Source: Schmidtea polychroa
Taxonomy: Eukaryota
NCBI GenBank assembly: GCA_044892525.1
Contig: CM097885.1
Location: forward strand, 24,616,001-24,680,000
Length of the DNA stretch: 64,000 nucleotides
Direction of reading: 5' to 3'
The position numbers and the translations under genes are program-made. The notes under the pieces are model-generated. The model saw only the letters and a list, made by a program, of their open reading frames with translations, was not told the DNA's origin and ran no database searches. Below, one piece after another: positions 1 through 64,000 of the stretch (its first letter is position 1; each line of letters begins with the position of its first letter).

Positions 1-299
1 TAGTTGTAATATTCTTTTTGTTAATTATAAAGCTATAAGTTATAAATAATTATGAGATTTTAAATACAACTTATGCTGATCCTGAAAATAGAAATTGGTA
101 ATGGAGAAACTTTGATTATAAACCATGGATGAAGGATAGCAGCGAATAAACTTTAGTATAAAAATTTTAACTTAGAACTAGTTAGATATAGACTATAGAT
201 GCGATAGAACTCTGAAATTATAACTCACAAATAATACCGAGAAATCTGTAAGAAATTTGAGAAACAATGTTGATCATAAAAAGGAATTCATAAAGAGGT

Positions 300-640
300 C
301 GACTATAAAATTATAAATCCGAAGATATAGAATTATGAATTATAAAATACAAAATTAGAAATTGTAGAATATAGAATTGTAAATTATAAAATATAAAATT
401 ATAAATTATGAAATATAAATGTATAAAATATAAAATTATAAATGGTAAAAGGAAAAATTATAAATTATAAAATATAAATTCCTAAATCGTAAAATATAAA
501 ATTATGAAATGAAAAATTAGAAATTATAAAATATAAATTTGTAAATTATAAAATTATAAATTGAAAAATGGAAAATTATGAATTATAAAAATATAACTTT
601 ATAAATTTTAAAACATAAAATTATAAATTATAATTATCTA
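300..640. repeat. Degenerate AT-rich minisatellite (AAATTATAAAATAT-like units)
   Basis: Many imperfect tandem copies of aaattata/aaatata are visible. Confidence 0.75.
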
Positions 641-789
641 TATAGGACATGCTCCTAAATATTGACTGTAAATACTTATATAGTTGTCAAACAGGTATAA
701 GAATAAACTATGAGGATTTACAGTTAATCATTATCAGCATCATAGTAGTACTGCTCATATTACCAATATTATTATCATTACGATCCTCA

Positions 790-1200
<411 letters not shown>

Positions 1201-2532
1201 CCACGATTATTATTAGTATTACTATCGTTATTGTTATCATTATATTATTGTCATTATTATTATTACTGTTATTATTACCAGTACCATCATGCCCGTTGTT
1301 GTTAACATTCTTATTACTTTCAGTTATCCCGATTATTATTACCATTATTGAGATAGACCCAATTATGAGGACTACCCTTCTCCTAGTTATTATCCTTATT
1401 ATTATTAATATTACGATCAGTATTAAATGACTTAATAATTATTATCAATATTGTTATTAGTTAGTCATATATAGTCGTATATATATCATTTAGTTGAACG
1501 TATAGTTAATTATATATATTATGCTCATATCTATCGGTTAAATATACAAATAATAGATATTAGAGATTATTATTTTTATCGGTGATTGTTAATCCCAAAA
1601 AATCAATATTCCAATCCAATATCGATTTAGGAATTTCCCAAAATTTTAAAATTAGAAATAACCCTTTTGAGCCAATCAGAATTCTGAAAACTATTTTTAG
1701 CAACCCCCCCCCCCGGGAGGAATGTTACCATTATTCAAGTCACCTAGGGATATGGATGAGGGGGTATGATCAACTACACAAGTTAATACCGAATGTATAA
1801 TCCAACATACCATTTTTATCAAACGAACGTAGACAAGAAATTTTATTTATCAAATTTTGTCTTGAGTAACAAATTAACATATACCAGCGTTACAAACCTA
1901 AAAACACTGATCCTCGACTAGGAGCGATAAGCCGAGCTCCAGGAGCTGAACGTCGACATCTTCAGGTGGGAAAATGATCACCAAATTGTCCCTAAATTAG
2001 GTATATACGATCAATAAATAAATTACCTCAAATGAATAAACGATGATTTCACCACTTATAACGAATACAACCAGGGGAAGAGTAAGTGAGCAAGAGACTG
2101 AGCTCGTCACTAGTACCCTTCGCCTGGCGTAACCGCATTTAGTGGAAATGTTCATATTTACCTAAAATTACCTAAAAAGTCGAAAATTTCAATTTATAAA
2201 AATTCAAATTACCAACTAGTGGTAAATAAATGCCGAATGATTAAAATAATAATTTAAAACAAAACAATTTTTTTGGAAATTTTCGGTCAGGGTATGGACT
2301 TTCTTACGTTAACGCTTAACTTTAATAAATTCTTCTTTAATCTAACTAATTAAAAAGTATATCAATAAATTAAATCAAAAATTTTTATGTTAGAAGTATT
2401 TATATTAATTATAATAAATTTGGTAGTTAAAGTATTATTGATTTTAAACAAGAAATTTCTGTATGTTTTGTTGTGACGTCTATTTATAAGTCACATTGGT
2501 TATGCATGGGTCTTAATATTTATACTACAGGC

Positions 2533-2898
2533 ATGTCCCAATCAGACGATTTCAGTGACGAGGAAACCTACCGGCAAATGATTACCCGGCTCCGCACGCG
2601 GTACATTTGGTACCGCATCCACGACTGGAATCGTGGATTAGATCTAGATAACTTCGACCCAGTTATCCGAAGTGGCCCAGAACCCGATGCCCCGGCGTGG
2701 GTGAAAACGGAGCCGGAGAATAACACGTTACGAGAGGCCCGCGATCAAGCGGCCAGCGATGTAGAAGCCGCTCAAACCCGGCTTAAGAGAATCGAACTAC
2801 AAATCCGGGCCAAGAGAGAAGGAGTGTCCCTGGAGGAACTCGAAGAAGCCGTGGCAACCCCACGCAAGAGAGGGAGGCCCCGCAAGCGCCAAGCATGA
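2533..2898 (+). CDS. Small GC-rich protein with coiled coil and C-terminal AT-hook (KRGRPRK)
   Basis: Open frame MSQSDD...PRKRGRPRKRQA, much more GC-rich than the flanks. A splice-acceptor-like tactacag lies just before the ATG and AATAAA follows near 2988. Confidence 0.5.
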   Translation: MSQSDDFSDEETYRQMITRLRTRYIWYRIHDWNRGLDLDNFDPVIRSGPEPDAPAWVKTEPENNTLREARDQAASDVEAAQTRLKRIELQIRAKREGVSLEELEEAVATPRKRGRPRKRQA

Positions 2899-3157
2899 TT
2901 ATTATATGACAATTAACTCAATTTGGTCATCTCATTTATCGTTTGGTTACTAATTAATCTTAGAAATCATCTAGTGTGTATTATTTAAATAAAGTATTCT
3001 TTCTGGGTTTTGTAATTCATATAGTAAATTGAGCAAGTACAATAATGTCGTAACGGTAAAACACTAATGTTAATTAATGATTCTACTACTTGATCGTTAT
3101 AATTCTGCTTGATATGAAGGAAATTAATAACCCTTTATGTTTTTAGTGTATAAATTA

Positions 3158-3616
3158 ATGGAAAATCTGCGCAAGGATCGGGAGCAGGCCAAACAACAAA
3201 CCGACGAACTCCGAGTCCGGGTGGATAAATTGAAAGGGAAATGTTGGGAGTTCGAGGGGACGTGATTTAGTCCCGAGGCAATGAAAAAGAAAACAGCCCA
3301 GATTCTCCAACTGCAGACGCAAGCCGCCCAAGACCAAATGGAGATTCGCGCCCTAAAATTGCAGGTGCGCGCGCTCGAAGCCGAGCGAAACGAGCAGTTT
3401 ATACAGGAAGCCGTAACAAGGCAAATACGGCCGCTGACTGTTGAGCTCGCAACAATATACCCTCCAGCCGCTGAAGGTAAGCCTAAACGAAAGCGGGTTG
3501 GACGGAACATTCGGGAAAAATTAAAGAAGGCCAGGTTGGCCGAGTACGAACGGGAAGCAAATTCATCGCAAGCGTCTACGACGGGGTTGGCCAGCTCTAC
3601 CAACAAGCCGATTTGA
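3158..3616 (+). pseudogene. Coiled-coil/basic protein ORF interrupted by one in-frame TGA
   Basis: MENLRKDREQ...EFEGT*FSPEAMKKK is in frame with the 3281 ORF (TGA at 3263-3265); GC-rich coding-like composition. Confidence 0.45.
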
Positions 3617-6068
3617 ACTTTTATTCTGTTTTGTATATTTTTGTAGTAGGCTTTGTATATTTGTGTAGTATTAAAATAATACATATTCTTGTGGTGTTAA
3701 AATAATACCTATTTTGTAGTATTAAAATAATGTCCGATATATTTTATGATTGCCTGAGAAATGAGAGTTTGTGCGTAAGGTTGGGGAAACAATTTTGATA
3801 AGGGACCCGAGGAAATCGGACACAAACCTTCTAACGGTAGTCCGTGAACCCATAGAGTACTCGACAATTATAGTGCCTTGATGCGCTCACTTTTTGCGAG
3901 TACTCAACCCCTTGGTACAGTACCAACGTTGATTACTCAACGGTTACCAAGCGGAAAACAATGTTGCATGTTGGGTTACGCTGGCAACAGCATAAAATCG
4001 TAATTAATCAACCACCAGTAACCCAACACTAACCTGTATTCCGCAATATCATCAATCTGCTTTGACAGTTGATTCGTTTCATCGTTATAATTATGCAAAC
4101 AACAAATAATGCGCCACATCAAGCTATTGGTGAATTTCCACCGGAAAACATAATAATAATAATAATGGTAAATAATAGTAAAAACATAATAAATAATAAT
4201 AATAATAGTAATAGTATTTTGAGTTGAACTACATAAAAAGTCTGAAATATTTTAAGAAAAAATCGTGAAAATTATAAAAATTATAAATTTTTGAGAAAAA
4301 ATCTTGAAAATCGTAAAAAAGCCGCTAACCATCTACTGAGTTTGTTTGTTTTTGTGCTTAGTGCTTTTCTGTTATATTTGAGTCAGTTTTCATGTGTTAC
4401 TTCTTGCATTTGTTTTATTTTATTTCTTAATTTAGATGTTTTCCTTTTTTGTTTATTTGATGTTGCATATTTTCTATTTAAATAAACTTAATGCTAAGTG
4501 TGAGTGTTATGTGCCACCACACTTCGTTACATTTGCAAGATTTTGGGTCTAGAATTCAGTTCTAGCCCAACACACAGAACATGTTTTGGAAATCGAAATC
4601 TACTGATTTTCAATTACTTGGACAGCGCTTTTCACGCATATCCAAAGATGGTAATGAATTGTGAGTTCACAATGATTCACACCAACCATGGATTATGTTG
4701 ACGTTACCGAGGTTTATCACCACGCAATGTGTGCTTCATTTCAATGGATCATTCGAAGTCTCTGATTTATTTGGAAAAAAGTGTCTCGATTTCAAAGTGT
4801 TTTAGAACTTTCGTCTATGCTGTCATTTTCGTACTGGTTTGTTTCGCGCTACCTACTATGGAAGGATCTATGACTCCTCTAAATACATTCTATCTCTAAG
4901 CTCTGTCTCTGTTCGACTTAACCCTCGGTGCATCACAATCACAATACAGCTGTAGAATTATGGCTCATCCTGTTTTCTAAGTGTAATTTTCCAATCAACG
5001 TTGTTCATGATTGTTCAAATTTCATCATACTTTCTCAACGATCTCTACCCTATTATTCCTTCATAGTACCGATGTGCCAAACTGGCGAAACATCCGCTGT
5101 CATTAAGCACGAATGCCAACGGTTTACGAACATTCGTTCAATCTGGTCTCACCAACATTATAACAAATATAAAATCTTAGAAAATTGTGATTCAAAATAT
5201 AATGAAATGGTTTTTACATTTACTAGATAAATAATTAATGATAACGTGGAAAAAAGCGAAAAAGCGGTGTCTTGTTAAAAATTTAATTATCATAATATTT
5301 ATGTTTACATATTACTACTAAAATGTTCGAAAGACATAAATACAAATAATAAAATTTACTTTCGCTTTCCGTTGAATACAACCGATTCGAAAAAATAGAA
5401 AAGTTCTCGAACCGGTTTGATCGTCAAATTTTATAAGTGATACTCTGAGAATTCTCGAATTGGATACAAGCTTTGTCTATAAAAGTTAGAAAATAACATT
5501 AGGAGAATCAACTAAATTATTGGTATATATATATATATATATATCAATCTTCTTACTGTCTCGACCAATCAGGATTAAGCAGTTGTTCAAATTGTACTTT
5601 TTGCTATTTTAATTGCTATTTTAATGTTCCTTTTTTAATTTATTTGCTTTATTTTGCTAATTTAATTATTAATTATGTTTTCCCTTAATTTATTTTATCT
5701 ACCTTTCTCCTGACTGGAATCCATCTATATTTTTCTGATTAATTTTGACACAGATGTAGAAAAAATGGAAGATATCACTATTCTCTTTCCTTGCACGTAA
5801 ACATAATCATCTGAGGAAGTTGGCGTTCTTGATACATCAAAACGTTCTATATTATAGACCTTCTAGGAGTGTCTCCATCATCGGAGTCAAAACTAGAAGC
5901 TCAACATTTTCCGTTTTTAGATATATTAATTTCTTCCATCTTTCTTCTAGGTCGTAGTCAAAAAAGTAATCTTCAAGTGAGTAAAATAAATGACCAATAT
6001 AAGCTGAATGAAAACCAAATAATAATGGATGATATTCACTTGCAAAATCTCGTATTTTAAATAACAAA

Positions 6069-6380
6069 CAAGGTTACCAACTTGACAATTTTCACCCGAA
6101 GACTTCGGGTTTGATGTGGTAACTTCGGGTCTTCGGGTTTGTCAAAATATTTTCAAAATGTTTGCCGGTTTAGTTTTTATTTAATTCTGCAGGGATTATT
6201 AGTTATTTTTTGCTAGGATTGTTGGTAAAGTTAGCTGGGATAATAATATGAGTTGTCAATTTTGAATTTCATTTGAATTTCATTTGTTTTATATTCATAT
6301 GTATTTATTATATATTATTAAATCTTCGGATGTAAAAATAATTTCTTCGGGTCTGACTCGTTCCAGACTTGGTAACCCTG
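6069..6380. mobile_element. hAT-type MITE (312 bp)
   Basis: TIRs CAAGGTTACCAA / TTGGTAACCCTG; perfect 8-bp TSD ATAACAAA at 6061-6068 and 6381-6388. Confidence 0.88.
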
Positions 6381-6602
6381 ATAACAAAGTTGGTCAATAT
6401 CTAAGCACTCCGATTGATGTACAATTTCTATCGTAAGTAAAATAATCGCTAAATTCAAATTCTGGATAATTTAAATTTGGATGTATCAAATATTCATCTA
6501 ATTTATCGTAATTAAAATCCTTTTTTGTGAAGGTTTCAAATATAAATGTTATTGATGGCAATAAATTATTCATTATAATTTTCTAGAATGAAACGTTCCA
6601 TT

Positions 6603-6685
6603 AAATATCCAGGAGAGATGAACATAATTTTGTGGACCAGGAACACGTACAGACTTACAATTGGATAAAAAAGGCAACCCTGTTG
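6603..6685 (+). pseudogene. Relic of a Polinton/parvovirus-type PLA2 gene
   Basis: Reads KYPGE / HNFCGPGTRTDLQLDKKGNP with a frameshift; DNA resembles 31665-31755 (aaatatccagg...tggaccaggaacacgt). Confidence 0.7.
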
Positions 6686-7200
6686 AAAATTTTACTGGAA
6701 ATACAGGAGTAAATATTGATAATATGGAAAGCTGATGGAGCAGGAGGATTATTATTCATATCAATTTCGTTTCATACACAGCAACTTTCGAAATCATTAT
6801 CATCCATTTCTGATTCTTCTTCATTTTTCACTGCTTCCACTGCCTAAATTTACACTACCGTTGTTGGAGTCACTATCACTGTTTTCTATAACAGTTTTCC
6901 TATTTTCAGTTAGCAACGAAAGTTCATCATCACTCTCATTATCAGAAAAAGAAGTTTCATGTTTTGACATTTCGAACACTGGGTGTAACAAACGTAACAA
7001 ATGAACAATCATCTCAATCGCTGTTGAGCAACTAATTTTATAAAAAAAAAGAAAGAGAAAATTTGCTACAAGAAAACATGGATGCGCCTATATGCTATAT
7101 AGCGGAGAGGATCATCGTCTTGAGATTGGTGTAGTTTTATGTTGTACAACCAGCTTTAGTTGGTCATAATTTTGAATATTATTTAAAAGAACTGGGTGAA

Positions 7201-8371
7201 TGTTGTAGAATTGTGGGTACGATTAATGGGTGGGATGATGCCGAGTGTAGGGTTTGACTATGAGCGGAACGCAATCCGATAATTTCTCGAGTTACTCCAC
7301 AGAGAGAGGTTTCATTTTAATTTTGTTTTAATAATAGTTTTATAAACCGAACAGCGACCATTACTCGAATGTATGTTAGTTCTATTTTTCAGTAAAACGA
7401 ATTACCGAGGGATTCAAATGGACCTGAAGGCATCAATGCATCATATTGAGACAGAGATAAACTGAGGACACGATGGTGAGAGCTCAAGATCATGTAATTT
7501 TTCTCTGAGGCCGTGTAAAATGCAGTGGTTATAATAATCCAGCACCAGTAGCAAGTGAGACCAAATCAGGTAGGAATCCTAACACTCAAGTATATCATTC
7601 AAAATTAGAGATCTTGGGAAATTAGCGTGCCATTGACCCACGGGATATGGCATGAGCACCGTCGAGCCAGTATTTTTAACTGTTTCCGATAGACCGAGTC
7701 AAAGGTTGAGTCCCGAGCCAAGTTCTCAACGAAAAACTTAATCGAGCAGAAAGCAAGCAGGAGAGAGCTCAGTGGAGAGACCGAGATGAAGTCAGAGTTT
7801 CAGGGCATGTCCATCGAAGCCTGGACAGGATCGACCTAACGGGCCTGTGATTATGACCGACAATCTTGTAGTTTATCATGAACAAATAATTGTGTATTGG
7901 TTGTGAGTTCGGAGTCTTTGTCTGTAGAAGTGTTAAAAAATTGAGGGACCTAAATTAAAGTTGGACACGAAACCAAACGACAGCCCACAGACTCAATCAA
8001 TTGCCTGGGGGATATAGTACACAGGGATGTACTCAGTTTTAGCAGGAAATCACTCATATTATTATTTTAGTTTACACAATACCAACGTTGTTCAGTGTAC
8101 TGGTGTGAAGTAGTAAATTCGCTTGTATTTTGGGCTGAGTCGGAAATGGATCCAAGGCGTAGAATGTCGAGTCATTATATCTAGTATTTAAAATACTGTT
8201 TATATGAAAGAAAACCCCAGTAGAGCCACTGTTAAAAAGTACTGTGGTAGGAAAACTGGAGTATGTGCTGTATGTTGTTATTTTATATTTTTGTAGTGCA
8301 AGAAAAGTATTAACTTCCACAAACTTTATTATCTATAAATATTAAAAATCTTATTATTAACGTCTACAACA
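7201..8371. mobile_element. Possible LTR-like segment
   Basis: TGTTGTAGA...TCTACAACA 9-bp inverted ends around a GC-richer non-coding block; no TSD found. Confidence 0.4.
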
Positions 8372-9473
8372 AAACTTGGAATTAAAAACAAATTAACTAC
8401 TGCATTTGGTTTCGACAATAGGTAGGGTATGCCTAGTGTTTTCCTGCCTTTAACTTGAAATTAATCAATACTCGCGATTAAGAACTTTAATAATTTATTT
8501 TAAATTTCTATCCGATCTGACAATATTTTCCAATAATTTGTAATTGGCAATGTCTTCTCGTTCGTCGTTTCCTTTTTAAACTTGTGCTCCAAATCCAAGT
8601 TGTGTTTCACTTTTATAGTCTGTCATTTAATGGCATTTACATATAATTATTCCAGGTTTTTTTATTTATCCAATATCTCAGTTATTTTGAAGTAGATTTC
8701 GAGATATGAAAATTTAATTTTGAATTAGTTTTCCTTCTTTGATTTTTACTTTTTAATTAAGAACAACCTTGTTATATTTCATTTTATATTTTTTCGATTC
8801 CTTGTCATTACCGTTTCCTCTCCTCACTCCTGCTTCTCAAAATTCTAGATCAATATACCTTTTATTTTATACTTTTCTGTCCAATCAATTTGCTCACGTT
8901 AATAATTATTTAATTTTATTATTTTAGGTACCATCAACAATATTAACACCAGTTGTAATTTTATTGAAAACCGATATTAGTAGTACTCAAAAACGAATAA
9001 TTAAATAAAATGGTTACAGTGGGATTTGGTTGACACGGGTAGTAAATGAAAAAAAGTCTATTCAAAAAAACCGTTTATTTCGCAATTGTTTTAGATACAA
9101 CATTCGAAAATTATAGGTAATTCGAACGATGTCTGATACAGACTTTATATCTCTCTTCTACACATAGTTTTCTTAAATCTGCAAAGTGCAAAAGTACATG
9201 GTGGGATATCATTGTAGTGCGTACTAGACATCGACATTTTATTTATAAGTTGCAATGCAAGAAGTTCCGAATAATCGATTTTGTCACCGTTGTTAAGTCT
9301 TGTGTCTCAGTTTCCTAAAAAAACTTTTGGGACGTCAAAAAGTCCTGGAAAAAATTTAATTGAAAAGGACTATCTTTAAAGTTGTTAATTCTTTCATTTT
9401 AACAAATATATACTTAAATATAAGTTGACCTTCGAGATATCTTTATATTCTTGTTATGATTGAATTGAATTAA

Positions 9474-12130
9474 CCCTTTGACGCTCATAAGCGTTGCCGG
9501 CATTTTTATCGCTTGAAATATTAATCAATCGACAGATTTTAGTCCATTAGTGAGTATTATTTTTAAAAAATAATTTATTCTTTATTTTTTAGACACTACC
9601 TGGGGTGGTACATAAATACACCACTAAGCGATAATATGCAAAATATCCAATCAGTCAATTATATGATAAAGTGAATAACACTGACGTTGAGCATTCAGAC
9701 AGAGGTGAACATCACATGAACTGCATTTAATGTTGCTGCGGCAATCATGTCTTCGGGTGCTGCAGTATGTGCATCGCTTTCTGTCTTCTGTGAATACTGG
9801 TAAATGTTGTGGTGTAGGACAAGCAGCATTACTCAGTCGAATTTTCTTTGAAGGAGGATTTGCGGATGTCGCTCTCTGACGACTACTGTAACGACCAGTG
9901 AGAGATAGCGCCACAGATCTGCGAAAGTCAAGAGCCTTCATTAGGTTGCTCTCATTTAGTTTCTTGAAAATGACATAGGAATTACACACACCAATATCCA
10001 GTAGGTCAAAGAAAATGCGTAAGTAGAACTTCACTTTTGACCTTTAAGTAAAAAAATCAAAACAAACAATGTATGTAGAGTTATAATGTGCACAGAGGCT
10101 GTAAATATTTGCTTACCTTCGGTCGATTCCATATGCCTCTTTTCGTTGATCTGCAATGTCAACACCTCCCATAATTGAATTATACGTCGAAACCATTTTT
10201 GGAACAGTTTTAGGCATTTTACCAGCCGTACCTCTTCGTCTTCTCATAACGGTCGTGGTTTCAAAAGGAGTCTCATAATTGGATAGAATAGTGACAGGGC
10301 GTTTGTCCATCCACTTTATTGATGAGATACTGCCATCAGTGCTAACGTAAGAGTAAATATCACCCTCTTTCATAGGCTTGTTAGCACGTACATCATCTGG
10401 CAAGTGTTTTCGTGATGTTCTGATAGTACCAATAGCTTGAACACCGTTTTCACGTAAATAGAAAAACAGCTCTACCGAGGAGAAGAAATTATCCATTGCC
10501 AGGATACAGTTTGTGTTGTGAAGACTTTTTGCCAAATGCATTACCACACTTCCACCTAGACCAAATTGGCGACCTTCATTATAAACTTTGCCTTGATACA
10601 TGTCAAGTTCATGAACATATCCAGAGTGAACATATCCAGGACCCACATTTTGAATCCCCAGGGTACGGGTTTTCCTTTGACGTACTGTTTCATTGCACTT
10701 TTCCCAGTGAACTTAATCATGTGTTCATCAATTGACATTTCATTTTCCATTTCCATTGCAGCTTGAAACGCTTTGTTGAAATGGTTTATTAGTGGACGTA
10801 CTTTGTACGCTCTGTCGTATTCCGGATTGTCTTTATGTGGCTGAAGAGCATTATCACTAAAGTGCAAATTCTTTAGGATAAATTCAAATCTTTTCACTGT
10901 CATCACATCGGCAATTGCATCTACATGGAGATCTCTGTCAGTTGACCAATAGTCACGGAGATTTGGTAATCTGTTATAGCCCATAATTATGCATATACCC
11001 AGAAATGCTTTTATCTCTTCACTTGTTACATCGAATATAATTCCCTGTTGTTGAGCATACAATTTAGTTTGTTCAATAATGAGTGTTACAAGATCTTCAA
11101 AATTTGTTGTGATTTCAAATGAAGAGAAGGCAGTTGCAGGTTCAATATCCACTTTCACTTTTCCGAAATCTACTAGTTTTGTAGGTGTAGGGAATTCCGA
11201 CAATCTCCGTTTTTTCTTTTGCCATTTTATATTTAAAGCCGTTGAATGCAACACATCTGAATCACGTTCTGAAATGGCAACAGAAACAAATATACGAATT
11301 CGATTGAAATATATTAGGAAATCGAAATAATGTACCTGACTCATCAGATAAGTCTTTAGATTCCTCATCAACATCTATGTCTAAAAACATAAAAATAAAA
11401 CTTTGGTCACCATAAATGCTGATTTTAATTTGTAGCTAGCTTATATACCTTCTATTATTGTTTCGTCGATACCCATTTCAATGTCATTTTCAATCAGGGT
11501 AACATCTTCCTCATCAAGGTTTTCCATTTCGTCCTCAGAATTATCCGCCAATAAAAGTGAAATTGCTTTTTGAGCACAGGCTCTTCTTGAGTGAACAATT
11601 CTTTTTTCTTTTGACATATCCTATAATAAAAATCATAAAAAATAAATAGCAAGTGTTAAAATATGTATTTTCATTTTAATTATATTTCTGTGCTATCACT
11701 AAGTACTATCAATTTAGTAATTTAATAATGAACTATATAATACGCTAAATTTATGTTTACCGTTCTGTGGTATATATATATATATTTCAGTTCTCTGAAG
11801 TACAAAAAAATAGTATTTAAGTTATTTTAATAGTCATTATGTTAGTTAAATCATTGTGAAATAATATAATATGAAAAACGTTTTCAAAAACAAAAGATTA
11901 CCTAAAATAATCTGAGTAGAAGATAATGTCTCAAAATTCTGAAAATTTCAAATATTTAACGAGATCGTATTAACTAAAACAATGTTTTTATAGACACCAA
12001 AGATTCCAATGATAATCATTAGGCATATGAGAGTATTTTTATCAAAGGGCGAAACCAAATTATGTTTATTTATTGGTGAACTATTTTGTTGAAGTCGTGG
12101 TACATATATATACCACAGAACGTCAAAGGG
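9474..12130 (-). mobile_element. Full-length piggyBac transposon (2657 bp)
   Basis: TTAA at 9470-9473 and 12131-12134; TIRs CCCTTTGACG(C/T)TC; internal transposase. Confidence 0.95.
9651..11617 (-). pseudogene. piggyBac transposase, spliced (3 predicted introns), one frameshift
   Basis: Motifs SIDEHM, MDNFF, MGGVDIADQ and a C-terminal Cys-rich domain. GT-AG introns at 11448-11381, 11335-11269 and 10116-10042 restore the frame. A 13-bp duplication at 10612-10639 shifts the frame. Confidence 0.85.
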
Positions 12131-13326
12131 TTAAATGGATAATTGAAAGTTGACTTTCGAAATATCTTTATATTCTTGTTATGATTGAATTGAATTAAAT
12201 GGATAATTGAAAGTAGTCTTTCGAGATATCTTTTTATTCTCAATTAATTTTTTTTTCGATTTGTCATTTTTACTATATCGATAATTTACTATAGTAAATT
12301 ATCGCTATATAGTTTTTTTAAGACTTTTATTTCAGGACGTCGAGGGCGCCAAAACAGGAGTAAAAATGAAACCTAATTGAGGTTCTGTTTTGGTTCATAA
12401 TTATGATTAAAAATGTTAAATTCTACTACAAATATTATTATAATTTTTTATTATTATTATTTCACAAAAATTTACATTAAAAAGTATTTTAAGAAACCAT
12501 TTCATAAAAAACTTGCATTAAAAATTTCATTACACTATAGTGCCTCACGTTAACAAGCACAGAAAATAATTTCAATAAAAATTTTCAAAGCCAAATATCC
12601 CATGGGCCATAATCCTACCACACTATTCTCCGCAATTGATTTTGATATTATTTTCTAGATGGAAATCATTATACAATAAAATTTTAATTTTTATTCCAAA
12701 ATCAGATTTAATTATCAATTTACTTTCATGAAGAGAGTTGAACAAGTTATATATTATGTAACAAAACAATTGTTAATAGTTCTGTATCTTATTATTATAG
12801 AATATTATATTTTATTACAATATTATTTTATTACAATTTATAAATATAAATATTTATTATTATTTAAAAATTATAAATTCTTTAAAATAAAATTGTCAAT
12901 TATTTAAACACAAAATTAAAAAATATAAATTGTCAACATTACATTTTTTCTTTACAGTTTTATTAATTGTTTATTTAATTAATATAAAAATGACTTATAT
13001 AAAATACTAAATATAAAATTTCTTACATTTGTTAAAATTAGTCAATATTTTCAACTTTTCAAGGTCAATTAACATTGCAAACAAGCAGAAAATTTGGATA
13101 ATAAAATGGGTAAATTAAATCAATTAATAAATACCATAAACAACTCGTAATTAAGGAAAAGTTTACTGTCAAATATGCAGAAAACGATGTAAAGGAGATG
13201 TTTTGAAAATCCATGACAAATTCATCCATAAATCGTGTTTCCTTTGCTGTTGTGAGTTTTGTTTCCAGTTTCGTTGTCAAATTTCTATTTAATATCGGCA
13301 ATTGATGTTTATGTTCTCAATTTTAG

Positions 13327-13510
13327 GCTGTAAAACGAGCTTAGAAAAAGGTGGATTTTTTATGAAAGATGAAAAATACTATTGTAAAAAGGATTATCTC
13401 GACAAGTTCGGTGTCAAATGCCAAGTATGCAACGAAACTGCTGAAGGAGAAGTCATTGTCATATTTGCAACAACATTTCATCCTAATTGCTTCAAATGCC
13501 GGAATTGTCT
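13327..13510 (+). CDS. Exon of an actin-binding LIM protein (abLIM/UNC-115-like): end of LIM1 and start of LIM2
   Basis: ttttag|...|gtgaga; CKTSLEKGGFFMKDEKYYCKKDY...CQVC...EGEVIVIFATTFHPNCFKCRNC matches the abLIM LIM pattern. Confidence 0.88.
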
Positions 13511-13544
13511 GTGAGATTTCTGTGGATTATTCATTAATTCTTGT

Positions 13545-13637
13545 TTAATAATAATAATAATAATAATAATAAAATAATAATAATAACAATAAAGTAATAA
13601 TAATAAAATAATAATAATAAAATAATAATAATAATAA

Positions 13638-13725
<88 letters not shown>
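13545..13725. repeat. (AAT)n microsatellite
   Basis: Direct reading. Confidence 0.95.
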
Positions 13726-13729
<4 letters not shown>

Positions 13730-13771
13730 TGATAAATATTCATGATTTCTTGGTAGCAGTATATTGTAAAA

Positions 13772-13934
13772 CAGGGGTTTCAAACTCAAACTGGCCTGCG
13801 GGCCGCATTAGACTAGTATTATGAGCCGGCGGGCCGCAACATAAATAATTGTTTTTCAGAACATGTGGAGTCTGAAACTCCGATGTTAATATTTATTTAA
13901 TTAAAAACTCAACAAAACTAAAAAACATTTTTTT

Positions 13935-14004
<70 letters not shown>

Positions 14005-14149
14005 TGTATAACGTCATATGTATAAATAAAAATAATTAAAAAGATAAGTTTTAATTTATACAGCCAATTATGATTTTAATTGTTAAATAAGTTTGGTTAA
14101 ATTACAAATCTATGTTTTTTCGTTGCGGGCCGCGTGTTTGAGACCCCTG
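13772..14149. mobile_element. hAT-type MITE containing an (AAT)n tract
   Basis: TIRs CAGGGGT(T/C)TCAAAC; sub-terminal GCGGGCCGC motifs; TSD TTGTAAAA / TTGTAAAT (7 of 8). Confidence 0.85.
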
Positions 14150-16578
14150 TTGTAAATGATATACATTAAATGAGTAACAATAATAATAATAATAATAATT
14201 TAATGATAAAAAATAATAATAAATCACAGTACCAAGTAGCACATTTGAAATCACTATCGATGCAGCAATCAAAATAATAAAATAAAATAGCATAAAGTAA
14301 AATGGTACTCACAATGTAATATACTATTGCATGTATACGAAATGAGCGAAAACAAGATATTACATTTTATCTAGAATTTTGTGCACTAAATAAATGGGCA
14401 AAATGGACAAAAACCGGCTCAATATTTTATATTGCAGAAAACCTACTCTCATTGAGTGGATGAAAGTACTTATCACTTTTAATTCACGAAATACATTTTA
14501 CCATATTGCTATAATATTTAAAAACAGCTTCTGTCACACCTGACAATATTTTTACGTGATTTACATCGGGAAAACAGTTGCATATTTGAGTCGAACTTTA
14601 TGTCTGTTTATTTGTCAAATGAAAAATAGTTACCATGATAAAATTTAAGTGGTCTTCAAACTGTTCCATGGAACCTTGGGAATCCACAAAATCCCCTAAA
14701 GGGTTCCATAAGCATGTATAAAATATTCATAAAAAAGATGAAAATTAATAAAAAAAATAAAGCTTTGTGAATTGCCCAAACAATCCTGTGGCGTTCATTT
14801 TTATACACTTGCTGACACATTAATGCGTCACTAGTAGTGTGAATGCGGTTGTGGAAGAGTGGATTACTGTTCGAAAGTCAAACTACATTATGAGCTCATT
14901 ATTCAAGTTCTTAAATATTACTATTAGCCAGCATTTAAAATATGAAATTTCAGGTGTTTTTATGAATTTTATGAAATTAATTGGAATTATTTCGATATAA
15001 TGTAAGTCGAATTTTGTCATTTTCTGTATATCTATGAAAATATTAATTTATTAAAATAATTTAAATTTACGATTTGCGAATTTCTTTCTGCAAATCAAAA
15101 GATGTCAAAGGTCCTTCAATATTTGAAATGCTACCTTCACACAAAAGCAGCAGAAATATCTGTTATACTGTAAAATATTTGAATGCTTTGTAATTTAATG
15201 AATAAATCTTACATTGTCAGATTTTCACCTTCGGAAAAGGTAATGTATCCGAGAAATATCTGTAAATCTAAAGTATATATTATAAATTATTTTATAATTA
15301 AATTTTACGATGTATTTTCGTCTTTTTCTCTGAAGCTCAAGGTAGAGCTGTCGGATTCTGAATTAAAAGTATTTTCCTGCCCAACTTTTTAATCATTTGA
15401 AAATAATTGTATGTTAACAATGTGTTAATGGTTATTTATTTCGGAACAAAAAACGCTATAATAAATTTGCATGCATTTTTCATTATGTGTTTTGTGTTGG
15501 TATGTTCAATTATTTTTCTCTCACCTTCACTAATCCTATAATAAAGTTATTAAATTTCTGAACATTAAATTTCTACACCAAACACCACTGAGATACGTTC
15601 TATATAGTGGTGGTTGGCGTGTAGAGCAATTTCTCTCACCGATTCAGTCACCGATTTACTCATCATCACATTTACTTACTGTATTCATTCATCATGAATT
15701 GGAAATTTATTTTAGCCATTTTACAAATGGCTTTCAGGTAAGATATTAAATTTAACACATTACAGTCCGCTAATTTCGCGCGGAACTTTATATTGAGTCC
15801 GGCAGGTTTCGTAAAAAACTTATAAAAAACTACGCCTTCATTAAAATTGTAATAACTCCTAAACCAGCGCACGTAAGTCAATGAAATTTTTATGAAGCGT
15901 CGAGTATGGTTTGCCGCATACGTTTGAATGATCAAATCAAAGATTTACAACTTAGTATTTTTGCATTCAAAAATTTAATATATATCGATAGAAAAAAATA
16001 ATTTATTTCCAGGTTTATTTTATTTAAAACCTAACATTTTTATGCCGAGGTTAAATTTGATTCATTACAATTGTCCAAAAAGAACAGGCACTAGGAGAAA
16101 TGAAACGGCATCAAAAATATTCGAAATAAACCTGGTCCCACGGTCATTATAAAAATACCTTTTTTTGCATATATTTTTAACTTTCTACGAAGGATATTGT
16201 TTAGAAAATTTTAGTGCTGTCTCACAATTAGAATACTAATCCTGCCATAGGTCACACTTAGTGAAATTACCGATCTACCCGGATAATATTTATCTATATT
16301 TTTCAGGTAGTGTCCCTTTTTTAAAGTTTTTGAAGGGATACTAGTTTAAATTTAGGATTTAAAGGAATACTAGCCGAGCCTACGGCCAGTATCCTCACGT
16401 AACTCAAAAAGTTCGCGTTCTATAACTTTATAATTCTTCTCCGCGATTAAAAGTTTTATAAAATTGTTTAAAAAACATTGCTTAATTGTGTGTGTAAAAA
16501 TTTGTGTTCAACCTGGCGACTTGTTTTGTTATTTGTGATTTTTTGTTTGTGTTTTTTCATTTCTCTACCCCAAAAAAT

Positions 16579-18120
16579 ATGGAAAACAGAGATGAGACAT
16601 TTATCAGTGAACTCTATGAAGACGATTTATCCGATGTGCCAAATGATTCTGAAGTTGATATTGACATGGATAGTGACGGTGATTTGTCTTCTTTCATCAC
16701 CTCGCATGCCACGCGTGTGATGCATCTTTCTTCTTCAGATGATAAAAGCGAAGATTGGACCAACAATGATATTACAAGAAATAATAATGATTTTGAAGGA
16801 GATCCTGGTGTAAAAGTGCTTCCAGAAGATGTTACAAATGTCGAAGATGTGGCCGGATTATTTATTGGAGAAAATTTATTCGAATTAATTGCCACTGAAA
16901 CTAATAAATACAGATCTCAAAATTACCACAAATATAAGGTGATATCACATACACCACCATGGATAGATGTTACAGTAAAAGAGTTAAAAAAATGGTTCGC
17001 TTTGGGAATCATTATGGGTCCGAAAAGGTGTTTTGAATGACTATTGGTCATCAAATAAATTTATTGAAACACCAATATTTGGAAAAACATTGAGCAGAAA
17101 TCGATTCAAGGATATTCTAAAGTTTCTCCATTTCAACGACAACGAGGAAATTTCACAAGATACTAATAGATTCGTAAAAGTGCAAATGATAGTGAAGTAC
17201 TTCGTGAAAAAGTTTAATGAGCTATATAAACCTAAGCAAAATCTCTCTCTGGATGAGGGAATGATCCCTTGGAGGGGTCGATTTAATTTGCGGTATACAA
17301 CCCAATGAAAATAATAAAATACGGCATATTGAATCGAATGGTATGCGAAGCGGACACCGGATACATTTGCAATTTCAAATTGTAGACAGCCGACGGATCA
17401 AATTTGTTATCTACAGTGATGTCTGTGTTGGAAAATAATTTGGATATGTGGCATCACATATTTGCCGATAATTTTTATAATAGTACTAACTTAGCCACTG
17501 AATTGCTAACAAGAAAAACACTAATTTGGCGAACACTCCGACAAAACAGAGGAATACCTGACGCTTTAAAAAATATACGTCTTTCAATTTTCGAGACAAA
17601 ATTTCAACGAAAAGGCGAAATTTTAATTCAACTCTGGAAAACTGTGAAGAAGCGAGATGTTAGTATGATATCTACCATACACAACGCCGAGCTCATGGTT
17701 ATTGGGAAGAATGACTGGATCCCAATAAAAAAACCTCGGTGCATTATTGATTATAATAATTCAATGCAAGGGGTTGATCTCGCCAACCAATATCTGTCTT
17801 ATTACTCCATATTCAGAAAAACCAAAAAATTGACGAAGAAAGTTGTTTTCTACTTGTTGAACTGTGCTTTGTTTAACGGTTTCGTGGTGTATAAAAATTG
17901 TAATCCGGCGACAAAAATTAAATTCAAAGATTTTTTATTAAACACGGCAAAAGCATGGTTGGATGATAAATCTACTGAAAAAGTAGATGAAGAACAGCTT
18001 TCTACATCTTCTGGGCAGTCCTCCAGAGTTCGTTCAGATCCAGTAGATCGAATTTCGAAGAATTCAAAGAAGCATTACCCGGTAAAAATACCGAAAGAAG
18101 TAAACAAATCACAATATTAA
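16579..18120 (+). pseudogene. Decayed piggyBac (PGBD4-like) transposase
   Basis: Acidic N-terminus, SLDEGMIPWRGR, KYGI, ADNFYNS and YNNSMQGVDLANQ across three frames; truncated; termini not found. Confidence 0.88.
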
Positions 18121-18591
18121 AGAAAGGTCGCAGCTAGCTATTTCCAATTGTAATTTCAATTCACAATGGATAAATAGAATATTATCTCAAAAACATTTAT
18201 GATCAATTATCAACGATTCCTGTGATATCAACATAGTCTGAAATAGTCTTTTCATCAGTCGAATATTTGCAATAAACAAATATCTGGTCTAAAGGATAAA
18301 ACATTAAATAAGTTATTATAATAACTTTTATTTCTTTCAATTTCACTACTGATTATTTTTTCCATTGAATTTATTAAAAAGAGTATCAACAAACATCGAT
18401 ATATTACTGATTTATAGTCTTCAAACTCTCTTTTTAATAAATTAAATAAGTTGTTTTTCCTTTAAAAATCAATAAAAGTACATTTGTTTAATGAAATACA
18501 ATATCGGAAATGCGATGATTGGATACCATAATTGCAACCATATCACAGCAATTTCAAAATTGCTAAGCTTCTCGAACCCTATTATTCATTA

Positions 18592-19490
18592 CACCAAACA
18601 CCACTGAGATACGTTCTCTATAGTGGTGGTTTGCGTGTAGAGTGATTGCTCACTCACCAATTTTATACTGATGTTGATGATAAATTGTTGTTGAGCAAAG
18701 TTGTCAGTAATTTGTTTTACGTATGTTTTACATCATGAAATTTATTTTAGCCATTTTAGAAATGGTTTTCAGGTAAGATATTAAATTTAAAGTAAATTTT
18801 AATTCTTGAATTTTGATCCATATGGATATGAGATCATTATTCAAGTTCTTAAATATTACTTTTTATCAACAATATAATTATAAATTATTTTTAATTAATT
18901 TTCAGGCTTTTTAGGAATTTTATGTCTTTTATTAAAGTATTTTGGAATTATTTCGAAAAAATGTGAGTCCGATATATTTTTAATTATAATTAATTAAATA
19001 AATAAATCAATCAATGTATTTTTTTAAAACATTTTGGGAAAAATCGCTGATTGGAATAATTTTTTAATTTTTGTAATTTTTTTTCTGAGCTCAATATGAG
19101 GGGATTCTTAAAGGAAATCAAATCTGGAGTAAAAAGATTTTGAACCAAATTCATCTGCTCTTGATATTTTCATTAAAAATATAATTTAAAAAATTTTCAA
19201 CGATCTTTTTTTTCTAAAAATTGTCTAAAGTAGAATTATTATAGAAACGTATCTCATCGTTACAATTTTACGAATCATAAGTTTGTATGTGTTTTTTATT
19301 ATGTGTTGTGCTTGTGTGCATTTTTTAATTTTCCTTCCACTTTTCAGATTTCTATAATATAAGATGTATCTCATTGAGATATAAATGAGAACATCAACAT
19401 GAAATCAAAGTAAGTATTTATGTTTCTATAATGTAAGATTATTGATTTTTTTGTTATATTATAGGAAATGCATCTCAGTGGTGTTTGGTG
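18592..19490. mobile_element. Non-autonomous TA-flanked TIR element (Tc1/mariner-like)
   Basis: TIR CACCAAACACCACTGAGAT at both ends, flanked by TA. Related full copy at 59327-60198 and partial copies near 15575 and 56130. Confidence 0.85.
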
Positions 19491-20418
19491 TAGTAACATC
19501 AATATTATAGGATCATATTTAGAATTTCAATATTAAACTGTTAGATGCAAATCTAGATATTTACGATTGAATTTAGGTTTAAAATAATCAATTATATCTA
19601 TATTTCTCAAATGTATGTGTGTGTGTCCTCCTATCCATAGCCTCAGTTTACATCCAAATTTCACCAAATTTAGCAGGCATACTTCTAATACAAAACATTG
19701 GTCAGCTGGAAATAAAATCAATATTTGCTAAAAAAATCCAATTTTGAATAAATTAGGTTTGCGGCCACTACCAAATAAGGATGTGTTAACTTGTGTAATT
19801 AAACTTGTAATATGCATCAAATATTTGTTTTGTGATCGTCCTAAATCAGAGTTAATTGAACAAAATCAATTGAAATCTAACATAATTCTGTTGCCATTCC
19901 TAAATTGGGCAATTATTGGTTATGTAACAACAATAGAAACATTTGAAGATGAACGAAATAATAGGTTATCCATATTATTTAACTTTTATCCCCTCTTCCA
20001 TTTTTTAATTTTTATCATTTAATTTTACTATATAGTAGATCTGTTAGATTATATTCGAGTAAAAAAGCTTTTCACAGCCTCCAAAAATATTCTATTGGAC
20101 TGAGTTTGAAGTCCACCGTCATATAGGAAGAATGATTTGGCAGATTTCCTCAAATAGCAATGTATTGTCATGTTTGAGATAATTAGGCTACATTTTCTGT
20201 CGGTAACTTGTCGCTATCTCTAAAGGTTTTATTAATCTATGCTTATAATATAACAAAAAACTACATTTCAGTTTACAATATCATTAAAAATGCAAATGAG
20301 ATAAGATTTATTCAAAAGCATTATTGTTAAATTAGCACTGCAAAAGCAATACCAAAAATCTGACATGTAAATGTCTTAACCCTTTTCGAAAATGCAATAT
20401 TGCTACACTGACCCTGCA

Positions 20419-20544
<126 letters not shown>

Positions 20545-21271
20545 AGCGATGTTCTGCAAAATTATTTTTCTGACGAATATTTTTTTCTATCCTTTAAATA
20601 TTGGCATAATGGACATATTTTTCCTTTACTGTCCCCTACCAAATTAGGACTAGCTTGAGCTAAAAGTGCAGGTTCCATGACGATATCATAGATTCTCTTT
20701 TTATATGATATCTTGAACTTTATTTTACCAAATCAACCGACAGTTATTGCACAGTTAATGCACAGACAGTTAATGTAATAAAATGCCAGTCAGTACCGAA
20801 TTTATTAGTAAGCTAAATAGATAAAAGCTTTTCAAGGGTTCGGATTTCGGGACATTTTAAGAAAAAAATTGAACAGGGAAAAACTTTATGATGATTGAAA
20901 TTCACCTCGGGCGATCAAAGGTTTCCAAAATGGTTACCAGTTTTCATAGCCTGTTTACATTTTGAATTGTTTGAAAGCGATAAAGAAAATCTAGACTCTA
21001 CAATTTTCCATTGGACAATTTATACATTGTCATGATTATTTTGAGCATTTGGATCGTTTTCCTGTAATAAATTATTTAAATTTTTATTAGCTTTGGTACG
21101 TTTAAACACAAATCTATACCTTATTGAAAATTGAAGAATTGAAAAAATTATGGAACAGGCTTCGATTTTTTATTAGCTTAAGGCCAAAAATATATAAATC
21201 CGGCCCTGGTAGAAAAGCTAATGAGAGATTTAAATAAATATGTGATGGTCGAATAATTTATAATTTGTTTT

Positions 21272-21483
21272 CAATTGCGGCTCGTACTCAAAAGTTTTGT
21301 GCAAGCAATAAAAAAAAATTCAAAAAAAATTGTATTTATATCAAAACTCAATTCTTCTTGTTTTTCTACAAAATTCTTTAATTTCTAAATCATAAAAATT
21401 GTCTTTAGTAGGCAAAAGTTAGAATTTCTCAAAATTGAAGTACAAGCAATGCTTGCATTGCTTATATGGACGAGCCACCACTG
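21272..21483. mobile_element. hAT-type MITE (212 bp)
   Basis: Imperfect TIRs CAATTGCGGCTCGT / ACGAGCCACCACTG; 8-bp TSD TTTGTTTT. Confidence 0.75.
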
Positions 21484-22792
21484 TTTGTTTTAATTTCCTG
21501 TTCTATTTCGAAAATATTATCGATTTCTACGAAAATATTGATTGGTAAGGACATTCGATAATTATTATTGGAAATCACATTCAATTATTTCAATGGACAG
21601 GAAATGATTTGGAACATTAAATAATAGATTTTCCATTTCGTTAATTAAAAAATTATATTATCTTTTGATAGAATTATCCGACAAATTTGTCGATGGGATA
21701 ATTCGAGAGCGATAAATCATTTCATTTTTCTTTGATTAAAAAAAGAGATTTTTTACCAATTATATTTTATTGAAATTTATTTTCAAAAAAAGATTTATTC
21801 AATTTAATAGAATTTAAAAATTCTCATTAATTAGATTTTAGGCGTTTGATAGGGATTTTTCTTTTCAATTCCGGTTAGAAATTGTTTGAAAGAATTTTGA
21901 AATTAATTTTTTATCAGCTATTCGCATTAGGGAGACCAACACTGTCATTTTGACCCCGAGACTCCGAGTTAACAATCAAATTCTTCGGGTTGGGTCGGTA
22001 GGTTTATTCGAATTTGACATGGGTTAAAATTGAAACAGTCGACCCCACAGACAGTGCATTCGTCGGGAGAATGACAGTCTGTATAATGTATAATTTTTAG
22101 AAAATAATGTATAATGCATTTTGGAATTTGCTTTATAATTTTTATTTTTTCTGATTTACTTACTATGAATTGAATATATTGTGTAAATTTAAATAGACAT
22201 GTTTCTACTACCTCCTCGCTTTTCTACAACAAAAAGTCTTCTTTTCTGCGAATAAACATCAACGTAATCTTGGCAACCATAATTAGCACTTATTCTGCCA
22301 TTTCATGACTATTGATTACTTCATATCTAAACAAATTATCATTTCTTATATTGTACACAATTTCCAAATTCAATTTACTATAAGCAGAAAAATATTTACA
22401 GTGCTCAATGTATATACATATACTTATTAGTGGCATACAGTTATAATCTCGTGACCAATGAGAAATAAATCTGGTTCTTTCCATATCTATTAAAATAAAA
22501 AATGAGCACACTATTTTGTTTATTTTCTATACAACCATAAAAATTTTCACGTGTCCTACTTACAAAATGTATTTTTAGGATATTCAACTTGATATTATAT
22601 AACATCACATAGATAATTGGGAGTTTACTCTATACACAGTTTTCACAGCTAACATTTGTTTTGTACTTTTGCGAGGAATCGTTTTATTTTACATTGATTG
22701 ACACATTACTGATATTTCGTCAACCCCATCATTATTAGTAAATATAAATACAAATTTACTTTTATTCTCACTAATATCATCCATTTTTCCAG

Positions 22793-23121
22793 AAATGTTT
22801 TCCAACGAGGAGACAAGGTCACACTATGCAACAACCAATATCTATGCCATAGATGCATACAAAAACAAAACAATGTTCAAAAAAGTGAGCCGGAAACAAT
22901 TCAAAAGAAACCAGATGAAACTTTGACAATAAAAAAGGCGAACAATACAGAAGATCCAGATACCATGACAACTTCTTTAATATCAACCATTATCAGTGAT
23001 TCGAGTGAAAATGAATCTGCCACTCCAGAAAAAAGAAATTTAATTGACCGGTCAATTATTAACTCTTCAAAAATTTCAAAACTTGAAAGCACTTATTCTA
23101 AAAATGCGGGAAATGATTTCA
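22793..23121 (+). CDS. abLIM-like exon completing LIM2, plus a low-complexity linker
   Basis: ttccag|...|gtaaga; in phase with the 13327 exon, giving CLNVFQRGDKVTLCNNQYLCHRC. Confidence 0.85.
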
Positions 23122-23153
23122 GTAAGATTTTTAAATATTAATTTTGAGAACAT

Positions 23154-23383
<230 letters not shown>

Positions 23384-24017
23384 GTTATAACAATAAATAA
23401 ATTCAGCTATAACATAAACTATCGAATTTATGATAATGATTTTAATTTCTACAATAATCTCTCATTAGTAAAATCCCGAAAATTCATTACAGACATTTCT
23501 CCCTGAATTTTAATATTAAATCACATTAAGCAGCAAGAGCGCTCACGGGCATTCAATAATTACATTTATCGATTATCTACTATTCTGATGGCATATTTTT
23601 GGAATTAATTTCTTTTTATTTTTTGGGATTATTTCAAAGTTCTTATTGTGAACAAATTGTTTCCCAAATCAAAAAATGGAAAACTTTATGGAGAAAACCT
23701 AAATAAATATTAATTTATAATTTATTTGTATAAACACGACGAAAAAAAATATTTTAAGACGGACTCAAACAGTTCAAAATTTCGAGTTTTATGATACTTT
23801 ATTAATTTCGAACATTGGAAATATAAAATGAAGACGTTTGGAGTTAGTTGTTACTCAAATAGATTTTCATTATAAATAGACAAAAATTAATTAATATAAA
23901 ATGATAATAATTAATGCACTATAAAAATAAATAATTTGTAAACGTTAAGCATTGCAATGAAAAGGTTTTTGTCATATTTAGGTACTTATAATATTTCCAA
24001 TATTTCTTAAACAATTT

Positions 24018-24215
24018 TGGTACTTGTTCATTATCGGGACGCCCAGTTCATTATTCATTATATATACTCAGAATTTATCCGACAATATATTTTCTCCCCT
24101 TATGGGTAATGCTCACAATGGTACTGCTCACACTCAACAACTCAAAATATTATTATTATTACTTCACCGAATTTTTGAATAATGAACTGGGGGTCCCGAT
24201 AATGAGCAAGTACCA
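24018..24215. mobile_element. ~200-bp MITE with ~40-bp TIRs
   Basis: TGGTACTTGTTCATTATCGGGACGCCCAGTTCATTATTCA is inverted at the other end with 2 mismatches; TSD is only partial. Confidence 0.75.
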
Positions 24216-27157
24216 TCATTTTTGTTATAATGAAATATTTTCGATATTTATTTTTTAACAATCTCTTAAATGTTTAAACGAAATACCTATGTCCATGCGT
24301 AAATTTTGGTTAATTATTTTGGTCACAAGAATTTATTAAACGTCTATAAGTAAAAGTGAACACGTTGGCTCACCACTTAGTTGATGGGCAAAATAGGATT
24401 TTTGGAGGAAGATGAAGGAATGTGATCTACAAGCCTGGTGGTGAGTCCTTTTGAAGATGAAGGCAAAGAAGCGATTCGGCGAAAATGATATATAGTTAAT
24501 TTTATCTTACCTGATAATGTCAGGAAACTGTCGAAATATATCATAAAAGTATATTTTAGCGCCATTTCCTATATTTTCCTATATTTTCCTATATTTTCCA
24601 GGATTATCCAAGTTTCTTATTACAAGGAATTTCATATAGTAATGGGTCCCTGAATTTTATATGAGTAGCATATCCGTTAACTACTTTGTTCACTCTTGAT
24701 CGCCATAAATAAATTTTTTCAGGGTTTTTTTAATCTAATTGTCTTATTGGATTTTCATTGAAAACTATTTATTAAATATTTTATTTGGGACATTTTCTTA
24801 ATTAATTAATTTTTATTTTTTCTCTTTTCTAATTATTTTCTATTATTTAATGATTTACGTCTATCAAACAAATTCATTGTCTTATAACAATAAAATCTGT
24901 AAACAATATCCTTAAAAATTAAACAAATATAAAAATTCGCATTTATATTTCGATTTTATCATAAAATTTTAGTTAGTTTAAACAAAATAAAAAGTTAATA
25001 TTGATAATTTTCAAGTGGTAAAAAACTCCACCAAATATATTTTTCTCTATAAGAAATCAAATCTAAAATTATTCCCAATTAACAACAATTTGATTTGATA
25101 TTTTATCGTTGATTTAATAAACTATTTCTCATCATATTGCTGAAATTTGTTGACATAAGGTAAACAGGGTGATGCTGGCTTAGGAAATTTATCATTTCAA
25201 TCTTTTTTCTTCTTGTTTATTTTTTTGGTGAATTATATCTGATTGGATAAATATCCCTATAAATAAATTTTTATTTTGTTGATTTACTATTATTTTATCT
25301 TTAAAACACCAGATAAACTTTGGGAATATTAAACAAAAGATTCGAAATCTATATTTTCAATTCTTTAGAAATATTTAAAAAAACTGTTGTGTCTATTAAA
25401 AGTACCAAAATAGTTATTATTTTTTAAAATATGTATAAAAATAAATCAAAAAATAAAAAGTACTACATAAAAACATTAATATTCTCGTATAAATCCTTTA
25501 ATTCAAGTTATTATTATTTCCTCCACTTCGTCTTAAACTTGGAAGACTGAGACCCTGCTGCTTCTCGATATGTAGGCCATTTTTATCATATAATTATATC
25601 TAAACTCTCCTAATTGATGAATTTCTTCGCTAGAGAGGTTAGCAATTTCGGGGGTATAATCATTTATTAATAAATTAGAATTTGGATTTAGACCAGAATA
25701 ACCTCAAAACAAACTGACGGGAGTGTCATTAACAGCTCGATGAAATTTAATGTTATATTCATAAATCATTCTTACATAAATTTCCGTTAACCATAAAGTT
25801 TACATAAGAGTTGTATTCTGCTTCCGTATTTATTTGAATTCTTGCAGGCATTAAAATTATAAAAAGAATATTACATCTTTAAAATCGATTTATAATTTAT
25901 TTAAAAAAATTATAATAATTTTGGTATTTTTATTAGGCACCACATGTTTAAAAAAACACTAATATGTTTATCGGGGAGTTTAAATTCATAATGAGTCGAG
26001 TGCAAAGTTCCAAATTTAATTAAAATTTGGAAAAAAGAAAAATCAATATTTCTCCTGAGGAAAGGGTATGTGCTGGTAGGAAATGAAAAGATTACTACGA
26101 ATATAATAATTTTAAATCGATGAAAGTTCCCATTACAAAATACAAACTAATAAATAAAATTGAAAAAAATCAGTGGTGAAATTGGAAAAAAAAGTTCTTA
26201 TAATAATGAAAATATTGTTAATCATTCTAAAAAAAAATCCCCAAGCTTGAAAAACATAATAATTTTATTTTATTTATTCTCGATAAATATTTAGGACAAT
26301 AAAATACGATAATGCTTGAAATTGAATTGAATAATGTCGGTTTGGTCCTAGGTAAGAAAAGGTAAAGTTAGCCTAATTTGTCGAAGACAAACAATATTAA
26401 AATTTCCGAATAGTGTTAATATCAGAGATTGTTTAGAACTGTTGGTCAGATTCTTAAAGAACTAAATAGTCTTCTGTTCAAACTTTTATTACTGAACGAT
26501 TGAATCTTTCCTATTACTACTATATTTGAAATAAAACATTTTTATTTTGGGTTTTGTCATTTTAATATAAAGTACATGGGCAGTCAGATTAAAATTTATT
26601 TCCAGTCAAATTTAACACAAATGAAAATTGTCAATTATTTTAGATAGAATCCAAATTTTAGAAAGAAAAATGACGTGTATTTATAAAAAAAAATTACACT
26701 AGGACATAGTTCTGAAAATTTTGATATTGATAATGACTTAATAGAGCAAAATCAGATGTTTTTTAAATGTCCGGGGGCAATTGAAAACTGTCTTCATTAG
26801 AAGCAAGAAAGGCAAAGCATATAATATATAAATATTAAATAAGAATACAGTCATTTCCGGAGTTGTTTTTAATTATTTTATGAGGCGCTGGGCATTATAG
26901 ATTTGGTTCCCTAAATATTTATAGAATTTATGCTTATTAAGAACAAACAACCAAGATTATCGAAAAATATTTATATATATGTTCTAAAATTAGTTATAAA
27001 TTTTGCAAAAGTCATTATTGGAATTTATTATTTATTAAAAATATCAACATTTACGTCAGTAAATATTCTTTAATGTGTAATATTTGTTTTTTATATGTAT
27101 TATTTATGTAATAATTTTAATTTTGTCTATTAATTACATATTTTAAAGAAAATAAAG

Positions 27158-27222
<65 letters not shown>

Positions 27223-27239
27223 ATAAATTTTATTTTTAG

Positions 27240-27274
27240 ACTCCGAATCAGAATGTTTAAGCATCAGAACGGAG
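27240..27274 (+). CDS. Candidate 35-nt micro-exon of the abLIM-like gene
   Basis: tttttag|...GAG|gtaata; bridges phase 1 to phase 0 (NSESECLSIRTE). Confidence 0.55.
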
Positions 27275-28017
27275 GTAATAATAATTAATTTATAACTTAA
27301 ATATAAAATTTATTTATAATTTGAAACAAGAATTTTTTATTATATAACAAAAACAGCATCAAATTTTCATTTTTAATCATTTCACTTATGATTAATAATT
27401 CATTTATTTTATTCCACGTAATTGCAACTAATGCTGTTTAATTTCCCAAAATATTTTATATGAAATTTTGAAACTTTCTATATTTTTTGCTTATATTGCT
27501 TGCTATTGGAATGAAATTTAGCCTTTATCCTTACTGTAAAAATTCTGGTGATGATCAACGAGAGGGTTTCTGTACCTCTGAGACTCGGTAACACGCATCA
27601 AAAATCGTTTTAAACACGAAAATCTATTTCATTAAACGTTTCACATCAAATAAAGTTGTGCGAGTTTACAAAAAATAATAATTCTTATAAATAGATATTT
27701 AGTTACGCAAAAAATATAAATTATTTAACTAGCCATTTTATCTTGTTTTCTGTCCACGCTTTTGTTATTTCTATTTTCATTGCTCTCTTCCTGTAGAAAA
27801 TTGGATTATATATTTAGAATCCCAATTGTCAGTCAATATGAAACGAAATTTGACAGAATCTTTCTAATCTGAATAAATAAATTTGTTTATCAGCATATGA
27901 GATAAACATAAAAGAAATGACTGCTTTAAAATGCTTTTTTGATCATTTTTGTAAATCAGAAATGATTTATTACAAACTTTTATTTATATTCACTTGTTTT
28001 TTAAATAGTTAGAGTTG

Positions 28018-28137
<120 letters not shown>

Positions 28138-28283
28138 TGGTGATATTCGAATTTTTTAACAACCGGTACACATGGAAAAAAATCTATTGTAGGTTATATT
28201 TACTTCATAATAGTTATTTATTTACATATTTACATAAGAAATACATATATTATATATAATAGTATAAAAAATAGTATATAAAA

Positions 28284-28500
28284 TTAATTAAATAATTTCC
28301 AAATTAAATTTTGGTTTTGGGACGGCAAATTAGGTGCGGCTGCTTTGACACGTTTGTCACTTGCCATATGATGCCCTTCTCGCAACCATAATTTAACATA
28401 TGGTGTTGCATCAAAATCCTCAATCGATTTTCCCATTAAATTTATTGTCATTAAATGACTTGTTGTTTCAATTAACAACGAATTTCTCTTATCATAAATG
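28284..28500 (-). pseudogene. 3' end of the hAT transposase, separated by the Polinton insertion
   Basis: IYDKRNSLL...IWKLFN* continues in frame from ERGLSTMNNI at 43524 once the insertion is removed. Confidence 0.9.
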
Positions 28501-28771
28501 AGTAGTGTGGTTATATACCCAACCAAAACAGCCCCCCAACAAAAACATGCCTCCAAATCACTTAAGCTATAGTATTTTAGCCCTATATTTTGAAAACAAC
28601 CACCCTTAATGACTCTAACTGTTTTAATCTTTAAAGCCTCAAACTCAAAAGCTTCAAACTAAAAAGAGAATAGAAAAGAAAATGGCATTATGAAAAAGTT
28701 AGAGGGCTATTTGATCTTTATCAGATTATTGATTTTAAATTATATAAATTAAAAAATAAATGAAAAATAGT

Positions 28772-28840
28772 AAAACTGCTCTGAGGGGACAGTGGTATTT
28801 TTTTTTTTTTTTTTTCACTGTCCCCTCAACAGTTTTTTTT
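28772..28840. other. Strong hairpin in the TIR with a poly-T loop (mirror copy at about 43160-43221)
   Basis: TGAGGGGACAGTG (28782-28794) pairs with CACTGTCCCCTCA (28816-28828); outer AAAACTG/CAGTTTT; followed by a T tract. Confidence 0.85.
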
Positions 28841-29066
28841 GATCCGGATCATTTTTTTTTTATTCAACCTCTTTCGTTTATCGAATCTCTTCCAATATAC
28901 AAGCTGGTCAGGCTCATAATCAGAATCAATTCGATAATAGCAGCACACCTTATTATTCGCTTCTCGCTCGAATACGATTTCATCGGCGTTTTAAGTATGC
29001 TGCTCGAAAGTACAAATGAATTCGAAAGCGAATCCGAAAGAGGTCCGAAAACAACCGAGAAATAAA

Positions 29067-29140
29067 TGTGCACATTACCGGGATCGATCCGGGGGTGTTC
29101 GAAAGACAGGTGGCGATAATTACCGGTTCGCCACCATCAC
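29067..29140 (-). ncRNA. tRNA-derived Pol III-type cassette B (Asp-like), left TIR
   Basis: A box TGGCGAACCGG; CCTGTC at the anticodon position; T arm CCGG-ATCGATC-CCGG; T4 downstream. Confidence 0.55.
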
Positions 29141-29316
29141 CCGTTTCAATATTTTTTTTTGATATTTATGTTTAAAAAATAATTAATTAATAAAAAAATA
29201 AAATAAAATAAAATAAATAAAATAAAATATACAAGTACTTTATAAATATAAGATACCCACACTATTTTCAATATTATTTTCAAATTTTTAATATTATTTT
29301 ATGTTGAAAAAAAAAC

Positions 29317-29390
29317 TAACCTCAGATGTGATTTGAACCGCTAGCATTTTGAACCACTGTGTCAGTCTAGCCCACTGCGCCATCAAGGTT
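29317..29390 (-). ncRNA. tRNA-derived Pol III-type cassette A (Trp-like ends), left TIR
   Basis: A box TGGCGCAGTGG; B box GGTTCAAATC; AACCTT/GAGGTT terminal stem; T9 terminator. Confidence 0.65.
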
Positions 29391-29637
29391 TGGATTTTTT
29401 GTCATTTTTTAGACTATAAATAATCGATTCAAGTTCTTTAACTCTTTCCTGTAATTGTTTCATTTTCTTCAATCTTATATCAGCAACATCTACAGCCTTC
29501 ATATAAAAATGTCGATACTTTTCATTATCTACCATCAACTCTTTGATGTATTCTAATGGTTCTTCTTCTCTTCTTTTCATTCTCTTATGTTTAACTTCAT
29601 TCAATTCATTTCTCATTCTTTCTTTTAACTCATCCAT
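29383..29637 (-). CDS. Small charged coiled-coil protein of the Polinton
   Basis: 84-aa ORF with AAAAATGG start context; its stop lies inside the TIR. Confidence 0.6.
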   Translation of the reverse strand: MDELKERMRNELNEVKHKRMKRREEEPLEYIKELMVDNEKYRHFYMKAVDVADIRLKKMKQLQERVKELESIIYSLKNDKKSKP

Positions 29638-29807
29638 TTTTATAAATATTTTTTTATTGGATATATTAATTTTTGGTAGCTTAAGTTAAAACGTTTTTGA
29701 TCTTAAATTTCCAAGAGTTGCCGTTGACCAATCTCCTTAAAAATTTGTACAAGTACTAAATCAAGTATGCTGATCAATATTTCGTTAAAAAAAAATTTAA
29801 AAAAAAA

Positions 29808-29880
29808 TGACCGAAATGGGATTTGAACCCATTGGTATTGGCAATGCAGTCGAGTGCTATTACCACTAAGCTATACTCAA
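29808..29880 (-). ncRNA. tRNA-derived Pol III-type cassette C (Cys-like)
   Basis: GTATAGCTTAGTGGTAATAGCACTCGACTGCA; perfect T arm ATGGG-TTCAAAT-CCCAT; T9 terminator. Confidence 0.7.
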
Positions 29881-30041
29881 TATAAAATAAGTTGTTAATG
29901 TGTGACTATTTATTGATGAAATTAATAATTAATTATTCATTTTCTCGACAACTACCACTCAGATCCATCTGAAAATTTAAATATATACTAAAATCAGTAC
30001 GCTGAATCAGATTCCGTTGAAAAAAAAATATCGAAAAAAAT

Positions 30042-30115
30042 TGACCAAAATCGAAAATTGAACCCGGTACTCCCGGTGATAAAATTGAAGCCTATTCCCA
30101 CTCCGCTATAATGGC
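30042..30115 (-). ncRNA. tRNA-derived cassette D (degenerate paralog of C)
   Basis: A box TAGCGGAGTGG; B box GGGTTCAATT; ends GGTCA plus T7; internal T4 runs. Confidence 0.5.
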
Positions 30116-30171
30116 TTACATAATATATTTAATTAATCCTATTTTGTGTGTGTAAATTTTAATATATAAAA

Positions 30172-31458
30172 ATGAATAATATAAAAATTCAAGAAAAAAA
30201 TAAATTAAATCTTGATTATAATAAAGAATTTACTCATGAAATCAAGAAAAATGATGTACTTAAAATATCCCCTACGTCAGGATCGATTGCAAACTTAAAT
30301 CGTAGGGGTGATATAGTTTTTCAATCTCTTCAAACATCAAACCCTATAGATATTTGTAATGCCAAATTATATTATAAAATCGAATTAGAAATTGAAGCAA
30401 ACAAAGATATAACCCTAGAAAATAATTTCTTTCCAAATTTATTCTCCAACATGAGATTAAAACTAGGATCATCAGAAATTGAAACTGTTTTGCATCCGGG
30501 AGTATATTCTACAATGTTAAATTTTATTTTGACTGGTTGTGATTATAAAAACGAATATGGTGAATTAACAGGTTGGATTCCTGATGTTAATAAAGGGGAT
30601 TTAGATAAAGATGGTTTAGATGTAAACCATGGTTACCATAAAAGAGCTGAACTTTATAAATCTAAAAAATTTGAAGGTTATTTTGAATTAAAACACTTGT
30701 TTGGATTCCTTCAAAACTATAATCGTATACTTCATAATGTTTTTATAGAATTCATCTGTAATAGAGTAGAAGGTGATAAAAGATTGTTCTATGGAGCTGT
30801 AGATACAAAAGCTAAATTAAAATTATCAACACTTGAATTACATATACCTGAATGGACATTAAACCCACATTCTGAGATTAAACTCCTTGAAAGATTAAAT
30901 TCCAACAAGTCTATAAATGTAAATTATTTAAATAGAATCTGTAGTGAATTTAGTATGACAGAGGGTTCAACATATTCTATAAAGGTAGCAAATTTAGCAT
31001 ACCGACCAAGATATATCTTGATTGGATTCAAAGAAGTAGATTCATCTTTCCAAAAAAATAACAACTTGTTTATTCAAAAGATTGGAGTTGATAATTTAAA
31101 AACAATCCAAATTCAATTAAATAGTTCTTATTATCCAATAAATAGAATGGAATTTAATATTGAAAATAATGAAAACATATTCCCATATCTAAATTATATT
31201 GAAACATGTTATGATTTCAAAGTTGAACCGCAATTAAGTTTAGAAGATTTCAAAAATTTATATTCTATATTTTGTATAAATGTTTCAGACCAAGATGATC
31301 GCCTAGCCATAAATAATGTTGATGTTACACTTCATATAACAAAGGATTCTAATTTTAAAGCTAAAGTATATACATTAATATTAGAAGAAAAGAAAATAGA
31401 AATGAAATTATATGGTGGAAAGATTTCAATAATCGAAAATGTTAGGGGAGATTCTTGA
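30172..31458 (+). CDS. Major capsid protein (double jelly-roll)
   Basis: Intact 428 aa; LENNFFPNLFS...LGSSEIE and RPRYILIGF motifs; size and Polinton context. Confidence 0.82.
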   Translation: MNNIKIQEKNKLNLDYNKEFTHEIKKNDVLKISPTSGSIANLNRRGDIVFQSLQTSNPIDICNAKLYYKIELEIEANKDITLENNFFPNLFSNMRLKLGSSEIETVLHPGVYSTMLNFILTGCDYKNEYGELTGWIPDVNKGDLDKDGLDVNHGYHKRAELYKSKKFEGYFELKHLFGFLQNYNRILHNVFIEFICNRVEGDKRLFYGAVDTKAKLKLSTLELHIPEWTLNPHSEIKLLERLNSNKSINVNYLNRICSEFSMTEGSTYSIKVANLAYRPRYILIGFKEVDSSFQKNNNLFIQKIGVDNLKTIQIQLNSSYYPINRMEFNIENNENIFPYLNYIETCYDFKVEPQLSLEDFKNLYSIFCINVSDQDDRLAINNVDVTLHITKDSNFKAKVYTLILEEKKIEMKLYGGKISIIENVRGDS

Positions 31459-31487
31459 TATAATCCCTGATATTTTAACATTTTAAA

Positions 31488-31895
31488 ATGTCTCTAAATA
31501 AATATTGGAGATGTGAAAGTTGTAATTGTCAAGTTACAAGACATCATAAAGCAAGTCATTTAAAAACTAAAAAACATACAGGAGGTGATCTAATTCCACG
31601 AGCTGGAGGCGATTTGCAATCTTCAAAAACAACATCTTCAATATTAAAACCTTTTACTACAGAAAAATATCCAGGTGAAAGACATTTATTTAAACACAAC
31701 TATACTGGACCAGGAACACGTCTAGATATTAGATTAGATGAAAATAATAATCCCAAACAAGGAGAAGAACCAATAAATAGAATTGATCAAGCAGCTTTAA
31801 AACATGATATTGCTTACAATTCAACAAATCTTAGAGATAGAAATGTTGCAGATGTGAATTTAATACACGATTTAAATAATATACAAAATCCATGA
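31488..31895 (+). CDS. C2H2 zinc finger plus parvovirus-type phospholipase A2 domain (5' part of a likely fusion)
   Basis: CESC...HLKTKKH; YTGPG Ca-binding loop; DQAALKHDIAY catalytic HD. Confidence 0.88.
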   Translation: MSLNKYWRCESCNCQVTRHHKASHLKTKKHTGGDLIPRAGGDLQSSKTTSSILKPFTTEKYPGERHLFKHNYTGPGTRLDIRLDENNNPKQGEEPINRIDQAALKHDIAYNSTNLRDRNVADVNLIHDLNNIQNP

Positions 31896-31934
31896 ACTCA
31901 AGAAAAGATTCAAAGAGCTCTAGTTAAATTAGCA

Positions 31935-32897
31935 ATGAAAGGTAAGATTTTCATAGGCTTAGGACACAGTCCGATCACCATGGGTACAAGACTTCCTAGG
32001 AAAGCAAAAGATGTTGCTTATAAAAAGATTATCGAACAAGCAGAGATTGAAAGATCCCTCGGGAGTACAGCCAAGACTAGTTTACAAACCCCAACAGAAT
32101 CAGAAATAAAATATGCAAAGGAATTACACCATGAATTTAGAAAAAATAAAAAATATTTAAAAGTTCAAGTACATGAAAAAGATCAAACATGGTCTGCAGA
32201 TTTAGTCTTTATGCCCAAATCATCAGACCCTGAAAAATATAAAATAATTTTAACTGTAATAGATTTATATACAAGATTTGCTTTTGCAAGATGTTTAGAA
32301 AATAAAACAGGATATTCTATTACAGAAGCATTTGAAAATATATTTGAAGAAAATCAAAGAATCCCAAAATATTTATGGTGTGATAAAGGAACAGAATTTT
32401 ATAACAAAGTTTTTACAAAGTTTTTAAATGAAAATGATATTAAATTATATTCAACAGAAAACGAAGGAAAAGCAGTCGTAGTTGAAAGATTAAATAGAAC
32501 ATTAAAAAATAAAATGTGGAAATATTTTACTGCTATTGGAAAACAAAAATGGAACAATGAATTGTTACAAAAGATTGTAAATGAATATAATAATGATGTA
32601 CATAGTTCTATAAAATTAACACCTTTAAATGCTTCCATGAAGCCTGAAACCATTAAAGTGGTAAATATTGAAAATGATGTTATTGAAAAACCAAAGTTTA
32701 AAATTGGTGACCGAGTAAGAATATTTAAATATAAAAATAAATTTGAAAAAGGATTCACAGCAAAATGGACAAAGGAAATTTTTATTATAAATAAAATACA
32801 TTATACAACTCCAATAACATATAGCATCATTGATTTAAATAATGAAAAAATATTAGGTAGATTTTATAATAATGAACTACAGAAAACAGATTTTTAA
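31935..32897 (+). CDS. Retroviral-type (rve) DDE integrase
   Basis: WSADL, VIDLYTRFAF, CDKGTEF, VERLNRTLK and KFKIGDRVRI motifs. Confidence 0.95.
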   Translation: MKGKIFIGLGHSPITMGTRLPRKAKDVAYKKIIEQAEIERSLGSTAKTSLQTPTESEIKYAKELHHEFRKNKKYLKVQVHEKDQTWSADLVFMPKSSDPEKYKIILTVIDLYTRFAFARCLENKTGYSITEAFENIFEENQRIPKYLWCDKGTEFYNKVFTKFLNENDIKLYSTENEGKAVVVERLNRTLKNKMWKYFTAIGKQKWNNELLQKIVNEYNNDVHSSIKLTPLNASMKPETIKVVNIENDVIEKPKFKIGDRVRIFKYKNKFEKGFTAKWTKEIFIINKIHYTTPITYSIIDLNNEKILGRFYNNELQKTDF

Positions 32898-32908
32898 GTC
32901 GACAAGCC

Positions 32909-33700
32909 CTAAAACAAACTTTTCCATATTTCAGCTTCTTCTCTATCCAAATAAATATAATTATATTTTTCTTTCCAATGATTATCAACAAACATATCAA
33001 ACATATTCTTATCAGGTTCAACATTTGAAAATAAATCATTATAAATCATATTCTTATCACGGCGATCTAATTTAAAAAATATAAAACAATTGGAATTATT
33101 TCTTATTGAATTTTTATCTAAAGCATAATATGTTTGAGATATATAAATAACATTACAATTATTATGTCGACCTCGTGTAAAGTAACTCTTTTGAATCTCT
33201 TGATTTTTCATATTAACAACATCATCAAATATAACTAGATTCTTTTTATCTTTAGGAAGTAAATCACAATGTAAAACATCTTCAGGTTTATTAGAGAATA
33301 AAACTTGAATTGCCTCCTGCCCTTCTTCACAAATATAATCATTTTTATTACTAATATCTGATTCTAAAATCTTTTCCTTATACCAATCAACCATATCACA
33401 AGGTTGAAAAACTTCTTCAGGACACCTATGTTGATTTTTAAAAATATCAATTATTGCTTTTTTAGTTAATTTATTTTCAAATCCACATTTCAAAAGTTGT
33501 AATTCTGGTTGATTTATGGTTGTAGAATAAAAGATTAAATTATTATAATCTAAAAAATCATCTTCAAGTAACATTCTCAAAACAAGTACATTCTTTCCAC
33601 ATCCAGAAGAACCAACAATTAATAATCTAAAATTATCAGGAAATACTTTATTATTAAATTTACTCTTATGTCTATTTAAAATTGGTTTCCAAACATCCAT
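32909..33700 (-). CDS. A32/FtsK-like genome packaging ATPase
   Basis: Walker A GSSGCGKN, Walker B LVIFDD, RGRH motif; start taken at MDVWKP. Confidence 0.92.
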   Translation of the reverse strand: MDVWKPILNRHKSKFNNKVFPDNFRLLIVGSSGCGKNVLVLRMLLEDDFLDYNNLIFYSTTINQPELQLLKCGFENKLTKKAIIDIFKNQHRCPEEVFQPCDMVDWYKEKILESDISNKNDYICEEGQEAIQVLFSNKPEDVLHCDLLPKDKKNLVIFDDVVNMKNQEIQKSYFTRGRHNNCNVIYISQTYYALDKNSIRNNSNCFIFFKLDRRDKNMIYNDLFSNVEPDKNMFDMFVDNHWKEKYNYIYLDREEAEIWKSLF

Positions 33701-33715
33701 TTTGTTTATTATAAA

Positions 33716-34294
33716 ATGACAACTGAAGAATCTTTGCAAGAATTAATAAATTCAAATAAAATTAAATCAGTAGTAATTGATGGTAAAAAATATTTTATTG
33801 GAAAACATGTAAAAGAACAAGTTAGAGCGAAGCTCCACGAAGCTAAAGAAGGTGGCATTCTTCCATTAGCTGCTTTAATACCTGCAATCATTGCTGGTTT
33901 ATCAGGTGCTGCTGGAATAGCTGGAGGAATTGCAACTACAGTTCAAAAAGCTAAAGAATCTCAAAAGACAGACCTAGAAAAAGAAAAACTAAAAACTGAA
34001 ATCGATTCAATGAAGAAGGGAGGGCAAGCTAAAGGGGGAGTGTCCGTTGGAAAGGGTCTCTATCTTAATCCATATGAGGGGAGTCGGCAAAAGTCTCAGG
34101 GCAAAGGTCTCTATCTTAATCCTTATAAAGGTAGAGGTTTAAATGATTTTTTAAAAAATCAAATTTCTACATCTGAATCTTTATCTTCAAAAGATAAAGA
34201 AGATTTAAAAAAAATATGTAAATCTTTAAAGAATGGATGCCTTTGTAAAACTAAAAATGGTAAAGGATTATACTTGAAGCCCTTCGAACTATGA
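33716..34294 (+). CDS. Adenovirus pX-like virion core protein with GKGLYL repeats
   Basis: GGILPLAALIPAIIAGLSGAAGIA hydrophobic segment; three GKGLYL(N/K)P repeats. Confidence 0.7.
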   Translation: MTTEESLQELINSNKIKSVVIDGKKYFIGKHVKEQVRAKLHEAKEGGILPLAALIPAIIAGLSGAAGIAGGIATTVQKAKESQKTDLEKEKLKTEIDSMKKGGQAKGGVSVGKGLYLNPYEGSRQKSQGKGLYLNPYKGRGLNDFLKNQISTSESLSSKDKEDLKKICKSLKNGCLCKTKNGKGLYLKPFEL

Positions 34295-34316
34295 TACCAT
34301 TTTTGATACCATAAAA

Positions 34317-35189
34317 ATGGTATATGAAGAAAGATTAGCACTTTTAAAAAAATTACAATCAGAACAAGATAAATATAATAAAAAAGATACAACTCAACAT
34401 GCTGAATCTATAAAATTAAATGAGGTAATAACACAACAACAGGGGCCAACAATTAAAGCTATAAAAGAGTTGGAAGATTTCAATGAGCAAGCAAAATTTA
34501 AAGAGTTAGAAGATAAAAAACAAAAAATAAAAGAACTAGAGTGGCAGGATAAAGAAAAAGAATCCAGTGAAAACCATCCTGAAAGAAATCAAAGAAAACG
34601 CAGAAGAATTTCTAATGTGGAAGAAGAAGAAATGTTTTTAAAAACAAAACCTCTTAAAGTTGATCCTAAAATTAGAGATGATTTACCTCCTTCAATTAGA
34701 CCCACATTTAATACTAATACTGAAGGATATCAAATAATAACAATTAATAAACAAAACTTTACTTTATATTCAAATTCAGAAAATAAATCACGTATTCATT
34801 CACAAAATGTTTATAATAATGAATATTTAGACTTTGAATTTACAGATGATTTTTATAGATTACTTTGTGGATATTCTTCAGATGATGTTGAAGAAATTAA
34901 AAAATATTTAAATTTAATAAGATTAATAAGAGCTAGTTCTAAAGCAAAATATATTCAAGATTTAAAGAATTATTTAAATAAAAATGAAAAGGGTTATGTT
35001 GTTACAGAGGGAGAGGGTGAAGGTGGTAAACCAAATCCCATCAATCTTTTTATTGAATTAAGAAAACTATTAGCTGCAAGGAAAGCAGGACATAATAATT
35101 TAGATTCTGATATTTTAAAGATTTCTAAAGATTTGTTAAAACAAGGAATAATTTCAAAAGATAAATTTAATAAGTATACGAAGTTATAA
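34317..35189 (+). CDS. Polinton conserved hypothetical protein (possible core protein)
   Basis: Intact 290 aa; N-terminal coiled coil; GEG motif; C-terminal NPxxL...LLAARKAGHNN helix motif. Confidence 0.7.
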   Translation: MVYEERLALLKKLQSEQDKYNKKDTTQHAESIKLNEVITQQQGPTIKAIKELEDFNEQAKFKELEDKKQKIKELEWQDKEKESSENHPERNQRKRRRISNVEEEEMFLKTKPLKVDPKIRDDLPPSIRPTFNTNTEGYQIITINKQNFTLYSNSENKSRIHSQNVYNNEYLDFEFTDDFYRLLCGYSSDDVEEIKKYLNLIRLIRASSKAKYIQDLKNYLNKNEKGYVVTEGEGEGGKPNPINLFIELRKLLAARKAGHNNLDSDILKISKDLLKQGIISKDKFNKYTKL

Positions 35190-35211
35190 ATACGAAGTTT
35201 TAAAATACAAA

Positions 35212-35676
35212 ATGACTCCTTCAATATTAGATTTTTTAAAAACATTTGGAATAAATGCAAAAACAAATTTTGATTTAAAAGATTATGCAAATTATTTAAA
35301 TTTAAAAATTAAAATATTAATGAATGATGAATTATCAAGTCTGGAGAGTCCCCTGAATATAATAATCAATTATCAAAATTCAAATGAAAAAGGATCTCAT
35401 TGGGTTTGTATATATAAGAAATCTATCTACTTTGATTCTTTTGGGATTAAACCTACTAAAGAAGTTGAAGATTATCTCTTGAGGGGTTCTCCGATTGATT
35501 CCCCAAATGGTTATACTTTTAACTCTTTACAAGTTCAACCTTTGAATACTAAAATATGTGGTATTTTAAGTTTATATGTTTTGTATAGATTGAATAAGGG
35601 AGAGGGAAAGGGGCATACGCAGGATTTTGAATCTATAATTCAAGAAATTTATAATGATCTAGAATCTCTACTATAA
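35212..35676 (+). CDS. Adenain-like cysteine protease
   Basis: GSHWV, YFDSFG and Q...ICG (His-Asp-Gln-Cys). Confidence 0.92.
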   Translation: MTPSILDFLKTFGINAKTNFDLKDYANYLNLKIKILMNDELSSLESPLNIIINYQNSNEKGSHWVCIYKKSIYFDSFGIKPTKEVEDYLLRGSPIDSPNGYTFNSLQVQPLNTKICGILSLYVLYRLNKGEGKGHTQDFESIIQEIYNDLESLL

Positions 35677-35724
35677 GGATTTTTACTATAAGGATTTTTA
35701 CTATATGAATTTACTACTAAAGAA

Positions 35725-36489
35725 ATGGAGCTTCACAACCCTCCGGAAGATAATTTAAAAAAAATGGTAAACATAATGTCAGATAAATATTCAAGAACTT
35801 TATCTATAAATTCAAAAGAATCAGACTTTACTATAAACTTTCAAGATTCAATTAAATTAGATCAAAATTTAAATTATGAATTGGGGCTATTATGGTTTTG
35901 TGCTTATAATACTATTTTTAATATAACTAAAGATAATAATAAATTTACTATTCAAACTCGTGATGGGCATAAACCAGAAATTATAACAATAGAACCTGGG
36001 GCTTATGAGATAAAAGATTTAAATGATATACTTTCTAAAAAAACAAATGAAGGTATTAAAATTAAAATGGATATACCAACTTCAAAATGTGTAATGACTT
36101 TGAAGAATATAAAAATTAGTTTTTTAGATAATTGTTTCTTTCACACAGTTTTAGGATTTAAACCTATGGATATAACAATAAAAGAAGATAAAATAATAAC
36201 ATCAGAACATATTATAAAAATAATAAATACAAACACAATAAATATTCATTGCGATTGTATAACAGGTTCTTATAATAATGGTAAACAAACAAATGTTTTA
36301 TATTCCTTTCCCTCAAACACAGTTCCTATGGGATATAAAATAGTTGAAAGAATGAATCCTCCAAATTATTTACCTTTATGTAGAAAATATATAATGGATA
36401 TTAATTTTAAAATTCTTAATCAAGAAGGAGAATTGATTGATTTTAATGGAGAAGAGATTTCAATGTATTTACATTTGAAACAGGTTTGA
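35725..36489 (+). CDS. Minor capsid (penton) protein
   Basis: IEPGAY, INIHCDCI, YLPL and ILNQEGELIDFNGE...LHLK motifs. Confidence 0.85.
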   Translation: MELHNPPEDNLKKMVNIMSDKYSRTLSINSKESDFTINFQDSIKLDQNLNYELGLLWFCAYNTIFNITKDNNKFTIQTRDGHKPEIITIEPGAYEIKDLNDILSKKTNEGIKIKMDIPTSKCVMTLKNIKISFLDNCFFHTVLGFKPMDITIKEDKIITSEHIIKIINTNTINIHCDCITGSYNNGKQTNVLYSFPSNTVPMGYKIVERMNPPNYLPLCRKYIMDINFKILNQEGELIDFNGEEISMYLHLKQV

Positions 36490-36513
36490 AGATTCATTTT
36501 AAATTATTAATAA

Positions 36514-37524
36514 ATGAGTTCTTATATTCCATGTAATAGAGGTGGTGGAACAATAAAAACAGGGTTTAATACAGAAGAAATATTAACTTTAACAGAAAAT
36601 AAATATATTAATGAAAGAGGTGATTCAATGAAGAGTGATTTAATTTTAAATGGACACAAGATAAAAGAATTATCTTTTCCAACTGATGAAGCTGATGCAG
36701 TTAATAAGAAATATGTAGATGGTGTTAAAAAATATACTGATTTACCAACAACAAGAATTGAAAGTTCATTAACAACAAAAATTGATTCAATGGAATCAAA
36801 GCTTAATAATATCGAACAACGATTTAATGATAAATTTGACAAGTTACAAAGTCTGTTAACTGAACAAGTTGTAAAGTTAAATACTGCTATATTAAATTCT
36901 AAAGATAAACAAATTATGAATACTAAATTTAATATAATATATAAAATAATAAATGAGATGATTACATCATTTAATAAAAGAATTTCAAATTTAGAGTCTC
37001 GTGGAACACACATTAACACCACACATAGTATTAGAAAAAGAGCTGCTGAATTAGAACAGAATAAAACATTATTACCCCATACATATAAACATTTTATAGA
37101 ACCAAGTTTAATAACAACAAACAGTAAAGAATGGGGTGTTTTTATGGTTGTAAAAATTATTGATCCTTATTTCTTTTTGTTTGATGATGATAATGAAAGA
37201 ATGAAATGGTTTGTGAAATGTAATTATAATAGTAAGCTTGAAAAGGGTGATGTTATAATGACTAGTTATGATTTACCACACGGAGATTGGTATGTTAATA
37301 CTCATTCACATGGACTACATAAAGTTAAAAGTAAGAATATTCATTTTTCTAGTTCACTTGTACAATATATAGATTTAATATTTTATGAAAAAAAGGTTGA
37401 TGTTGATGAAGTTCGTAAAGCATTGAGAGAATTGTATAAAGATATCCTCTCAACAAGAGTTTCTTTTGATATCCGAGTATTGGTGCCAGATGGTGCTCAG
37501 AAGAATAAAGTCTTATTTTTTTAA
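36514..37524 (+). CDS. Putative fibre/spike protein
   Basis: GDSMKSDLILNGHKIKEL..P...DAVNKKYVD trimer-stalk-like motif, then coiled coil and a globular C-terminus; directly follows the penton gene. Confidence 0.55.
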   Translation: MSSYIPCNRGGGTIKTGFNTEEILTLTENKYINERGDSMKSDLILNGHKIKELSFPTDEADAVNKKYVDGVKKYTDLPTTRIESSLTTKIDSMESKLNNIEQRFNDKFDKLQSLLTEQVVKLNTAILNSKDKQIMNTKFNIIYKIINEMITSFNKRISNLESRGTHINTTHSIRKRAAELEQNKTLLPHTYKHFIEPSLITTNSKEWGVFMVVKIIDPYFFLFDDDNERMKWFVKCNYNSKLEKGDVIMTSYDLPHGDWYVNTHSHGLHKVKSKNIHFSSSLVQYIDLIFYEKKVDVDEVRKALRELYKDILSTRVSFDIRVLVPDGAQKNKVLFF

Positions 37525-37532
37525 TTATTAAA

Positions 37533-38114
37533 ATGGAAGAAGTAAGAGAAGAAAAAATTTACCCAGAATTGAGATCATCAGGATATTATTCTTCCAAGGC
37601 CTCGGCTCCCACAGAACTTGAAATTATGAGAGTAAAAGAATTTAAATCAGAAACCTTACATTTATAAGATTTATTAAAGCATTATAAAAAAATTAAAAAT
37701 AGATGGAATAAAGGGAATACAGTTTTAAAAGTTATAGGTTATTCTTTAGGATTTGCATCTGCAATATTAACAGTTATTTTACCCATAACTTAACCAGTTG
37801 TTACTCTTGCACCTGTAATACTTGGAAGTATTTCTGTGGCTGATGGTTTCTTAACTGAAATAGTTTCATTATCTTATACTTCTAAAAAGAAAAGTTTATA
37901 TAGAGAAGTTTGTTTATCAATAGAATTATTTTTATTTCAATTAAAAGCTTTGGAAGATGGAATCCTGACAGACGAAGAAATAATCAAATCAAATCAAATA
38001 ATACAAGATATAAAGAATGAGGTTATAAGATTAAAAAGGGAGGGCATGGTGGCTAATGTTATAAGTAATAAAAAAACATCTCGAGAAAAATGGTTAAAGA
38101 ATTCTTACTTATAA
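37533..38114 (+). pseudogene. Membrane-hairpin protein (adintovirus GasderminX-like) with two in-frame stops
   Basis: MEEVREEKIYPEL...ASAP, two hydrophobic helices; TAA at 37665 and 37791; in frame with the 37836 ORF. Confidence 0.7.
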
Positions 38115-38208
38115 AATGGGTGTATTTTTAAAAAAGTAGATCAGGTTGCTATAGTTGCTTAAATTAATTGTCGACATTTTATTATTAAAAAATTAAATAT
38201 CGTTGGTT

Positions 38209-41200
38209 TCAGTTATGGTTGAAAGCCAACCTATGAATCATTAATTTATGTTCTTTAAATTCTTTATCACTTAGACCTTTTATATATTCAGGATCAGTAT
38301 TAAAATATTTAAGTTCTAAACATATAGGATTAAAAACTTGAGAATATAAAGGTTTCTCGATTTCTCTCTCGGGATAAATAATTTCAACATTATAAATATC
38401 AAGATCAGTAATCTTTGTATCATATAACTTATTCAATTTTTCTAGATTTTTTATTATAGGGATTAAATTATTTCCAATAGGTAGAGTTGTCTTTAAATCA
38501 CTTAGTATGAATCTCTTATCATCATAATTTGATAATGATACTTTTTGAGATTCTATCAAGTGAATATCATGGTTTTCACTTTTAAGTTGATGTATTTCAT
38601 CAATTTTATCTTTATGATTTGGATTCAATGTATCTATATAATCTTGATGAGAAAGATTCTTTGCAACCACTCTCTGTATTCCTTTACATCTGTTATCCTT
38701 TACAGGTTTTTCTTCTTGTCCCTCTGGTCCTTTAGGAAATATAGGATATCTATGTGTAATGGTTTCTTCTGTTTCTGGAGTTTTAAATATAAATGATCTA
38801 GTTATAAATTCAGGGTTTCTAAATGTTTCGTATGAATATTGTTTAGCACGAATAAATATTCCATTTTCTATAGGAGTAAAAGGTTTTTCATCTTTAAACG
38901 AAAATAGTTCTCCAGATGAATTTATTAAATTTGAAAGTATAGGATTTTCTTTCATATCTTTTTGTAAATCATGAGTTCTTATTGTTAAAAACATTGAATC
39001 TGTATCCATTGCATGCATTGATATATTTGCTCCGTATATAGGTTGTAAGATGTTATAATATGTTTCATACATTTGTAATTTTGAAAGTTCTAAAATTGTA
39101 AACCCTATAAATATTGGTTTGTTATATGTTTTCTCATAATTTTTTAATTCTACTGCAGTAAGATTTTCAGAAAATACTTGTGCGTTTTTAAATGTAGGCT
39201 TTCCTAGCATGCGATTATAACGCTTAATATCTTTGGTAGTATTTGTTAGGAGTTCAATATGAGTATATTTATCAACATTCTCCATTGTTTTCCCAAAGAC
39301 TGAATTGTTTAAAATTTTATAATTATTATCTTTAAAAAGATTACCTTCTCTTTTTGCAATGTTTCGGCACCTAATGTTCTCCTCGATAAAAGCTTTCATG
39401 AATGGAGCTTGTTTAAATCTTATGACACTATGAACTTTTTTTAATATCATACCTCGTGAAAGATAAAATTGGAGGAGTCTATAGTGACAAAGATAAAACC
39501 TTCGATCTGTTTGATCACAAAGAAGTTTCATTGTTGGAGGTTTATCTTGTGAGATTTGCCATTCAGAAAGTTCGTTGATATCAATCTTTCTTCTTATGGG
39601 AGCTAAAGGAAAATATCTTGTTCCTGATTTTATATCATCTGGATAGTCGAGGTCGCATTCTATAAAGTAACCTATTGGAGAATCTTTCGATGTTGAAAGT
39701 ATTTCTTTCATAAGGTCATCTGTTGGGTTCTCTATTTCAGTGAAATCACCCATTGGTAAAAATTGAGTCATAATTCCTGAATATAAAGCTGTTGCATCTA
39801 TATAAAGTATAAATATAGGATTTTTCATTGTTTCTAATAATTCTTTTAATTCCTAATTGTTAATTTTCATATATGGATCATCAGGGTGTTTAGATAGTCT
39901 TCGGCTAGTAGTTATTGCATTTCTAGCTTTTATTTCTCTATTCCCCATTACTGAAGAGACTCCTCCTCTAATGTTTGTTTTAATTTGGTTAAACATATCG
40001 AGGTTAGTTAAAAGATCTATAATTTTATCACCTTCTTCTATATTTGAAGTCCAAATGGTATATAACATAGTATCCCAAGCTAAAGAGGGTGCAGTTATAT
40101 AATTATAAGGTTTAAGAACAAAAGAGTTTGTAAATTCTTCAAAGCAATCTGCTAGAATATAAACATCCAAGGATAAATACATACTTGTATATTCTCCTAA
40201 AGTTTTACACTTGAATAATTCCCACATTTTTAATGCTCGAGAATATTCTTGATTTGTAATATGATTTTTTTGAAGTTGTGAATAGAAATCTTCTTGGCTA
40301 GGAAGACTTGTTTCATTATATCTTTCAAACGAGTCAACATAGTCATAAGGATATATTCCTTTTGCTAAACATGTAGGATATTCTTCTAGAGGAATATTAT
40401 TTTTTTCCAAGAATTCTCGAGTGATTTTAAAATTTTCTGGTTTCATTGTTTTTGCTACTGCATCTAAAGACATTTGGAGAAAGTTTAACGAGTCTATAAA
40501 TTTTAATTTTCCATATTCAATTGATTTATATTTTTCCTTTGTTAAGCCGATAACTTTGAAAGAGTTTTTAGCATTTGCTGCGAGGTGTTTAATAAATAGA
40601 TGTATGTCATATCCAAAAAGATTATGAAATATAACAGGTATAAATTTAGGAGTATGGCAAATAAGATTGCAATTTTTATGAGCTGCTCGTCGATAATTAT
40701 TTTCCTTTTTTAAATGATCATGATCTATAACTTTTTCATCAGGAAGAATATTCTGTTTACACATCCAACAGTTGGAAGTATTTTCATATTCTTGTTGTTG
40801 TTGATTAGAAATATTTTGAGGATACTTTGTTTTTAATATTTTAAATATTTCATGTTCTAGATCATTTATATTTTTAGTAAAATGATTCAAGACTTCTTCA
40901 GGGGTACCTCCTAGAATTGAATATTCTCTAGATTCTATGAGTTCAGGATAATTACTTTTAAATAATAATTTATAAGCAGATGGTAATTGTTTAGTTTTTT
41001 TAACACTATTAGGTTTATTTCTTTTTCTTAGAAAGGCTTTCATCCTCTCTGGTTTCATCTTCTCTCCTGAGGAGTTCCATAAATCCATGAGTTTATTTTT
41101 TTCTATTATTTTTAAATATTGATAAACCAAATCTTGTTTATGGTTTATAGATTCAAAGTCACCATAAAGAACTCCAACTGTTTGTAGTAAATTTGAAAAG

Positions 41201-42495
41201 TTTTTAAAATACATCTTGGGACTATTAGGCATTTTAATTAAAGCTGGATCATCTTTTTCACAAAATCTTGTATGTTTAATCATAGAGTTTTTAGTTGTTG
41301 AATAATGAAGACATCTTTTACATGTTCCTCCTCCACTAGTTGGATTCTCTGGAGATGTAAAAGCTTGAAAGTTTTTTATTAAAACATAATGTTGATTATT
41401 TTCTTGTTCCAAGATTAAAAGATATATCTCGTTGTCCTGTGCTCCGTTATCCTTGGTTCCACTATCTGAAATATAAATTGGAATAATTTCTTTCCCTATA
41501 ACATGTTCATAAATATTAAGTTTAAGATTATTTAATTTTTCAAATTCTGGAATGTCTTCTAGTTTCATTGGGTGTTTGAATCCTTTGGGAAATATTAATT
41601 CATTTTCATATTGTTTGTATTTTGAAACTCTTTGGGGATTTGTTGCTTGAGGATGTAAATGTGCAAGTATTGACCAGATGAAACATTTGTTATCATTATT
41701 CTGTACATTTATAACATTTTTAGATTTAAAGGGTGTAGGAATATAAGATTTAGGATTGGGTGGTAATCCTCTCCAATAATCAATCACTAAAGTTTGGAAA
41801 GAGTTGAATACTAAGTTTGAATCTCCTAATTCATTTTCTACTTCCTCTTGTTTTGCTTCTGCTGCTTTAATTATTTCTTTGATGGTTTTATCAAATCCTT
41901 TAATTGAAAATAAATATTTAAAAGGTATTCCAATTTCAACATCTAAGGGTGTTGTCTTTTCTTCTGCTCCTCGCCAGTATTTTGCTTTGATTATAATTTT
42001 ATATTTTATAACATTATACCTTGTCGGTTTATAATTTTTTAAAGCTTCAGTGAAAGAATTTTTAATATTTTTATTTATATATTCTCCAGGAGTTGCAGGC
42101 CCATTAATTTTTAATTGAAATTCATCTATATGATTAAAATTATCCCAGTTATATTTTTCTCTTTCAACATGATCAGGTTCTCCTTCTGAATGACATTCCT
42201 CATCGTCAGAATTTTGTTTTTTATTTTTACATTCTTTTATATGTTCTAAATAATAGAAATTTAGTTTTGTTGAAAAGTTACAATGAGGACATGTAAATAT
42301 TTCTCTATTTTTCCCGATACAATTTTCAAAATGTTTATTATATCCAGAATGTAGAAATCTTCCTTTACATTTAAGACAAAGTTTTGAATTTGTATCATTA
42401 AGATTATTTTCTTTTAATAAATGAGCTTTCGATTTTAAGTGAGAAATTAATCCAGTTTTATTTTTAAAAACTTTATTGCAAATATTACAATTCAT
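38209..42495 (-). pseudogene. Protein-primed family B DNA polymerase (pPolB) with one in-frame TAG
   Basis: N-terminal zinc fingers; YGDFES, FHNLFGYD and DVYILAD exonuclease motifs; EndoVII-like DHDH insert; YIDATALY, KILNNSVFGK and DTDS. TAG at 39855-39853, then ELKELLET in frame to the second ORF. Confidence 0.95.
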
Positions 42496-42600
42496 TTTTA
42501 GAAAAAAATTTTTTATTGGATACCCTGTTTTCATTTTATTTTTTAAGATTTATATTATTCATTTTTTATAATAAAAATTTAAAAAATGACAAAAAATCCA

Positions 42601-42674
42601 AACCTTGATGGCGCAGTGGGCTAGACTGACACAGTGGTTCAAAATGCTAGCGGTTCAAATCACATCTGAGGTTA
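42601..42674 (+). ncRNA. tRNA-derived cassette A, right TIR copy
   Basis: Identical to 29317-29390; T9 at 42676-42684. Confidence 0.65.
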
Positions 42675-42850
42675 GTTTTTTTTTCAACATAAAATAATAT
42701 TAAAAATTTGAAAATAATATTGAAAATAGTGTGGGTATCTTATATTTATAAAGTACTTGTATATTTTATTTTATTTATTTTATTTTATTTTATTTTTTTA
42801 TTAATTAATTATTTTTTAAACATAAATATCAAAAAAAAATATTGAAACGG

Positions 42851-42924
42851 GTGATGGTGGCGAACCGGTAATTATCGCCACCTGTCTTTCGAACACCCCC
42901 GGATCGATCCCGGTAATGTGCACA
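42851..42924 (+). ncRNA. tRNA-derived cassette B, right TIR copy
   Basis: Identical to 29067-29140; T4 at 42940-42943. Confidence 0.55.
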
Positions 42925-43523
42925 TTTATTTCTCGGTTGTTTTCGGACCTCTTTCGGATTCGCTTTCGAATTCATTTGTACTTTCGAGCAGCACACTTAA
43001 AACGCCGATGAAAACGTATTCGAGCGAGAAGCGAATAATAAGGTGTGCTGCTATTATCGGATTGATTCTGATGTATGAGTCTGGCCAGCTTGTATATTGG
43101 AAGAGATTCGATAAACGAAAGAGGTTGATAAATAAAAAAAATGATCCGGATCAAAAAAAGCTGTTGAGGGGACAGTGAAAAAAAAAAAAAAAAAATACCA
43201 CTGTCCCCTCAGAGCAGTTTTACTATTTTTCATTTATTTTTTAATTTATATAATTTAAAATCAATAATCTGATAAAGATCAAATAGCCCTCTAACTTTTT
43301 CATAATGCCATTTTCTTTTCTATTCTCTTTTTAGTTTGAAGCTTTTGAGTTTGAGGCTTTAAAGATTAAAACAGTTAGAGTCATTAAGGGTGGTTGTTTT
43401 CAAAATATAGGGTTAAAATACTATAAAAGTATAAGTTTTAGGTTGTTTTTCTAATAGCTTAAGTGATTTGGAGGCATGTTTTTGTTGGGGGGCTGTTTTG
43501 GTTGGGTATATAACCACACTACT

Positions 43524-45477
43524 TAAATGATATTGTTCATTGTGCTGAGTCCTCTTTCAGCTTCTGCGGAATTAACAGCAATTACATTTAAAATTCTTTT
43601 TGCTCTCAAAATAGTATTAATATTTTTAGATTCTCTATCTCGCACATCAACAAAATCTCGAAAATCATTTACTGGAATGATGTATTTGATTATTTTATTT
43701 ATCTGCTCTAACCTATTTTCACCTTCAATCCATGGTGCTTCAAAAATATCACCCGGCCATGTTTCTGGATTTAATAAATTAAAGCAATTTAAGAGATTAT
43801 TATAGTTTTCATTTTTATCGTCTAATAGCAAACGCGTTTTCATATGTTTTTCTAAACAATCAAAAAATTTATCTCTCGAAACAACAATTGATGTTTTTTT
43901 TCTATTAATTTCAAATGGAATATTGTATTTTTTCGTTTTAATAATATCATCTGCTTCTTTTTCATATGTTCTTTATTTAATTTTAAATGTTGGAATAGAT
44001 TTATCGTTCGCCTTATCAATCTATCAGCTCTAATTAATGAAATATCTCTTTCTTGTAAAGCTGTAGACAGTACACAAATTTCTTCTAATATGTCGTTTAT
44101 TAAACCTAAATCTTTTAAAAAGTTTTCATTTTTGAAATATGACATTATTCCAATTTCTTTATTTTGACTAAAGTGAATATATAAGGCCTGATATGATTTC
44201 CAAACTGCTTTGGCGGTCCTAGCGCTACAGGCTGCCCATCGAGGACCAAATATTCTACCTATTTTGTGTACTTCAGTGCCAAGTTATTTAGAAACATTAT
44301 TTAATTCTCGTTGATGTTTATTTGAAGTATGATAATACGAATAAAGTTTATCGAGAAAATATCTAAAGTTATTTACTTCATTTACTTCTTTGATAACATC
44401 ATCTAGAGTTAACTGAATACGATGAGCTAAACAGTGACAGATGCTAATACCTGGAAAATGTTCTAAAATTCTTGCAGAAACTCCAGCCTTTTTTCCTAAC
44501 ATTACACTAGCACCGTCTGAGCAAAATCCAATAAGATTTTCATGTAAATATTTTTCATTAAAACCATGTTTTTCAAGAACTGATATTAAGGTTTTAAAAA
44601 TTATTTCTGATGTTGTTCCTTCTAATTCGACAAGATCAATAAAAACTGTTACACTATCATCGGAATCTTGAATTTCAGATTTCAAATAAACTACTAAAAC
44701 GCTTTTGTGTGAAACAGTTGAGGCTTCATCAATAATAATTGAAATTTTACAACCTGTATTTATCAGTTTTCCAAAAATAATTCTTCTTATTTCTGTAGAT
44801 ATAAGCTTTGCGACAAGTAAAACTATAAATCTGGAATGTAATGAAAATCCAAAATCTACATTATTTTTTTTCTGTAAATCAATTAATTTTTTAAAATCAC
44901 TGAATGGGTAATTGTTTTTAATTATGAAATAGATAGTATTAAAAATGTTTACTGTGCTGTTTAAATACTTTTCATTAGCCACATCGAAAGATTTGGAAAT
45001 TATATTTGTTTCACCAATTTTTATTATTTCCCCAGCTTTTTTATGTGAAGCTGATTCATTGTGTTCCTTCAATTTTTTTCTCATTGATGATTGTAAATTT
45101 TCTTTGTTCGAGCCATGAGCTTTGACAGAACATGATTTCCACTCCACAGAAATGTGTAAATATTTAGCAGTTTCTAAATTTAACGATTCTACTTTCGAAC
45201 ACCACTGACATCCCACATTTTCATCGCTAACAACAAACAGCCACTCGTATTTTTTTTTAAAATAATTTAGTTGTTTATCATTCCAAAAATGTAATAACGC
45301 AACATCACGAGACGTTCCAGCTTTTTCCGATTGGTGTTGAACTTCAGAAGTATCATTTTTTTCTTTTACCTGTTTTGTTTGATTAGAAATAGTAATATTC
45401 TCAGCTTGCTGTTCAGGGTTTTTGGTTATTTTTATAGATTTGCTAAAAAAGTCATCCAAATTACCTTGCCTTTTCAT
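43524..45477 (-). pseudogene. hAT transposase (ZNF862-like), main part
   Basis: CQWC...H zinc finger, IDEAS, SDGASVMLG, HCLAHRIQL, RW and SAEAERGLS motifs; stop at 44286-44284 and a frameshift near 43970. Confidence 0.92.
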
Positions 45478-46694
45478 TTTTAGGTTGAAACAAAGAAAAT
45501 ATTTAATAATTAATTAATAATTAATTAGAAATTTAAATCAATTTAAAATCTTCATACTTGCACGTTAAAACTGCATTTAATAGAGATTAAAAGTAAGGGA
45601 TAACCATTCACCATAAAAATATTTATACTACTAAACTTTTTATTTAGAGTAAATATATCAAAATAAAAATGTATTCAAAAAGGGAAATTCCCTTTTTATT
45701 AAAAGAAAAATATTTTTTTTTACAGAATTTTCCGTTAACCCTTTCAAGCTTAGTGGTTACGCGGTGAAACCACCTATTAAAATGCAACTTTACACATGCT
45801 CAGTAGGAATTTTTCAATTCCATAAATTTTGTTCTATAATTCAATGCCATCTCTTGGATTGTAGTGGAAATTAAAAGTACTAAAATTCAAATTTGACAGT
45901 TTTAAGTAGATTTTTTTTACTAAAACCGAAAAAAATTTTAAATCCCAAATTTTTATTTTATTGTAAGATTTTTTGTATTTGATCGATAATGGCAGGTAAA
46001 TATTTATATTTTTTTAGTAATTTAGAATGTTTTATCAATACTTTACTTTTACATACTTTTACTTAAAAACATACTTTTTTTTTAATATACAACAACCGGT
46101 ACGGAAAATTTTAAAAATGTTAACAACCGGTACGAGCGTACCGCCCCGTACCGGCTGAATATCACCACTGTATATATATATATATATATATTCAATTTTT
46201 TGCTGAATTCAATTGAAAAAAAATATGAGTTGTCGAGAAAGTAGAGATATAAATAGTAAATAAATAGTAATATACATAAAAGTTCATTTCTCCTTGATGC
46301 TTAGTAATAAGTATAATTCACTTTTAAATGTATTTTCGATGTCACTGGAAACTTTGAGTAGTAAACAGAAATCCATCACATCACTTGCAAATTAGCTAAT
46401 TCACAGAAAAAATATCTCCAAACTTGTAAACATGGCGTATGAAAAATCAAATTCACCTTTGGAGACCAAAATAGTCTATACATAGAAACTGTTTACAAGT
46501 GCATCCGTAAACCTTTAGCTATTTTAACTTGTTATGGTAAGTATGCAATAGAGTTGAATCGCGTCTCCTGCATAGTACTGATGAGAGCCAAAAGTTCGAA
46601 ACTAGTCTACTATTGTAATTTGCACTGGGTGTCACAAAGTCTGTAATGTTTATATTATTCAAATGTTAGATGTCCGAAAAAAATATTTTACACC

Positions 46695-46817
<123 letters not shown>

Positions 46818-47210
46818 CAATATTTTATGTATAAGATTAATATTTCTACAAAATAAATAATTTTCAATTTTTGTATAATCTTTTAACAAAATTTTTTTAA
46901 GTCTAAATAAAAAAACTTTAACAAAAAAGTCTAAAAGTAAATCTTGTTAAAAAGCCAAAATAAGCAAACTTTAAAAACATATGATATTATAGTAAAATAT
47001 TATTTTTAATCTTAAAAATAGTTAGATAAATTTAATCAAATTTAATAAATTAAATAAATTATTAAATGAGTGTAAAAATTAAACTTTCAAAAAATTATAC
47101 CTAAATATTGGAAATCATCATTAACAGAATTTTTTGACTCCCATTAAACATTAAACATTGTACAAATACTCTTATCGAAAGATTCAATCAAATTATTTCA
47201 TATGTTTCCT

Positions 47211-48005
47211 CTATTGAACTTTTGGTTTATCTTCTTCTAAATATTCTGGTCCATCAAGTGTGAACCTTTTTTCGTCTGAGAATATAGTATTCTCCCAAAT
47301 GTGATTGGTCGAAATCCATTCTGTTATCACTTTCATTCTTTCTTCCTTGTGTTTCTTAGATAGGATGATTTCGTGATAATTTTTTGCGTATTTCATACCA
47401 GCAAGCTGCATATACCTTTGTACTGTCCTTGTTGATACAGCTAGCCCACAATTTCTCTTGATCTTGGGCGAATTAACTTTTTCCTGTGCTCTCGTTATCC
47501 GTGCAGTTTCTCTTTTGATGGATAACGCGCCTGCTTTACTTATTTTTCTTCTGTTTCCACGTTTGCGTTTATGTAACACATATTTGTAGGTGACTAAATT
47601 CTTAACAGCATATCTAGACATGCCCAAAATGGTGCCAATTGCACCATAACTGTTACCTTCCTGTTTCATCTTTATAGCAACTTTCTTTAAATCTGGAGAT
47701 CTCATAATCAATTCTAAAATTATTATAAACATTAAAATCATATAAAGTAGTATAAAAAAATAGGTTAAAATTATTAATACTTAAAAATCTTTAAAGTGTG
47801 CTAAAAATTGTGTCGTATTTTAATTTTTAAAAAACCTAAGAATTCAAATATTATTTAAACAAAAAATAATATATGTCTAAGTAGTGATAATTATTAAAAG
47901 TATTACTATATTAATTACAATCATACAAAATTTATTTCATTTATTACATTATTAATGATTTTGTAACGAAATTTCTTACTGTGCTAAAAATAGTGTCGGG
48001 CAGTA
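47211..48005 (-). mobile_element. Truncated Tc1/mariner transposon
   Basis: HTH domains and FSDEKRFTLDGP, then a deletion; TA-flanked end near 48004 with repeated GTGCTAAAAA.TGTCG motif. Confidence 0.8.
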
Positions 48006-50170
48006 TAGTATTAATTAATATTTTTTTTCTCTTTTGACCAAAGTTTCCCGACTTATGCCTAAAAATGAGAAATTAGTATACACTTATTATTAAATAAACT
48101 TCTTCATTGGAATGTTGTCAGCATTACTATTATAAAATTTCATGTATAAATGATAATCACTAAAATAAATATTTATTGATTATAATAATAATAACATTAT
48201 TATTATAAGAACTTTTTTCAATTTTCACCTCTGATTTCTTTTCAATTGTCATTGTATTTATAAAAATTTGATTATGAATCAATAAAGATATCCATGGTTT
48301 TTTAGATATTCACGAATTTTCAGTACAGTCTTTTTCAAGTGATTTACAATTATTAACAATTATTAAATTTTGGAACATCTAGTGAAAATGTCAAACACAC
48401 ATAGAAATAAAAGTCACCAAATATTCACAAACATACAGACACAAATTAAATCAAAATTATTTTAGTAATGCTCTAGTATAGGAATAACAATTTTTAGATT
48501 TTATTCATCATTAAAACAGATTGACTTACAGTTTCTCATAATTTACTGAATATTTCTCCATGTGTGGATATAAGACAGCTAATTTAATGGCAAAAATAGT
48601 AAAGACCAGGCAAATTCCAATTCCATATCACAGTATTAGTGTAGAGACTATTATTTTATAATTTATAATAATTTTTATCAATGGCATTTTTCAATTTCGC
48701 CCTAAGTCGGTTATTGGTATCAATATACTTCTTTAAAATATTACTCTGTCTAAATTTAATGACCCTGTGAAGGTTTGTTAATCTTACATAATTCTTCTCT
48801 GGATAATGTGTTAGTATCAACTTCTCAACCTTCAAGGAGAAATGTCTAAAAATGATTTTTTTAGAAAAAAGTAATTGAAAATAAATATCGATTTGATAGC
48901 TTTTTCTGGTTCTTTCTGGCAGGCCATGAAATAAATTGTGTCATTTCCTATTTGAATGTTTTTGTAAAGTTAACGCAGAATTTATCAAAAATTTTAATTT
49001 TATTTTGTCCAATTAAAACAAATTCATTAAAATCAAAGAAATAATCTGAAATATCCTTTGCTCTCTGTCAACTGTTTTTGTTTCCAGAAATCGGCGCAGA
49101 AATAAATTATCTAATTTATGTTTTTTTGTAAATTTTTAATTTTAATTTTCTAAATTGATATATTTTCCACTAATGATTGGAATTTGTCCCAGCCGCAAAT
49201 AGCGTAAACCCCAGAAAACCACTCAATGGCCTAATTGTACAATTGCAACAAAATTTCGAGTCATTTTCTCTCGTTTCCATTAGGAAGTTTATGACAGTTT
49301 TGTCTTTAATAAATAAATTTTCTTTAATTGAAAATGATTGATCATTTTAGAAATTTCTAAAGCGTATTGGAATTACATTTTATCTGTTCTGTTCAGGAAT
49401 TCGTCGATTATAATTGTAAGTAGTGCGTTAGAGGAAATAATTTTGCGTAAATTTGAAACTGGAAAAAAAATCTAAATATTCAAAATTAATATTTTTATTG
49501 TAAAAATTTATGACATATGGATAAAACTGACCTGACCTTTACACTAACCTTTACTTTATGTAGTTTATATTAATGCTTCCATGCTTGTTTGATTAATATT
49601 GAGAACCTGGTCTTTAGATTATGTCAATGTTTATTATTTATCTCAGTTCGTTTAATAATACATCTGCTGTCAAATATATTTATCCACTTGGCATGAATAT
49701 ATACTTCACTTAATTTTTAAATAATATTTTTATTAACTATTGCGGTATTACTGTGGATTTTCACATAGTAGAAATCCTCTTCAATTTTAGATGAAGTTTG
49801 AATCGTATTTTTCAATAATTAAATTGTACAATTATCTGTGAAAAATAATTGTTCGGGCATCTTTAGACGAAAATATAAACAGCCAAAAAATTTAATATGT
49901 GAAAAGTATGAGATTAGTTTTTGTCATAGACTAAAATTTAGTAATGGATTGAAAGAATTCGCTTAATTGTCGAAAAAGAAAAGATGATACAGAAATAAGA
50001 TCTTGAAGCACAAACTCACTGTGTCAAAGTTGGCAGTATATTTTTATACCAGTTTCTTGACTAGGAAGAAATAAGTGAAATTAAAAGATAGTTTTCGATT
50101 TATAAAATTTTTGATCATAAATTTTTTTTACTATTTGTTTTTTCTCTTTCTGATTTAAAATGTATCATTT

Positions 50171-51229
50171 TGTTGGGTTTTTGGATTATTTCAAGTCGGT
50201 TCTCTCTGACTCCTGGTGTTCTTTAAATTAAAACAATGAACGACCCAACGTATATTGAAACAACAGGTTCACAATTTATTATCACGCTACAATTACCAAT
50301 CAAAGTTTTATACGATTCTCCGCTCGGCGTTGATGCTTTGCAAACAAACAATATTCACCTTTTGATCCTTTAGTTCTCTCGACTCTCTTTTTCCTCGGTT
50401 TCTCTTTGGTTTGATCCCTTTTCGCCTTTCCGTATTCTTAATTCTATTTCTTCTTTTCCCTACTTCCCTAATTCGTTTACCACTTTTCCTACAGTCTAAT
50501 TCTTCGAACCCTAGCTGAGGCAGAATGCCGATTTTCTCTGATTTTCCCTTTGCTTATATACTCCTCGAAATCAGGATGACAAATGGTTATTTCCGAGCCA
50601 ATCTTTCGTTTGACATTTTCTCCTACGTGTTTGCTTCGGCTGTCATCCATAATGGTCCAACGAATCCAGATAATTAATGGCCCTACCGGTCTTCCTACGC
50701 GCGCTATCTTCTCCTTACTCTTTTCCCATTAATCATTGTGTCAAGCTAATGGGCCCAAATCTTCCTTTTGTTTGCCTTTCTTCTTGTTTACCCAGCTCGG
50801 GTTTCCTTTATCTCTCGGGTTCTCCATTGGCTGGGGTTTCCCATTAGCTCGGGTTTTCCATTAGCCAATTAATTAATTAATTAACGTTTTCTGTTTTCAT
50901 ACGTTTGAATGTTTTTCGACCCTTCCTAACCCTTTTCTGATAAATCCCTAACCATCATCTTGTTGACCATTAGCTAATCTATACCTGTCCCGTTTTTCCC
51001 ATTCGATTTTTATGATTTTTCCATTTATTGATTTTTCTCGGATTTCCGGATTCTCGCCTTTCGTAATTGCTTTTTGCATTTTCTAATACTGTTTCCATCG
51101 CACTTTCCTTTACTATTAATTCTGTGCACGATCCCGCTTTTATTTGCCATTTTTCCTCGCTTACTTTCCATTTGAATTATTATCCTAAATTTTATTTAAA
51201 TTTTTAATTTTAATTTACAGACCTCAACA
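50171..51229 (-). mobile_element. Solo LTR (1059 bp, Gypsy-like)
   Basis: TGTTG...CAACA ends; 4-bp TSD ATTT; AATAAA on the minus strand near 50275; GC-richer than flanks. Confidence 0.75.
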
Positions 51230-51549
51230 ATTTGAATATTAAACTGAACTAAAAAGAATAAAAATCATTATAGGATCTCAATTTACCATAATAAATTATC
51301 GTAAAAGATTGATCATCAAATGTTTTCATTGAAATGCGAAATTAAAAAAAATTGAATGAAAAAGAAAAGTTACAAAATTAAATAACTTTTGATTTAAATA
51401 GAAAAGCGTGTAACAATAAATTATATTAGATAGATTATATCCGTTAAAATGTTTGAGAATTTTCAGAATATTAAAAGCTGGAAAATTTGTATATAGAATA
51501 GAGAATTATCTACTTATATAAACTTGATTATGTGTACATCTGTAAATAT

Positions 51550-51877
51550 AAATATCTGTAAATCTAAAGAAAGTTTATATTCTAAATTATTTTATAATTA
51601 AATTTTACGATGTATTTTTTCTTTTTCTCTGAAGCTCAAGGTAGAGCTGTCGGATTCTAAATTAAAAGTATTTTCCTGAATAATTTTTTAATAATTTCAA
51701 AATAATTGTATTTTAACAATATGTTAATGGTTATTTATTTCGGAACAAAAAAAGCTATAATAAATTTGCATGCATTTTTCATTATGTGTTTTGTGTTGGT
51801 ATTTTCAATTATTTTTCTCTCACCTTCACCAATCCTATAATAAAGTTATTAAATTTCGGAACAATACATTTCTACAC
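51550..51877 (+). repeat. Dispersed repeat copy of about 15253-15578
   Basis: Near-identical text (ctctgaagctcaaggtagagctgtcggattct...). Confidence 0.85.
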
Positions 51878-52060
51878 ACAGGTAAGTTTGTGTGTTCCTA
51901 TACTATAAATTTATTGATTTTTTTTATATTATAGAAGTTACTAAATTTCGGAATGGTGTGTATTATATTATCTTTTATTTACCGCATCTATTTCTCTTTC
52001 ATTCGGTGTAATTAGTGGTTATATCATCCACCTTAAATTATGTTACTACTTTTAATATAA

Positions 52061-52108
<48 letters not shown>

Positions 52109-52722
52109 ATTATTATGACATGGCACTGATATAAATATTTAAAAAAACCTACTGTCATCATCAAGTAGAAACGAAAAACACTATATATAGATTTTATTCA
52201 AACAAAATTATAAAACTTTTACAAATCACATTTTATGACAAAATCTTTACAAATAAGTAACATGATATGAATGTAAAATGTTATGTTGTAATATAAAAAT
52301 TATTAAATTTAATAAAACGTGTATTTTAATTGAAATCAAAAATTATATAAATTTTTAGTTTATGATTTATAAAAATTTTATAATTTAGTTTGAATAAACA
52401 ATTTTAAATTTTTTTTCTATCTATCTGATGATGTTTTACTGACGTTTCCAAATTATTTTTATAATTATTATTGTTAAACAAGTAAATGATAAAATAAGCC
52501 TTTATTGCAGAATATATACTAAATTAAATGAGAAATTTGTTGATTATAAGAAGATCCTTCTCAATCCTTTTTCAAGAAATTGAATACGATTATCCTATAA
52601 TCCAGAATTAACTCATTTTGTACATATTTTGCAGCTAATGTTTATCTTATTGTTTACTTGTTTAACATTTAATTTATGCTGTTACCAATAAACCATTACA
52701 TATTCTTATTTTTATTTCTAAA

Positions 52723-52827
<105 letters not shown>

Positions 52828-54097
52828 AAGCAAAGCCCAATTCTTACAAATTTAAATTGACATTTGTTTGTTTTAGCAAAATTTCAATAATTTTTCACTT
52901 CTCTAAACTGTCGCAACTCAAGCATAAAATAAAACCTTGAAAATTAATTGTTATTTCATAATAGGGATTCACAGCCACTCCCTCCACTGTATTTATTTAT
53001 TTCAATTTCAATTTACTGAGATCTCAAAATTTCATCTCTCTGTGTGAATTTTTAAACACTCCATAATTGACCCCCGTCCTATGATGAGAATGTAGCATGC
53101 TATACAGATATATATAACTAATGTGAATATTGCACGCTTCAATTGTTGCTGGTATCATATAAAATTGTAAGTTCTACTAAAATGAAATGTTATTAATTTT
53201 GTTTTGTCAGAAATTATTGAAATTATTATTTAGTTCTTTTTTATTATTAGAAAATATTTCAAGATGCATTTCAACTGATAATTAATTAATTTAAATATTA
53301 TTTTATTAGTACAATTATAAATGACATCTTTATTTTGATTTTCATTGGTCAATATAATAATATATATTATCAATCAACATTTTGATAGTTGAAATAATAA
53401 ATATTCTGTACTTTTGAGACCCCAAATTTTATGCATCGCTCACCTGAAATAATGGAAATATTTCAATTATTATTTGTTTAAAAATTATATTTGTTCATTT
53501 GTTTAAATTTGTAAATCTGTCAAGCATGTGTATTAATTATGTTTTTTAAGTAAACAAAAAATTTGTTTATATTTCGGTTTTTGCTATTAATTTGTGTTAT
53601 TAAATGACAATTTTTGAAAAAGTAAGTGGCAGATGGAAAGTCGAAAGAAGACATTGCTGAAATTTGCAGAATTTGAATCCTTTCCATTTATGTGAAGGGA
53701 AATGATAATCGTGTACTCAAACAGTTCGGAAAAGCTTGAGAATATAAAATATTGACGTCATTTGTTATCACTAGTTAAATTGCGTGTAGAGGACATAGAT
53801 AAATCATTTTTACAGTCAAGGGAAACGTTTCGAAATCTAATATATATGTAACTCAAAGTAAGAGAATTTTCGGGTGGATTCAAAAAAAGGAATTGATTAA
53901 TATTAGTAAACACAATTTTGTGAAAAAATTATTGAAATGTTGTTTGATTTCAGGTTTTGTGAATTTTGAAAGTTTTAAAATTTTAAAACTTTTATAGTTT
54001 TTAAAAGTTTGAATTAAAAAACATAATTTTATGATTTTTTAGCGAAATTATATTTGTAAAATTAATAAATTAGTTGATTGAAACAGTTGATTGCCAG

Positions 54098-54313
54098 CAT
54101 CCGTCTGTCTACAAACTGTTTGAACAATTTCATCAAGAACAGGATCACTACGGATTGAAGATCGAAAGGTCTCGTTCAGGAATCAAACAGCCAGAAGCAT
54201 CCAAGTTGAAATATGTTCGCCTTAATTGACACCTGCAGGCCTTGGTCCCAACATATGGAATAATTTGAGTGGGAGATTACCTCCGAGGAATCGCACACAA
54301 CCTTAGCATTTAA
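54098..54313 (+). pseudogene. MULE-like transposase C-terminal relic
   Basis: HPSVYKLFEQFHQEQ...DYLRGIAHNL*. Confidence 0.55.
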
Positions 54314-54916
54314 TTAAAAAAATATAAGCTACCATTATTCGGCTTTTCAATTTTATTAGTAACAGTTACCATTGAAATAAATATAGAAGATTTGAATTAT
54401 ATTTTTTTATGTTAAAAAAAATAAAAAATTTAATTAGTGGCAATGTGAGTTATATACTTTCTTTTAATATATATTTCTATTAATTTGTAAAATATTAATA
54501 TGATGTTTAAGATGAAGGTAGTTACAAAAAGGTTCATCGTGGGAATTTTATATATTTTAATGCTATAAATTAAATATTAAATATATATATATAAATTTGC
54601 TTCAGCCGGAAATGTCAAAATACAACCCACCGACAAGTGATGAAACGATCCGGAATTACAAATACGGCGGATCCACCAGTAGTCTAAGAGTAGGTATTTT
54701 TACATTATTCACTTTTCGTCAAATAATATGATATTATATGATTATACACAATGGTGGTTTTTTCATTAAATCAAATTTTCAAAGGTTCTTTCCTTTTTAT
54801 CAATATCATTCTTAATAATATATATTTCACTTTACTTTGCACTTTCATGTCAAAATATTGATCTATAGTCTAAAACAAAATCTTTATAATGAAAATGTTT
54901 ATTATTATTATTATTA

Positions 54917-54954
<38 letters not shown>

Positions 54955-54959
54955 TATTA

Positions 54960-54995
<36 letters not shown>

Positions 54996-55540
54996 TATTG
55001 TATTATAAGAACTTTTTTTCCAATTTCACTACTGAATTTTTTTCCATTGAATTTATTAAAAAGAAAGCTTGAAGACTATAAATCAGTAATATATCGATGT
55101 TTTTTGATACTCACGAATTTTTGGCACTGCTTTATTCACTTGCACAAAAGCAATACCGCAAATTCTAAAAATATAAATAAATCACAATTTATTGAATGGT
55201 TAATATCTTTATTAATTTTTTATTAGTTTATATTTTAGTTGTCCTTACCATTAATATGTTAATGCTATTATTTTATCTTACTAAAAGTTTTTACATCAAC
55301 TGTACATTTAAATGGCTAAATTAAACTGCTCTCAATAAACATCTAGCTAATTTCTACTCAACCTTTCTTGTCTTTTATTAGAATTTTAAACATTTAATTA
55401 ATAAAACAATTATTTGATATGCTACAATTAATAAACTAAAAATCATGGACCCTTAACCTTTTAATCAACCGCAACAGTCAATAATAGTAGAGTGTTTATA
55501 AAAACGTTTCAGTTCGTCTTAAAAGCTTATGTGCTTTATT

Positions 55541-55860
55541 ATTACCAGTTATGATTACTGCTTTGATACAGTTTAGATGCAAACTATCAATAATAAATCT
55601 TGTGCCATTGAGCATTCCTTTCTTCGGATTAAGAATTTTTTACCGCCATGACAAATGCCCCAAATTTCAACTTCAATAAATGGAGTGATATTCCTGATGT
55701 ACAAAATGTATGAAAGAATTCAATAGTGAAATCAATTATGCCACTTTCATCATCTGATATCATAGGATCAGTGCTCATATAATTCACAGTTTCACTTGAT
55801 ATACGTTACAACATTTTATGGTTTAACTCCATAACATCAATATTTTTTCTTGTTAGAATA
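55541..55860 (-). pseudogene. Helitron PIF1-like helicase fragment
   Basis: EFFHTFCTSGISLHLLKLKFG...NLNPKKGMLNGTR resembles the PIF1 2B motif; contains a stop and a frameshift. Confidence 0.7.
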
Positions 55861-56949
55861 ACTTATTAAAAGGAATGAAATATTAGTTATTAATATTTAA
55901 CCGTTACACTGGTGAAGTCATTTGAAGAGGCATACTACGCGTCAAATTATTGACTCTCCGCAGTCTGACGGTTAAATACTTTTTAATATTTACAATAATT
56001 TTTCAATAAAAAATATTGTAATTTAGAAACAGAAATATACCCTATATTAGTTCATTTTGATAATGAAAATGATCATTAAGATTTAAAAAAGCATTACCGA
56101 CTAGCATACATACACACATTTGACATTGTACACCAAACACAACTGAGATATTTTCCCTATAATATAAGAAAAAATCAATAATTTTACATTATAGAAACAC
56201 ACATACTTACTTTGATTTCACGCTGATGTTCTCATTAATACACCAACCTGCAACTGATTATCATCAAATGGCCATTGAATTGCAAATTTAATGATATAAA
56301 TATTAACTTAGCTATAAATAATGTGTGTGTGTCATAGCTAGAAGGGACATAGAATTAGCAAGGTGACATTAAATTGGCAATTACACTATAGAAAGATAGA
56401 AAAATTGCTGTTGGAAGAAAAATAATTAAATACATACAAACACGGTTCACAAAATTTCTATAATAAAAAATACACACTATAGGACATTGATTTATCATAA
56501 GGACATTCAATTAGCTAATAATTTTCATTTTTAAAACAAATAATTATCAAAATGTTCGAAGATATTTCAGAAGCTTCTTCAGAATCGACTATTCCATTTC
56601 AAGAAATTTGTAAGTCTTTCATTAGACTTTAGTTATTTTATAAAATCTATGTTAGACGCAATTAAATTCAAATCTTCTTCAAGCATTTATTTTTATAACA
56701 ACTTCAAAATTGTGCCGTTTACTAGCGTATTTAAACACCGAGGCGTGATAATTATTAATATTAATGTAATTACTGGTCATACATTTAATTGATTTAATTT
56801 AATATAATTTAATATAATATGATATAATTTAATATAGAATTTAAATATAAAATTAAACAGAAATAATTATTTCTACTAACTGATCTCACTTCTACCATTT
56901 AACCATAATAATTTTATATAGAGGTTTACTAACTCCTTACAATCTATAT

Positions 56950-57282
56950 AGAATAACCATTGCTGATAAAGAAAGAATCATTAAATCCATGGAAGATGGC
57001 CATGATTATTACGAATTAGGCCGTATTCTCGGAATTAAACGGAATACAATAACCAGCATTATTATGAAATATAGGAAGACTGGAATTTTATCCACAGGAA
57101 CAAGAGGAGGCAATCGACCAACAATTATCACAACAATTATTGGTCAGGAATTATTGAACTATGTCGAAAGAAATTATTATTATACATTAAATCAAATGAG
57201 ATTGTTTTTATCCACAAATCACAATGTAGAAATTTCAACAAAGTCAATATCCAGAATTCTGAAAAATGTAATGTATATTTAA
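56950..57282 (+). pseudogene. IS630/Tc1-like transposase N-terminal HTH fragment
   Basis: LGRILGIKRNTITSII...GGNRP...TLNQMR...ISTKSISRILK. Confidence 0.65.
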
Positions 57283-59013
57283 AAAAAATAAATAAATATC
57301 TTACTTCTTTATTCATTATTTTAACAAAAAATCTTAAAATTAACTAAAATCCAAAACAAAGCTCATTTGACATTGCTAAATGAAAGTCTCATTTATTGTA
57401 ATCAAATGCGCCGCTGAGATTCGTTTCTATAATAACTTTATTTTGGACAATTTTTAGAAAGAAATATCGCTGAAAAAGTTTTTTAATGTATTTTTAAAGA
57501 AACTATTGTCATGAAAATGACGAAATATCATCGAAATATATCGATGTTTTTGATATTCACAAATTTTCGGCACTGCCTTTTTCAGGTGAATTCATTTTAA
57601 AAGTACATTCATTGATATCTTTGCTGATTCATAGTCAAGGTTTTTAATAAATACAATGTCAATTGAAAAGAAATCAGTGGTGAAAATTGAAAAAAGTTCT
57701 TATAAAACATTTCATTTGAATATATATGTAAGAAAATAAGACTAATTTGTAAAATATATTGATCATTGTTGGTTCTATCAATTTCTTCATAAGTAAATCG
57801 AGTAAATTTGAGCAGCTCCGACGTCTCCATTTCTATTGGATGATCGAATTCCACATCTTTGTACAAAGTGTATTTCGCGTTTTGGAGATTTTGCTTCACA
57901 ATATATTTCATTGAATATGACTCCCTAATTTTTGAGTTGTTTGAATAATCAATTGTTGATTTGTTCTTGACGTATCCATTGACTGGATGTTCTGAGATCC
58001 GACGATGAGTAGAAGTATAAGTAGCAGCTTTACAAAATTTATGATATTTAATGTACATTCAATATAGAAATAAGGCAGTTAGTTGATTCACAAATAGTAA
58101 ATATATATAGTAAAACTTTGTTTAGTAAAACATGAGCTTTCCTAATCTTTAATTCGTAATGTGTTATGTGCGTTTCAGAGAACATATTTGTTCTTAATAG
58201 AGCTCACCATTTTCGGTTCTTGGACCAACTCCATTGGCAATGAGAATTGAGTCTTTAATTCCATCTGATATCGTGGAAGGAATTATAGTATTTAGATTTG
58301 TTACTTTCTCTTGTTTTCCGCTATCAATTTTATTTTCCTTTTTACATTTCTTGTCCATGAACATAACTGAGCCCACTCTGCTAAATTTCATTTGCCAATC
58401 TCGTCTCTCAATTAATTATTAATTCAGGTGTTGAAATGTTGTTGTTTCCTCAGAAAGACTCCCTTTTTTTATAGAAATGTTAAATGTATTCAATTATATT
58501 GTAATATGAATTGAAATTGAAACGTTTCCTGTTTCGTTGAAGAAAACGGCAATGGTCAGTTTGAATGTTCAATTTTATAATGATTTTCGTGGATAGTTTT
58601 GCAGTAAGTTCCTGACTTAACTCTATTTATTTTTGGATGTTTAGGAAGTTAATAATTTTAATAGTAAATAAGATTCTTAATTCTGACAAAAGATCAAAAT
58701 TCTTTGGTTCTACGCAACACAAATTTTCGTCTTTGATTTTATCAAGTTTTAATAAGCAGATTAAACTATAAGTGAAACAATTCAATAGGTTATTTTATAC
58801 ATATTTTGTACTTTTAGTCCTTTATACATCAACTTATGGCAAATGATAAAGGTTTTATAAACAAAGTATTAGATCTCCAAGATAAACTGTGACATCTCTG
58901 AAATACATTAAACTGAAATAAAATGTTTCAAATTTATCATTTGTGTACATTTTTGGCGTCTATATGAAAATATTCTGTAAAATATACAGTTATTTCTAAT
59001 TGTTCCATTTGGA

Positions 59014-59361
59014 AACGCTGGCTATAAATGGGTTTATTGTAACTTAACGCGTTCACGCCGGCGCGTACCATGAATGGGCGTATTTGATTGTGTTATTAGA
59101 CGTATTATTAGAAAATTTAACGTATATTCATCAAAAACATTCATTTTCATTACACCAAACACCACTGAGAACCATTTCCTATAATATAACGCTGGCTATA
59201 AATGGGTTTATTGTAACTTAACGCGTTCACGCCGGCGCGTACCATGAATGGGCGTATTTGATTGTGTTATTAGACGTATTATTAGAAAATTTAACGTATA
59301 TTCATCAAAAACATTCATTTTCATTACACCAAACACCACTGAGAACCATTTCCTATAATAT
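59014..59361 (+). repeat. Exact tandem duplication, 174-bp period
   Basis: aacgctggctataaatggg starts at both 59014 and 59188. Confidence 0.92.
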
Positions 59362-60198
59362 AACAAAAAAATCAATAATCTTACATTATAGAAACATACA
59401 TACTTACTCTGATTTCACTTTGATGTTCTCATTTAGAGTGCAGTCAGATACATCTTATACTATAGAAATCTGAAAAGTGGAAGAAAAATTAAAAACTGCA
59501 CACAAACACAAGACATACTAAAAAACACACAAACTTTTGATTCATCGAAATGCACCGCTGAGATACATTTCTATAATAATTCTATTTTAGACAATTTTTG
59601 GATAAAAAAAGATCGCTGAAAATTTTTAAAAATATATTTTTAATGAAATTTCAAGAGCAGATGAATTTTGTTCAATGTCTTTTCAATCCATATTTGCTTT
59701 CCTGAGAGAAGCTCCTCATATTGAGCTCAGAAAAAAAAATTACAAAAATTATTTTAATTTTATTATTCGGGGATTTTTTCCAAAATGTTTTAGAAAAGTA
59801 CATATTTTTGGTAATTCATTTATTTAATTATAATTAAAAACATATCTAACTCACATTTTTTCGAAAATATTCCAAAATACTTGTCATAAAATATCAAAAA
59901 TCCCTGAAAATTAATTAAAAATAATTTATAATTATAATGTTGACTAAAAGTAAAATTTAAGAACTTGAATAATGATCTCATATATATATGGATCAAAATT
60001 CAAGACATAAACTTTACTTAAAATTAAATATCTTACCTGAAAGCCATTTCTAAAATGGCTAAAATAAATTTCCAAAAAACATTCCAAAGCAATTCAGTTA
60101 ATGATAAATGTAAATTGATTAATACAGTAAATTGGTGAGAGAAATTGTTCTACACGCCAACCACCACTATAGAGAATTTATCTCAGTGGTGTTTGGTG
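59327..60198. mobile_element. Second TA-flanked TIR element, inverted relative to 18592-19490
   Basis: Same CACCAAACACCACTGAGA TIRs and internal similarity. Confidence 0.85.
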
Positions 60199-61270
60199 TA
60201 CAATTATAATTAATAACGTATTATAAACATAAATTTTGTTCAATAACATAAACTGCGCCGACATGAAAGTGTTAATTGTAACTTTTGATGATAATGTGAC
60301 TTGTTCGGTTGTTTCAATTTATTCACTTTCTGCGCTTATTTGTCTTGTGCTGTAATTTATAATGCTCGGTTTTCAATATTTGAGTCGTATTTTTGAGTTT
60401 AGTTTAATTTATAAAATATATTATGTGTAGCTCTTCTAGCTTTTCCTTCAAAATTTGCCTCTGCGTGATATGCAATGACTTTATGTTTTAAATTGCTTTT
60501 CCGATATATTATTAATGGAATTGAAAATTATTTCAGAGGTTTCAAATGGCAAAGAGATGAAATCCAAAATTCTAATTTTTATTCCAGTTTCTAAATCAAA
60601 ATGTCTAATGATTATTGGAAATAACTTCATATCCTTATAAATATCAAATGGATATAAAATTAATTTTTTCTACATTTTTGTTTAATTCTGAATATGCATA
60701 TGGGGGAAGCATATTTCTCACAATTAGCTCGAATTTAGTTCTTGCAAAGGCAAATATTTTTTTGAATAACTTTTTGAAAGCATGTATTGTACAGTCCATT
60801 GATCTGCAAGTGTGGTTGTGATTAATACCATGAAAATATGTAAGTCCTTCTGCTATTGCTTATTGCTTTTCTTTGTTTTAATAAGTTGTTTTCCGAAAGA
60901 ATTCCCATGGTTCGAAGGAGTGTGCAGCAGTATTTAAATATCATTTTCCCCTTCATGTAAGATAGAAAATTCACAATTAAATTTCTCACATTTTACGATG
61001 TTTTAATAAACGAAAATTTATTCATTATGTTGAAAAACTAAAAAACAATCTAAAATTATATTATAAATTACAATGTGCATATTGTTAAAATGTAACTGTA
61101 AAATACACTGTGAGTATGTACATGATTACGAAGCAGGACGGTTTGACACAGGAACTTTTGGTGCACTGATTTATTTCTCATTCAATTTCATTCTAAATTT
61201 TTCTGAATTTTTAATTTTTACCTTTTGTTTTTGAGATTATACCAATATCTATATTGAACTTGGGATGAAT

Positions 61271-61472
61271 CACACTAACATTTGGAGATTTATAAATGGA
61301 ATTCGAGTGTTCAAAAAGGGCGTGATTGATTGGTGGAGATCAGCCGCCTGTAAAGCGCAGAAAATACATCGCGGCAGACGTCAGGATCAGGAGAATTGTT
61401 GAGAGTCACAGAGAAAGAAAAATTATCGGATATCTCAGAAGACTTTCATATAATTTTTTGATGGATCCGTGA
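61271..61472 (+). pseudogene. MULE-like transposase C-terminal relic
   Basis: HTNIWRFINGI...KRRKY...YLRRLSYNF. Confidence 0.55.
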
Positions 61473-63380
61473 ATAGAAGGACTCCATTTAAAATAGTGAA
61501 AGTGTAACCCATTGGAAAGTATTCTTTAAACATTTTCCAAGAACTTTTATATAATACGTTTTTTCTCATTTTGTTTTATATAAATCTTTTAGTGAAAAGT
61601 TTTGTTAGAGTATGTTTCTATTGCATTTTGATTTTGTTTAAATATTCATTTTATGGAAACAGTTGTTTTTTAGTTTTATTGAAATGTGAGTTTATGTTTA
61701 AGGGCTACAAAAAAACATTCGCGCCAAAACGTCACTTACCGACATGATTATATGAACATTTTTTATTGTTAGTTTATAAATTAAAATAAGTTGATTGTCA
61801 TAAAGCAACTATATTTAAGCAATTTGTTTAAATCCTATATTGCTTTCGAATAATGATAATACTAACTTGCATTACTTTTCCTATGAATTTGCCTTGAGTG
61901 TCACTTTATTATTCAATTATTTTTATTGTAAAGCCCTAGCCCAAAATGAATCAAAGCCATAATATAATGAACTGTCACGTATTACTCTCATTAATTATTA
62001 GCATTAAGCCGCATTTATAGAGACTCGACTGTCGTAGGTCACACTATCAACCAATCATAGCTAACTTCAACGCCTCGGACACAGTGGAGACTCCGTTAAT
62101 GCAGCTTAAATCTGAGTCGATTACAGACGAAACATCTGAGGCTGCAATCTAACATGCAATAAACAAAATGTTCGTTCTTTAGGCAGTCCGTGAACACGCG
62201 CGCATCGCTACAGTATTTGAGCGAACCTTATATATTTATTTATTATATTTATAAAAGAATTGACCATGAATCAGTAAAGATATCGCTGTTTTTTGAAATA
62301 TCACTTTAAAAAGATTGTAACGAAAATTCGTGTATATCAAAAAACATCGATATTTTTACTGATTCATAGCCAAGCTTTTTATGAATACAATATATTATTG
62401 TGTTTCTTTGTTTTCTACTTTTCTATCTTATACATGCTAGGCTAGAGTGCTATAGATGTTTTTATATCTAAATTGCTTAAAATAATAACATTTATATCCT
62501 AATTTTAATTAATTACTCATTGCTAAACATCTAAATAGCCTTTTTATAATTTTTTTAATTAAAAGAATTGTAAATAAAGCTGAGTTAATTAATTATAAAA
62601 GTGACCTTTCGACAAATGATAAACAAATACTTTGACGCTTAATTATGATACGCTACATTTTACAGTCCTTTTACAGTGAATACACTATTATGTATAACGA
62701 GGTTAAAACTCCAAGTGTTACCGGGTAGTAATGCTAGGAATTTATAAATTTTAATGTAATATTAATGATCATAAATTTTTATAATATTTACTATAAAATT
62801 AATTTGAAGACCTTGTATAAATACAGTCGTATAAAAGGACAAAAGAACTTCAGTGTGAGTAATCTTTCTATATGTTTTCTTTTGTTCAATTAATCCTTTG
62901 ATCACTACAAATCTTATCGAAAAAGTTTTAATTTGTAAAATCAATCAATTATGTGTTGTATAAATTTAACTTATTGATTTGAATTTTCACCTCGTGGTCA
63001 TGGTAACAGTAGCTAAATTTAAAGATGATGGCTAATTTTTTTTAATCCCCATTTTGAGATTGACATTACGATCTAGAAATAAAGTATTTTAAAAGCATTT
63101 CAGAAAAGAGAATAAATTTTGATTATAGACCAATGTGATGATATTGACTATTAACTTTTATTAAATTTTGTAGTCTGAAATGAGGGCTTTTTATAATTTC
63201 AAGATTGTTACATTTCAACTTGTCGAAATCTAAAAATCCCAATATATTAAAATGTTTTTTGAATAAATTTGAATGGTAATAAGCAGTTAAAACCAAAATT
63301 AAATTTTACTTGTTTGTTTGATAAATTATATTTGAAGTGGAAAAATAATCTAGAAATGATAAAATAAATGTTTTTTTCAG

Positions 63381-63540
63381 CCTAATCAATATCCGATGCC
63401 ATTTGGCAAGTTCTATAATTTTTCATATCTAAAACTAGAAGAAACGTTGAAGACCCAAGTTCATCCGAATGCACTCTTCAAAACCTCTAGATCCAACCTC
63501 AGTACATCATCAACCAATATCCATCACTATCACAAAATTG
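63381..63540 (+). CDS. Downstream exon of the abLIM-like gene
   Basis: tttttcag|...G|gtatat; phase 0; PFGKFYNFSYL...HHYH resembles the abLIM post-LIM region. Confidence 0.65.
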
Positions 63541-63699
63541 GTATATATTTATTTATTATCTAAAATTATTTAATATAAATTCTTATCATGAAATATTTGT
63601 AATGAAATTTGTCTTATTTTTCCATTTAGATGAAACTAAACAAACTTTTAATTTAAAGTTAATAATAGTTAATTAATAATAACAATAATAATAATAATG

Positions 63700-63840
<141 letters not shown>

Positions 63841-64000
63841 TTTCTTGAATAAAGTTAAATTTAATAATAGTGTCTAGTTTTAAGTCGATTAATTTTAATG
63901 TAAAAAATGAATGTCCAAATCAAGGTATGAAATTATAATATAAATCGAAAGGTTTTAGTGTATGACCAGTTTACGGGGGTAATTTGAATAATCGGAGAAC

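Follow-up and report, generated by a model that had tools for sequence, protein, structure and literature searches.

tRNA-derived units in two layers at the ends of a Polinton: a possible Pol III module in an accessory slot

Why should the ends of a Polinton carry units that keep the internal promoter of a tRNA gene and not its fold, where did such units come from, and could they do anything for the element? The window in which this question arises, a stretch of 64,000 nucleotides, holds one Polinton with six of them. The reading that we prefer, with a probability of about one half, is that the Polinton end is an accessory slot in which tRNA-derived type-2 Pol III promoter units have gathered in two layers, that is, a TMER/VA-like RNA gene (unit A), whose transcription by Pol III we infer, together with units of a promoter-type DNA nature. 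The units are real, family-wide and partly explained, and in this reading they would work like the TMER/VA-type Pol III modules of viruses.

The Polinton and its six units

The element is bounded by AGTAGT and ACTACT, has TIRs of about 920 bp, and is flanked by a 6-bp target duplication read from the sequence (28495-28500 and 43524-43529). Long TIRs starting with AGT, the 6-bp duplication, and a gene set of type B polymerase, rve integrase, packaging ATPase and jelly-roll capsid are those of a Polinton/Maverick; the corresponding Pfam matches are double jelly-roll, PLA2-like, rve integrase, A32 ATPase and DNA_pol_B_2, and the polymerase region of this copy is split over two ORFs. The PLA2-like gene (PF08398, 31488-31895) is listed as a feature of the alpha-type adintovirus virion module in the accessible part of the adintovirus paper (PMC8502044). 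The insertion site is a hAT-like transposase region (43523-45477, with a weak DUF659 match at 44284-45477), and pieces of a piggyBac-like transposase are found elsewhere in the window (10556-11374 and 17419-18120). In one sibling copy, the TIR is interrupted by a 28S rRNA fragment (L024:1000-1500). The features that concern us here are as follows.

28501..43523, no strand assigned: Polinton/Maverick element of 15,023 bp, recognized by its Pfam set, ends and target duplication
28501..29422, no strand assigned: left TIR, with its partner at 42569-43523; arms 98-99% complementary
29067..29140, minus strand: unit A, a tRNA-like head with box A and a GWTC-type box B; first T4 at 29048-29051
29317..29390, minus strand: unit B, tRNA-like, with two box-B-like motifs and a T9 run
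29383..29637, minus strand: 84-aa ORF lying between the captured piece and unit B; its reading frame is open in 50 of the 59 loci that gave a match
29808..29880, minus strand: unit C, Cys-like, a spacer subrepeat with T-arm and D-stem kept
30042..30115, minus strand: unit D, a paralogue of C and a spacer subrepeat, with a defective box B
30172..31458, plus strand: major capsid protein gene (PF21738, E 5.6e-26)
42601..42674, plus strand: unit B', in the right TIR
42851..42924, plus strand: unit A', in the right TIR, with the same structured body behind it as unit A

The 84-aa ORF matched no Pfam family, and it is lost in A-B-C-D variants such as L188-L190.

The first-pass annotation had put six outward-pointing cassettes at these places, and the sequence agrees with it in every position and direction. 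It had also given each of them tRNA-spaced A and B boxes and a T tract. The spacing stands, since the gap from box A to box B is 43-44 nt in all six; the rest needs correction, because in unit D a T replaces the conserved C of box B, and behind unit A there is no long T tract directly but a first T4 about 15 nt away. Units B, C and D are followed directly by runs of T7-T9. Thus, with the boxes as we take them to be defined, A, B and C have the box spacing of a type-2 Pol III gene, D is without the box-B C, and all four have the T-run terminator of such a gene. A relaxed pattern of box A, box B and T-run, which was relaxed after the units had been seen (a first strict pattern found three of the six), matches six places in the window, exactly the six units, all of them within the 15-kb Polinton. 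Four of the matches are in the left end of 1,671 nt, for which 1,000 dinucleotide shuffles average 0.005; shuffled whole windows average 0.13 matches (30 shuffles).

Are these units tRNA genes? ARAGORN with default settings found no tRNA among them. With the Rfam tRNA model only unit C comes near the cut-off (26.7 bits against 29), in line with the pseudogene-level scores that the annotation had expected; a C allele reaches 32-33 bits in 3 of the 14 loci scanned. In the Rfam alignment of unit C, the anticodon and acceptor stems are broken while the T-arm and D-stem are kept, and in unit A an 8-bp hairpin spans the D-arm region. With no ARAGORN match, broken stems in C, and predicted folds in which no unit gives a working tRNA, i.e., a cloverleaf with paired acceptor and anticodon stems, the possibility of working tRNAs was rejected.

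From which tRNAs, then, do the units derive? The host comparison set consists of seven types from tandem arrays (Lys, two Arg, Cys, Trp, Asp and Gly), and three further host tRNA loci added no new type to it. Against this set, unit C is closest to Cys (48/72, z 8.2), unit B is Trp-like (49/72, z 6.6), and unit A is weakly Asp-like, this being the best of the seven (43/72, z 4.0); unit D is closest to unit C (z 7.3). Of the earlier assignments, Cys for the unit at 29808 is sustained, and those of Trp and Asp had been exchanged, as the unit at 29317 is the Trp-like one and that at 29067 the weakly Asp-like one. Even so, a firm Trp or Asp ancestry is not upheld, because these labels are weak and only seven host types were compared. 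The T-arm of unit A may resemble that of tRNA-Ala. Units B, C and D can be aligned with one another without gaps, and the same is true when unit E of the host rDNA spacer and a satellite unit are added, with the boxes kept and the stems eroded. Three other alleles of B score 52-63 against C/D and 30-43 against Trp, so on these alignments the Trp label of unit B depends on the allele. Since the alignment is gapless and these alleles score higher against C/D, units B, C and D are most readily grouped into a single family derived from tRNA; four units are present as had been described, and their supposedly unrelated origins are not borne out. The general description of tRNA-derived look-alikes of type-2 promoters that belong to the element family is supported. 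As for the host, its tRNA genes lie in very large tandem arrays with periods of 278-424 bp (L031, L054, L061, L070 and L073), and pattern matches number 991 of the Cys type, 855 of the Trp type and 4,108 of the Asp/Glu type.

Units that have lost the fold of a tRNA might act on DNA level only, as extra-TFIIIC or barrier sites or as a help for Pol II promoters, without any meaningful RNA. tDNAs are known for barrier activity. Unit D starts 57 nt from the capsid ATG and unit B' 67 nt from where the ORF of the polymerase region begins, both head to head, B has two box-B motifs, and the spacing of the units resembles that of host tRNA arrays (278-284 bp for Arg, Cys and Trp); like the missing tRNA fold of B, C and D, these points are in favor of a DNA-level role. 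The structured body behind unit A, described below, would then be the 3′ end of an outward Pol II transcript, as the AATAAA at its A-run may suggest, or a DNA structure for replication or packaging. Box A and the T-run terminators are, however, kept as well as box B, and the head of A with its first T4 is nearly invariant, which argues against this role as the sole one. We regard it as rather unlikely.

Distribution in the family and origin of the two layers

The genome searched is 781 Mb in 1,012 contigs. In it, a 27-nt core of unit A has 3,057 matches, unit B has 2,945 and unit C 3,256, and reversed controls have none. Thirty A sites were sampled by position, and every one is at a Polinton end: 12 are right ends, 11 left ends with C/D, six left ends without them, and one is unreadable, C/D thus being found in 11 of 17 readable left ends. 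In samples, which are not a full census, the listed B sites mostly pair with A sites, and C is found in Polintons and in rDNA. All four units are present in each of the 29 closest siblings, which were chosen for matching the whole left end. Could the units be later SINE insertions? The first-pass annotation had named host SINEs, flanked by target duplications and absent from sibling Polintons, as the finding that would overturn it, and had asked for stand-alone copies to be sought. Because no target duplications surround the units, 29 of 29 siblings have them and 30 of 30 A sites are at Polinton ends, later SINE insertions were rejected; the samples held no dispersed stand-alone copies with target duplications, which are the mark of a tRNA-derived SINE.

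It is to be noted that the module does not accompany every copy of the element. A distant capsid query yielded 30 loci, whose capsids are 91-98% identical to that of the window. Units are carried by 22 of them, in varying sets, and the other eight, whose capsids are 91-95% identical, have no unit in the 1.5 kb upstream, six of these having a short end directly before the capsid gene. Therefore, the module is heritable but accessory, and the element spreads without it as well. The sets seen are A, A-B, A-B-B and A-B-C-D. In two copies (L088 and L094), the A-B module lies between 18-bp direct repeats beside the short end, and related copies carry the short end alone (L102); such repeats are expected of gain or loss by recombination. 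One rearranged end has 42 bp of the spacer-derived flank of C outside a truncated A-body (L092:1030-1071) and a unit B without one box-B motif. Beyond this family, other Polinton families in 200 kb of contig C1 have no unit of their own, the one extra match being spacer unit E. Viral contigs contain no capsid relative and no match to the A core, and no unit was found in 15 metagenome relatives, none of which demonstrably reaches a terminus. Rfam gave no family for the left end of any of 13 relatives. A metagenomic Polinton relative with a capsid 50% identical has a long internal hairpin (L197:3810-3889, z -8.7), which scores 48.6 bits against Rfam mir-754, whose cut-off is 84.

Units A and B are the older core of the TIR and are copied to both ends. 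Unit B occurs as 48 distinct alleles in 87 matches, built of reassorting blocks, and some copies have a tandem B-B. Its shared variants fall on 2 of 22 columns in the boxes versus 24 of 52 outside (p=0.003), and these two leave the motif intact, one being within the A/G degeneracy of box A and the other just outside the box-B core. Two box-B-like motifs are seen in 83 of 90 B units, with the distal one at 42-44 nt, and this spacing is retained in nearly all. In unit A, the boxes do not differ in variability from the rest (p=0.72), as its 5′ part is conserved throughout; the first T4 behind it is identical in 84 of 84 matched copies. An origin of A or B from the rDNA spacer was rejected, since neither has a close match in the two rDNA units tested (local scores ≤39).

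The origin of units C and D is a different one, and it is given by the following piece.

29673..30160, no strand assigned: captured piece of rDNA intergenic spacer, 488 bp, just upstream of the capsid start codon

The host rDNA intergenic spacer contains tRNA-like subrepeats to which this piece is 92-94% identical. They form an array with a period of 243 bp in the order E-D-C-C(-C), at 2.9-3.8 kb upstream from the 18S start, with the units running antisense to the rRNA that Pol I makes. The array is present in six of the seven spacers examined (C1, two of C2, C21, C115 and C202); it is partly deleted in both C2 spacers and missing from one C97 unit. Being in tandem between the 28S end and the 18S start and homogenized across units, with only 0-1.7% difference among spacer copies, C and D have the properties of spacer subrepeats. 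In six Polinton copies the sequence continues over the site uninterrupted, the 488 bp being absent, and a DNA-like run, one of four runs seen as assembled contigs only (the other three are guessed to be RNA), has joints skipping 487-488 nt at the same site. The filled left junction occurs at no fewer than 576 places in the genome. As precisely this piece is absent from sister Polintons, and its junction is common to at least 576 copies, it was captured. Over 283 nt, the Polinton copies differ by 0.3-2.5% among themselves, by 3.2-5.2% from the spacer and by 15-18% from the satellite, and the satellite unit runs on into the spacer flank past the junction of the Polinton. From these distances and the satellite flank, the simplest order, drawn with no outgroup species for the root, is that the units were first in the spacer, and that C and D entered the Polinton later by one 488-bp capture, which placed them at the capsid promoter. 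Within the element, C and D (0.0015 and 0.0044 substitutions per site) are not clearly more conserved than the spacer DNA between them (0.0042). The earlier view of C and D as part of the Polinton's own module is not supported in that form: they are captured host rDNA spacer, occur in a part of the readable left ends, and show no clear extra conservation. The spacer array itself (C115, L143:7410-8470; also L145, L147, L149, L153 and L154) holds E, D and two or three C, and sits between two inverted stretches of about 250 bp that are 69% alike; a 9-bp direct repeat bounds the 2.6 kb missing from the C97 rDNA unit.

Is it then possible that all the units are passengers, i.e., captured host DNA that hitchhikes in a recombination-prone end and does nothing for the element? 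Capture is certain for C/D and would be an older event for B/A, with the conservation of the boxes inherited from the spacer. The absence of the module from 8 of 30 close relatives, the varying number of units, the A-B module between direct repeats in two copies, and C/D without clear extra constraint are all as passengers would have it, and so is the box B of unit D, which is defective yet unchanged. On the other hand, B has diversified into its 48 alleles inside the Polinton with the boxes spared, the body behind A has strand-specific variants that keep its pairs, and nothing in the spacers examined closely matches A or B. This explanation seems somewhat unlikely to us for the array as a whole.

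The structured body behind unit A

Unit A differs from the other units in what follows it, a TMER-like structured part of which the first-pass annotation made no mention.

28862..29066, minus strand: structured body, a multibranch fold of about 200 nt with a 10-bp closing stem; fold z -3.7
about 28878-28937, minus strand: pre-miRNA-like hairpin of 60 nt; z -4.9
28852..28861, minus strand: A-run ending the structured body; the genomic run is 3-15 nt in 75 copies
28770..28840, minus strand: outer hairpin with an A-rich loop, then T4 at 28772-28775; z -10.2 versus 200 shuffles

Probably, as judged from these predicted folds, unit A is the head of a structured RNA. The layout resembles that of TMERs: behind A the hairpin and the body fold and keep their pairs; the head, on the other hand, is not a cloverleaf. 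Outer parts of the TIR vary strongly (69-95%), and the body is mostly at 92-98%. Of 12 variants of the body that recur in at least three copies, 10 leave the predicted pairing intact, against 6 of the 19 singletons (p=0.009); most shared ones are one-sided changes between G-C or A-U and G-U, which are valid only on the outward strand. The test uses the fold of the window's own copy, counts related copies and includes just one double-sided change, and the keeping of pairs is therefore moderate evidence. The outer hairpin is a candidate for the final terminator of a read-through RNA, or else for a DNA hairpin. The body matches no Rfam family at its cut-off, and no Rfam miRNA at cut-off.

In two guessed-RNA runs, both belonging to one study, there are contigs that extend over A and the body and stop at the A-run, with T16 and T19 on the plus strand, longer than any of the 75 genomic runs. 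As a weak hint, such ends fit an outward RNA, tailed or primed at the A-run; the same end would result from an mRNA for the 84-aa ORF or from oligo-dT priming on such an mRNA. Summed contig depth in X1/X2 is 1,600-19,900 over A and the body, and 224-909 and 0-223 over the capsid gene, values that cannot rank the parts; in the DNA-like run it is flat, and contig depth was not counted as evidence. That unit C has no contig cover in the three guessed-RNA runs carries no weight either.

A tRNA head, an unrelated body and an A-rich tail are also what we take to be the layout of a SINE. Might A, the body and the A-run go back to an ancient SINE, or to a Pol III ncRNA gene of the host, acquired by the Polinton and transcribed to this day without further significance? 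The 27-nt pattern would miss a diverged host gene present in one copy, whereas the 30 sampled A sites all lie at Polinton ends, no target duplication surrounds the A-body, and no Rfam family is matched. tRNA-derived SINEs share with unit A the head with boxes, the body and the A-rich end; they differ in that the samples have neither target duplications nor stand-alone copies, and the units spread by Polinton transposition and rDNA homogenization. We consider this origin very improbable.

How the module may work, and its relation to known systems

How could the accessory slot serve the element? In the preferred reading, host TFIIIC would bind the intact boxes of A, B and C and recruit TFIIIB and Pol III for outward transcription. 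Unit A would give an RNA of about 95 nt ending at the first T4, and read-through from it an RNA of 290-380 nt carrying the pre-miRNA-like hairpin; the RNA of A would most likely be a small-RNA source, or a decoy for the host small-RNA machinery. Units B and C, in which tRNA folding is lost and the boxes and their spacing are kept, would most likely be DNA elements, namely factor-bound, nucleosome-spaced sites about 235-250 bp apart that hold the end and the capsid and polymerase promoters open, and unit D is probably a passenger. The anti-silencing or insulating function put forward in the first-pass annotation is conjectural in the same way. Planarian Polintons are described as piRNA-silenced targets of piRNAs and H3K9me3 in the available part of the source (PMC8532177), which would provide a motive for the module if the host is a planarian.

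It is also conceivable, although we find it quite doubtful, that the ends are dressed as host Pol III/rDNA chromatin, in addition to the TMER-like RNA of unit A, and that the spacer array is a Pol III element regulating rDNA. TFIIIC-binding units taken from the spacer would then keep the promoters open or tether the element to the nucleolus, ends that are open or tethered would resist piRNA-guided heterochromatin, and the RNA of unit A would be the Polinton counterpart of adenovirus VA RNA. VA RNAs and EBERs have roles through the binding of PKR, Dicer or La.

Viral Pol III RNAs are already known from adenoviruses and herpesviruses, and working tRNAs from Polinton-like viruses. What would be new, if the accessory-slot reading is true, is a promoter-only, tRNA-derived TIR module with a TMER-like body, which would extend the Pol III strategy to Polintons and offer a way to study how Polintons can remain abundant in the face of small-RNA silencing. 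As far as the accessible text describes them, the TMERs of MHV68 begin with a tRNA-like part, which contains an internal promoter of type 2 and a triplicated, overlapping A box, and continue into miRNA hairpins, and the Pol III promoters of VA1 and EBERs, likewise on DNA viruses, are also of type 2 (PMC8223928). Unit A with its body has a layout like that of TMERs, without any sequence relation being claimed; unlike them, it has no cloverleaf, lies in both TIRs of an integrated Polinton and has about 3,000 copies, and its hairpin is a candidate miRNA precursor. VA RNAs and EBERs share with it the type-2 promoter on a DNA virus and a structured RNA, but they are internal, whereas the Polinton units are terminal and duplicated, in a clear tRNA register. 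A collection of PLVs and virophages has 558 Rfam tRNA matches and cryptophyte PLVs have 10 by ARAGORN, which are read as working tRNAs for codon compensation in the part of the report available (PMC12220804). These are tRNA-related sequences in the same virus class; the Polinton units differ in failing ARAGORN, in keeping promoters and not structure, and in lying in a TIR. In the accessible part of the adintovirus paper, tRNA comes up a single time, in a figure legend dealing with other viruses (PMC8502044). In the literature searched, no tRNA-like TIR units are described in animal Polintons, nor are tRNA-derived rDNA spacer subrepeats or their capture by Polintons, and six short motifs of the units occur in no paper searched.

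The capture represents a clean, datable transfer of DNA from the rDNA spacer to a virus-like element, and because filled and empty copies exist in one genome, chromatin data already at hand should show what effect the captured units have. In addition, it brings to light that the rDNA spacer of an animal contains an array of tRNA origin, running antisense to Pol I. Like known subrepeats and satellites of rDNA spacers, C and D are repeated, with their period of 243 bp, and a 1,245-bp satellite is derived from the array as well; they differ from such subrepeats in that they derive from tRNA, contain box-A/box-B units and run opposite to Pol I transcription, and in having been captured by a virus-like element. 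In the satellite, a macrosatellite, a diverged C-like unit is joined to spacer flank, and the boxes are kept in most copies (L117 and L136). Another stretch (L128:1001-3160) has spacer unit E (88%), short repeats and a 3′ piece of 28S (99-100%) before the genes of another Polinton family, among which is an ORF that is TBP-like by eye.
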